The notes under the pieces: generated by a model | Seen by the model: only the letters and a program-made list of their open reading frames with translations | What the model was told of the DNA's origin: nothing | Databases searched by the model: none | Program-made: the position numbers and the translations under genes | In this document: positions 1-64,000 of the stretch, piece after piece | How positions within the stretch are numbered: the stretch's first letter is position 1 | Layout: each line of letters opens with the position of its first letter | Source of the DNA: Squalus acanthias | Lineage: Eukaryota | Reading direction: 5' to 3' | Assembly (NCBI GenBank): GCA_030390025.1 | Contig: JASTWF010000048.1 | Span: 1,054,001 to 1,118,000 of the forward strand | DNA: 64,000 bases

Positions 1-204
1 TTGCCACTGTTCTACCCATCTAACCATCCCGTCTATTTCGTCCTCCTGCCTGAGGCTTCTCTCCTCGCTATTTACCACTCCACTAATTTTCGTGTCATCT
101 GCGAACTTACTGATCATACCTCCGACATTCGTATCTAAATCATTAATGTACACTAACGTATTGCTACGTTAAAGGCGCTATATAAATGCAAGACTTTGTT
201 GTTG

Positions 205-785
205 TTGTTGACACTCAGCCTCAACAGCTTTTTGGGGAAGAGAGTTCAAGATTTCCACTACCCTTTGTGTGAAGAAGTGCTTCCTGACATCACCCCTGAA
301 CGGCCTGACTCTAATTTTAGGGCTTGTCTTATGAAGAAAGGTTGAGCAGGTTGGGCCTATACTCATTTGGGTTTAGAAAAATGAGAGGGGATCTTATTGA
401 AATATATAAGATTCTGAAGGGGGTTGGACAGGGTTGATGCAGAGAGGATGTTTCCCCTCGTGGGGGAATCTAGAACTGAGGGGCATAATTTCAGAATAAG
501 GGGGCGCCCTTTTCAATCTGATATGAGGAGAATTTCGTCTCTCAGAGGATCCTGAATCTTTGTAATTCTCTTCCACAGAGAGCTGTGGAGGCTGGGTCAT
601 TGAATATATTTAAGGTGGAGATAGACCGTTTTTTGAACGATAAGGGAGTCAAGTGTTATGGGGAGCGGGCAGTGAAGTGGAGTTGAGGCTAGGATCAGAT
701 CAGCCATGATCTTATTGAGTGGCGGAGCAGGCTCGAGGGGCCAAATGACCTACTCCTTCTCCGACGTCTTATGTTCTTATGTTCT
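205..785. mobile_element. CR1 LINE 3' fragments (minus ~205-312, plus ~322-785)
   Basis: Encodes CR1 ORF2 C-terminal motifs (FFTQRVV..NSLP); ends in a (ttatgttc)n-type tail. Confidence 0.8.
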
Positions 786-1158
786 AAATTCATGCCCCCT
801 TGCTCTGGATCCCCCTCCCCCTCGCAGAGGAAATGAAAATATTTTGTTTGCTATATTTTCGTCCTGATCGATTATTCGATTATAGATAATATGGTACTTC
901 GAGACTCCCCTACCAGAAGAAATAATTTATCTCCATCTACCCTGTCAACTACATTAAAAAGGGATGGCCAATAAGTGCTGGCCTTGCCAGGGACGCCCAC
1001 ATCCCATAAAACTAATTTAAAAAAATTATCATCTTAAACACCTGCATAATTTCTCTGCACTGTTTTGTTTCACTGCTATGCTGGAAACACTTTGTCAAAG
1101 AATAAAAACAGCAACAGAAACAAATTGTACAGAGATGAAGAGACAGAAAGCAAACGGT

Positions 1159-1297
1159 CAGGATGTGCGGTTACCCGCAGTAAAGCTGCGAACATTTAAG
1201 TAGGTCAACAGAAGGAAGGAGAAGAAAAACACAGCCTGCTGTGTGGGTTTAACGGCAAGCGAAGCAGAGCGTCACACGCCACTTGCAGAAACCCACA
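1159..1297. promoter_or_regulatory. Candidate TCR beta 3' enhancer (ETS-RUNX composite plus RUNX-like, CRE half-site and E-box motifs)
   Basis: CAGGATGTGCGGTT at 1159-1172 in an apparently non-repeat island 3.9 kb downstream of the TRBC stop; resembles the mammalian E-beta core CAGGATGTGGTTT. Confidence 0.4.
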
Positions 1298-1425
1298 CAT
1301 CTTGTAATTTTCCATTAGTGCGACTGAGGCACAAAACTAGGTTAAAGGCCTCAACACGGTCGTGTTTAAACTGCGTGTGCTGCCCCCCAAGGTGGATGAA
1401 CCGGTCTGTTTCATTCGTTTCCCTA

Positions 1426-2170
1426 AATGCACTGTATCTCAGTCCTCATTCACTAGATATATCTATAACTGATTCCGAATCCCCCACCGTCAACATCCTG
1501 GGGGGTCACCATTGACGAGAAAGTTAACTGGACCGGCCACATAAATATCGTGGCAAAAAGAGCAGGTCAAACGTTAGTTATTCTGTGGGCGAGTATCTCA
1601 CCTCCCGACTCCCCAAAGCCTTTCCAACATCTACAAGGCACAAGTCAGGAGTGTGATGGAATACTCTCCACTTGCCTGGATGAGTGCAGCTACAATTACA
1701 CTCAAGAAGCTCGATACCATCCAGGACAAAGCTGCCCGCTTGATTGGCACCCCATCCACCACCTTAAACATTCACTCCCTCCACCACCGGCGCACCCTGG
1801 CTGCAGTGTGTACCATCTGCAAGATGCACTGCAGCAACTCGCCAAGACTTCTTCGGCAGCACCTCCCAAACCCGCGACCTCTACCACCTAGAAGGACAAG
1901 GGCAGCAGGCGCATGGGAACACCAGAACCTCCAAGTTCCCCTCCAAGTCACACACCATCCTGACTTAGAAGTATATCGGCGATCCTTCATCGTCGCTGGG
2001 TCAAAATCCTGTAACTCCCTCCCTAACAGCACTGTGGGAGCACCTTCACCACATGGACTGCAGCGGTTCAAGAAGGCAGCTCATCACCACCTTCTCGAGG
2101 GCAATTAGGGATGGGCAATAAATGCTGTCCTTGCCAGCGACGCCTACATCCCATAAGCAAATACAAAAAT
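1426..2170 (+). mobile_element. Non-LTR retrotransposon 3' fragment (RT C-terminus and 3' tail)
   Basis: ORF 1653-2108 MEYSPLAW..LDTIQDKAARLI..SLHHRR; same family at 29765-29922 and 33213-33700; tail shared with SINEs at 8270 and 22130. Confidence 0.8.
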
Positions 2171-2221
2171 TTGGCTCTGCTGCTACCTCCCACCCGCATG
2201 CCTCATTAATATCTGTGCATT

Positions 2222-3285
2222 CATAGGATTACATAGGATATACGGCACATAAACAGGCCATTCGGCACAACCAGTCCATGCCGACGTTTATGCTTCACTC
2301 GAGTCTCCTCCCATCTTTCCTCATTTAAATCTATCAGCTTTACCCTCTTTTCCCTTCTCCCTCATATGCTTGTCCAGCCTCCACTAAAATGTATCTGTAC
2401 TATTCGCTTCAACCACTCCCTGTAGTAGTGAGTTCCACATTCTCAACACTCTTTGGGTAAAGAAGTTTCTGCTGAATTCCCTATTTGATTCTTGGTGACT
2501 ATCTTATATTGATGAACTCTAGTTATGCTCTTCCTCACAAGTGGAAACATCCTCTCTGTATCCACTCCATCAAAACCTGTAATGATTTTAAAGACCTCCA
2601 TTAGGTCATCCCTCAGCCTTCTTTTTTCAAGAGAAAAGAGATCCAGCCTGTTCATCCTTTCCTGATATGTATACCCTCGCATTTTTGGTATCATCCTTGT
2701 AAATCCTCTCTGCACCCTCTCCAGTGCCTCTATATCCTTTTTATAATATGGCGAACAGAACTGTACGCAGTACCCCAAGTGTTGTCTAACCAAGGTTCGA
2801 TACAGGTTTAGCATAACTTCCTACTTTTCAATTATATCCCACTAGAAATAAACCCGAGTGCTTGGTTTGCTTTATTTATGGCCTTGCTAACCTGTGGCAC
2901 AATTTTTAGTGATTTGTGTATTTGCACTCCGAAATCCGTTTATTCCTCTACCCCACCTAGACTCGCACCCTCCAAATGATAAGTGACCTCCCTATTCTTC
3001 CTACCAAAATGTAATACCTCACATTTATCTGTTTACTTCATTTGCCAATTATTTGCCATTCTGCATGTTTATTAATGTCCTCTTGTAATTTGTTGCAGTC
3101 CTCCTCAGTATTGACTATCCCCTCAATTTGGTGTCATCCGCAAATTTAGAAATTTAGAAATTGTATTTTTGATTCCAAAGTCTAAATCGTTAATGTAAAC
3201 TGTGAACAGATGTGGTCCTAGCACTGATCCTTGTGGAACACCACAACCCACCTTCTGCCACTGTGAGTAGTTACCCTTTACTCAC
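2222..3285 (-). mobile_element. Degenerate CR1 LINE 3' portion
   Basis: ORF 2443-2814 LYRTLVRQHLGYCVQF..LERVQR; (atagga)n-type tail. Confidence 0.85.
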
Positions 3286-3289
3286 ACTC

Positions 3290-4530
3290 AGGTGTGTATT
3301 TCTGCAATTCTGGTGCCTCGATGTGTCCTGTATCTGTTGTGTGTTTCTGCAATTTCTGCTGTTCCTCTAGACCATGTATCTGTTGTGTATTTCTGCAATT
3401 TCTGGTATTCCTGTAGGCCCTGTATCAGGTTGTGTTTCATAGAAACATAGAAGATAGGAGCAGGAGTAGGCCATTCGGTTCCTCGAGCCTGCTCCGCCAT
3501 TCAATGCGATCATAGCTGATGATCCAAATTCATTACCCTGTCCCTGCTTTCTCCACATATACCTTGGTCCCTTTAGCCTTAAGAAATATATCTAACTCCT
3601 TCTTGAATAGATTTAAAGAATTGGCCTCAATGCCTTCTGCGGTAGAGAATTCCACAGGGTCACCACTCTCTGGTTGAAGAAATTCCTCTTCATCTCAGTC
3701 CTTTATGGCTTACCCCTTATCCTTAGACTGTGAACCCTGGTTCTGGACTCCCCCGCCATCGGGAACATCCTTCCTGCATCTAGTCTGTCTAGTCTTGTTA
3801 GAATTTTATAGATGTCAATGAGATTCCCTCTCATTGTTCTAAACTCCATCGAATATAAGACTAATCGACCCAATCTCTCTTCATACGTCATTCCTGCCAT
3901 CCCAGGTGCCAGTCTTGTGAATCTTCGCTGCACTCCCTCCATGGCAAGAACATCTTTTCTCAGATAAGGCGACCAAAACTGCTCACAATACTCAAGCTGT
4001 GGTCTCACCAAGGCCCTGTACAACTGCAGCAAGACATTCTTGCTCCTGTACTCGATTCCTCTCGCTATGAAGGCCAACATACCAGTTGCCTTCTTAACTG
4101 ACTGCTGCACCTGCATACTTACCTTCAGCGACTGGTGCACAAGGACACCCAGGTCTCGTTGCACTTCCCCTTTTCCCAATCTATTGCCGTTAAGATAATA
4201 ATTTGTCTTCCTGTTTTTCCACCAACGTGGATAACATCGCATTTATCCACATTATACTGCATCTGCCATGCATCTGCCCAATCACCCAACCTGTCCAAAT
4301 CATACTGGAGTTTCTCTGCATCCTCCTCACAGCACACACGCCCACCCAGCTTTGCGTCCTGCAATTTCTGGTGCTCCAATAGACCCTGTACCTTTTGTGT
4401 ATTTCCTGCTATTTCTGGGACACTCTAGGCCCTGTATCTGTTGCGTATTTCCTGCAATTTCCAGTATCCCTTTAGACCCTGTATCTGTTGGGTATTTCAC
4501 AATTTTTGTTGTTCCTTTAGACCCTGTATT
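3290..4530. repeat. ~43-nt minisatellite (ctgtatctgttgtgtatttctgcaatttctggt...agacc) split by a CR1 insertion
   Basis: The same unit recurs at 3290-3437 and 4358-4530. Confidence 0.7.
3438..4357 (-). mobile_element. 5'-truncated CR1 LINE
   Basis: ORFs 3703-4242 and 4125-4379 encode CR1 RT C-terminus; catagaaa tail. Confidence 0.9.
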
Positions 4531-4602
4531 ATTCGTGTGTCTTTTTAAAGGTAGCAATGTGTGCAACGTACAGTTATCACAAAGGAGCATTTCAATAGAT
4601 CT

Positions 4603-4608
4603 TTTATT
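4603..4608 (-). promoter_or_regulatory. Probable polyadenylation signal of TRBC
   Basis: AATAAA on the minus strand (tttatt) about 450 nt after the stop codon, at the end of the unique 3' UTR sequence. Confidence 0.55.
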
Positions 4609-5060
4609 AACATATTTAATAGTGAGTTACAAGAAAGCGAAGTGGATTTCGGAGTTTATACATCTTAAAGAAATAAAAGTTATCATGGACCTGGTCGAAG
4701 AGTGAAAGCAGGCACCTCGATGAGCTCAACCTAGTTCAGCTAGTTCAACCAGGTCAGCAAGCTTAACCAGCTCAGCTAGCTTAAGCAGCTCAGCCAGCCT
4801 GCTAGAAGTAGTTAAATGAAGTAAACAGCAATCTAGATATAAATTCTAACGTGCTATATTCCACAGTATCCAACAAAACTATCAATATCTTCAATCACAA
4901 TGGGTCATCCAGGGACCAGAATTTGGAAAACTATTACTAAGCAATAGAAAATGACAACATATCAATTGCACAATTATATTTCAATCGCCTCCTCCTTCTG
5001 CATATTTTTGCAGGACATGGTGTAAAGAATGTTGTGTTGATGTCTCTCTGGCCCCAGGAC

Positions 5061-5093
5061 TTAATCAAACCTTTTCGCCATCTTTCCCGAGAA
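5061..5093 (-). CDS. TRBC: TCR beta constant exon 4, cytoplasmic tail (FSGKMAKRFD*)
   Basis: Strong acceptor ctttttcctttctcttccag, phase 0 matching the exon 3 donor, TAA at 5061-5063. Confidence 0.85.
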   Translation of the reverse strand, partial: FSGKMAKRFD

Positions 5094-6699
5094 CTGGAAG
5101 AGAAAGGAAAAAGAGCCTGTCAGGAATGGAATAACTATTTGACCATTGTATTGGGAAGGAAACAGATTCAAGGCAAAAGAACCAGAGGGAGAGATGAGGA
5201 TTTTGGAAGCAGGTCCCATAGTAACTTTCAAGTGGGGAATTGGATATAGACTTGAAAGGAGAACATTTGGCAGGGCTATAAGACTTTAATTTTCATATAG
5301 ATTGGGAAGACCAGAATAGCTCAAGTCAGAAAGGTAGTGAATCCCTTGGGTGCATTCAGGATTGTATTTTGCAGCAATATGTTCGAGGACCAATAAGAGG
5401 ACAGGCCATACTAGATTTAGTAATGAGTAATGAGCCAAAGTTATTTAATAATCTAACAGTAAAGGAACATGTATCTAACAGTGATCATAATATGATCAAA
5501 TTCAATGTTAGGTTTGAAAAGGAGAAGCAGAACAGTTACTAAGATTTTAGAATTTGGTACAGCTAACTTTAACTGAATGAGACAGAGACTGGCTTGACAC
5601 CTTCAAGGCATTACCTCTCCATGGGACAAAAATATACAATCAGGAGTGGTCCAAATAACCATTGCACTCTTAATTTACTACTCAATAATCTGATTGACTA
5701 AATGTAAATGAACCAAAACGGTTCCCTTCACTTGGCAGGTGGTTAATGGCAAAAATGAGGAATGTGTAAACAGCAGAAATCGAAGGAAGCATTTCCAACC
5801 CAAGCTACTATTCATAACTAGCAAGTATCACAAAATGGACTCACCAAATTGTTCAAGCAATTTTCTTAGTTATTTTTTTTCTGACCTCACTGCAGCTATA
5901 ACTGGATAGCTCTTTCAAAGATCTGGCACAGCGGGAAGGGCCGAATTGCCTCCTTCTGTGCTGTGGGATCCCAGGATGCAATGAAATGATTCACAATGAT
6001 TCAATGCCATCTCAAGTTGAAGTCAATTGACATTTAAAGAGGGAATATGAAGCACATGGTTAACTAGATGGAGAGTGGTTGGGGGTGGGGGGGGTGGGGG
6101 GTGGCGTGATGAATGAAGTATCAACAGACCTGAGGATTAGCGTGTTGGTTAGTTACAAACTTTGTCCAGTGCATCTCAGTAGGAGAAAGAGCGGCCGCAC
6201 AGGCAGAGCTATTTCTGGTTTCTGTCCAAACTTGGCTCTTTTAACCTCTGATCGTCAAGGTCTCACAAGGAAGCCATGACCACATTGGGCAAGTGTGGAT
6301 TGGCCAATCCCGCTGAGCAAAGCGACATTATCTGTGCGGTGATGAAGTTTCGGTAAGCGGAGGTGACACAATGTACCACGCTGCCCTTTAATCTCTGGGG
6401 TTTAGAATTAAATGCGAACCAAATTCATGAGTACAGCCCCACCCCCGCCTCTCTGTCTGTTATTCTCTCTGTCTCCCTCTCTCAGACATTCTCTACCCCA
6501 GAGGGCTGTGGAGCCTCAGTGGTTGAGTATATTCAAGACAGAGATCTGTAGGTTTTTGGATATAAAGGGAATCAAGGGATATGAGGATAGTGCAGGAAAG
6601 TAGAGATGAGGTAGAAGATCAGCCATGATCTTATTGAATAGCGGAACAGGCTCGAGGGGCCGAATGGCCTACTCCTGCTCCTATTTATTATGTTCTTGT

Positions 6700-7800
6700 T
6701 CTCCCCCTCTCTGTCGCTCCCTCTCTGTATCTCTCTTTCTCTCTGTCTCTCCTTCAATCTCTCTCTCCATCTCTCTGTCTCTTCCTTTCTCTGTGTCTAC
6801 CTTTTTCTTTCTTTCCTTTTACCTGTGTCTTTCTATTTATTTTCTCTCCCTTTCTGTATTTGCCATTTCTTCCTATTTGTCTCCCTCTCTGTCTCTCTCC
6901 GTTTCATCCTCTCTCTCTGCCTCCCAATCTCTCTCGTCTGCCTGTCTAAATTTACCTGTCTGTATGTCTCTCTCCATTTCTCCTTCTATCTGTCTCTCTC
7001 TATCCCTCCCTCTCTCTCTATCACTCTCTTTCTCTCTGTCTCATCCAATTTATCTCTCTTTCTTTATCTGTGTGTCTCTCTCCGTATCTCTCTCTATGCG
7101 TCTGTCTCTTTCTCACTCTCCTTACCTCTCTCTCGCTCTCTCTCTCTCTCTGTATCTGGCACTCTTTATCTATATTTCTGCCTCTCCCTCTCTGTCTGTC
7201 TGTCTCATAGAAACATAGAATCTAGGAGCAGGAGTAGGCCATTCGGCCCATCGAGCCTGCTCCACCATTCAATACGATCATGGCTGATCATCCAAATCCA
7301 GTACCCTGTCCCCTGCTTTAATCCCCACAGTACACATATCCCACCCTACCCCCGTAACCCCACGTATTTAATTCCCCCTAACATATCCCATCCTATCCCC
7401 ATAACCCCACATATTTAATCCCCCCCTAACACTAAGGGTCAATTTATCATAGCCAAATCAACTTAACCCGCACATTTTTGGATGTCTCACTCTATCTATC
7501 TGTCACTCTCCCTGTCTCTCTCTCTTTCTCTCCCTCTGTCGCTCTTTCTGTATCTGTCACTCTCTCTATATATATATTTGTCTCTCTCTGTCTCTCTGCC
7601 TGTCTGTCTGTACCTCTCTATCTCTCNNNNNNNNNNNNNNNNNNNNNNNNNNNNNNNNNNNNNNNNNNNNNNNNNNNNNNNNNNNNNNNNNNNNNNNNNN
7701 NNNNNNNNNNNNNNNNNNNNNNNNNNNNNNNNNNNNNNNNNNNNNNNNNNNNNNNNNNNNNACCTGTCACTCTACCTCAATCTGGCTCTCTCTCACCATG
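6700..7800. repeat. CT-rich low-complexity tract with a CR1 tail (7206-7315), a V-SINE 3' fragment (7322-7485) and an assembly gap (7627-7761)
   Basis: Degenerate (CT)n; N run. Confidence 0.85.
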
Positions 7801-8111
7801 TCACTCATTGGGGAGGGGATATAATTCAGAAAGCAAATTGCAGGTTCTAGATCGATTCTGGTGAATGCTAATATTACTGGTGTTTGTGCCTCCGTCTAGT
7901 GAATCAAAACATATCTTGGTCAAATAGCCAATCGTGTTTCACCTTCTATTCTCGTGCACGAATGACTTGGTTTGGGGGCAGTAGTTCGACCAGTACCTAG
8001 GAAAAGCCCCTTAACGGGGCCTGAGAACGAAGAGAGGGTTGAACTTTGGGAAAGAGCGAATGAGGTCCATTCTACAGTTGAGCAAAGATCCAGCCTCTAT
8101 ATTTCTCATAC

Positions 8112-8221
8112 CTTCACCTTGAGCACCAGGCTGGTGACCATGGCCATGTAAAGGATGCTCTTGAAGATTAGTAAAGTATAGGTTGTTCTCGCCACAAGTT
8201 GTTGCTTCCGCATCCGCTCCC
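8112..8221 (-). CDS. TRBC: TCR beta constant exon 3, connecting peptide and transmembrane (GERMRKQQLVARTTYTLLIFKSILYMAMVTSLVLKVK)
   Basis: tag acceptor and gtatga donor; YxLLxxKxxLY motif with the intramembrane Lys typical of TCR beta; phase 1 in, phase 0 out. Confidence 0.95.
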
Positions 8222-8269
8222 CTAGAAGACGCAGATAAAGGAAATAATTATTGCTTTCAGATCCTACTT

Positions 8270-8650
8270 TTATTTATTCCTTCACATCGCTGGCAAGACT
8301 CGCATTTATTGCGTATCCCTAATTCCCCAGTGGCTTGCGAGGCCATTTCAGAGGGCTGTTAAGAGTCAACCACATTGCTATGGGTCTGGAGTCACATATA
8401 GGTCAGACCAGGTAACGACGGCAGATTTCCTTCCCGAAAAGACATTAGTGAACCAGATGGGTTTTTACGACAACCCGGTCGTTTCATGGTCACCATGACT
8501 GATACTAGCTTTTTATTCCAGATTTGTTTAATTAACTGAATTGAAATTTCCCAGCGGCCGTGGTGGGATTTGAATTTTGGTGCACTGGATTATTAGTCCA
8601 CGCCGCTGGATTATTAGTCCAGTAACATAACCACTATGCTACTGTGCCCT
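8270..8650 (-). mobile_element. tRNA-derived SINE sharing its 3' tail with the LINE at 1426-2170
   Basis: Homologous copies at 22130-22540 (+) and ~48980-49470 (-). Confidence 0.65.
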
Positions 8651-8659
8651 GGTATTTCA

Positions 8660-9600
8660 ACAACAACAACAACTTGTATTTATATCGCACCTTCAACGTA
8701 GTAAAACGTCCCAAGTCGCTGCACAGGAGTATTTTAAGACAAAAAATTTGACACCGAACTACTTAAGGATAAAATAGTCAGGTGACCAAAAGCTTGGTCA
8801 AAGAGGTAGGTTTTAAGGATTGCTTTGAAGGACGAAAGAGGGGTAGCGAGGCGGAGAGGTTTAGGCAGGGAATTCCAGAGTTTGGGGCCCAGGCAACAGA
8901 AGGCACGGTCACCAAATGTTGAGCGATTATGATCAGGGATGCTCAAGAGGGCAGAATTAGAGGAGCGCAGATATCTCAGGGGGCGGGGGGGGGGGCGGTG
9001 TTGTGGTTCTGAAGGAGATTACAGAGATGGGGAGGGGCGAGGCCATGGAGGGACTTGAAAGCAAGGATGATAACTTTGAAAACTTTGAGAACTTCATGCA
9101 GCTCGTCTCATTAAAAACAACTTGCATTTATATAGCACCTTTCCCATGCGCTTCTCCGAAGCATGCATCAGTCAAAAATTGACACCGAGACATATGAGGA
9201 GATATTAGGACAGGTGATGAAACTCTTGGTAGGATTTAAGGAATCTTAAAGGAGGAGAGAGAGGGACAGAGGCGGAGAGGTTGAGGGAGGGAATTCCAGA
9301 GATTCGGGCCTCGGCAGCTGAAGGCACGGCCACCAATGGTGGAGCGATGAAAATCGGGGATGTTCACGTGGTCAAGTTTGGAGGAGCGCATAGACCTCGG
9401 AGGGTTGTAGGCCTGGAAAATGGGGGGGGGGGGGGTGCTGCGGTTACAGATGTAGGATGGGGAGCGAAGCCATGCAGGGATTCGAAGGTGATGATGAGAA
9501 TTTTAAAACAGAGTTGTTGCTGGATCGGTAGCCGGTGCAGGTCAGCGAGCACAGGGGTGATGGGTGAACAGGACTTGGGAACGGGATGGGTGGACGAGTT
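8660..9600 (-). mobile_element. L2-type LINE 3' fragments
   Basis: ORFs with LADLH.LP..Q..FKIL and GDRAF..GPKLWNSLP..SFK..LKTYLF; (aac)n tail. Confidence 0.8.
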
Positions 9601-10686
9601 AAGATATAGGCAGGGAAAAGTACTGAACAGATAGGATTTACTCCTCTATCGCCTCTCACAAAGCAGTGCTCTTATACAGAAGGCCAACACACAAGTCTAG
9701 GTTGAAAGCAGCTTTCCAACACCTCGATCTCTAAAGCAGGGACTCCTTTCCTTCTAAGATAGCGCAGTGTAGACTACAATGGAAAGAACAAAGGGGAGAC
9801 ATGAAAAGCGGGCGGCCATACATACGACCATACGAATTGGGAGCAGGAGCAGGCCACTCGACCCTTCCAGCCTGCTCCACCATTCAATCAGATCATGGCT
9901 GATCCGATTACTATAAATTCCCGCCTAACCCCGATAACTTTTCACCCCCTTGCTTACCAAGAATCTATCTACCTCTGCCTTAAAAATATTCAAAGACTCC
10001 GCTTCCACCGCCCTCTGAGGAAGAGAGTTCCAAAGTCTCACGACCCTCTGTGAGAAAACATTTCTCCTCATCTCTGTCTTAAATGGGTGACCCCTGATTT
10101 TAGAGGGTACAGAAAACCAGCGGGAGTTCGGCTCTGTGACATCCCCCAAACCGCATTTGGTGAAAATTCACCATAGCCCGTTTTGCGCTATTGCACAAAG
10201 TCAATCTTACCATCATGTTTGTGCTTTTGGGCGGCGGAGGATGGGGGGTATTTTAAGGTTGGGTGTTAGTTTAAAATTGGAAGAATTGGCCGCCCGCTAT
10301 CTGCTCCGCCACATATTCCCTGCTATTCAGGATGTAGCAACAGGAGGATTCAGCCCCTCCAGCCGGTTCCGCCATTCAATTGGATCATGGCTGAGCTGTA
10401 TCCTAACTTTCTCTGCCTACCTTGGTTGCGTAACACTTAATACTCTTTTTAACAAAGTTGCCCGTTACCAGTTGACCATTTTCCCCATCAGACCCTGTCT
10501 GTGGACCGCAAGTTGAAATGTCCTTGTGACTTGCTGGCTCTTGATGTACTAGGCGAACTTGTGTTGTTTGGGAACAGACTGAGCTTGTAGCTGCAAGAAC
10601 CGGTCACTTACAGATGGTTAACATAAGGATATATTCAGGGACGAGGCCAGTCTGCACATAATTAGACACGACTGATTGGGTGTAAT

Positions 10687-10829
10687 TACACCATTAGTAC
10701 GTCATACACCATTAGTGCGTCATACACCACTAGTACGTCATACACCACTAGACGTCATACACCACTAGTCCGTCATACACCACTAGTACGTCATACACCA
10801 TTAGTGCGTCATACACCACTCGTGCGTCA
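10687..10829. repeat. 8 x 18-nt minisatellite TACACCAYTAGTRCGTCA
   Basis: Eight tandem units (one has a 1-nt deletion), each ending in CGTCA. Confidence 0.95.
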
Positions 10830-11434
10830 TATCTCAATGTTTTTTTAGAGCTCTCCGGATAGTCGGAAGTCCACAGCCTCGCGACGGGGGCAGAAAATCA
10901 TCACCTTGGAGACCGCAGGAAAACTGGTTGTATAAATTGTTTACGATTCTGGGCACCACATAATAGGAAGGACGTCAAGGCCTTGCAAAATGGTACAGAA
11001 GAGGATTTCCAGGATGATACCATTGTAGAGAGATTGGAGAAGCTGGGAGCGATCTTCTTAAATCAGAGAAAGTTTAGAGTAGACCCAATAAAATGAGGAG
11101 GGGTTTTGATTGAGCCAGTAGGGAGAAACTGTTTCCTCTCGCAAGTGGGTCGGTAACTACAGGTCATAGATGTAAAATAAATGATATATAGGAAAATAAG
11201 GAACAGGAGCAGGAATAGGCCATTTGGCCCTTCGAGCCTGCTCCGCCATTCAATATGATCATGGCTGATCTTCTACCTCATTCTCACTTTCCGGCACTAT
11301 AACCGTATCCCTTGATTCCCCTAATATTCAAAAAGCTATCGATCTCTCTCTTGAATATACTCGACGACTGAGCCTCAACAGCCCTCTGGGTTAGAGAATT
11401 CGTAAGATTCACCACCCTCTGAGTGAAGACATTT

Positions 11435-14400
11435 ACATAGATACATAGATACATAGAAGATAGGAGCAGGAGTAGGCCATCCGGCCCTTCGAGCCTGCTC
11501 CGCCATTTAATGAGATCATGGCTGATCCTCCAATTCAGTATCCCTTCCCCGACTTCTCTCCGTAACCCTTAACCCCTTTTGCCTGTAGAAATATATCTAA
11601 TTCCCTCTTAAATATATTTAATGAGCTGGCGTACACTGCCCTCTGTGGCAATGAGTTCCACAGGTTCACCACCCTCTGAGTAAAGAAATTCCCCCTCATT
11701 TCTGTCCTAAATGGTTTAGCCCTTATCCTTAAATTATGTCCTCTAGTTCTGTTCTCACCCGCCAAGGGAAACATTCCTTCTGCATCTAGTCTGTCTAGAC
11801 CTGTCAGAATTTTATACACTTCTATGAGGTCCCCTCTCAATCTTCTAAACTCCAGTGTGTACATCCCTAAACTACATAGTCTCTCCTCATAGGTCAATCC
11901 CGCCATTCCTGGTATCAGCCTGGTGAATCGCCGCTGCACCCCCTCCATGGCAAGAACATCTTTCCTCAGATGAGGCGACCAAAACTGTACACAGTACTCG
12001 AGGTGTGGTCTCACCAGTGCCCTGTACAGCTGCAGCAAGGTATCCCTGTTCCTGTATTCCAACCCTTTTGCTATGAAGGCCAGCATACTGTTTGCCTTCT
12101 TGACCGCCTGTTGCACCTGCATGCTCGCCTTCAGTGACTGGTGTACAAGAACACCCAGGTCTCTCTGTACTTCCCCCTCTCCCAATTTATTGCCATTTAA
12201 ATAATAATTTGCCCTCCCGTTCCTGCACCCAAGGTGGATAACTTCGCACTTGTCCACATTATAGTGCATCTGCCATTTATCCGCCCAATCACTCAGTCTG
12301 TCCAAATCGCTCTGGAGCTTCCTGGTCTCCTTCTCTGAGCCCACCCCCCCCCCCCCTCCGAGTTTAGTGTCGTCTGCAAATTTGGAAATGCTGCATCCGA
12401 ATCCCTGATCCAGGTCATTAATGTAAATTGTGAACAGCTGGGGACCCAGGACAGATCCCTGCGGTACCCCACTTGTTACTGCCTGCCATTCAGAAAATGA
12501 GCCGTTTATTCCAACTCTCTGTTTTCTATCTGACAGCCAGTTCTCTATCCACGTCAATACTTTCCCCTTTATCCCATGAGCTTCAATTTTGCATTTTAAT
12601 CTTTTATGTGGGACCTTGTCGAAGGCCTTTTGGAAGTCCAGGTACACCACATCTACTGGCTCTCCCCCATCTATTTTACCAGTTACTCCCTCAAAAAATT
12701 CCAATAGATTAGTCAAGCACGATTTACCCTTTGTAAATCCATGTTGACTCTGTCCTATCCTGTCCCCATTTGCTAAGTGCTCCGCTATTTCATCCTTAAT
12801 GATGGACTCCAGCATTTTGCCCACAACTGATGTAAGGCTTACAGGTCTGCAATTACCTGCTTTTTCCCTACCCCCCTTTTTGAATAGTGGGGTAACGTTA
12901 GCTACCCTCCAATCCATGGGCACTGTTCCCGAGTCTAATGAATTCTGAAAAATCATACTTAGTGCATCCGCTATCTCTAGGGCCACCTCCTTCAGTACCC
13001 TAGGATGCATGTTATCAGGCCCTGGGGATTTGTCCGCCTTCAATCCCTTTAGCTTCCTTAACACCATATCCTTAGAGATATTGATTTGCGTCAGTTCCTC
13101 CTTTGCCAATGTCCCTATTTTTCCCGATATCCCAGGGAGGTTTTTTGTATCTTCCTTCGTAAAGACTGACCAAAAGTATGCATTTAGTTGGTCTGCCATT
13201 TCCTTATTTCCCGTTATATATTCCCCCGTATCTGACTGCAATGGACCAACTTTGGTTTTCACCAGTCTTTTCCTCTTGATGTACTTATAAAAGCTTTTGG
13301 AGTTAGTTTTTATATTTTCCGCCAGCTTGCTTTCGTAAGCTATTTTGCCCCTCTTGATTAAGCCCTTTGTCCTTCTTTGCTCTATCTTAAACTGTTCCCA
13401 ATCTTCCGCTCTGGCGCTTTTTTTGGCTATTTTATACGCCCTATCTTTGGATTTTATGCTGTCTCTAATTTCCCCTGTTATCCACGGTTGAGTCACCTTT
13501 TTAGATTTCCTTTTATGCCAGATTGGTATAAACAATTTTTGCAATTTTGTCATTCTATCTTTAAATGCTTGCCATTGTTTATCTACCTCCAGTCCTCCCA
13601 GGAACGTTGTCCAATCAGACCTACTCAGTTCCCGTCTAATGGCATCATAATTCCCTTTGTTTAAATTCAGGACCTTAGTCTCTGAGTCAATTTCTTCGCT
13701 CTCCATTTCGAGTGAGAAATCGATCATGTTATGATCGCTCTGACCCAAGGGTCCCCGTACAACAAGATTACTAATTAGTCCCTTCTCATTGCACAGTACC
13801 CAGTCCAATATAGCCTGTTCCCGAGTTGGTTCCTCGACATATTGATCCAGATAACCATCCCTTAAACACTCAAGGAATTCCTCCTCCTCATTATTTTTAC
13901 TGATTAGGCTAGTCCAATCTTTATGTAAGTTAAAGTCACCTATGATGACAGCTGTGCTCTTATTGCACGCTTCTCTAATTTCCCTCGTGATGCCCTCCCC
14001 AACCTCTATTTTACTATTTGGAGGCCTATATAACACTCCTATTAATGTTTTTCGCCCCTCGCTATTTCTTAGCTCCACCCATATAGATTCTGTATTAACT
14101 GAGTTAATATCCTTCCTTTCAATTGCATTTATCCCCTCTTTTACCAGCAATGCTACCCCTCCTCCCTTTCTTTTTTGTCGATCCTTCCTAAATACTGAAT
14201 ACCCCTGTATGTTGAGCTCCCAGCCCTGCTCACCCTGCAACCATGTTTCTGTAATCCCAATTAGATCATAATTATTAACCTCTATTTCCACAGCTAATGC
14301 ATCTATCTTGTTCCTGATGCTTCTCGCATTAAGGTATAAAACCCTCAGGCTTTTTTTATGCTCACATTTTTTATGAATTAGTTTGGCCCTTTGTTTTTTG

Positions 14401-14452
14401 TTCCTCACATTTATTTCTGTCTGCCTTTCACTTTCCTCTATTTCACTACATA
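11435..14452 (-). mobile_element. Young 5'-truncated CR1 LINE with uninterrupted ORF2 (APE endonuclease + reverse transcriptase), nested in an older CR1 3' fragment (11190-11434 / 14453-14722)
   Basis: ORF 11535-14540: LNARSIRNK, GITETW, YRPP, GDFN, SDH, QHGF, GVPQGSVLGP, FADD; (acatagat)n tail. The first ~30 aa of the ORF come from the host fragment. Confidence 0.95.
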
Positions 14453-14961
14453 GGTTTCTCCTCATCTCGGTCCCAAATGGCGGACCACTTATTCTGAGAC
14501 TGTGAACCCTGGTTCTTGACTCCCCAGCCAGGGGAAACACTCTCCTTGCATCTACCCTGTCAAGCCCTGTAAGAATTTTTTTTATGTTTCTATGAGATCA
14601 CCTCTCATTCTTCTAAACTCCAGAGAATATAGAACTAGTCTACTCAATCTCTCCTCATAGGACAATCCCACCATCCCAGGAACCAGTCTGGTGAATCTTC
14701 GTTGCACTCCCTCTGTGTAAAAGACTTGGCTTGTCTCGTTTGTTTGTTTTGTTTTGGAAATGAGGGAGGGAGCTTCTCCACGCCAGCCTTTGCCGTACAT
14801 GGACCAGGCCACACCACGAACTGACTGTACAGTGCAGAAATTTTAAAAATTACATTTTGTGTGTGTTTTGAGCTCAAGTGAGGGAGGGAGCTGCACCACG
14901 CCAGCATTTGCTGTACATGGACCAGGCCACAACACACACTGACTATAGAGTGCTGAATTAT

Positions 14962-15680
14962 TTAATGTAATACAGTTCCAAGCTTCATCACCATTTGCGA
15001 GTAGAAGTGTTTCCTATCTTCACTCCTGAAAGGCTTGGTACTAATTTTCAGACTGTGCCCCCTAGTCCTAAATTCCCATACCAGTGAAAATAGTTTCTCA
15101 ATATCTACCCTATCAATTCCCCTGAATATCTTGAAAACTTCGATCGAATCACCCCTTAATCTTCTAAATTCCAGGTAATACAACCATAGTCGGTGTAATA
15201 TTTCCATGTATTTAAACATTGAATTCCGGGTATCATTCTGGTAAACCTACACTGCGCTCCTTCCAAGGCCAATATATCCTTCCTAAGGTGTGGTGCCCAG
15301 AAATGAACACAGTACTCCAGGCGTGGTCTAACCAGGGTTTTGTATAGCTGTAGCATTACTTTTTATTTATTCGGTTACGGAATGTGGGCGTCACTGGCAA
15401 GGCCAGCATGTATTGCCCATCCCTAACTGTCCTTGAGAAGGTGCTGGTAACCAGCCTTCCTGAACCGCTGCAGTCCAAAACTTTGTAGCGGATTGGTGCA
15501 ACTGAGTGGCTTGCTAGGCCGTTTCAGAGGACAGTTCAGATTCAACCACTTTGCAGTGGGTCAGGAGTCACATATAGGCCAGACTGGGTAAAGACTTCTA
15601 ACGCCTTGAATTCTAGTCTTCAAGATATAAAGGTCAACATGCCATTAGCATTTTTTAATTATTTTTTGTATCTGACCACG
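14962..15680 (-). mobile_element. Degenerate CR1 fragment with a nested SINE/LINE tail (~15360-15595)
   Basis: ORFs 14962-15219 and 15156-15356. Confidence 0.75.
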
Positions 15681-15757
15681 TCAAGTTGAAAAGTGTCTGT
15701 GAGAGGGAGAGACAAAAACAGAACAATGCAAATATATAAAATATTGGATGTGCTTAC

Positions 15758-15775
15758 CGTCCGCTTCACAGATGC
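15758..15775 (-). CDS. TRBC: TCR beta constant exon 2, 18-nt hinge exon ((G)ICEAD) with the interchain Cys
   Basis: ttttttatttcttacag|GCATCTGTGAAGCGGACG|gtaag; phase 1-1; same size as mammalian TRBC exon 2. Confidence 0.88.
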
Positions 15776-15939
15776 CTGTAAGAAATAAAAAAATATCAAT
15801 TACTTTAATTATTTGTACATAAAACGAAGTTTCATATCACACCACGAAGATAGGATAAGCTTCTTCAAGCAGAGCGTTGTGCGTTTACATACAAGACAAA
15901 AACGGGTGTAAGTGTAGTAAACAGTGAGGAAGTTAGTAA

Positions 15940-18900
15940 TAGACTTCGAGGACATAGACAGTCTGGTGGAATGAGCAGGCAAATGGCATCTCAAGTTCAA
16001 GGCAGAGAAGTGTGAGGTGATACATTTCGATAGGAAGAATGAGGAGAAACAATGCAAGAACTTAGGAACATAAGAAATAGGAGCTGGAGCAGGCCAATAG
16101 GCCTCTCGACCCTGCTGCGCCATTCAATAAGACCATGGCTGATCTGATCTTGGCCTCAACTCCACTTCCCTGCCCGCTCCACATAACCCTTGATGTCCCT
16201 GTAACTCAAATATATGTCTATCTCTGCCTTGATTATATTCGATGACTCCACCTCCACAGCTCTCTGGGGTAGAGAATTCCAAAGATTCACGACCCTCTGA
16301 GAAGAAATTCCTCCTCATCTCCATTTTAAATGGGCGAACCCTTACCTGAAACTATGCCCCCTAGTTATAGATTCCCCCACGAGGGGAAACATCCTCCCAG
16401 CATTTACCCTGTCAAGCCCCCTCAGAATCTTATAACTTGCAATAAGATCACCTCTCATTCTTCTAAACTCCAATGAGTATAGGCCCAACCTGCTCAAACA
16501 TTCTTCATAAGACCACCCCTTCATCTCAGGAATTAACCTAGTGAACCTTCTCTGACCTGCCTCCAATGCAATGATCACCCTCCTTAAATAAGGAGACCAA
16601 GATTGCACTTAGCACTACAGGTGTGGTCTCACCAGCGCCCTGTACAGTTGTAGCAAGACGCTCCTACTTTTATACTCCATCCCCCTTGCAATAAATACCA
16701 ACATTTATTTGCCTTCCTAATTACTTGCTGTAACTGCATGCGAACTTTTTGTGTTTGATGAACGAGGACCACTAGATCCCACTGTACTGCAGCATTTTGT
16801 AGTCTCTCTCCATTTAAATAATAATTTTTTTTTTTATTTTTCCTACCAAAGTGGATTATCTCACATTTTCCCACATTATACTCCATCTGGCAATTTTTTG
16901 CCCACTCACCTAACCTGTCTATATCCCGTTGCAGACTCTTTGTGTTCTCCTCACAACTTGCTTTCCCACCTATCTTTGTATCATCGGCAAAGTTGGCTAC
17001 AGTACACACGGACCATTCATCCAAGTCATTGATATAGATTGTAAATAATTGAGGTCCCAGCACTGATCGCTGTGGCACCCCACTGGTTAAATGGTGCAAT
17101 TTTAAAGAGAGTGGAAGAACAGAGAAATGGGGGGAGTTTGTGCAGAAATCATTGAAAGTGGTAGGACAGGTTCACGAAGCAGTTCATAAAGCATATGGCT
17201 TTATAAATAGAGGCATCGAGTAAGAAAACCAGGAAGTTATGCGAAACCTATATAAAACATTAGTTCGGCCACAGCTGGAGTATTGTGACCTATTCTGGGC
17301 ACCACACTTTAGGAAGGATGTGAAGGCTTCGAAGATGCTACAGAAGAGATTTACCAGGATAGATCCTGGGAAGAAGGATTACAGCTACATTGGTGGACTG
17401 GAGAAGCTGGGGTTGTTCTCCTCAGAGGACAGAAAGCTAAGAGGACGTTTGATAGAGATGTTGGAAATCATGAAGGGTTTAGATACAGTAAATAAAGAGA
17501 AACGGTTTCCAATGGCTGAAGGGTCGATAACCAGAGGGCCCAGAATTAAGGTGATTGGCAAAATAACCAGAGGCGACACGAGGAAAAACTTTTTTAAGCA
17601 ACGAGTGATTAGGATTTGGAATGCACTGCCTCAAAAGGGCGGTGGCTGCAGATTGAACAGTCGCCTTCAAAATTGAATTGGATAGATACTTTTAGGAGAA
17701 AAACATTGTCGTGATATGGGGAAAGGAGCGGGGAGTGAGAGTAAATGGACAGCTCTTCGAAAGAGCCAATGCAGACTCGATGGGCCGAATGGCCTCCTTC
17801 AGTGTCATTACCTTAAAGTTAGAACGAGGCCATTCAGGTGTGATGTTAGGAAGCACTTCTTCACGCTAAGGGTAGCGCAAGTCTGGAGGTACCTCCCCAA
17901 AAATGTGGGTCAATTGAAAATGTCAAGACTGAGATCGATAATTTTATGAGGGGATAAGGTTATTAACGTTTCCAGAACCAGGGCGGGCAAATGGAGTTAA
18001 AATACCGATCAGCCATTATCGAATTGAGCAGCGGAATATGCGGAATACCCTATTTCCTGTTCCTGTGTTCCCAAACCTCACCTATTATTGAAAAACTGCC
18101 AAGTGCCTGGCGTTGAAACTCTATGACATTTTCAATCGTTTGGGGGCAATAGTAGTGGGAACGGAGCGTCTGTAAACGTCCCTATTAATTATGGCATGAT
18201 CAACCCTTTAATGGCAGATATGTGCGTTTCTGGAAGGTAATTTTTTAATTTAGGCTTCAAACGGGCGAGATCGGATCAGACTTCCTTGGTACGCTCCCTA
18301 GCCGATTTTCCTTCCATTGGCTTCAAGAGAGCAGAAAATCGGGCGGATGAAAAACCGGCGATGCAATACCGATATCGAAACTTTTATGCCCACATTTAAA
18401 ATGGGACGAGCACTCAGCTGGGATATTGCCCGACCTCCTTTACAGAGGAGAGGGTGGGGGTGGGGGATGGGGACAAGTCCAGAAATGTGTGTGCTAATTT
18501 TAACCTAGTCCGCTTGTTGGGGAACCTGATTAGCAAGGCCATAAAAAATGCAAACCAAGAACTACGGTTTATTTCTGGAGGGATAGAATTGAAAAGTAGG
18601 GACGTTATGCTAAACCTGCATCGAACCTTGGTTAGACCACACTTGGAGGACTGGTTGTGGTCGCCATATTATAAAAAGGCACTGGAGAGGGTGCAGAGAA
18701 GATTTGCAAGGATGATACCAGAACTGTGAGGGTAGACATATCGGGAAAGAATGAACAGGCTGGGTCTCTTTTCTCTTGAAAAAAGAAGGCTGAGGGATGA
18801 TCTAATGGAGGTCTTTAAAATCATTAGAGGTTTTGATAGAGTAGATACAGAGAGAATGTTTCCACTTGTGAGGAAGAGCATAACTGGAGGCCATCAATAT

Positions 18901-19190
18901 AAGATAGTCACCAAGAAATCCAACAGGGTATTCAGGAGGAACTTATTTACCCAAAGAGTGGTGAGAATGTGGAACTCGCTACCACAGGCAGTGGTTGAAG
19001 CAAATAGTATTGATGCATTTAAGGGGAGGCTAGACAAACATATGAGAGAGAAGGGAATAGAGGGTTACGCTGATAGATTTAGATGAGGAAAGATGGGAGA
19101 AGGCTCGAGTGGAGCATAAACGCCGGCATGGACGGCTTGGGCCGAATGGCCTGTTTCTGTGCCGTATATCCTATGTAATCCTATGCTGAT
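15940..19190. mobile_element. Cluster of nested CR1 fragments on both strands
   Basis: ORFs 16342-16608, 16629-17099 (FADD), 17239-17676 and 18751-19086. Confidence 0.85.
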
Positions 19191-19365
19191 CGGGTGCAAA
19201 AATACCTTTACACCACCACCCGGTCTTTACTCTGCACTGCAGTCAATAGTGGGCCGGAGCATAAAACCAGTATTGCACTCACCCTGGGGCGAGTTAGGTT
19301 AGAATTACCCCGCCCCCCATGAATGATCCCTGGCGCAGGTGATCCCAGGAACTGAAGAAACTCAC

Positions 19366-19701
19366 CCCTCTTATTGTGCGTTTTGACTTCCTGAGATTTC
19401 TCTTCCCCTTCTGCAGTGTAATGTGTCACTTTGCATGCATACTCATTGCGTCCCCATTCTGCCACGGGCACAGTTATCCTACTGACGACACTGTAGGAGT
19501 GGTCTGTGTCGTTAACCGGCTGGTCGGTCAAGACATTTTTCTCCTCGATCTTCTCCCTGTTCGCAGTCCAGGAGAACTTCACGTAGTCTGGGAAGAAGCC
19601 AGTGGCCAAGCAAACGATGGTGGCTTTCTTCCGTGCTTTAACCTCTTCCTCTGACGGGTCGAAAATGGTCACCGTCGGGTGCGTGACAACTTGACCTGGC
19701 T
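19366..19701 (-). CDS. TRBC: TCR beta constant exon 1, Ig C1 domain
   Basis: EPGQVVTHPTVTIFDPSEEE..KATIVCLATGFFPDYVKFSW..YSVVSRI.V...EW..Y.CKV; cag acceptor, gtgag donor; 336 nt, phase 1-1. Confidence 0.98.
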
Positions 19702-20189
19702 CTGTGGGAGGACAAAGCAAAACCACGTGTTATGATCGGGGGAGGGCTGAGGAATGAATTTCCCCGTGCGTTCGTTCTCCGGCACCGCCACTTTGGCGGA
19801 AAAAGAACATTTGTTTATTCAGCTGTTCTACCTTGAATTGCATCACAGCAAGCGCAATTTATTGGACAGTGATCAGATTGATTTGAGCGCAATGTTAAGG
19901 ATTCGAAAGAGGCTGATTAATGCAAATGCGATTATGAACATTTATTTATTCAACTGTTCATCGCTGGGTTGCAAGAGAGCAATTTCACATCCTCAGGAGT
20001 ATAAATCAACGATGTTGGTAAGGGCAGGCATTATACATACGTGGAACTGTGGCTATTTACTTTAAGATAACAGTCAAGAAATATTGCCAGTGACGCCCTT
20101 ATGTCAAGAATGCGCAAAGCAAAAAATGCAATGCAAAGATACCTTTATAATGTTTGATCGTCCATAAAAAGAAAACAAAATACAATAAA

Positions 20190-21380
20190 TTGTGGAAAGG
20201 CTAGAGAAGCTGGGTTATTCTCCTTGAAGCAGAGAAGGTTAAGGGTGGATTTACCAGAATTATACCAGAAATCAGAGACGTCAGTTACGTGGAGAGACTG
20301 TAGAAGCCGAGGTTTTTCTCCTTAGAGCTGAGAAGGTTAAGGGGGAGATTTACCATAGTCATAGAGTCACAGAGACATAACGGCACAGAAGGAGGCCATT
20401 CGGCCCATCGAGTCCATGTCGGCCCATTTCCCCGCTCTATCCCCGTAGCCCTGCCAGTTTATGTCACTTACTCGGCTATCCAGTCTGCCCTTGAAAACAT
20501 TGAGCGTCTCCGCTTCTACCACTTCCGTCAGCAGTGAGTTCCAGGTCCTCACCACTCGCTGCGTAAAAAAGCTTTTCCTCACATTCCCCCCTGTATCTCT
20601 TGCCCAAAACCTTAAATCTGTGTCCCCTAGTCCTTGTACCATCAACTAGTGGGAACAGCCTTTTCCCGTCTAGCCTATCCAAACACATCATACACCTCTA
20701 TCAACTCACCCCTCAACCTCCTTTGCTCTAATGAAAACAAATCCAGCTTCTCCAACCTGTCCTTGTAGCTAAGATCCCCCATCCCCGGAACCATTCTAGT
20801 AAGTCTCCTCTGCACCATCTCAAGGGCCTTCACATCCTTCCTAAAGTGTGGTGAACAGAACTGGACGCAATGCTCCAGTTGTGGCCTAACCAGCGCTTTA
20901 TAAAGGTTCATCATTACTTCTCTACTTTTGTACTCAATACATCTATTTATTAAACCCAAGATCCCATATGCTTTGCTTACCACGCTCTTAATATGTCCTG
21001 CCACCTTCAGGGACGTATGCACATTAACTCCCTGCACACTCGTTAAAACTGTGCCTTTAAGTGTATATTGCCTCTCCCTGTTCCTTCTACAAAAATGCAT
21101 CCCCTCACACTTCTCTGTATTAAATTCCATCTACCACTTGTCTGCCCATTCTGCTAGCCAGAATGATACCAGAGATGAGGGTCTTCAGTTATGTGGAGAG
21201 GCTGGAGAAGGTTGTTCTCCTTAGAACGAAAAAGGTGAAGGGGAGATTTAACAGAGGTGTTCACAAACATGAAGGGCTTTGGTTGAACGAATAGAGAGGA
21301 AATGTTTCTAGTGGCAGAAGTGCAGATAACCAGAGGACACAGATTTAAAACAATTTAAGAACCAGAGGAGAGATGAGGAG
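20190..21380. mobile_element. CR1 fragments (minus-strand 20355-21150 nested in plus-strand pieces)
   Basis: ORFs 20367-20645 and 20675-21130. Confidence 0.8.
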
Positions 21381-21384
21381 ACAA

Positions 21385-21763
21385 TAGCAAAATACAGCAG
21401 ATGCTGGAAAACTTAAATAACAACAGAAAGCGCTGGAAAAACTTAGCAGGCCAGGCAACATCCGTGGAGAGAGAAACAGTGTTAACGTGTCAGGTCGAAG
21501 ACTCTTCGTCAGAACTGAGAAAAAAGCAGGAAATGAAACAGATGAAGTTGGAGGCTGGGGGAAGGAATAAAAGAACAAAAGGGGAGGTCAGTGAGGAGTA
21601 GAGACATTAAGAGATGCTCAAGGCGAGTCGAGATGGTAATAGGACAGGTTAAGAAACAAAGGATAGCTCAGAAGTGTGAAATGCGCTGGCAGAATAAAAG
21701 ACAGCTGCCATGGGGGAGAGAGGAAAAAAAAAGGATAAGGCACAAACCAAAAGTGTGGATAAA

Positions 21764-21797
<34 letters not shown>
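21385..21797 (-). mobile_element. Penelope-like pseudo-LTR with a mutated hammerhead core, ending at (TA)n
   Basis: Homologous to 22836-23245 and 46860-47025; CTGACGA...GACA instead of GAAA. Confidence 0.7.
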
Positions 21798-21799
<2 letters not shown>

Positions 21800-22129
21800 T
21801 TGTGGCCGAGGTGAATTATTTGACGCAGCGAGTTGTTGTGATCTGGAATGCACTGCCTGAAAGGACGGCAGAAGCAGATTCAATAGCAACTTTCAGAAGT
21901 GAATTGGATAAATATTTGAAGGGAGAAATTTGCAAGGGTCTGAAGAAAGAGCGGTGGGAGTGAGAATAATTGGATAGCTCTTTCAAAGAGCCAACACAGG
22001 CACGACGGGCCGAGTGGCCTCCTGCTGTGCTGTATCATTCTATGCCTTCCCTAAAGAATGAATTTCTGGATGACTTACATTGCGACTGGATTTTTCTCAA
22101 TAAATATATATTTAGTCGAAAACTATTGG

Positions 22130-22545
22130 TTACGGTAGCATGGTGGTTATGTCACTGGAATAGTAATCTGGTCTAAGAGGCCTGGATTAATTATCTTGAA
22201 GACATGAGTTCAAATACTACAGTGGCAGCTGGGGAATTTAACTAATAATAAATCTGGAGTAAAAAGTTACTATCAGTAAAGGTAACCATGAAACTGTCGT
22301 AATAACTCATCTGGTTCACTAATGACCTTCAGGGAAGGAGATCTGCCGTCGTTACCCGGTCTGGCCTATATGTGATTCCAGACCCACAGCAGCGTGGTTG
22401 ACTCTTAACTGCCCCTCAGAAATGGCCAAGCAAGCCCCTCAGTTGTATAAGGCGGCTCACCAACTCCTTCTCGAGGGCAATTAGTGATGGGCAATAAATG
22501 TTGGCCTTGACGGCAACGCCCACATCCCATGAACAAATAAATTTA
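22130..22545 (+). mobile_element. tRNA-derived SINE with LINE-derived 3' tail
   Basis: A-box-like tagcatggtggtta and B-box-like gagttcaaat; tail gggcaataaatg..gcccacatccc. Confidence 0.7.
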
Positions 22546-22835
22546 AAATAAAAATGATTTTTGATTAACTAGCCACTTTAATCCTGTTCTGAGACTTCAA
22601 TGTAAAAGTACTTGCGGGGGTTAAATCAGACCTGCCCAGACAGAACTATCTCAATCGGGTGAATGCAGAATCAAAACGTATCCCATCACAAAGCAATCTG
22701 CTGAGTTCAAGAGAAATCGCCAAATCTGCACCGCAAATTAGCAGGGTTATATTGGCTTTGGAAGGACTGCAACGCTGATTCACCAGAATGTTACCAGGGT
22801 TCCAACAACAGCAACAGGTTGTAATTGTATAGGAT

Positions 22836-23620
22836 AGCAAAATACTGCAGATGCTGGAAGATTGAAACAACAACAGAAAACGCTGGAAAAACTCAGCAGG
22901 CCAAGCAACATCCGTGGAGAGAGAAACAGAGTTAACGTTTCAGGTCGAAGACCTTTTGTCAGAACTGAGAAAAATGCAGGAAATGAAAAAGATAAAAAAG
23001 CAAGTGGGAGGCAGGTTGAGGAAAAAAAGGAACAAAAGGGGTGGTGTATGATAAGTAGAGACATTAAGACATGCCCAAGGCAACAAGAGATGGTAACAGG
23101 ACAGGTTAAGAAACAAAAGATGGCTCAGAAGTGTTAAGTGTGAAATGCTGGCAGAATGAAAGACAGCTGCCGTGGGGGAGCGAGAGAAAAGAAAGGGAAA
23201 AGGCACAAACCAAAAGGAGGGATAATATATATATATATATATATTTGTATGGTAGGGGCCGAGGATATGATCTGAAATTGTTGAACTCGATATTGAGTAT
23301 GGAAGGCTGTAAAGTGTCTAATCGGAAGATGAGGTGCTGTTCCTCGAGCTGACGCTGAGCTTCCGTGGAAAAAATGCAAGAGGCCGAGGACGGTGAGGTC
23401 TGAGTGGGTGGGAGCGGTGAATTAAAGTTACAAGCGACCGGAAGCTCGGGGTCACCCTTACCGACTGACCGGAGGTGTTCCGCAAAGCGGTCACACAAGC
23501 TGCGTTTGGTCTCCCCAATGTAGAGGAGACCGCATCGTGAGCAGCGAATACAGTATACTAGATTGCAAGAAGTACAAGGTAATCGCTGATTCACCTGGAA
23601 GGGGTGTTTGGAGCCCTGGA
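22836..23620 (-). mobile_element. Penelope-like element 3' fragment (GIY-YIG endonuclease + pseudo-LTR)
   Basis: NLVYCIRCSRCGLLYIGETKRSL..RFAEH in ORF 23106-23594. Confidence 0.9.
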
Positions 23621-26124
23621 GAGTAATTATATAGCACCTTTAATGTAGTAAACGTCGCAAGGCGCTCCACAGGAAAACAAAAATTAAAACCGAGCCACAT
23701 ATGGCAGATGACCAAAAGCTGGGTCAAAGAGATAGGTTGTAAGGAGCGCCTTAAAGGGCGAGGGAAAGGTAGAGAGGTTTAGGGAGGGAATTTCAGAGCT
23801 TAGGGGATAGGCAGGGCGGTTTCTGGTGGGGCGATTGAAATCGGGGATGCTCAAGAGGCCAGAATTGGATTGCATAGAAACATAGAAGATAGGAGCAGGA
23901 GTAGGCCATTCGGCCCCTCGAGCCTGCTCCGCCATTCGATGAGATCATGGCTGATCATCTAAACTCAGTACCCTGTACCTGCCTTCTCCCCATATCCCTT
24001 GATACCTTTAGCTTTAAGAAATATATCTAACTCATCCTTGAATATATTTAATGACTTCGCCTCAACTACCTTCTGTGACCACAGATATCTGGGAGGGTGG
24101 TGGGGCTGGAAGAGATTACAGAGATAGGATGGAGCTAGAACATGGAAGGATTTGAAAACATAGGAAAATAGAAACAGGAGGAGGCCATTCAGCACCTCGA
24201 GCCTGTTCAATGAGATCATGGCTGATCTGCGACATAACTCCACATAACCGCCTTTGGCACATATCAATTAATACCTTTGTTTAACAAAAAGCTACCAATC
24301 TCTGATTTAAAATTAACAGTTGATCTAGCACCAATTGCGTTTTGTGGAAGAGAGTTCCAAAATTCTACCACCCTTCTTATGTATTGAAGTGTTTCCTAAT
24401 TTCACTTCCGAAAGTTTCTGGCTCTAATTTTTTGACTTTTCACCCAGTCCTAGAATCCTCAACCAGCGGAAATAGTTTATCTCCATCTACCCTACCCGTT
24501 CCCCAGAATATCCAGAAAACTTTGATCAGATCACCCCTTAAACATTTAAATTCTAGGAAATGCAACCCTAATTTGTGTAATATCTCCTCTTAACTTAACA
24601 CTTGAAAGCCGGGTATCATCCTGGTAAAGCTATGCTGCACTCCCTAAAGGCCCATATATCGTTGCTAATATGTGGGGCCCAGAACTGCTCACAGTACTCC
24701 AGGTTTGGTCTAACCAGGGTTTTGTATAGCTGCAGCATAACATCTACCAACCTTGTATTCTACTCCTCTAGATATAAAGACCAGTATTCCATTCGCCTTT
24801 TTGATTATTTGCTGTACCTATTCATGATATTTTAATGATCTATATACCTGGAGACTTAAGTCTCTTTGGACCTCCACTTCTTTGAGCTTTGCACCGTTTA
24901 GAAAGTACCCTGTCTATCTTTTTTAGTTCCAAAGTGGATGACCGCACATTTTCCTACATCAAAATCATTTTGACACATTTTTGGCCCATTCACTTAATCT
25001 ATCAATGTCCCTTGGTCATTTTATACTTTCATCTACATTGCCCACAAGACCACCTAACTTTGTGTCATCGGCAAATTTGGATATATGACTTTCTATGTCA
25101 TCATCTAAGCCGTTAATAGATATTGTGAATAGTTGAGGCCCCAACACAGATCCCTGCGGGACACCATTAGTCACATCCTGCCAATTTGAGTATCTACCCA
25201 TTATCACTACACTCTGTCTCCTGCCGCTCAGCCAGTTTCCTAACCAGGTCAATAATTTACCCTCAATTCCATGGGCTTCTACCTTACTTAACAGGCTCTT
25301 ATTTTGAAATGCCTTCTGGAAGTCCATATAAATGACATCCATAGACATTCCCCTGTCCACTACTTTAGTCACCTCCTCAAAAAAATCAATCAAGTTTGTG
25401 AGGCATGACCTACCTTTCACAAATCCATGCAGGCTGTCTCTGATCAACTGAAAATTTTCGAGATGTTCAGTCACCCTATCCTTAATTAAAGACTCTACCA
25501 ATTTCCGAACAACTGATGTTAGGCTAACTGGTCTATAGTTCCCTGGTTTCCCTCTCTCGCCATTCCGAAAGAGCGGGGTGACATGCACAATTTTCCAATC
25601 TAAATGAACGGTTCCTGAATCGAGAGAAATTTGGAAGATTAAAATTCGGAAATCTGCAATGTGCTCACCTACTTCCTTTAAACTCTGGGATGGAAACCAT
25701 CTGATCCTGGGGATTTATCACTCTTCAGTGCCATTATTTTCTGCATTACTATTATTTTACATTCTTTAATTTTATTGAGTCCCTGTCCCTGATTCAATAT
25801 TATTTTCCTTGGGATAACCGGCATGCTATCCTCTTCTTCTATTGATGCAAAGTAATTATTCAACATGTCCGTCATTTCCTCATTATCATTGATACTAACA
25901 CCGCTTTCAGTTTTTAAGGGGCCAACGTTGTTCCTGACTACCTTCTTTTCCCCAATGTAATTGTAAAAATTATTTGTATTGATTTTGATATCACTTGCAA
26001 GTTTATTTTCATACTCCCTTTCTGTAGCTCCTACTATCTGTTTTGTGACCCTTTCCTGTTCTTTGTATCTTTCCCATTCACCAGGATCTATGCTACTTGT
26101 GTATGCTTTTTCTTTTAGTTTAAT

Positions 26125-27285
26125 GCATAAGAGATTAGCGTGCAAAGTTAAAGCACATGGGATTGGGGGTTTGGTACTGACTTGGATAGAAAACTGGTTG
26201 GCAGACAGGAAGGAAAGAGTTGGAATAAACGGGTCTTTCTCCGAGTGGCAGGCAGTGACAAGTGGGGTACCGCAGGGATCGGTGCTAAGACCCCAGTTAT
26301 TCACAATATATATTAATGATCTAGACGAGGGAACTAGAAGTAATATCTCCAAGTTTGCAGACGACACAAAGCTGGGTGGGCGTGTGTGCTGTGAGGAGGA
26401 TGCAGAGAAACTCCAGTATGATTTAGACAGGTTGGGTGATTGGGCAGATGCATGGCAGATGCAGCATAATGTGGATTAATGCGAGGTTATCCGCTTTGGT
26501 GGCAAAAACAGGAAGGCAGATTATTATCTGAACGGCAACAGATTGGGAAAAGGGGGAAATGAAACGAGACCTGGGTGTCTTCGTGCACCGGTTGCTGAAG
26601 GTAAGCATTCAGGGCAGCAGGCGGTTAAGAAGGCAAATGGTATGTTGGCCTTCATAGCGAGAGGATTCGAGTAAAGGAGCAAGGATGTCTTGCTGCAGTT
26701 GTACAGGGCCTTGGTGAGACCACACCTTGAATATTGTGTGCAGTTTTGGTCGCCTTATCTGAGGAAGGATGTTCTTGCCATGGAGGGAGTGCAGCGAAGA
26801 TTCACCAAACTGATACGTGGGATGGCAGGAATGACGTATGAAGAGAGATTGGGTGGATTAGGCTTATATTCGCTAGAGTTTAGAAGAATGCGAGGGGATC
26901 TCATTGAAACTTATAAAATTCTAACAGGACTAGACATACTAGATGCAAGAAGGCTGTTCCCGATGGCGGGGGCGTCCAGAACCAGGGTTCACAGTCTAAG
27001 GATAAGGGGTAAGCCATTTAGGACTGAGATGAGGAGGAATGTCTTTACCCAGAGAGTGGTGAAACTGTGTAATTCTCTACCACAGGAGGCAGTTGAGGCC
27101 AATTCATTAAATATATTCAAGAAGGAGTTAGATATATTTCTTAAGGCTAAAGGGACCAGGGGATATGGGAAGAAAGCAGGGGCAGGGTACTGAATTTGAA
27201 TGATCAGCTATGATCGCATTGAATGGCGGAGCAGGCTCGAGGTAGCCGAATGGCCTACTCCTGCACCTATCTTCTATGTTTCAAT
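26125..27285 (+). mobile_element. 5'-truncated CR1 LINE
   Basis: ORFs 25979-26479 (FADD) and 26690-27193; tail ttctatgttt. Confidence 0.9.
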
Positions 27286-27765
27286 GCTGTCCCTTACCTC
27301 TTTAGTCGTCCCTGGCTTGTTTGTTTTGGCAAGGCGAGCTCTTGCTCCTCAGTGGTATAAAGAGGTTCTGTAGCGGATTAAATTATTTTTTGAACATCTC
27401 CCACTGATCTGTCGTTTTACCCATTATAACAGATTTGCCAAGTTTACTGTGGACAGTCTGTGTCTCTCATCCCGTTGAAGTCGGCCTTACCTCAGTTTAG
27501 AATCTTAATAACTGTTTTGCTTTTCTCCCTTTCAAACACTACGTTGCACTCGATCATGCTGTGATCGCTATTGGATAAATGGTCACGTGCAGTTAGGCTG
27601 TTAACTAAATTTGGCTCACTACACATTATTAAATCTAATATGGCATGGCCACTTGTTCCATCTCGGACATATTGTTGTAGAAAACTACCCCGCACACACT
27701 CAATATTCATCTGCTTATCTCAGTCTATATGAAAGTTTAAATCCCCCATTAAAACCATTCTGCCT

Positions 27766-28663
27766 TGTACGAAAGGCTGATATTTAGAGATATTTAGTGG
27801 ACGAGAATCATATATGTATAAATTCAAGTGTAGCCATTGACCAAATAATATTACCCATAATTCCTTCTGGGTAACTGTAAAGCTAAGACTTGTTCAAAAT
27901 GCAGCTGCGACAGAAAAAGCAGTTTTGACTAAGTTTTGATATAAAAAAACAGCTACAGGCTGCAAGGGAAGGTCAAATCATTAAATAATATATTATACTG
28001 CTGAATAGAACTTAGAATTCGCTTACCAAAACTAATTGCAACGATATTTAAAAAAATATTAGCATAAGGAGATAAAATGAGAGAGATCATGGAGATAAGG
28101 TATTTATCTGGTAGATTAAAGTGAGATAGTTTGGATACCTAAAGACTAGTGAAACAGCGCTGATATGGGCCCTTGGTATAAAGGCCTTGTAGCAGGGAAG
28201 CTAGAAATGAAAGAGATAAAGTAAATTCCAATGGGGTGAAAAACTATAAAGAAGATAACACTGAACATGGCAAAGTTGGTGGAAAAATACTGGAAAGGCG
28301 GGATGCTACCTTAGTCTGAGTGACAGTGGTATTTTTACCATTAGAAGCAATTTAAAAAGGTGATTTTGTTAAAGACCATATACGGACACTGGCCAAACCA
28401 ACTTTTGATAAGAAAAGGGTTAAAACCGCGATACTCAAAGAACAGCTTTACACAGACGAGAACAAAGGAACAGACTTAAGACGACGTCATCTGTGTCCGA
28501 GAGATTCCAGAGACCTAGGGCTGCGAGCTCATCGTTAAAACTATCGCCTTATATTAAGTATATTACGCTGTAAGCTTAATAAATCTTGATCTATTGCTCA
28601 AACATACTGGCTGCTGCCTATTGGTGTCTTGTCCAAGAACTCAGAGATCATTAAGATCTTATA
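27766..28663 (+). mobile_element. Solo LTR (898 bp)
   Basis: Begins TGTACGA and ends TCTTATA (imperfect TG..CA terminal repeat); 4-bp TSD GCCT at 27762-27765 and 28664-28667; AATAAA at 28578; removing it rejoins the host CR1. Confidence 0.75.
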
Positions 28664-29924
28664 GCCTTTAATACACGCTTGTCTAATCTTCCATTTATAC
28701 AATCTATCATTTCACAGCTGCTACCAGGGGTCCTATACACATTTCCCGCTACAGTCTTAAATCCTTTCCTATTTCTTAATTCTACCCATAAAGTCTTCAC
28801 TGGCTGCTTACCTCTCTTTATATCCTCTGTTATCATTGAATTGATTTCATCCTTAATCACTAAGGCTACTCCTCCCCCTCTACCTTTATCCCTACCTTTC
28901 CTGTAGAACTTATAACCTGATATATTTATTTCACAGTCCTGACCGTCCTGCAACTATGTCTCAGTAATGGCTACCTTGTCATACCCTCCAATTTGAATTC
29001 ATGCCTGCAGTTCATTCAATTTATTCCTTATACTCCGTGTGTTTGTATAAAGAACGCTTATTTGGGCAACACAACCTACATTGTCCTTCAGCTCTAATGT
29101 TGTAATGACATGTTTCTTATTTCTCTCTCCTGGTTTAATCACTTTATGTCTTTTAGTTTTCCTTTTACCTGTATTGCCTAAAGCGCAACTTCTGACTGGT
29201 ACTCTACTCTCTTCCCTTTCGTTTGTTTTTGAACTACTATTTGTACTACAATTTCCACCTGAGCCTTCCTCCCCATTTACTAGTTTAAAGTCCTTGTGAT
29301 CGCCCTATTTACCCTTTCCGCTAGGGCCCTGGTCCCAGCCTAGTTCAGGTGAAGATCGTCCCAACGGTATATGTGCTTCCTGTCCCAATACTGGTGCCAG
29401 TGCCCAATGAAATAGAACCCATCTTTCCCACACCACTAATTTAGCCATCTTATCCCTACGCCAATTTGTACGTGGCTGAGGTAATGAGCCCGAGGTTATG
29501 ACCCTTGAGGTCCTGTTCTTTAATTTAGCTCCTAATTCCTGGTACTCCCCAAACAGGAAGTATTGGTCTTGGATGAGAGTTTTAAAATTGAAGCGTTGCT
29601 TAATCGGGAGCCAATGTAGGTCAGCGAGCACAGGGGTAATGGGTTAACAGGACTTGGTGCGAGTTAGGACACGGGCAGTAGAGCTTTGGATGACTTCAAG
29701 TTTATGTAAGGTAGAACTTGGGAGGCCAGCCAGGAGTGCGTTGCTTTAGATTATGAGGAGAGATTACCATCAACATCCTGGCGGGTCACCATTGACCAGA
29801 AACTTAACTGTCCAGTCACATAAATAATGTGACCAACAAGAGCAGGTCAGAGGCTGGGTATTCTGCGGCGAGTGTCTCACCTCCTGACTCCCCAAAGCCT
29901 TTCCACCATCTACAATGCACCAGT

Positions 29925-32900
29925 AAGGAATAGAGAGAACAGGATAGTGAGATTGAATACGTGGCTTGAGCAGTGGTGCAGGAGGGAGGGATTCAAATTC
30001 CTGAGGCATTGGAACCAGTTCTGGGGGAAGTGGGACCTGTACAAAAGGGACGGTCTGCACTTGGGCAGGACTGGAACCGATGTCCTCGGGGTAATATTTG
30101 CTAAAGCAGTTCGGGAGGATTTAAACTAATATGGCAGGGGAATGGGAACCTATGTAGCGAAACAGGGGGAAGTAATATGCAGTCAGAAACAAATGTTAGA
30201 AGGGTGAGAAACAATAGGGGAAGGCCGAGTAAACAAAGGCAAGAAACACAAAGGGCCATACTAAATCATAAGTCTAAAAGGACAAAGGATGTTAATAAAA
30301 CAAGCCTAAAGGCTCTGTGTCTTAATGCAAGGAGTATCCGTAATAAGGTGGATGAATTGACTGTGCAAATAGATGTTAACGGATACGATGTGATTGGGAT
30401 TACAGAGACGTGGCTCCAGAACAATCAAGGCTGGGAACTGAACATCCAGGGGTATTCAACATTCAGAAAGGATAGAATAAAAGGAAAAGAGGGTGGGGTA
30501 GCATTGCTGGTTAAAGAGGAGATTAATGCAATAGCTAGGAAGGACATCAGCTTGGAGGATGTGGAATCAATATGGGTTGAGCTGCAGAACACCAAAGGGC
30601 AGAAAACGTTAGTGGGAGTTGTGTACAGACCTCCAAACAGCAGTAGTGAGGTGGGGGAGGGTATGAAACAGGAAATCAGAGGTGCGTGCAAAAAAGGCAC
30701 GGCAGTTATCATGGGTGACTTTAATATGCATATAGATTGGGCTACTCAAACTGGAAGCAATACGGTGGAGGAGGATTTCCTGGAGTGTTTAAGGGATGGT
30801 TTCCTAAACCAATATGTTGAGGAACCAACTCGAGGGGAGGCCATCCTGGACTGGGTGTTGTGTAATGAGGAGGGACTAATCAGCAATCTTGTGGTACGAG
30901 GCCCCCTGGGGAAGAGTGACCATAGTATGGTGGAGTTCTACATTAGGATGGAGAAGGAAACAGTTAAGTCAGAGACCATGGTCCAGAACTTAAATAAGGG
31001 CAACTTTGAGGGTATGAGGCGTGAATTGGCGAGGTTAAATTGGCAAGCGATATTTAAGGGGCTATCAGTGGAAGGGCAATGGCAGACATTTAGAGATCGC
31101 ATGGATGAACTACAACAATTGTACATCCCGGTCTGGCGTAAAAATAAAAAAGGGAAGGTGGCTCAACCATGGCTAACAAGGGAAATCAGGGATAGTATTA
31201 AAACCAAGGAAGTTGCATACAAATTGGCCAGAAGTAGCAGCAAACCCGGGGACTGGGAGAACTTCAAAACTCAGCAGAGGAGGACGAAGGGTTTGATTAG
31301 GGCAGGGAAAATAAAATATGAAAGGAAGCTTGCAGAGAACATTAAAATGGACTGCAAAAGCTTCTATAAATATGTAAAAAGAAAGAGGTTAGTAAAAACA
31401 AACGTAGGTCCCCTGCAGTCGGAAACAGGGGAAGTCGTTATGGGGAACAAGGAAATGGCTGATCAATTGAACAAGTACTTTGGTTCGGTGTTTACTGTGG
31501 AGGACACATACAACCTGCCGGAAATAAAAGGGGTCAGAGGATCTGGTAAGAGGGAGGAGCTGAGGGAAATCCTTATTAGTCGGGAAAAGGTATTGGGGAA
31601 ATTGATGGGACTGAAGGCTGAAAAATCCCCGGGGCCTGATGGTCTGCATCCCAGAGTACTTAAGGAGGTGGCCTTGGAAATAGTGGATGCATTGACGATC
31701 ATTTTCCAACATTCCTTAGACTCTGGATCAGTTCCGATGGAGTGGAGGGTGGCCAATGTAACCCCTCTTTTTAAAAAAGGAGGGAGGGAGAAAGCAGGGA
31801 ATTATAGACCGGTCAGCCTGACATCGGTCGTGGGTAAAATGATGGAAGCAATTATTAAAGATGTCATAACAGACCATTTGGAAAGTGGTGACATGATAGG
31901 TCCAAGTCAGCATGGATTTGTGAAAGGGAAATCATGCTTGACAAATCTTCTGGAATTTTTTGAGGATGTTTCCAATAGGGTGGACAGGGGGGAACCAGTA
32001 GATGTGGTGTATTTGGACTTTCAGAAGGCCTTCGACAAGGTCCCACACAAGAGATTGGTGAGCAAAGTTAAAGCACATGGGATTGGGGGTAATGTGTTGA
32101 CGTGGATTGAGAACTGGTTGGCACACAGGAAACAAAGAGTAGGAGTAAATGGGTACTTTTTAGAATGGCAGGCAGTGACCAGCGGGGTACCGCAGGGTTC
32201 GGTGCTGGGACCCCAGCTGTTTACATTATATATTAATGATTTGGACGAAGGGATTAAATGTAATATCTCCAAATTTGCGGATGACACTAAATTGGGAGGC
32301 AGTGTGAACAATGAGGAGGATGCTAGGAGGCTACAGAGTGACTTGGACAGGTTGGGTGAATGGGCAAATGTATGGCAGATGAAGTACAATGTGGATAAAT
32401 GTGAGGTTATCCACTTTGGTGGTAAAAATAGAGAGGCGGACTATTACCTGAATGGTGGCAGATTAGGGAAAGGGGACGTGCAACGAGACCTGGGCGTCAT
32501 GGTACATCAGTCACTGAAGGTGGGAATGCAAGTGCAGCAGGCAGTCAAGAAAGCAAACGGAATGATGGCCTTCATAGCAAGGGGATTTGAGTACAGGAGT
32601 AGGGAGGTGATGCTACAGTTGTACAGGGCCTTGGTGAGGCCACACCTGGAGTATTGTGCGCAGTTTTGGTCTCCTAACTTAAGGAAGGACATTCTTGCTA
32701 TTAAGGGAGTGCAGCGAAGGTTCACTAGATTGATTCCTGGGATGGCCGGACTGACATATCAAGAAAGATTGGGTCAACTGAACTTGTATCCTCTGGAGTT
32801 CAGAAGAATGAGGGGGGATCTTATAGAGACATTTAAAATCCTGACTGGTTTAGACAAATTAGATGCGGGCAGAATGTTCCCAATGGTAGGGATAACTAGA

Positions 32901-33212
32901 ACCAGGGGTCACAGTTTAAGGATTAAGGGGAAGCCATTTAGGACTGAGCTGAGGAGGAACTTCTTCACCCAGAGAGTGGTGAATCTATGGAATTCTCTTC
33001 CACAGAAGGTTGTTGAGGCCAGTTCGCTAAATATATTCAAAAGGGAGTTAGATATAACACTCACAACTAAGGGGATCAAGGGGTATGGCGAGAAAGCAGG
33101 AATGGGGTACTGAGGTAGCATGTTCAGCCATGAACGCATTGAATGGCGGTGCAGGCTCGAAGGACCGAATGGTCTACTCCTGTACCTATTTTCTATGTTT
33201 CTATGTTTCTAT
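29925..33212 (+). mobile_element. Young CR1 LINE: ORF1 C-terminus plus uninterrupted 978-aa ORF2 (30177-33113)
   Basis: ORF1 tail LYKRDGLHL; ORF2 with full APE and RT motifs; (ttctatgt)n tail; inserted in another LINE. Confidence 0.97.
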
Positions 33213-35696
33213 GTTATGGAATACCCTTCACTTGCCTGGATGAGCGCAGCTCCAACAACACTCAAGAAGCTCGACACCATCCAGGACAAAGCTTGATTGG
33301 TACCCCATCTACCACCTTAAACATTCACTCCCTCCACCACCGGCGTACCGTGGCTGCAGTGTGTACCATCTACAAGATGCACTGCAGCAACCATCCAAGG
33401 CTTCTTCGGCAGCACCTCCTAAACCCGCGACCTCTTCCACCTAGAAGGACAAGTGCAGTAGGCGCATGGGAACACCACCACCTCCAAGTCACACACCATC
33501 CTGACTAGGAAATATATCGCAGTTCCTTCATTGTCGCTGGGTCAAAATCATGGAACTACATCCCTAACAGCACTGTGGGAGCACCATCACCACACAGACT
33601 GGGGTGTTTCAAGAAGGCGGCTCACCACCACCTTATGAATGGCAATTAGGGATGGGCAATAACGGCTGGCCTTGCTAGCGACGCCCACATCCCAAAAAAC
33701 AATAAAAACATTACATAAACTAAGCTTGTATTCCCGAAAATATAGGTGATTTGATTGAATTTTTTAGGATTTTGAAAGAGATTAATGGATAGAGAGATAC
33801 TTTTTCTGCTACTGGGGGAGTGTAGGTCAAAGGGGACGTAATCTTAAAATCAGAGCCAGGCCATTGAGGAGAGAGGTTAGGAAACATTTCTTCTCGCAAA
33901 GGGTGGTACAAGTGTGCAAGTCTCTCCCACAAAATTCAGTAGACGATCGCTTAATTACTAATTATAAATCTGAGAGCGATAGATTTTTGCTAGTAAAGGG
34001 TGTTAATGGACATGGAGTCAAGGCAGCTAAATGGATTTAGGATACAGATCAACAGTGATCTCACCTCACTGAATAACGGAACATGCTTGAGGGGATGAAT
34101 GGCCTATTCCTGTTCCATGTTGCCACTCTCCTCGTGTTATATTTCAGCAACCTATCTGATTGCATTCTTTTGAATTTCCCTGGCGTGAAAGTCCGGATTG
34201 GCAGATATTGTTAAACAGGGCACGTCTGGGAAAATTTCTAAATCACACACACACACATCATTATGCCTCTTAAAGCGAATCCCACAAATTATCAATTGCA
34301 CGTGTAACCAGGCAACCAGTTTTTTCTTTATCTTAAAGGGATTTTATTTCCTACTTTTAAATTCGGCCCAACATGTCCATGCAGGCGTTTGTCCTCCACA
34401 GGAGCCTCTTCCTTCTCTGCTTCATCTAAGTTTATCAGCATATCCTTCTCTTCCTTTGTTCCTCGTGTATTTAACTAGTTTCCACTTAAATGCATCTATA
34501 CTATTCGCCTCAATTACTCCATATTCTAACCATTCTCTGAGTAATAACATTTCTCCTGAATTCCCTATTGGATTTATTGGTTAGCATTTTATATTTATGC
34601 ATCCTCGTTTTAACAAGGTGGTCACACCGCAGGTAAACAGTGCACAGGCAGACAGGGAATGGGTGACCGCCAGGCAGAGTAAAAGAACAAGGAAGGTAGT
34701 GCAGAAGTCCCCTGGGTCCATCTCCCTCTCCGACAGATTTTCTGTTTTGCATACTGATGGGGGAGATGGTTTCTCAAGGGAATGCAGCAAGAGCCAGGTC
34801 CGTGGCACTACGAGTGGCTCAGCTGCACAGGAGGGAAGGAAAAAGAGTTGGAGAGCAATAGTGATAGGGGATTCTATCGTAAGGGGAACAGATAGACGTT
34901 TCTGTGGCCGCAGACGTGACTCCAGGATGCTATGTTGCCTCCCTGGTGCCAGGGTCAAGGATGTCACTGAACGGCTGCAGGGCATTCTGAAGGGGGAGGG
35001 CGAACAGTCAGATGTCGTGGTTCACATTGGTACCAACGACATGGGTAGAAAGAAGGATGACATCCTGCAACAAGAATTTAGGGAGCTAGGTAGCAGATTA
35101 AAAAGCAGGACCTCAAAGGTTGTAATCTCTGGATTACTCCCGGTGCCACGTGCTAGTGAGTATAGGAATAGGAGGATAGAGCAGATGAATGCGTGGCTAA
35201 AGAATTGTTGCAGGAGGGAGGGCTTTAGTTTCCTGTATAACTGGGTCTGCTTCTGGGGAAGGTGGGACCTGTACAAGTCGGACGGGTTGCACCTGAACCG
35301 GAACGGGACCAACATCCTTGTGTGGAGATTTGCCAGTACTGTTGTGGGGGGTGGTTAAAATAACTTGGCAGGGGGATGGGATACGGAGTGGAGCTATAGT
35401 AGGGGGTGATGCACAGCCAAATATAGAGGAATAAACAAGTCAGCCTGAAAGGCAGAGCAAATATGTAATGGCACAAGGGTGTATGGCATGGCTGGATAGC
35501 ATTTATTTTAATGCAAGGAGTCTTTCGATTAAGGTCGATGAATTGAAGGTGCTGATGAACACATGGGAGTAAGATATTGTTGTTATCACAGAGACATGGT
35601 TGAGGGAGGGGCAGGACTGGCAGCTCAATATTCCGGGGTATGGAATCTTCAGGCGAGACAGAGGGGGTTGTAAAAGATGAGGGGGTGTCGCAATAT

Positions 35697-36004
35697 GGCA
35701 ACACGGTGGCATAGTAGTTAGCACTGTTGCCTCACAGCACCAGGGACCCGGGTTCGAATCCGGCCTCGGGTGACTGTCTGTGTGGAGTTTTCTCATTCTC
35801 CCCGTGTCTGCGTGGGTTTCCTCCGGGTGCTCCGGTTTCCTCCCACAGTCCAAAGATGTGCGGGTTAGGTTGATTTGGCTATGATAAATTGACCCTTAGT
35901 GTTAGGGGATTAAATACGTGGGGTTACGGGGATAGGGTTGGAAATGTGTCGGTGCAGGCTCGATGGACCAAAATGGTCTCTATCTGCACTGTGGGAATTC
36001 TGTG
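35697..36004 (+). mobile_element. V-SINE (HE1-like tRNA-derived SINE)
   Basis: Pol III A and B boxes, V-domain core gtgggtttcctccgggtgctccggtttcctccc; TSD AATAT at 35692-35696 and 36005-36009. Confidence 0.9.
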
Positions 36005-37390
36005 AATATTAATCAAGGCGTCAATTATTGCTGTAAGGAGGGATGATATCTTAGCAGGTTCCTCTAATGAGGCAATATGGGTAGAACTTAAAAACAAAAA
36101 GGGGGCAAGTACTTTGTTGGGAGTGTACTATAGGCCCCCAAACAGTCAGGGGGAGATAGAGCAACAGATATGTAGGCAAATCTCAGAAAAGTGTAGAAAA
36201 AATAGCGTATTAATAGTAGGGGATTTCAACTTCCCCCATATTAACTGGGATAATCAGAGTGTGAAAGGCTTAGAGGGTGCGGAATTCTTAAAGTGCATCC
36301 AGGAGAGCTTTTTGAGCCAGCATGTAGAAATTCCTACAAGAGAGGGGGCGGTACTGGACCTACTTCTAGGGAATGTAGCCGGGCAAGTGGTAGAAGGAGA
36401 GCATTTTGGTGACAGTGGCATAATTCGGTGAGATTTAAGGTCGTCATGGAAAAGGACAAAGATGGACCGGAAACAAAGGTTCGAAATTGGGGGAAGGCAG
36501 ATTTTAATGTGATAAGGCAGGATCTGACCAAAGTGGACTGGGATCAGCTACTTGTAGGGAAATCCACATCAGATCAGTGGGAGTCTTTCAGAAAGGAAAC
36601 AGAGAGAGTACAACGGCAACATGTTCTAGTAAAGGTCAAGGGTGGGACCAACAAGCCCAGGGAACCCTGGATGTCAAGGGATATACGAGAATGGATTAGC
36701 AAAAAAAGGGAGGCTTTTGGCAGATACAAAGGTCTAAAAACACGGGAAGCCTTAGAGGAGTGTAGAAAGTGCAGGGGGGTATATAAAAAAGAAATTAGGA
36801 GAGCGAAGAGGGGGCATGAAATAACACTGGCGAGCAAAATAAAGGATAATCCCAAGGTGTTTTATAAGTATATTAAGGGCAAGAGGATAACCAGGGAAAG
36901 AGTAGGGCCCATTAGGGATCAAGGTGGCAATCTGTGTGTAGAGCCAGAAGATTTAGGTGGGGTTTTAAATAAATATTTTGCATCTGTGTTCACTATGGAG
37001 AAGGACGATGTAGGCATATAAATCAGACAGGGGGATTGTGATATACTTGAACACATTAGTATTGAGAGGGAGGAGGTACTAGCGGTTTTAGTGGGCTTAA
37101 AAGTGGATAAATCCCCAGCCCAGACGAGATGTATCCCAGGCTGCAATGTGAGGCAAGGGTGGAGATTGCAGGGGATCTGACACAAATTTTCAGAACATCT
37201 ATGGCCACAGGGGAGGTGCCAAGAAACTGGAGAACAGCTAACGTAGTACCATTATTCAAGAAGTGTAGTAGGGATAAACCAATGAATTACAGGCCAGTGA
37301 ACCTAACATCAGTGGTAGGGAAATTATTGGAAAAAATTCTGAGGGACAGAATTAGTCTCTACTTAGAGAGGCAAGGATTAATCAAGGATA

Positions 37391-37616
37391 AAAATGAGAA
37401 GTCGCACAACACCAGGTTATAGTCCAACAGATTTATTTAATTTTACAAGCTTTCGGAGCTGTCGCTCCTTCCTGAGGTAAGTTAGCTAACTTACCTGAGG
37501 AAGGAGCGACAGCTCCGAAAGCTTGTAAAATTAAATAAATCTGTTGGACTATAACCTGGTGTTGTGCGACTTCTCATTTTTGTCCACCCCAGTCCAACGC
37601 CGGCATCTCCACATCA
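37391..37616. mobile_element. Palindromic Penelope-derived insertion
   Basis: 190-nt near-perfect hairpin at 37391-37580 plus a short tail; 12-bp TSD TAATCAAGGATA. Confidence 0.85.
37491..37528 (+). ncRNA. Minimal type I hammerhead ribozyme motif
   Basis: ttac-CTGAGGA-a-ggagc-gaca-gctcc-GAAA-gc-TT-gtaa: intact core, stems I and II, palindromic stem III. Confidence 0.75.
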
Positions 37617-39129
37617 TAATCAAGGATAGTCAGCATGGCTTTGTCAGGGGGAGATCATGTCTGACCAATTTGATTGAATTTTTCGAGGGGGTGACTAGGT
37701 GTGTGGATGAGGGTAGTGCAGTTGATGTGTTCTGCATGGACTTCAGTAAGGCTTTTGACAAAGTCCCGCATGGGAGACTGCTCAAGAATGTAAGAGCCCG
37801 TGGGATCCAGGGCAACTTGGCACATTGGATCCAAAATTGGCTTAGTGGCAGGAGGCAGAGGGTGATGGTCGAAGGTTGTTTTTTTGACTGGAGGCCTGTG
37901 TCCAGTGGTGTAGGAAGGATTTGATTGCATTGGAGAGGGTGCAGAGGAGATTCACCAGGATGTTACCTGGGCTGGAGCGCTTCAGCTACGAAGAGAGACT
38001 GGACAGGCTGGGGTTGTTTTCCTTCGAGCAGACAAGGCTGAGGGGGGGACCTGATTGAGATGTACACAATTATGAGGGGCATAGATAGGGTAGATAGAAA
38101 GGAACGTTTCCCCTTAGTAGAGGGGTCAATAACAAAGGGGCATAGTTTCAAGGTAAGGGGCAGGAGGTTTACAGGGGATTTGAGGAAAAACTTTTGCACT
38201 CAGAGTGTGGTTGGAATCTGGAACTCACTGCCTGAAAGGGTGGTTGAGGCAGCATCCCTCACAACATTCAAGAAGCCTTTAGATGAGCACTTGAAACGCC
38301 ATAGCATACAAGGCTGCGGTCCAACTGCTGGAAAATGGGATTAGAATAGACAGCGCTTGATGGCCGGCGCGGCAACGGTGGGCCGAAGGGCCTCTTTCTG
38401 TGCTGTATAACTCTATGACTCTGTGACTCCTAACAATTGGAAATACCGTCCGTGTGTCTCGCCTATCGAACCCATTCGTAATATTACAGACCTCTATCAG
38501 TTTCCCCCTCAGCCTTCTCGATCCTAGAGTAAAGAGACCTAGCCTTTTCAAAAATAACAATAGAAAATGCTGGAAAAACTCAGCAGGCTCAGCAGCATCC
38601 TGGGAGAGAGAAGCATAGTTCACGTTTCAGGTCGAAGACCTTTTCAATGTTGCCTAATAGTTTTGAACTCTCAGTTCTGGTATCATCCTTGCTGATCTTG
38701 TTTGCACCAACTCCAGTATCTCCACCCTTTTTCATAATATGGAGACCAGAACTGTGCGCAGTATTTCAATTGTAGTCTAAACTAGTTTAACATATCTTCT
38801 ATGCTTTTCAATTCTAGAAATGAGCCCCAGTGCTTTGTTTGTTTTTATGGCTTTATTAAGCTGCGTCGCTGCTTTTAGTGACTTGTATATTTGTACCCTT
38901 GCATCCTTTTGCTCCTCTACCGCATTTAGACCCTTATTTTCCAAGGAATATGCAGCCTGCTTATTCCTGCTAGCAAAATACACCACCGCACGCTTATCTA
39001 TATTGCAATTCATTTTCCAATTGCACGCCGACTGTACATTTTTTTAAAGCTCCTTGTACTTCGTCGCAATCTTCCTCGGCATTAACTATACCGGGACAAT
39101 AACCTTTTCTATGAAGGAATCTTACTTAC

Positions 39130-39181
39130 CTAACACTGTTAATCTGGTCCCGTAGCCAAAGTAAGATTCGTAGTTATTGCC
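39130..39181 (-). CDS. TRBJ: J segment 4, C-proximal (GNNYESYFGYGTRLTVL)
   Basis: FGxG motif, gtaag donor; 12-RSS at 39182-39209 CACACTA-12-GCAAAAAGA. Confidence 0.95.
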
Positions 39182-39986
39182 CACACTATAATGCCTCGTT
39201 GCAAAAAGAAACACCATCATATCTACACCGTGCCCAGAAGGGGACACCTCCCGTCGTTTACGAAAAGTTCACAGAATAATACAGCACAGAAGGAGGCCAT
39301 TAAGCCCATCAGGCCTCTGCTGGCTCTGTGAAAGAGCTATCCAATTAGTCACACTACCAGTCCCCACTCTTTCCCCATAGCCCTGAAAATGTTTCCATTT
39401 CAAGCATTTATTCAATTCCCTTTTGAAAGACAATATTGAATTGTTTACACAGCCCTTTCAGGCAATGCATTCCAGTCAAAACTAAAACCGTTCAGCAAGC
39501 TAAACCTCACTGATTAGGCCCCAGCTAGAATATCAGGTACAATTCTGCTACCACACTGCCAAGGCATTGGAGAGGGTGCACAGCAGATTTGCCAGAATTG
39601 TCCCAGGGATGAGGGGCTTCAAATATGTAGAGAGACCAGTGAAGTTGGAATTGCTCTCCTTAGAGCAGAGAAGGTTCGGGGGAGGATTACCAGAATGATC
39701 CCTGGGATGAGGGTCTTCAGTTATGTGGAGAGACTGGAGAAGCTGGGGTTGTTGTCCTTAGAGCAGAGAAGGTTAAGGGGGAGATTTACCTGAATGGTAC
39801 CAGGGATGAGGGACTTCAGTTATGTGGAGAGACTGGAGAAGCTGGGGTTGTTCTCCTTAGCGCAGAGAAGGTTAGGGGCAGGATTACCAGACTGGTAGCA
39901 GTGATGAGGGACAAGAGGTGACAGAAGATAAGACGTATTTATAATATGAAATACAGATTCATTGTACTGGGTATTTTACGACTCAC

Positions 39987-40044
39987 CTTGAACTGTTAAT
40001 CTGCTACCAGCTCCAAAATGCAAAGGGTTATAATTCCCTGTGCT
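39987..40044 (-). CDS. TRBJ: J segment 3 (STGNYNPLHFGAGSRLTVQ)
   Basis: FGxG motif, gtgag donor; 12-RSS at 40045-40072 CACCGCA-12-GCAAAAACG. Confidence 0.95.
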
Positions 40045-40609
40045 CACCGCATTATATTGCGTTGCAAAAACGGCATGACATTATCCATCTATCAGTTTTA
40101 AATGGTCTCCTAGATCCAAACCAACTCTGATGTGCATCACCCGAGTCCTACTCCGCATGATCCCGGCCGACACTCCAAGTGACAGTACTGAGAGGAAAGG
40201 GGACGTAGTGCATGAGGGGAAGGAAAGGGAGTCAGAGGCAGAAGGTAAAATAGAGACATAGAGCGAGTGGGAGACAAAGAGAAAGGGAGAAGCAGAGAGA
40301 GACCGAATAGGAAAGGGCCGTAGAGAAAGAGGGGAGAAAGATGGGGACACAGTGGAAGCCATAGAATAGGAAGGTTCGTCGAGAAGAGCGGGATAAAGAT
40401 GGACAGAAAGAGAGGCAGAATAGGAAAGGGATGTGGAGAAAGAGGGGAGAGAGATGGGGACAGAGAGAGAGAGAGAACAGGAAAGGGATGTAGAGAAAGA
40501 GAGGACAAAGATGGGGACAGTTAGAGACAGGAATGACATGGAGCGTAGAGAATGATGGACTTAAAGTCATAGGACTGGGAAGAAGCAGAGATAAAGTGAG
40601 TTCTCACAA

Positions 40610-42190
40610 GGCTGAGGGACTTCTGTCATGTGGAGAGACTAGTGAAGCTGGGATTGTTCTCCTTAGACCAGAGAATGTTAATGGGGAGATTTAACGGAGA
40701 TGTTCAAAATCATGAATGGTTTTGATACAGTAAATAAGGAGAACTGTTTCCAGGGGAAGAAGGGTCAATAACTAGAGGACACAGATTTAAGGTGATTGCC
40801 AAAACAACCAGAGGAAAAATTAGGATTTCTTTTAGTACAGCGAGTTGTGATCAGAAATGCACAAAATGAATGGTTGGTGGAAGCACATTCGATCGTAACA
40901 TCAAAGGGGAAATGGATAAATACTTCAAAGAAAAAATAAAATGCAGGGCGATGGGGAAAGAGCAGGGGTTGGGGGGAATGGAAGAAATTAGATAGCTCTT
41001 TCAAAGAGTCGGCACAGGCACGATGGGCCGATTAAGAACAGAAGAACATAAGATATATGAGCTGGAGCAGGCCATTTGACCCTTCGAGCCTGCTCCGACA
41101 TTCAATAAGATCATGGCTGATCTTTTACCTCATTTAAAGAGTGTGCAGGGACAGGGGGACCTGGGAGTTAATGTGCATAGGTCCTTGAAGGTGGCCGGGA
41201 CATATTGAGAGAGTGTTTAACAAAGCATATGCATTCTTGGGCTTCATAAAGAGAGGTATTGAGTACAAAAGTAGAGATGTAAGGCTGAACTTTTATAAAG
41301 CGCTGGTTACGCCACAACTGGAGTACTGTGTCCAGTCCTGGTCATCACACTTTAGAAAGGATGTGAAGGCCCTTGAGAGGGTGCAGTAGAGATTTACCAG
41401 AGTGGTTCCGGGGATAGGGAATCCTAGCTACAAGGGCAGGTTGGAGAAGCTGGATTTGTTTACATTAGAGCAAAGCCGGTTGGGGGGTGATTTGATAGAT
41501 GTGTACAAGAATATGACGGGTTTGGATAGGCTAGAAGGGGGAAAGACTGTTCCCACTAGTTGATGGTACAAGGACTAGGGGACACAGATTTAAGGTTCTG
41601 GGCAAAAGATACAGGGGGGTATGTGATGAAAAACTTCTTTACGCAGCGAGTGGTGAGGACCTGGAACTCGCTGCCGACGGAAGTGGTGGAAGTGGAGACA
41701 CTCAAAGTTTTCAAGGGGAGACTGGATAGGCACTTGAGGGAACTAAACTTGCAGTGCTACGGGGATAGAGCGGGGGAATGGGACTGACTGGATTACTCTA
41801 CAGGGGGCCGGCACGGAGTCGATGGGCCTAATGACCTCCTTCTGTGCCGTTATGACTCTATGACTCTATCTGCACTTTATTGAACTATTTCCATATCCCT
41901 TGATTCCCTTAATATTCCAAAATCGATCGCTCTCTGTCTTGAATATACTAAACGACTGAGCCTCCACAGCCCTCTGGGGTAGAGAATTCCAAAGATTCAC
42001 CACCCTCTGAGTGAAGAAAGTTGTCCTCATCTCAGTCCTAAATGGCCGACCCCTTATTCTGAGACTGTGACCCCTGATTCTAAACTCCCCAGCGAGGGGA
42101 ATCATCCTCCCTGCATCTACCCTGTCAAGCCCTGTAAGAATTGTGTATATTTCAATGAGATCACCACTCATTCTCTAAACTCTGGAGAAT
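40610..42190. mobile_element. CR1 fragments between J2 and J3
   Basis: ORFs 41560-41787 (+) and 41866-42171 (-). Confidence 0.8.
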
Positions 42191-42360
42191 GGTCTCCCTC
42201 TGTCCTGCATCATTCTATGATTCTATGACTCTATAAGGCGGGATGCTACATGAAGCGGCGGTGGGTGGGATGAGAGATTCCCTCTGGTCAGACGCGGTAA
42301 ACACGGAGATATTATGGTCTGTACTACCCCCTTTTCACCGCCGACTCGTCTCCAACTTAC

Positions 42361-42409
42361 CCAGAACGGTGAGCCGGGTCCCATCTCCGAAGGTAGCTGG
42401 ATCATTGTC
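42361..42409 (-). CDS. TRBJ: J segment 2 (DNDPATFGDGTRLTVL)
   Basis: FGxG motif, gtaag donor; 12-RSS at 42410-42437 CACAGTG-12-ACTGAAACT. Confidence 0.95.
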
Positions 42410-43139
42410 CACAGTGAGACAAGCCTGCACTGAAACTGTCTCTGTAGTTTCTCGCCCTGCGATTCGGGAAAGGGTGTCATCCGGATAGAATCCTGTGCGG
42501 ATGTGCGCTGGGACGGGAAGCCCAGCGGCCTGCCTGGTCCCGCCTGTCCTGGCAGTGGAGGTGCCTATGGCACCGGGCCGTCTCGGTGTCGGGAGAAGGG
42601 GTTGAGTTCTGTCTGAGAAGGGCAGGCGGATGGCGGAGTTATTGCACGGGTCGGGCACTGCAATGTAACAAGGTGCGATACTGATTGCCCACGTTATTAC
42701 ATCGCAGTTCACAAACACCGCGGGGTCTCTGTGATTCCTGTGGGCTCATCAGTCCCTTCAGTTTTGCAACAGACAGCGGTGATCCCGACTCTCTCACTCA
42801 CACGGTATAGCCGAAAATCAATCCGACATCCCGGCCGTGTGAACCCACACCCGACCCAATAACATTCAGTGTAGCCAAGCATCCACAATCTTTTTTTCCC
42901 ATCTCTCTCCTTTCCCCGCTTCCCTCTCCCCAATCTTAAATGTATATTTTACTCGTCTCCCTTTCTTCTCCAATCACCGTCTTTGTCCCTCTCTCTCTAA
43001 GACACACCATTATCTGTCTTTCTATCTCTCACTTTAATTTGTCCTTTAAATCATTCGTTTTTTTCTTTTTCGCGTTATTATCCCGTTGTAATTCTCTCGT
43101 TTTGATAAACACTTTCTCTCCACCATATTTTGCTCTCCT

Positions 43140-44460
43140 TCTCTCTGTGTAACTCCTTCTCTCTCTCTCTCTCTGTCTCTCTCTCTCGCTCTCTCTGACT
43201 CTGCGTCTCTTTCTCTAACTCTCTGTCTCTCTCTCTAACACTGTCCCTCTCTCCCTTGCTCTATCTCCGTTTTTCCTCTCTCTCTATCTGTCTATCTCTG
43301 TCTCTGTCTGTCTCTCACTGTCTATCGGTCTCTGAATCTCTCTCTCTGTCTCTCTCTCTCTCTCTAACTGGGTACTTCTGTCCCTTTCTCTTCCCCCCTT
43401 TATCTCTCTCCCTTTCTTTGTCTCACTTTCTCTCTATCTCAGTCGCTCACTGTTCCTCTAGCTAGCTATTTGTCTCTCGGCCTCTCTGTCTCTCTCTCTC
43501 TCTCTGTCTATCAATATCTCTCTCTCTTTATCCATCTCTGTCTCTAGATATATATGTATCTGTCGTTTTCGCTGTCTCACTGCCTTAACTTTTTCTGTCT
43601 GTATGTCTGTCTCTTTCTCTCGCTATATATCTAACTCTATTTCTCTCCCTCTTACTCTCTCTGCCCATCTCTCTTGATATCTTTGTCACAGTATCTCTCA
43701 GTCTGTCTCTCTATCACTCTGTCTCTCTGCCCCTCTCCATTTATATATTTATCGTTGTGTCTTTCAGTCTCTGTCTCTCTATCTCTTTCTCTGCCCCTCT
43801 CAATTTATATATTTGTCACAGTATCTCTCAGTCCCGGTCTCTGTCTCACCCTGTCTCTCTCTCTGACCCTCTCCAATTATTTATTTTTCACAGTATCTCA
43901 CAGTCTCTGTCTCTCTCTCTCTCTCTCTCTCTGCCCCTCTCCATTTCTATATTTGTCACAGTATCTCTCAGTCTCTGTCTCTCTATCTCTCTCGCTCTGC
44001 CCCTCTCCATTTATATATGTCTCACAATATCCCTTCAGTCTCTGTCTCTCTCCTTCTCTCTCTCTCTCTCTGCCCCTCTCCATTTATATAATTGTCACAG
44101 TATCTCTCAGTCTCTGTCTCTCTATCTCTCTGTCTCTCTGCCGCTCTCCAATTATAAATTTGTCACAGTATCTCTCAGTCTCTGTCTCTCTATCTCTCTT
44201 TTTACCTCATTCATTTTCTCTCTCTCTGCCCCTCTCCATTTATATAATTGTCACAGTATCTCTCAGTCTCTGTCTCTCCATCTCTCTCTTTTTCTCTCAT
44301 TCATTCTCTCTCTCTCTCTCTGCCCCATCCATCTTTCTCTCTGTCACAGTCTCTCCCTCCATTTCTCTCTCTCTCTATCTGCCACGCTCACTCTCTGTCT
44401 CTCTCTCTCTCTTTTCTCTAAATCTCTCTCATTCTCTCACCCTCCCATCACTCTCTCTCC
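43140..44460. repeat. CT-rich low-complexity/minisatellite tract
   Basis: Repeated gtcacagtatctctcagtctctgtctctc units; produces spurious SLSL ORFs. Confidence 0.9.
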
Positions 44461-44631
44461 TTCATACCAAATCTCTGATGAAGCAGTAACGCTGAGACTT
44501 CGACAACCCCTCGCTCCCCAATTAAGCCAGATCTTCCAATCGCCCTTTTTGTTAAATCAAAACTTGAAATTGGAAGGGTCCATCGCCACTGACCCACTCC
44601 AGTTCATTTCAACGTAAGTTGGCGGACTCAC

Positions 44632-44677
44632 CTAAAACGGTCAGCCTGGTCCCGCTTCCGAAGTGCTGCTCAGCATT
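44632..44677 (-). CDS. TRBJ: J segment 1, D-proximal (NAEQHFGSGTRLTVL)
   Basis: FGxG motif, gtgag donor; 12-RSS at 44678-44705 CACAGTG-12-ACACGAACT. Confidence 0.96.
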
Positions 44678-44908
44678 CACAGTGTTGCAGCCCCAGACAC
44701 GAACTCGCGGCCTTATGCGACCGCTCCCAGCGACGGGACACGCTCTCCACGGGGTAGATGGGGGGCCAGCTCGGTCCTGCTCACCTGTACTCGCGGGCCT
44801 TCGCTTCCTCGCCCGTTCCCAAGCAAACCACCGATCACGAGACGGTGTGAAGGGCCAATTCTCGAGATCGCTCACACGGCTGCCGTGACCGGGGAATCAA
44901 AGGGAGGA

Positions 44909-44947
44909 GGTTCTTGTTGCGGCGCGGGCTGCAACTCAGTCACAGTG
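44909..44947 (-). other. 3' D 23-RSS (CACTGTG-23-ACAAGAACC)
   Basis: Exact 23-nt spacer; nonamer 8/9 consensus. Confidence 0.92.
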
Positions 44948-44961
44948 GTTGTTGCTGTCCC
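44948..44961 (-). CDS. TRBD: D segment GGGACAGCAACAAC
   Basis: Flanked by a 5' 12-RSS and a 3' 23-RSS; GGGACAG start shared with the conserved vertebrate TRBD1; open in all three frames. Confidence 0.95.
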
Positions 44962-44989
44962 CACGGTGATATGTCTAGGCTCAATAACA
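44962..44989 (+). other. 5' D 12-RSS (CACGGTG-12-TCAATAACA)
   Basis: Exact 12-nt spacer. Confidence 0.88.
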
Positions 44990-45569
44990 CAAGGGGGGAA
45001 AAGGGAGCCTCTGCAATCTGATTCTAGCAGCTTCTGATCTTACTGCATTTTATTCCTGGTCCGAACTTCGCACTATCTTTCTCTGTCTCTCTGTTTCTGT
45101 CTCCCTATCTATCTTTCGTTCTCCTTATGTATATCCCTCCCTCTCTCTGTTTGTATCGCTCTCTCCTTGTTTCTCTGTCTGTCGCTCTGTCTCTTCTTTT
45201 CATTCTCTCTTTCTCTCTCCCTCTCTCTCTCTCTCTGGTCTCCCATACCTCTCTACCCATCTCCCTATCTATTCCTTTCTCTCTGTCTCTCAGCCTGTCT
45301 TTCTCTTTCTCTCTGTCTCTTCCTGTATTTCTCTCTGCGTGTTTCCCTGTCTCTCCCTCTCTCTCTCTCTCTCTCTGCCAATCTCACTTTCTCTCGTTCT
45401 GTATTTCTCGCTCTACATTCCCTACCCCGTCTCTCTCTCTCTGTCTTCCTATTGTTCTCTCTCTCTCTGTATCTGCCTATCATTCCTACCCTGCCTCCGC
45501 TTCCGTAGGTATGCTGTCCTTGCTGCATTGAATCACACTAATGCACACCTGGTTCCCTCTCGTATATGC

Positions 45570-47025
45570 AAAAAAGAAACCGCAATGTGAATGAACAACG
45601 CAGTGTGAGGAATGAACATCATTGTTGCTTCCAATTTCCACCAGTCCCTCACATAGACATGGTTCATCTCTGACACTTCCCTTCCCTTCCTCGACTTCTC
45701 TGCCTCCATCTCTGTGGATAGGCGATTAACAAACATGCACTATAAGCCCACTGACATCCACAGCTACGTGGACTGCACTTCCTCCCACCCCGCTTCCTGT
45801 GAGGACTCTATTCCATTCTTCCAGTTTATCCATCTCTGCCGCATCTGCTCTGACGATGCCACCTTCCATACCAGTGCTTCCGACATGTCTTCCCTTTTTT
45901 TTCAACCAAGGATTCCCCTCTACCGTGGTTGACATTGTCCTTGCCCGTGTCCGTTTTTTTTTCCTGCACTTCTGCTCTCACCCCTGCCCCTCCCTCCCGG
46001 AACCACGATAGAGTTCCCCTTGTCCTCATCATTCACCCCACCAGCCTCCACATTTAACGGATCATCTCCGCCATTTCCACCACCTCCAGCGTGATCCCAC
46101 CACCAAACACATCTTCCCCTCACCTGCACTTTCAGTATTCTTAAGGGACCGCTCCCACCGCGACACCCTTGTCCACTCCTGTGTCACCCCCAACACCCCT
46201 TCCCCTTCGCCCGGCACCTTCCCGTGCAAGCGCAGGAAATGCAACACCTGCACTTTTACCTCCTCCCTTCCCACTGTCCAGGGCCCCAAACACTACCTCC
46301 ATGTGAAACAGCGATCTACTTGTATTTCTTGCAATTTAGTATAATGTATTCGCTGCTCACGATGCGATCTCCTCTATATTGGGGAGACCAAACGCAGCTG
46401 GGGTGACCACTTTGCGAAACACCTCCGTTCAGTCCGTAAGGGTGAGCCCGAGTTTCCGGTCGCCTGTCACTTTAATTCTCCGCTCCACTCCTACGCAGAC
46501 CTCACCATCCCCAGCCTCTTACACTGTTCCAATGAAGCTCAACTTAAGCTCGAGGAACAGCACCTCATCTCTCGATTGGTCACATTAAAGCCTTCTGGAC
46601 TCAACATCGAGTTTAACAATTTCAGACCATAACTTCTGCCCCTATTTTTTTTCACATGTCTGTTGTTGAAGATTCCGCCAGTGCCATTTACACTTCATCC
46701 AGAGCCATCTTTTGTTGCTTAATATCTCCCATTACCATCTCATTTAGCCTTGCACCATCATCCCTTTTGTCTCTTTATCTCTCCATCCTTCCATCCTATC
46801 ACAGACTTTCCCTTTTGTTCAAACCTCCCGTCCCGCCTCTCCCTGCCCCTACACTTGCTTAAAAACCTGTTACGTCTCCAACTTTTTCCAGTTCTGACGA
46901 GGGTCATCGACCTGAAACGTTAACTCTGTTTTTCTCTCTCTACAGCTGTTGCCTGACCTGCTGAGTATTTCCAGCATTTTCTGTTTTTATTTCAGATTTC
47001 CAGCATCCGCAGCATTTTGCTTTTT
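45570..47025 (+). mobile_element. Decayed Penelope-like element (RT C-terminus, GIY-YIG, pseudo-LTR)
   Basis: YKPTD.HSY....SSHP motif; CIRCSRCDLLYIGETKR at ~46346-46395; terminal repeat with a hammerhead. Confidence 0.9.
46890..46925 (+). ncRNA. Minimal hammerhead ribozyme motif in the Penelope pseudo-LTR
   Basis: agtt-CTGACGA-gggtc-atc-gacct-GAAA-cg-TT-aact. Confidence 0.75.
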
Positions 47026-47105
47026 TACAGTGTGAGGAGGAGCGTTCAGGGTGAAAGTTGCCAATGTCGGGTCCCAGACCAAAGGGCTGTTATTTGTGGG
47101 GCAAC

Positions 47106-47124
47106 GGCTCCCCCTGCTGGCGCG
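47106..47124 (-). promoter_or_regulatory. Candidate CTCF-binding site 2.1 kb upstream of D
   Basis: CGCGCCAGCAGGGGGAGCC closely matches the CTCF core CCASYAGRKGGCRS, in a short non-repeat island. Confidence 0.6.
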
Positions 47125-47264
47125 CTGAAGGGATGTCAGTGCTGACGAAAGGAACATGAACAACTTGCATTTATATTGCGCCTCTAACTTATTGAACCAT
47201 CCCACGGTCATTTCCAGGAGAGGAAAGCTTGGCCAAAGAGGTAGCTGTAAAGGAGCGAGGAAGA

Positions 47265-50260
47265 GATATATTAGGCTTGGAGGTGACACAGTGCAGATTC
47301 ACCAAAATGTTACTAGGTCTAAACGGGTTAAACTTTAAAGGCAGGGTGCATAGGCTAGGCTTGCATCTAATACTCAACTAAATTATTGCCCTGATTCGGA
47401 AATTGGCTGATCGGCAGTAGGAATAATGAGCAGGTACTCAAATTGGCAGGATGTGACTCGTGGTGTCCCGCAGGGATCGGTGTTTGGGCCTCAATTTTCA
47501 CAGTATTTATTAATGACTTAGATGATGGCAGAAAAAGTCATATATTCAAATTTGACGATGACACAAAGATAGTTGGCATTGTAGACAGTGTAGATGGATG
47601 CATAACATTACAAAGGAATATCTACAGATTAATCAATGGGCAAAACTGTACCAGATGGATTTCAATAGGGAAATGTGAGGTCATCCACTTTGGACCTAAA
47701 AAGGATAGAACAGCATACTTTCTAAATAGTGAAAATCTAAAAACCGTGGGGATCCAAAGAGATTTGGGGGTACAGGTACATAGATCATTAAAATGTCATG
47801 AACAGGTACAGAAAATAATCAAAAAGGCTAATGGAATGATGGCCTTTATATCTGTAGGAGCAGAATACAAGGGCGTCGAAGTTATGCTGCAGCTATACAA
47901 AGTCCTGCTTAGACCACACCTGGAGCACTGTGAGCAGTTCTGGGCACTTCACCTTGGGAATGATATATTGGCCTTGGAGGGAGTGCAGCGTAGGTTTACC
48001 AGAATGATACCCGGACTTCAAGGGTTAAGTTACGTGGAGAAATTAAACAAGTTAAGGTTGAATTTCCTGGACTTTAGAAGGTTAAGGGGTGATCTGATCG
48101 AAGTTTTCAAGATATTAACGGGAACAGATAGGGCAGATAGAGATAAATTATTTCCGCTGGGTGGGGAATCTAGGACTTGGGAGCAAAGTCTAAAAAATAG
48201 AGCCAGACGTTTCAGGAGTGAAATTAGGAAACAGTTCTACACACAAAAAGGCTGGTAGAAGTTTGGAACTCTCTTCTGCAAACGGCAATTGATGCTAGAT
48301 CAGTTGTTAATTTTAAATAGGAGATTAATAGCTTTTTGATAACCAATGGTATTAAGGGATATGGGGCAAAGGCGGGTATATGGAATCTGGTCGCAGAACA
48401 GCCATGGTCTCACTGAATGGTGGAAAAGGCTCGAGGGCCTGAATGGCCGACTCCTTTTCCAATGTTCCTAGTTTTATTAATGATTCAGATGTAGATGTTT
48501 GGGCTACGATCTCCAAATTTGCAGATGATACTGAGATCTGCGCATGTGACGGGACTATTCTTGTGCTTCAGGTGGATCACGGATGTACTGGGGTATTAAT
48601 GGCCTTGTGACTGGCAAATTATGTTTAATTTGGAGAAGTGCAATTTTCTGCATGTCGGCAGGGCGAATGCTCAACATACATACACCGTTCTGAAAGAATG
48701 AACTCTGGGCATTCTAGTGCATACATCTCAAAAGGTTCATGAACAATGCCATGAAGTGATTGCTGGAGGGAATAGAGTGTTTTGGTGCATTGATAGAACA
48801 ATTGATTAGAAGACAAGGCGTACTAATTTGTCATTATTTCGGATCTTGATCAGGCCTCATTTGGAATACCTGTGCCCAGTTTTGGTCTCCTCACATGGTG
48901 AGTGATATTGAGGCTTTTGAAAGGGTGCAGACATGTACCACTAGATGAATTCCCGGTTTAAAATATTTTTGTGTTTGTTCGTTCATGTGATGTGGGCGTC
49001 GCTGGCAAGGCCGGCAGAGCCCATCTCTAATTACCCTGGAGGAGGTGGTGGTGAACCGCCTTCTTCAACCGCAGAGGGCAGCTCAGAGTCAACTACATTG
49101 CGATGGGTCCAGAGTCACATACAGGCCAGACCGGGTAAAGACGGCAGATTTCCTTCCCTAAAGGACATTAGTGAAGCAGATGGGTTCTTAACAACAATCC
49201 GGTAGTTTCATGTTCACCATTACTGATAATAGCTTTTTAATTCCAGATTAATTTAATTAATTGCATTGACATTCCCCAGCTGCCTGTGGCGTGATTTGAA
49301 CTCACATCTCTCGGATCATTAAGAAAGAAAGATTTGCATTTATATAGTGCCTTGTAATGTGGGAAACGCGGCAGCCAGTTTGCACACTGCAAAGTCCCAC
49401 AAAGAGCAATGTGATAATGACGAGATAATCTGTTTTTGTTAGTTCCAGTAACATGACCACTATGCTACCGTACCCGAATAAAATATCTTATCTTTCAAGA
49501 TAGGCTAAAAGAGCTGGGACTCACCAATTTAGAAAAGTGTAGACTGAGCTGATTGAGGTGTATAAGATAATGAAGAGAATAGCTGGTGATCGAGTTGAAA
49601 ATTTGTTCCAATTAAATGGATTAGGTCACAATTTTGAGTTGTGTAAGGCCAGATCTAGATAAGCTGTCAGGAGATTTAGCAGAATGGTCCGGGTCTGGGA
49701 GATCTCAGCTAAAGGACAGGTTGGAGAAGCTGGATATGTTTTCATTAAAGCAAAGGAGGTTGAGGGGTGATTTGATAGAGGTGTACAAGATTGTGACGGG
49801 TTTGGTTAGGCTAGACGGGGAACGGCTATTCCCACAAGTTGATGGGACAAGGAGTAGGGGGCACAGATTTAAGGTTTTGGCCAAGAGATACAGGGGGGGA
49901 TGTGAGGAAAATCTTATTTACGCAGCGAGTTGTGATGACCTGGAACTCGCTGCCGACGGAAGTGGTGGAAGCGGAGACACTCAATCATTCAAGGGGAGGC
50001 TGGATAGGTACTTGAGGGAAATAAACTTGCAGGGCTACGGGGATAGAGCGGGGCGAATGGGACTGACTGGATTGCTCTACAGAGAGCCGGCAGGGACTCT
50101 TGGTCCGAATGGCGTCCTTCTGTGCCGTTATGACTCTATGATGTAATTGAAAGCCGGAACAGGCTCGAGGGGTCGAATGGCCTTCTCCTGTTCATGTGTA
50201 AGAGGCTCGTGGTCATGAATGACCTCCTGTTCCTATGTCCGTATGTACAGAGGTTTAGGG
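47265..50260 (+). mobile_element. Series of decayed CR1 fragments with a nested SINE
   Basis: ORFs 47443-48258 and 49634-50146. Confidence 0.8.
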
Positions 50261-50584
50261 AGGGAATCCAGAGATTATAGCCTAGATTGTAGAAGGTACA
50301 GCCACCAAAGGAAGTGAGGAATGCACATGACACCATAATTGGGAGACTTCAGAGAGCAAGGATATCTGCTGTTTGAAGATTATTTATAAAACCCTCACCC
50401 TCCCCCAACTCAGTCACATTCATTGTTTCACCTTAGAAATTATTATATTCTGCAGGTAGAAATGTAATAAATGGGCGAATGCACCGTTTTAGGATTATAT
50501 TTCTGAAGAAAGTTCTCCAGCCGAAAAGTTAACTCGGATTTTGTCTTGGCTGCGGAAACGCCTGCATATTTTCTCTCTTCATTT

Positions 50585-50990
50585 CCCTTCTTCCAGGGAC
50601 CTGAGCAAAAAAATCTAGGCTGACGCTACAGTGCAGTGCTGACAGAGCGCCGCACAGTCGGAGGTGCCGTATTTCGGATGAGATGTTAAACCGAGACATC
50701 TGCTCTCTCAGGTGGATGTAAAATTTCACATGACACTAATTCGATGAAGAGCAGGGTGCAGTTCTCCCCGTGTCGTTTGGCCAATATTTATACCTCAATC
50801 TACATCATTAAAACAGATTATCTGGTCATTATCAGAATTGCTAATTGTGGGAGCTTGCTGAGCGCTAATTGGCTGCCGCGTTTCCTACATTACAGCAGTG
50901 ACTACTGTTCAAAAATACTTTATTTGGCTGTAAAGCGCTTTGAGACGTCCAGTGGTCGTGAAGGGCGCTATATAAATGCAAGTCTTTATT
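50585..50990 (+). mobile_element. Deu-domain SINE (SacSINE1/AmnSINE1-like)
   Basis: Deu core gtcggaggtgccgtatttcggatgagatgttaaaccgag..ctctcaggtggatgtaaaa; L2-type tail gcgctatataaatgcaag; second copy at ~57010-57310 (-). Confidence 0.8.
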
Positions 50991-51607
50991 TTCATGTCTC
51001 TCTCTCCCTGTCTGTGGGCATCAGAGTCATTGGGTATGTGTTACATTCAGGCCACCTAAACTGTGCCCATTCAGCTTGCGTAACTGGGAACAGCACCTCC
51101 CGGAGACAAGGCCCATCGTTTCACTGTTTCATCAGAGATAGACGCCTCACTCTGTGCTCTCAGTTTCGTCCTAACCCGTCCGTCCGTCCGATTCGAGATG
51201 ATAGACAGACACGNNNNNNNNNNNNNNNNNNNNNNNNNNNNNNNNNNNNNNNNNNNNNNNNNNNNNNNNNNNNNNNNNNNNNNNNNNNNNNNNNNNNNNN
51301 NNNNNNNNNNNNNNNNNNNNNNNNNNNNNNNNNNNNNNNNNNNNNNNNNNNNNNNNNNNNNNNNNNNNNNNNNNNNNNNNNNNNNNNNNNNNNNNNNNNN
51401 NNNNNNNNNNNNNNNNNNNNNNNNNNNNNNNNNNNNNNNNNNNNNNNNNNNNNNNNNNNNNNNNNNNNNNNNNNNNNNNNNNNNNNNNNNNNNNNNNNNN
51501 NNNNNNNNNNNNNNNNNNNNNNNNNNNNNNNNNNNNNNNNNGACAGATAGTCAGAGAGAGGGAGACAGACAGCACTATTTCCCACAGGTGTTTCCTGCCC
51601 CCTTTGG

Positions 51608-51646
51608 GGTTTTTGTAGAGCTCCTTCATCTCTCTGAGTCACTGTG
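51608..51646 (-). other. 23-RSS of V-A1 (CACAGTG-23-ACAAAAACC, consensus)
   Basis: Exact heptamer, spacer length and nonamer. Confidence 0.97.
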
Positions 51647-52262
51647 AAGACTCCAGGCGCAGTAATACACTGGCCGAGTGATTTGCCCGCAGGCTGGCGG
51701 ACTCCAGGTAAAAGTGGGTGTCGTCGGGTCTCCTGGCGGTGAAACCGTCCACTTGATCGGAGGGAGTGACCATTTGCTTGTAGTTGGAATAGAAAAGGTT
51801 CTGAGGCTCGCGGTCAGGATGCCAGCGGTACCAGTAGAAATAGGAGCTAGCTGCTGCTTCTGTGTAAAGGCACTCGATGCTCACCGGAGTGCCCGGGGAT
51901 TTGGATATGGAAGCGGGTGTCTGTTGGATCAGCACGGCCCCCACATCTGTAAAACAGATAAAGAGAGAGAGAATAAATCCATTGTCAAATTACCCATAGA
52001 CACCGCTAAGAAGGGGCGGACGAGCGGAGAGAGAATGAGGGAGAGAGGGGCCGAGAGAGGCCGCGAGAAAAAGCAGAATGGAGTGAGAGAGTGAGAGAGA
52101 GCGGGAAGGACAGAGAGAGAGAGAATGAGATACAGAAAGAGATAAACCTAGCGACGATTACACATGGATAGGGGACGAGAAGGAGTACACGAGGAGAGAG
52201 CGATAGAAAAGTGAAAGAAAGAGACAGAGACAGAGAGACATAGAGACAAAGAGAGACACACA

Positions 52263-52294
<32 letters not shown>

Positions 52295-52660
52295 TGTGTA
52301 ATACAAATAGACAGTCAGGCAGTAAGACAGTAAAGAGAGAGACAGACAGACTGAGATACAGAGACAGAGAGGCAGAGAGAGAGACAGAGAGAGAGAGCTA
52401 GGAAGAGAGACAGACAGAGATATCGAGACAGAGAGCGAGAGACAGAGAGAGATAGAGAGCGAAAGAGACAGGCAGAAAGAGCAAACTGTAAACCGAGGGA
52501 CCGAGCCTCAACACCAAGCCGTGGAGTGAAGGAGCCCACGAGGCGGTTAATCCCAAAGGGGACACACGGGGTAATAACAGTGAGGATGACTGAAACTCAC
52601 AGCCCAGCTCACCTTACCCGTTAACACCAGCAACACAACCCAGAGCTGAGACACAGCCAT
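51647..52660 (-). pseudogene. TRBV: V segment A1 (family A, D-proximal): leader 52618-52660, V exon 51647-51946, +1 frameshift before YYC
   Basis: Leader MAVSQLWVVLLVLT; DVGAVLIQQTP..IEC..YFYWYRW..; one extra base at 51671 relative to paralog A2 (300 vs 299 nt). Could be an assembly error, as it is ~130 nt from a gap. Confidence 0.85.
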
Positions 52661-52694
52661 CTGTGGAGGGAGAAAGATCCGAGTGTTTATGCTG

Positions 52695-52704
52695 TGATGT
52701 CACT
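52695..52704 (-). promoter_or_regulatory. V-beta promoter decamer AGTGACATCA (CRE-like)
   Basis: Exact match to AGTGAYRTCA, 35 nt upstream of the ATG; GC boxes, CCAAT and ETS motifs at 52790-52860. Confidence 0.75.
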
Positions 52705-52964
52705 GAGCCGTTTTATTGCAGAACATCTCAAAGCTCTGAGCACTGACTGGAACTTACTGTCCCCTCCTCTCCGATGTTAAACTTGCGGATGGGCGGGGCC
52801 AATCTCTCTTCACTTGTTCCTTGGCTTCCACATCGTGACTGGTCATTTCCGGGGCGGGGATAATGAGGATCCCGGGTAATCCCTTTGACGGCGGAGTCTG
52901 CTGTACTTTAAATCTGCCACAACCCCGAGGCGAGTGAGGGAGTGAGTAAAGGGAGTTATACTCC

Positions 52965-53142
52965 CTGCCCCTACACTTGCTTAAAAATCTGTTACATCTC
53001 CAACGTTTTCCAGTTCTGACGAAGGGTCATCGACCTGAAACGTTAATTATTTTTCTCTCTCTACAGATGCTGTCTGACCTGCTGAGCATTTCCAGCATTT
53101 TCTGCTTTGATTCCACATTTTCAGCATCCGCAGTATTTAGCG
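52965..53142 (+). mobile_element. Penelope pseudo-LTR with intact hammerhead core (53012-53048)
   Basis: Near-identical to 46845-47025; absent from the paralogous position near 60655; gggagttata on both flanks. Confidence 0.8.
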
Positions 53143-53524
53143 TTTGTGTAGGGAGTTATACGGTCTGTCTGACTCATTCTGTATCGAAACAATGAATGAG
53201 GGGCTGCACTCGGAGACTAACCATAGAGCGAAGAGGCTTTACTCTGTATGTAACTGCTCTCACTGTATCTAATCCCGTGCTGTCCCTGTATCTAACCCGT
53301 GCTGCCCATATATCCAGCACCTGCAGTCCCTGTATCGAACCCCTGCTGTCTCTGTATCTAACGCCTACTCTCCCTGTAACTAACCTGTGCTGATTCTGTA
53401 TCTGAAGCGTGGTGTCCCTATATATAACTCGTGCTGCCCATTCTCACCGCCCTCCCTCTGAGTGAACATCACACCCAACGATACAGCGACTGGTTTGGTC
53501 CTTAGGCCCGGACTCAGCGCACAC

Positions 53525-53563
53525 GGTTTTTGTTGCACTGCCCCGGCTCCTTGTGTCACTGTG
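53525..53563 (-). other. 23-RSS of V-B1 (consensus)
   Basis: CACAGTG-23-ACAAAAACC. Confidence 0.97.
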
Positions 53564-53859
53564 ACGCCGCCACGCGCAGTAATACACCCCCGTGTGGTTC
53601 GCTCGCAGGCGGGACGTTTGGAGGTGAAAGTTGGAGTCGTCGGATCTAGAGGCGGTGAAGCCGTCCACCTCTCCCGCCGGGTCGATGCGGTCGGTATTGG
53701 GAGAGTAGAAAAGCAGCAGGAGCTCTCCGTCTGGGAGCTGGCGGTACCAGGAAAACACTGAATCGAAGCTGCTCTCTGCAGAACAGCGGATCTGCAGCGG
53801 CGAGTGCAGAGAATCGGAGATTACAGGCGGACTTTGCTGAACTTTGCCGCCCGCTACAA
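53564..53859 (-). CDS. TRBV: V segment B1 (family B), V exon, apparently intact
   Basis: VAGGKVQQSPPVISDSLHSPLQIRC..FSWYRQ..LLFYS..GFTASR..GVYYCAWRR; open frame, both Cys and the Trp present, cag acceptor. Confidence 0.93.
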
Positions 53860-53910
53860 CTGCGAATATTAGGAAAATGATTCGGTTAAAACAGGGGGCC
53901 GTTCACAGTC

Positions 53911-54298
53911 ATAGAATCATAGAAACATAGAAGATAGGAGCAGGAGTAGGCAATTCGGCCCCTCGAGCCTGCTCCGCCATTCAATGCGATCATGGCTGAT
54001 CATCCAAATTCATTGCCCTGTCCCTGCTTTCTCCCCATATCCCTTGATTCCCCTTAGCCTCAAGAAATATATCTAACACCTTCTTGAATATATTTAATGA
54101 ATTTGCATGAACTGCCTTCTGTAGTAGAGAATTCCACAGGTTCACCACTCTCTGGGTGAAGAAATTCCTCCTCCTCTCAGTCCTAAATGGCTTACCCCTT
54201 ATTCTTAGACTGTGACCCCTGGATCTGGACTCCCCACCATCGGAACATCCTTCCTGTATCTAGTCTGTCGAGTCCTGTTAGAATTTTATAAGTTTCAA
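53911..54298 (-). mobile_element. CR1 3' fragment inserted in the V-B1 leader intron
   Basis: CR1 tail sequence; absent from the paralogous intron near 62000. Confidence 0.9.
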
Positions 54299-54341
54299 TG
54301 TCGGAGGCAAACCGCGCCAAGCAATGCCGACGGAGACTTAC

Positions 54342-54384
54342 TGTGCAACAGCAGCGCAGACACAAGACACCGGGTTAAATGCAT
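54342..54384 (-). CDS. TRBV: Leader exon of V-B1 (MHLTRCLVSALLLH)
   Basis: ATG, hydrophobic core, gtaag donor, phase 1, 43 nt. Confidence 0.85.
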
Positions 54385-54485
54385 TTTTTTTCAAAGTTTG
54401 CACCAGAGAATCAGGCCGGGAATATTGTTAAAAAATCTGCTCTCCCGGCAGCTGCGTGGCGGCTTTATGTAACGGCAGTTCTGTT

Positions 54486-54565
54486 TGATTGACAGCTGCT
54501 GGCCGCACACTCCAGACCCCGCCCCCTTACAGGCTGATTGACAGCTGTCGACTTAACCCCGCCCC
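54486..54565. promoter_or_regulatory. Family-B V promoter module: 2 x (TGATTGACAGCTG + GC box)
   Basis: TGATTGACAG at 54486 and 54535, also at 62182 and 62230 in the paralog. Confidence 0.55.
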
Positions 54566-55839
54566 TCCCAGCTTCTCTCGACACTTCACGTCACTGAAGT
54601 CCTCATCCCTGCTACCATTCTGGTAAATCTCCCCTGCAGGCTCTGTCTGGCCTCGACATCCTTCCGAAGGCGCGTTGATCAGGTTTGGGCTCACTTTTCT
54701 AGCTGGGGCTGGAGAAAAGCCTTTTTCAATTGTACAACATGAAAACAAGAACGAACTATGTTGTGGAGCAAGCTCGTGCTCAATTCGATTCTGACACGGC
54801 ACCAGAAATAAAACAGTAAATTGGACAAAATTGAAATACATCGTGGTGGTAAAATGCAATCCGGCGGGGTGCTGGTTTCGCAAACAGTTCCGGTTCAGTT
54901 TAAAATCCGCTCCGGTTTGATTGGCAAAGTGTCAGACCCGGAAGTTGCATCAAACATTTGCAATCGCCCCGAGAGCAACTAAACACAATTAGCAGCAAAT
55001 AAATTAAATTGGGTCACAGAATTCAACATCTGATTTTGATGATGTTTGAATCGTTACAGAATTATTGNNNNNNNNNNNNNNNNNNNNNNNNNNNNNNNNN
55101 NNNNNNNNNNNNNNNNNNNNNNNNNNNNNNNNNNNNNNNNNNNNNNNNNNNNNNNNNNNNNNNNNNNNNNNNNNNNNNNNNNNNNNNNNNNNNNNNNNNN
55201 NNNNNNNNNNNNNNNNNNNNNNNNNNNNNNNNNNNNNNNNNNNNNNNNNNNNNNNNNNNNNNNNNNNNNNNNNNNNNNNNNNNNNNNNNNNNNNNNNNNN
55301 NNNNNNNNNNNNNNNNNNNNNNNNNNNNNNNNNNNNNNNNNNNNNNNNNNNNNNNNTTGTTTGTCTTTCATTCTTTGTCTCTCTCTTTTTGTCTTTCTTT
55401 CCTCATTCATTTTTTATGACTTTTTTGTCATTCTTTCTTAGTTGCTTTCTCTCCGAGGCTCCGTGTGAGATCGTAGAAATGGTGAGGTGGATAAACAACT
55501 TCTGTCTCCCTCAAATTCCACATTCTCAACACTCTCCGTGTCATTAGTTTTTTTCCTGAATTCCTCTTTTTTATTGTTGTAGTGACTATCTTACATACGT
55601 TGCTCCTATTTTGAATCAATCCCACAAGTAGAAACACAATCTCTACGTCTACCCTATCAAAGCCTTCCATAATCTTAAATTAATCAAGTGTGGTCTAACA
55701 ACGCTATATGGAGACCAGCACTGTGTCCGGTATTCTAAGTGAGGACTAACCAAGTTACATGGAGATTAGAACTGAGTGCTGAGCTCTGATCTCTGAATCC
55801 TCTGTAAACTTACACAAATCAGAGGGCAGCTCGCCCGAG

Positions 55840-56605
55840 GATTTTTGTCGAGGCGGCGGATGACTCTGAACCTCCACGGTCCTCGTAATGGCAAACCGGC
55901 TCCCAAAACCCTCTCCATACTGAGCTTCACTGCTTAAATAATTATAAATGAGAAGTCGCACAACACCAGGTTATAGTCTAACAATTTTATTTAAAATTAC
56001 GAGCTTTCGGAGCTTTTGCCCCTTCGTCAGGTAAAGGTACAGTGAGGGAATCGGTTACACAGTATATAAACACAGAAAGCAATTTGTCTGCCGAGATACA
56101 ATCTTTCAGGGAGGCATTACATCAAAGACACACCAGAGCATAGCCAAGACAATGAGATGTGTCACAGGGGGTCCAACGTGTCAAATCCTGCCGTCTGCAG
56201 TTGAGCTTGTCACTTTTTTTTGGTTTTTTTGGGGGGGTTTGTGTTTTTTTTTTAAACTGGAAAGACAGACAACGATGTCGAGTCACGTTCTGTAGCGTGA
56301 CATGAACCCGAGATCCCTATTGAGGCCGAAACAGCTCCGAAAGCTCGTAATTTTAAATAAAACTGTTGGACTATAACCTGGTGTTGTGCGACTTCTCAGT
56401 TTTGTACACCCCAGTCCAAAACCGGCATCTCCGCATCATAAATAAATAGACCCGATGTAGGTGAATCCTTGTCCAGCGGATTGCCGATACCACAGCATGT
56501 TATTGCGGGCTGTTCCATTCAGATAACAATTTAATTCATCCTCTCCTCGCGGATCAACAGTAATCGAAGGCGGCGACTGATGGATCTCATCCGCCAGCGG
56601 ACAGT
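55840..56605 (-). pseudogene. TRBV: V segment C (third family), disrupted by an insertion and a 3' deletion
   Basis: DEIHQSPPSITV..LNC..MLWYRQSAGQGFTYIGSIY / NYLSSEAQYGEGFGSRFAITR; no YYC or heptamer, but nonamer ACAAAAATC remains at 55840-55848; no AG acceptor at the expected place. Confidence 0.9.
55950..56441 (-). mobile_element. 5'-truncated Penelope-like insertion with inverted terminal arms and a hammerhead (55997-56034)
   Basis: Same arms as the 37391 element; internal GLNRDLGFMSRY C-terminus on the minus strand; TSD ATAAAT. Confidence 0.85.
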
Positions 56606-57309
56606 TGGAAAAAGAGACGGCAGAGATGATTTTAAAAATCGGATGTAATTGAGAAACTCGATTGGCTTTTCAAATTAAGCCCGGGGCTGGCAAGCCGGCA
56701 CTGTGGAGCCGCCGATTCCCAAACACCTGTTAAAATCAACCCAATAATTCTGGGATTATCACCAAATGAACAACATAATGGCGATTATCCTACAGTTAGT
56801 CAAGAAAGAACGAGATTCTGCAAACTTAAATTGTAATAAAAATCTATGCATCAATAAATAATAAAACAGCTAAAATAACATTAAACGCCTTAAGTTTTGG
56901 TAGATTAAAATAAATTATCTATTTAAATATTTGATTGCTAGAGAGTCGCTAATTTTTATACATGTGTAAAATCCAAGGTCAGAACCGGAAGTTGCGTAGG
57001 TAAACAGAACGCACGAGCTTGCATTTCTAAAGCACTTTCACGACCTCAGAACGTCCCAAAGCGTTTTGCTTCCAATGAAGTACTTTTGAAGTGTAGTCGC
57101 GTTCATAATATAGGAAGCTCGGCAGCTCAATCCGCGCAGAGGCAGGTCCCACAAAGCGCAACGTGATACGTCAAAAGGTAATTTGCTTTTAAGTGATTTT
57201 GTTTCAGGGAAACATATTGGCCAGGACAACGGGAGAAATAAGAAACAGTGTGCGTGCGAAACTTTACGTCCACCTGAGAGGGCAAACAGGGCCTAGGTTT
57301 AATTGCTCC

Positions 57310-57590
57310 CTCACTACTGCCACTCTGAAAGTGCAGTGCTCCCTCTGAACCAGCCCTCCGACAATGCAGCGCTCACTCGGCACTGCACCTCCGACAGTGC
57401 AGCACTACCTCAGCACGACCCCTTCGACAGTGCTGCATTTCCATCAGTACTGCCTATTTGACATTGCAGCATTTCCATCAGTACTGACTCTCCAACAGTG
57501 CAGCATTCCATCAGCACAGACCCCCGACAGTGCAGCGCTCTATCAGTACTGCCCTCCGTCAGTGCAGCATGATACGGAGTGCACTGTCTG
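57310..57590. repeat. ~33-nt minisatellite (actgcccctccgacagtgcagcactccctcagt-like)
   Basis: About 8 degenerate tandem units. Confidence 0.8.
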
Positions 57591-59119
57591 AAAATGCGAT
57601 GGAAGTAAATTAAATAATACGTTTCAAATAGGAATTGGCTATACATTTGAAAACGAACATAAATTAAGTGCTATTGGATAAGAGCAGGGGTTGGGACTGT
57701 TTGTATAGGGGAGACCAAAACTCGTGGTCATAAATATACCCTAGTCACGAATACATATGCAAGGGAATTCAGGTGCACTCTACTTACTCAAAGAGCGGTG
57801 AGAATATTTCACTTTTTACCACTAGGAGTGGTTGAAGTGAATAGCATAGATGCATTGAAAAGGAAGCTATATAAGCACAGGCGTGATAAAATAATCGAAG
57901 GATTTGCTGATTGGATGAGATGAAAAGTGCTGGAAGGTGTATCATGTGGAACTAATTGGATAGCTCTTTCTAACAGCCGGACCGAGATCAATGGGCCGAA
58001 TTGCCTCCTTCTGTGCTGTACAATTAATGATTATATAAACCACTGAACATTGTTGCTTCAAAGTTCCCTCCAGTTTCAGGCAGTGCTAGTTTGAGTTCCC
58101 ATGCGCTGAACGAGAATTAAAGGCTTACATTCTTCGCGGGGCTGCACTCCGAGATTCTTTGAAAAATAAATCAAATGGCATCAAGAGTCTGATAGACAGG
58201 TTGGTTAACGGTTTTAAACAGACACTCAAACATCTATCAGGAGGCAGGTGTTCCAGTGAGAAACGGATCTGGAGCAGCATCTCGTCTTTGCACAGGGTGA
58301 AACATCGATCACACGGTTAAGGGTTCTAAGATGAACAGTTTGTTATTTGTATGGGAATGTGCCCCTCAGAGCAGAGAAGGGTAAGGGGAGATTTGAAAGA
58401 GCTGTTCAAAAGCAGGAATATTTTTCAAGGATTAAGTATGCAGAAACTGTATCCAGTGTCAGGAGGGTCGATAATCAGAGGAGGCAGATTAGGGTAATTG
58501 ACAAAAGAGCCAGAGGGCGAGATGAGTCGAATCTTTCTCCTCAGTGAATTGTTCTGATCTGGAATGCGCTGTCTGAACGGGTGGTGAAGCAGATTCAATA
58601 GTATTTTTTGAAAAGGGATTTGGATAAATACTTGATGCGGAATTATATTCAGTGCTATGGGGATCGGGTCAAGCGATTGTGACCAATTGGATAGCTCCTT
58701 CAAAAATAACGCACAATGGACCGAATGGCCTTCCTCTGTGCTATATCATTCTATGATTCTATGATAATCAGCGCATCTCTCGGCGCTATTGCGATAGCGC
58801 AATTAACAGGAGAGATAAGTACCTCCTCCGATAGCGTGAGCTTGGGAACTATTCCCTGGTATAATCGGGAGCTTTTCGTAATTCCTTCCCATTATCCTAC
58901 GGCCGTTCTTTCAACACTAACACTAACCCATTTACCCCACCTCATAATCTGTTGTTAAAATGTAGATGAAAGGACATTCGAAAGGTTAAACAGGATTTTT
59001 AATAATTAATAATTTATCGTAATGATCTGCAGCGAAAGAGACTAAGAAGATGAATCAGTATGAATAAAAAAGTAATCCTTGATAACACATTTATTTGAAC
59101 GGTATGATTAAAGAATAGC

Positions 59120-59340
59120 GATAGATAGATGAGAAAACTCTAGATAGATAGATGATAGATAGATAGATATTGAGATAGAACGATCACAGCTGGATAGATA
59201 GATCGATGACAGATCGATGGATAGATGGGAGATGGATAGAGAGATAGATAGTTAGATAGATCGATAGACAGACTGACAGACAGGCAGATAGATGGATAAA
59301 TGCGTAAAGAGACACACAAACAGACTCACAGACAGACAAC
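59120..59340. repeat. (GATA)n/(GACA)n degenerate microsatellite
   Basis: Seen directly in the sequence. Confidence 0.9.
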
Positions 59341-59383
59341 GAGACAAATCTGTCTTCCACGGTTATTTTCCGCCGCCTTTTGG

Positions 59384-59422
59384 GGTTTTTGTTGAGCTCC
59401 TCCATCTATCTGAGTCACTGTG
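59384..59422 (-). other. 23-RSS of V-A2 (consensus)
   Basis: CACAGTG-23-ACAAAAACC. Confidence 0.97.
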
Positions 59423-59721
59423 CAAACTCCAGGCGCAATAATACACGGCCGAGTGATTCGCCCGCAGACTGGTGGACTCCAGGTAGAAGTGGGTATCGTC
59501 GGGTCTCCTGGCGGTGAATCCATCCACCTCACCAGAGGGAGTGACCACTGTGAGGACGTTAGAATAGAAAAGGTTTTCAGGCTCCCTGTTGGAATTCCAG
59601 CGGTACCAGTAGAAATAGCTTAAACCTGTGGCTTTTGTGTAAAGGCACTCGATGCGAACTGGCGTGCCCGGAGCATTGGATATGGAAGGGGGAGTCTGTT
59701 CGATCAGAGCGGCTCGCACAT
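59423..59721 (-). CDS. TRBV: V segment A2 (family A), V exon, apparently intact
   Basis: DVRAALIEQTPP..IECLY..YFYWYRW..LFYS..GFTARRPDDTHFYL..AVYYCAWSL; open frame, cag acceptor. Confidence 0.95.
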
Positions 59722-60285
59722 CTGTAAAACAGAGAAAGAGAGAGATTGATAGATTAAACAAGGGAGACATTGCATGCAGACAACCACCATGAAGGGTCAG
59801 AGCAGGGGAGAGAGAAAGTGAGAGCGAGAGGGGGCGAGAGAGGCAGAGAGACACAGCGAGATGGAGAGAGAGCCAGAGGCAAGGACAGAGAGAGAATGAG
59901 ATACAGAAGGTAAACGAGGGAAAATCTACACATCGACAGAGGACGAGAAGGAGCACACGAGGAGAGAGCGGTAGAAAAGAGAAAGAAAGAAAGAGAGGCA
60001 CAAAGACAGAGAGACATAGAGACAATGAGAGAAAGACTCACAAAGAGAGAGAGTGAGACACAAGGAAATATAAACGGACAGGCCGTAAGACAGACTGAGA
60101 GAGATACAGCGTCAGAGAGAGAGAGTGCGGCAGAGAGAGTGAGAGGCAGAGAGATGGAGACAGACAGACAGAGAGCAATATATAAACGGAGGTAGAGAGA
60201 ATCTACACCCGCCCGCGGTGTGAAGTGACACATGGGGAAATAAAAGTGAGGGTCGCTGGAATCTCACAGCCCAGCTCCACCTTAC

Positions 60286-60328
60286 CCGTTAACACCAGCA
60301 ACACAACCCAGAGCTGAGACGCAGCCAT
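60286..60328 (-). CDS. TRBV: Leader exon of V-A2 (MAASQLWVVLLVLT)
   Basis: ATG, gtaag donor, phase 1, 43 nt. Confidence 0.9.
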
Positions 60329-60362
60329 CTCTGGGGGTAGAAATATCCGAGTGTTTATGGTG

Positions 60363-60372
60363 TGAAATCACT
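60363..60372 (-). promoter_or_regulatory. Variant V-beta decamer AGTGATTTCA
   Basis: Same position as the A1 decamer; one mismatch to AGTGAYRTCA. Confidence 0.55.
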
Positions 60373-60719
60373 GGGCCGTTTTATTGTAGAATATCTCAAA
60401 GTCTGGGCACTGCGTGGAATTTACTCTCCCATCCTCTCCAATGTAAACATTTTCGGATGGGAGGGGCCAATTTCTCTTCACTTGTTCATTGACTCCCACA
60501 TCGGGCTGGTCATTTCCGGGGCGGTGCTAATGAGGAACCCGGGTAATCGGCGGCCTGTCTCCTCCCTTTGATGACGGAGTCGGGCGTCCTTTATACCTGC
60601 AACAACCCCGAGGTGTCATCTGAGATGCCACTGATGGTGAGGGATTGAGAAAAGGGAGTTATACTGTCTGTCTGACTCATTCTGTGGAATTAAACTGCAT
60701 CGAATCAGTGAGTGACGAT

Positions 60720-61525
60720 CTTTATTCTGTATCTAACCAGGGAGTGAGGGACTTTACTCTGAGTCTAACCATTGAGACAATGGCTTTACTTGGTATCTAA
60801 TCCTTGAGTGATGGACTTTTCTCTGTATCTAACCAGTGATTGATGGGCTTCACACTGTATCTGACCAGTATATGATGGGATTCACTCTGTAACTAATAAA
60901 TAATTGATGGTCTTTAGTCTGTATCTAACCACTGGTTCATGGGCTTTAGTCTGTATCTAAGTAATGAATCATGGACATTCCTCTGTATCTAACTAATGGT
61001 TCATGGGCTTTACTCTGCATCCAACTAATGGATAACAGGGCTTTAATTTGTATCTCACCAATAAACGATGTGCTTCACTCTGTAAAATCATTGATTCATG
61101 GGCTCTATTCTGTATCTAATCCCTGTATCAATCAGGGCTGCCCATGTATCTAACCCGGGCTCTGACTTATCAAACCGTGTTGACCGGATATCTAACACGT
61201 GCTGCCCATGTAGTTAAGCAGTTCCGTTCCTGTATATATCCTGTAATGTCCGTGCTTCTAACCAGTGCTGTCCCTGTATCTAACGTGTGCTTTCCCTCTA
61301 TCTAGCTTGTGCTGTCCCTGTAACTAATCCATGCAACCCATATATTTAATCAGTCCAGTCACTGTACCTATCCCGTACTGTCCCTGCAACTAATGCGTGC
61401 TGTCCCTCTATCTAACGCGTGCTATCACTGCATCTTACCCGTGTTGTCCCAGTATGAAACCGGTACTGTCCCTGTATCTAACCCGAAATGACGTACTGTC
61501 CTGTATCTAACCTGTGCTGTCCCTT
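60720..61525. repeat. Degenerate ctgtatctaacc-core minisatellites (~22 and ~32 nt units)
   Basis: A shorter paralogous array lies at 53190-53440. Confidence 0.8.
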
Positions 61526-61631
61526 CTCACCCACCAAACACGCCCCTGCCGCCACCCTCCGCCGCTGGATTGACTCCACCCCCAGTAATGCAGCGACTGG
61601 TGCGGTCCTCAGCCCCGTGCTCTGCTGCACT

Positions 61632-62083
61632 GGATTTTGTTGCATCGCCCCGGCTCCTTGTGTCACTGTGGAGTCGCCTGGTGCGTTATTACATCCGTAT
61701 GATCCACTCGCAGGCGGGCCGTTTGCTTGTGGAATGTGGAGTCTTCGGGTCTAGAGGCGGTGAAGCCGTCTAGCTCTCCCGCCGGCTCGATGCTGTCGGA
61801 GATGCGAGAGTAAAAGAGCAGCAAGAGCTTTCCGTCTGGGAGCTGGCGGTACCAGGACAACTCTGACTTGAATAAACGGCTCTGCAGCGGCGAGTGCAGG
61901 GAATCGGAGATTACAGGCGGACTTTGCTGAACTTTGCCGCTCGCTAAACATGCGAATTGGAGGAAAATAATTTGGTTAAAGCAGGGGGCCGTTGACATTC
62001 GGAGCCAACCCGCATCCAAGTAATGCTGAGGGAGACTCACTGTGCAACAGCAGCGCAGAAACAAGATATCGGGTTAAATAGCA
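61632..62083 (-). pseudogene. TRBV: V segment B2 (family B) pseudogene; RSS 61632-61670, V exon ~61671-61949, leader 62041-62083
   Basis: ATG lost, acceptor AG changed to AT, ~15-nt deletion removing the first Cys, YYC destroyed; RSS CACAGTG-23-ACAAAATCC retained. Confidence 0.92.
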
Positions 62084-63301
62084 GTTTGATTAACAGTTTG
62101 CAGAAGAGAATAAGACCGGGATTTTGTAAAAATCTGTTATCCCGGCGCGTTTTGACGACTTTATTTAACTGCAGTTCTGTTTGATTGACAGCTGCTGGCC
62201 GCTCACTCCAGGCCCCGCCACTTACAGTCTGATTGACAGCTGTCGATATAACCCCGCCCGCTCCCAGCTTCTCTCGACTCTTCACGGAACTGAAGTCCCG
62301 CATCCCTGCTACCATTCTGGTAAATCTCCCCTGCAAGCTCTGTCTGGCCTTGACATCCTTACTAAGGTGCGTTGCCCATGATTGGGCACAATTTTCTAGC
62401 TGAGGCTGGAGAAACACGTTTTTCACTTGTTGAACACTAAAACAAAACGGATAATGGTGTGAGGAGGTTGTTGTTCAATTCGATTCTGACACGGCACCAG
62501 AAATAAAACAGTAAATTGAACAAAATTGAACATGCATCGTGGGGTCATAATGTGATCCGGCGGCTGCTGGATTAGCAAACAGTTCCGGTTCAGTCTTAAA
62601 TCCACTTCAATTTGATTGGCATAATGTCAGAGCCGGAAGTTGCATCAAACAGTTGCAATCGCCTCGAGAGCAACTAAACACAATTCGCAGCAAATAAATT
62701 ATATTGTGCTACAGAATTCACCATTTAATTTTGATGGTGTTTGAATCGATACAGAATTATCCTTCTTCCTCTCTGCCTTTGATTCTTTCTTTCTTTCTTT
62801 TTTCTATGTTTCTGTTTGTTNNNNNNNNNNNNNNNNNNNNNNNNNNNNNNNNNNNNNNNNNNNNNNNNNNNNNNNNNNNNNNNNNNNNNNNNNNNNNNNN
62901 NNNNNNNNNNNNNNNNNNNNNNNNNNNNNNNNNNNNNNNNNNNNNNNNNNNNNNNNNNNNNNNNNNNNNNNNNNNNNNNNNNNNNNNNNNNNNCTCATAG
63001 TTTCTTTCTGCTTGTCTTTCATTCTTTGTCTTTCTCTTTCTCTCTTTCTTTATTACATTTTTGTCATTATTTCTTACTTGCTTTCTTTCCGAGGCTCCTT
63101 GTGATATGGCAGTAATGGTGCGGTTGTTAAACAACTTCTTTCTCCCTCTCTTTCTATCGCTCTCTTTCAATCTCTGTTTCTCTTTGACTATCTTGTTGTC
63201 TTTATTTACTGCTTTCATTCCACTGGTCCCTTTACATTCTTTCTCATTTTGTCATTAAAGTTGCCTTCTTATCGACTCCCTTCTCTTCCTTCATAAATTA
63301 A

Positions 63302-63517
63302 TGTGAGAAGTCGCACAACACCAGGTTATAGTCCAACAAGTTTATTTGAAATCACAAACTTTCGGAGCGCTGCTCCTTCGTCAGGTGAAGTCCCGTCGAA
63401 GGAGCAGCGTTCCGAAAGCTTGTGATTTCAAATAAACCTGTTGGACTATAACCTGGTGTTGTGCGACTTCTCACATTTGTCCACCCCAGTCCAACACCGG
63501 CATCTCCACATCATGGA
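63302..63517. mobile_element. Palindromic Penelope-derived insertion with a hammerhead on the minus strand (63352-63388)
   Basis: Same family as the 37391 element; 12-bp TSD TTCATAAATTAA. Confidence 0.85.
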
Positions 63518-63529
63518 TTCATAAATTAA

Positions 63530-64000
63530 CAACAACAACTTGCATTTATATAGCAACTTTAACATAGTAAAACGTCCCAAGGCTTTTCACAGGAGAGTTA
63601 TCTAAAAAAATTGACACCGAGCCACTTTAGGAGATATTAGGGCAGATGAACAAAAGTTTGGTTAAAGAGCCAGGTTTTGATGAGCATCTTAAAGGAGCAA
63701 TGAGGTGTAGAGAGGCGGAGAGGCTTAGCGAGAGAATTCAAGAGCTTATTGCCTCGGCAGCTGAAGGCACGGCCGCCAATGGTGGAGCAATTAAAATTCG
63801 GGGATGCGGAACAGCCCAGAATTGCAGGAACACAGATATCTCGTACGGTTGTGGAGGAGGTTTCAGAGAGGGTGGGTCGAAGCCTCGGAGGGACTTGAAA
63901 GCAAGCATGAGAATTTTAAAATGGAGTCGTTGATCAATCGGGAGCCAATGTAGGTCAGCGAGCGCAGGAGTGATGGGTGAACGGGGCTTGGTACGAGTTA
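63530..64000 (-). mobile_element. L2-type LINE 3' fragment
   Basis: Homologous to 8660-9600; (aac)n tail. Confidence 0.8.

Follow-up and report, generated by a model that had tools for sequence, protein, structure and literature searches.

Two TCR-beta units facing tail to tail in Squalus acanthias, with D-proximal V genes likely of the TRBV30 lineage

Introduction

TRBV30 rearranges by inversion in mammals, and to our knowledge there is no accepted reason why this inverted gene has been conserved across amniotes. The current model for its position invokes translocation. Mammalian TRBV30, mouse Trbv31 and opossum TRBV28 belong to an amniote clade of 3'-inverted V (PMC2275272, PMC11754216), and several inverted TRBV genes are reported for tuatara and newt. 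The inverted V of this lineage is expected to have KEL and EPHB6 as its neighbours on the far side. Figure 9 of PMC11754216 starts from a single translocon, within which one V family underwent duplication and inversion at a later time. The same paper treats squamate TRE as another TRB-like unit with its own V, D, J and C, its V being sister to the inverted TRBV, and as the product of a squamate duplication that moved elsewhere.

Opposite-facing units are per se already known. They are tabulated for bamboo shark, in which two opposite D-J-C units have inward-pointing outer V and a V family common to both arms (PMC10322711, supplementary file 16), in a head-to-head arrangement with 5 V between the units, 7 J in each and 35 V rows (PMC10322711). 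Salmonids and pike also have two opposite V-D-J-C units, again head to head and with V in the middle, and the paired C genes of trout are 99% identical (PMC10464911). The locus of the shark Squalus acanthias described here shares the opposite orientation of its units with all of these, but differs from bamboo shark in its tail-to-tail arrangement, in having no V between the units, and in its 35 and 4 J and at least 280 open V, from the salmonid type in its tail-to-tail layout, its C genes (only 39% identical) and the lack of V between the D segments, and from TRE in that its second unit adjoins the first. This two-unit locus offers a different, testable origin for the inverted TRBV30.

Two complete units facing tail to tail

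The window, that is, the whole stretch of 64,000 nucleotides that was analysed (contig JASTWF010000048.1, positions 1,054,001 to 1,118,000), holds the D, J and C of what we call unit 2. As the marks of a TRB locus we took a D flanked by 12- and 23-RSS, J carrying a 12-RSS and FGxG, and a C composed of an Ig exon, a hinge exon, a Lys-bearing transmembrane exon and a cytoplasmic exon, and this unit has all of them (window positions):

44948..44961, minus strand, D of unit 2 (14 nt), with a 12-RSS on the V side and a 23-RSS on the J side
39130..44677 (lower limit approximate), minus strand, four unit-2 J that carry FGxG and have GT donors
19365..19703, minus strand, Ig-domain exon of C2; identity 39% to C1 and 60-61% to catshark C2-type proteins
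15758..15775, minus strand, C2 hinge exon (Cys)
8112..8221, minus strand, transmembrane exon of C2, in which Tyr and Lys are conserved
5061..5093, minus strand, C2 cytoplasmic exon, ending RFD-stop

Coverage of C2 followed the exon limits exactly in all four sequencing runs aligned (from two studies; the RNA nature of the runs is presumed). In each of these presumed-RNA runs it was joined to hinge and transmembrane letters, and in one of the four to one J. In the atlas, TCR beta constant clusters are among the neighbours of catshark C2; C1 and C2 types are not separated there.

A second complete V-D-J-C unit lies 58 kb past the window C, on the opposite strand and tail to tail with the first. 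This unit 1, on the plus strand, has V at contig 4-952 kb, a canonical-type D, 35 J and C1 (at contig 1014591, on the strand opposite to C2), the elements found being D, J, Ig exon and transmembrane exon; unit 2, on the minus strand, has V at contig 1105-2205 kb, followed by its D, four J and C2. Both C genes have a transmembrane exon. The TCR-beta locus of this shark is made up of two complete units, each with V, D, J and C, that face each other tail to tail. All V that were found are directed inwards (none of 344 candidates points outwards), and since a profile scan from contig 953 kb to 1105.6 kb turned up no V, intact or broken, no lone inverted V adjoins either C. With 150 candidates scored for each C, no match to C1 other than C1 itself reached E<=1e-13 and no further close match to C2 appeared, which leaves no third C.

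It is highly improbable that this mirror image is an assembly artefact in which two haplotypes or two loci were joined. A long CT-rich tract between the C genes (~1029-1044 kb) could hide a misjoin, but the two C genes are 39% identical, D and J differ, the stretch separating the 3' ends of the C genes holds no N run of at least 20, and in two catshark species the two C types share a scaffold or chromosome (as equal record lengths indicate, together with adjacent locus tags in one species). Haplotype duplication is ruled out, the best cross-arm V pair being 94.8% identical and none reaching 98%.

The V genes closest to D

Four V genes and one V fragment lie nearest to the unit-2 D (window positions):

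51647..52660, minus strand, V gene A1; leader ATG at 52660, V exon 51647-51946, perfect 23-RSS from 51646
53564..54384, minus strand, V gene B1, intact; leader ATG at 54384, V exon 53564-53859, YYCAWR end, perfect 23-RSS
56430..56595 (limits approximate), minus strand, 5' half of a V pseudogene; HMM score 33.5 bits over HMM positions 2-50
59423..60328, minus strand, V gene A2, intact; leader ATG at 60328, V exon 59423-59721, YYCAWS end, perfect 23-RSS
61671..62083, minus strand, V pseudogene B2, without Cys23, Cys104, YYC and CAWR, RSS kept

The four V genes of the original prediction are real; they are minus-strand exons with a 23-RSS, and A1, B1, A2 and B2 are the four RSS-bearing V closest to the window D (44948-44961). 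That prediction overlooked the fifth, unrelated fragment at 56430-56595, which on our reading of the letters would be a family 5 gene outside the TRBV30 lineage. With functional TRBV defined as a leader exon, an open V exon (Cys23, Trp41, Cys104) and a 23-spacer RSS, two of the four, B1 and A2, have all of these. A1 is frameshifted by a 1-bp insertion just 5' of YYC (absent from all 27 readable genes among 34 open A genes), and B2 is decayed, a search of its leader having found no ATG. The CAWS/CAWR endings that had been claimed for both families are therefore present in B1 and A2, out of frame with the remaining exon in A1, and missing from B2; Ala-Trp follows Cys104 in three of the four genes, one of them out of frame. 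Alignment of four sequencing runs to window positions 51560-59760 was swamped by repeats and gave no V-D-J joint.

The genes were also said to lie in direct orientation, which is true with respect to the D, four J and C of the window, whose direction they share; with respect to C1, beyond position 1, they are inverted and 3' of C. A search there for an inverted V 3' of C had been proposed, and it is the second unit that turns the A and B genes themselves into such V, no lone inverted gene being present.

An expanded group of V families

When shark V were sorted into 17 families, A and B came out as two diverged families, as predicted (mean identity 45%), and together with a larger family C they show mutual identities of 41-48% vs 20-36% to other families. 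Families 2, 6, 7, 8 and 9 occur on the plus arm alone. Four genes was too low a figure for the size of the expansion: contig-wide there are 41 A-like and 41 B-like matches, and families A, B and C make up 120 of the 280 open V genes (43%). Unlike mammalian TRBV30, which is a single gene, these V number in the dozens, spread over three families and both arms, and, if they are of the TRBV30 lineage, that lineage would be no orphan in this shark but a major part of a large germline repertoire.

As tree and repeat comparisons indicate, V blocks have moved between the arms: plus-arm A genes form one clade nested within minus-arm A diversity, family C is intermixed across both arms, and there are 716 inverted matches of at least 1.5 kb between arms (median identity 85%, longest 4-8.6 kb; repeats are counted in). 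A block of A, B and family 5 was amplified in tandem beside unit 2, and was likely copied once to the opposite arm.

Relationship to TRBV30

Trees were built with FastTree (full set of 130 rows) and IQ-TREE (68-row subset), on alignments that end at Cys104 and with the TRBV30 type represented by non-mammalian genes. In both, A and B group with TRBV30-type V of reptiles, caecilian, sturgeon and bichir. Support for the exact clade is moderate (bootstrap 55 and 65 of 100, SH 0.918, IQ-TREE 44/81), whereas A, B and reptile V reach bootstraps of 67-81 of 100 without outsiders, sturgeon V and family A group at 80/95, and a wider clade including shark families 16 and 17 has 94/98. AU tests (5000 replicates where 10000 are advised, short searches) rejected a shark-only origin, with all shark V in one clade (p=0.0009), and a single clade of all bony TRBV (p=0.015); neither A and B outside the core clade (p=0.25) nor amniote TRBV monophyly (p=0.065) was rejected. 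These trees and tests support a TRBV30 lineage that predates the shark/bony-fish split, as originally proposed, with the exact clade weaker than claimed, and the A and B genes likely belong to it.

Ala-Trp after Cys104 counts as diagnostic for TRBV30, of which one CDR3 was seen here; the human TRBV30 motifs on which the original prediction drew agree with the Mel5 beta chain sequence. The dipeptide alone is insufficient to mark the lineage (P0021), and a cyprinid V with a CAWS ending falls elsewhere in the tree.

Human TRBV30 is linked to the shark genes solely via PDB scores. Among the best 60 PDB matches of A2 and of an A/B/C profile, no TCR chain with a single V appears apart from Mel5 beta variants and 5xov_J, and the Mel5 beta V is TRBV30 (PMC5887915), which makes this the best-scoring solved TCR-beta V for both queries; B1 alone had no single-V TCR chain among its best 60. 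The crocodile V used in the trees scored 94 bits on both Mel5 and 5xov_J. Because multi-domain antibody chains crowd the PDB lists, gaps between human V families are visible only for a catshark query (family C plus C2), for which TRBV30 scored 129.8-132.4 bits and the next beta chain 120.7.

Could A and B instead be shark-derived side branches that resemble TRBV30 in a few residues, with family C as its only true counterpart? We consider this unlikely, even though by profile score the closest shark family to TRBV30 is indeed C, not A or B. A tetrapod profile ranks C first of 17 (median 78 bits; B 65, A 55), A2 scores 50 on it, not above the unrelated families 15, 4 and 3, and the AU test leaves A and B outside the core unrejected. 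The family-A profile gave 5 of 6 tetrapod TRBV30-type V 30-36 bits, under the best outsider's 43.7, vs 51-67 bits for all six with the family-B profile, above the best other bony V (41.8). Against side branches speak the mutual identity of A, B and C, well above that to other families, and the trees, which group sturgeon V with family A and place the cyprinid CAWS gene elsewhere without using any residue after Cys104.

Origin of the inverted TRBV30

The reading that we prefer, and hold to be quite probable, is that the A and B genes are D-proximal V of one half of a two-unit locus, likely of the TRBV30 lineage. From their RSS geometry, B1 and A2 would join the unit-2 D-J by deletion (the distance from A1 to D2 is 6.7 kb), whereas joining to the unit-1 D-J could take place by inversion over 145 kb, the route by which mammalian TRBV30 is used. 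The likeness to mammalian TRBV30-type V, with which by tree and PDB rank they likely share a V lineage, extends from Ala-Trp after Cys104 to an inverted position 3' of a C (C1), with the difference that C1 is separated from the shark V by an entire D-J-C unit, so that these V would have a deletional route too.

The original prediction offered a choice between relocation in mammals and movement in sharks, which overlooks the two facing units. Because of these, the A and B genes are already inverted and 3' of a C, and no relocation is needed. Losing one D-J-C would yield the amniote layout (V-D-J-C, then an inverted TRBV30-type V), and mammalian TRBV30 could plausibly be a relic of a lost second unit. 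Against this count the movement of V blocks from arm to arm in the shark, the nearer relationship of family C to TRBV30 and the earlier record of units facing opposite ways in bamboo shark. A wider scenario, which we put forward tentatively and regard as doubtful, would be that (i) early jawed vertebrates had two mirror TCR-beta units with distinct C, (ii) sharks keep both and amniotes lost one D-J-C, TRBV30/Trbv31 being the last V of the lost unit, (iii) TRE is possibly a surviving descendant and (iv) the second transcribed C-beta may mark a separate alpha-beta T-cell subset.

The published model, with one ancestral translocon and a V family later duplicated and inverted 3' of C, has in our estimate a little under an even chance; the two facing units would then be a separate event in sharks and the A and B genes uninformative on the mammalian position. 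It is favoured by the movement of V blocks between arms (family C being intermixed), by the varying orientation of units in fishes (bichir has them in tandem, bamboo shark and salmonids head to head) and by the failure to find a bony-vertebrate C2 orthologue, seven non-shark-type C domains being 25-38% identical to C1 or C2. Yet opposite-facing units with inward outer V are tabulated for bamboo shark and, judging from the strand of the J, for lungfish, and the C genes of sturgeon run in both directions, so the facing layout is found repeatedly among sharks as well as bony vertebrates. Trout has two inverted V, interpreted in the original study as what is left of a lost unit.

The locus also points to a second, deeply diverged shark C-beta. 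Since the protein known from horn shark as 'T-cell receptor homolog' belongs to the C1 type, primers to one C would miss part of the repertoire.

A mirror-image TRB locus

The original prediction placed four TRBV30/Trbv31-like V genes of two families, A and B, among the most D-proximal V. Four V exons with a 23-spacer RSS do lie on the minus strand, at window 51647 (A1), 53564 (B1), 59423 (A2) and 61671 (B2), but they are of unequal quality. B1 and A2 have a perfect RSS, an open frame and a leader. A1 carries one extra base directly 5' of YYC, which puts its CAWS out of frame; it may be an allelic variant, a mistake in the assembly or a sign that A1 is a pseudogene. In B2 both cysteines are missing, as is CAWR. 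A profile scan also found an additional V fragment (5' half, window ~56430-56595) that had been overlooked. Downstream of these genes are a D of 14 nt, four J and a complete four-exon C. The closest protein matches come from catshark and bamboo shark, at 61-65%, and point to a shark as the source of the DNA.

It had also been suggested that an inverted V be sought 3' of C, beyond window position 1. A profile scan for V, intact or broken, found none at 953-1105.6 kb (kb values are contig coordinates). What was found there instead is a second, opposite D-J-C unit with the canonical D and most of the J, relative to which the window V genes are themselves inverted and 3' of C. The two units (1 and 2, respectively) comprise:

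G000:C3311:960540-1020484 (L004-L010), plus strand, beyond window position 1: complete second TRB D-J-C (unit 1)
Window 5061-19703, minus strand: C2 of unit 2, a second shark C-beta type; the gene is complete, its exons are spliced, and catsharks have orthologues at 60-61%

C1, at contig 1014591 on the plus strand, is 58 kb from C2, to which it is 39% identical. It is preceded by 35 J, among which a block of ~5 J is tandemly repeated (971-1004 kb), and by D1, the first 11 bases of which match the conserved TRBD quoted in PMC11754216. The window occupies G000:C3311:1054001-1118000 of a 2,278,436-base contig. The V census covered 1,862,875 bases of this contig, those outside 200-454 kb and 1918-2078 kb, and yielded 344 candidates, 280 of them with an open Cys23-Cys104 frame (a few apparently frameshifted in FR1). 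Every one of the 121 open V on the plus strand lies left of D1, every one of the 159 on the minus strand lies right of D2, and none of the 344 points outward. Since all V point inward, none lies between the two arrays and the C genes are on opposite strands, the layout of the locus is V-D-J-C facing C-J-D-V, that is, tail to tail. A doubled haplotype was ruled out, the best cross-arm V identity being 94.8% and medians 81-86%.

The C2 exon is covered exactly in all four runs from two studies (tentatively taken to be RNA), with hinge and transmembrane letters as its loose ends in 4/4 and a unit-2 J in 1/4. Both C types occur in two catshark species, on records of equal length and, in one species, with adjacent locus tags; among 17 C-bearing proteins, 14 are of C1 type and three of C2 type. 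The stronger result of the analysis is this double locus, with its units tail to tail and its two constant genes deeply diverged.

Opposite units have precedents in published work. TRB units are head to head in salmonids (PMC10464911) and, with outer V pointing inward, in bamboo shark (PMC10322711, supplementary file 16), while the same supplement lists sturgeon C genes that face both ways. Lungfish J clusters likewise face both ways there, with C strand labels that conflict with the J; discussion of opposite units was not found in the accessible main text. A search of openly accessible literature, which also took in portions of PMC12698447, PMC12529555, PMC2275272, PMC12227049 and PMC5857646, found no description of a shark TRB arranged tail to tail, of a second C-beta type in sharks or of descent of the mammalian inverted TRBV30 from a lost second unit.

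V families and their movement between arms

At a cut of 60% identity the V genes fall into 17 families, and the three ending in CAW (A, 34; B, 15; C, 71) account for 120 of the 280 open V, 42/121 on the plus arm and 78/159 on the minus arm. All three are also present in bamboo shark. Of the 52 open V within the 355 kb nearest D2, 33 belong to family A or B, as do 10 of the 14 at 818-889 kb and none of the ten nearest D1; family C is distal on both arms and mixed across them. None of the ten open V nearest D1 (G000:C3311:890780-952138) belongs to the TRBV30 lineage. Among them are families 2, 6, 7, 8 and 9, which within the contig DNA covered are confined to the plus arm and are markers for cross-unit rearrangement. 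A ~12 kb block (family B, A, 5) is arrayed in tandem at G000:C3311:1105000-1460000, where many B copies have stops and most A copies are still open. A 676-codon open frame (G000:C3311:2274226-2276253, L160), the start of which resembles a retroviral envelope protein, follows a long GA-rich tract close to the end of the contig.

Since the A genes of the plus arm fall together in a single clade within those of the minus arm, their block was likely copied from the unit-2 side. The arms have 716 inverted matches in common, of which the 25 longest reach 8.6 kb and stand at 85-91%, whereas matches between the D-J-C regions of the two units are at best 69-77% and read as dispersed repeats; V blocks have therefore passed from one arm to the other when the C genes had long since diverged.

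Relationship to TRBV30

An A/B/C profile retrieved 21 of 410 candidate proteins, including entries from bichir, reedfish, turtle and crocodile that owe their TRBV30 name to automatic annotation. Human TRBV30 chains rank first among single-V TCR chains in the PDB for A2, for the profile and for a catshark family-C protein; with B1 alone they were not visibly first in that set. In profile comparisons with TRBV30-type V, family B scores cleanly, C best and A weakly. On both 5xov_J and the Mel5 beta chain the crocodile protein reaches 94 bits, Mel5 being TRBV30 (PMC5887915, in a figure legend). Earlier papers, including those of the 1990s on horn shark and one on nurse shark, may already report the likeness to human V-beta 20.

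Other V domains were added for the trees (source proteins are named for 20). In a FastTree of 130 rows and 92 columns, with residues after Cys104 removed and no mammalian TRBV30 row, families A, B and C formed a clade with ray, sturgeon, bichir, caecilian, turtle and crocodile V (SH 0.918), outside which a CAWS-ending cyprinid V fell. Bootstrap for this 34-row clade was 55/100, or 65/100 with three extra columns, and the split uniting A, B and reptile TRBV30 without outsiders reached 67/100 and 81/100. With a 68-row subset of the 130, IQ-TREE gave the clade 44/81, and 94/98 once shark families 16 and 17 were added. These two families (51 open V ending in CACS or similar, e.g. L165:3455-3739) are possibly a further branch of the TRBV30 lineage. 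Sturgeon V ending in CAG (P0007, P0008, P0013) group with shark family A (bootstrap 42-48/100), a hint that the split between A/B and C may also predate sharks. With replicates below the advised number, AU tests reject monophyly of shark V (p=0.0009) and of bony TRBV (p=0.015), and reject neither amniote TRBV monophyly (p=0.065) nor a position of A/B outside the core (p=0.25).

A TRBV30 lineage older than the shark-bony fish split, as originally proposed, thus gains from the rejection of both monophylies, but clade support is moderate and A/B may lie outside the core. The original prediction was right in part as an observation and finds partial support as an interpretation: the TRBV30 lineage is old, and families A and B are likely derived branches of it. 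The available text of PMC11754216 has the inverted TRBV as a low-bootstrap clade with TREV as its sister, in a tree that includes nurse shark V without comment.

Rearrangement and the origin of inverted TRBV30

RSS types and locus geometry were read directly from the DNA. Under the 12/23 rule of RSS joining, deletion would bring B1 and A2 to D2-J2, as predicted, and inversion could also bring them to D1-J1, which is 145 kb away from A1; no V-D-J joints of the window V genes were recovered in the sequencing runs. Descent of the mammalian inverted TRBV30 from a lost second unit is economical because removal of D2-J2-C2 would leave the amniote layout, and we regard it as a tentative, rather doubtful possibility; a C-domain comparison found no bony-vertebrate C tied to C2. 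The model proposed in the accessible part of PMC11754216 is instead translocation, or inverted duplication, of a V to a site 3' of C, and the block traffic between the two arms is exactly the inverted V duplication that it requires.
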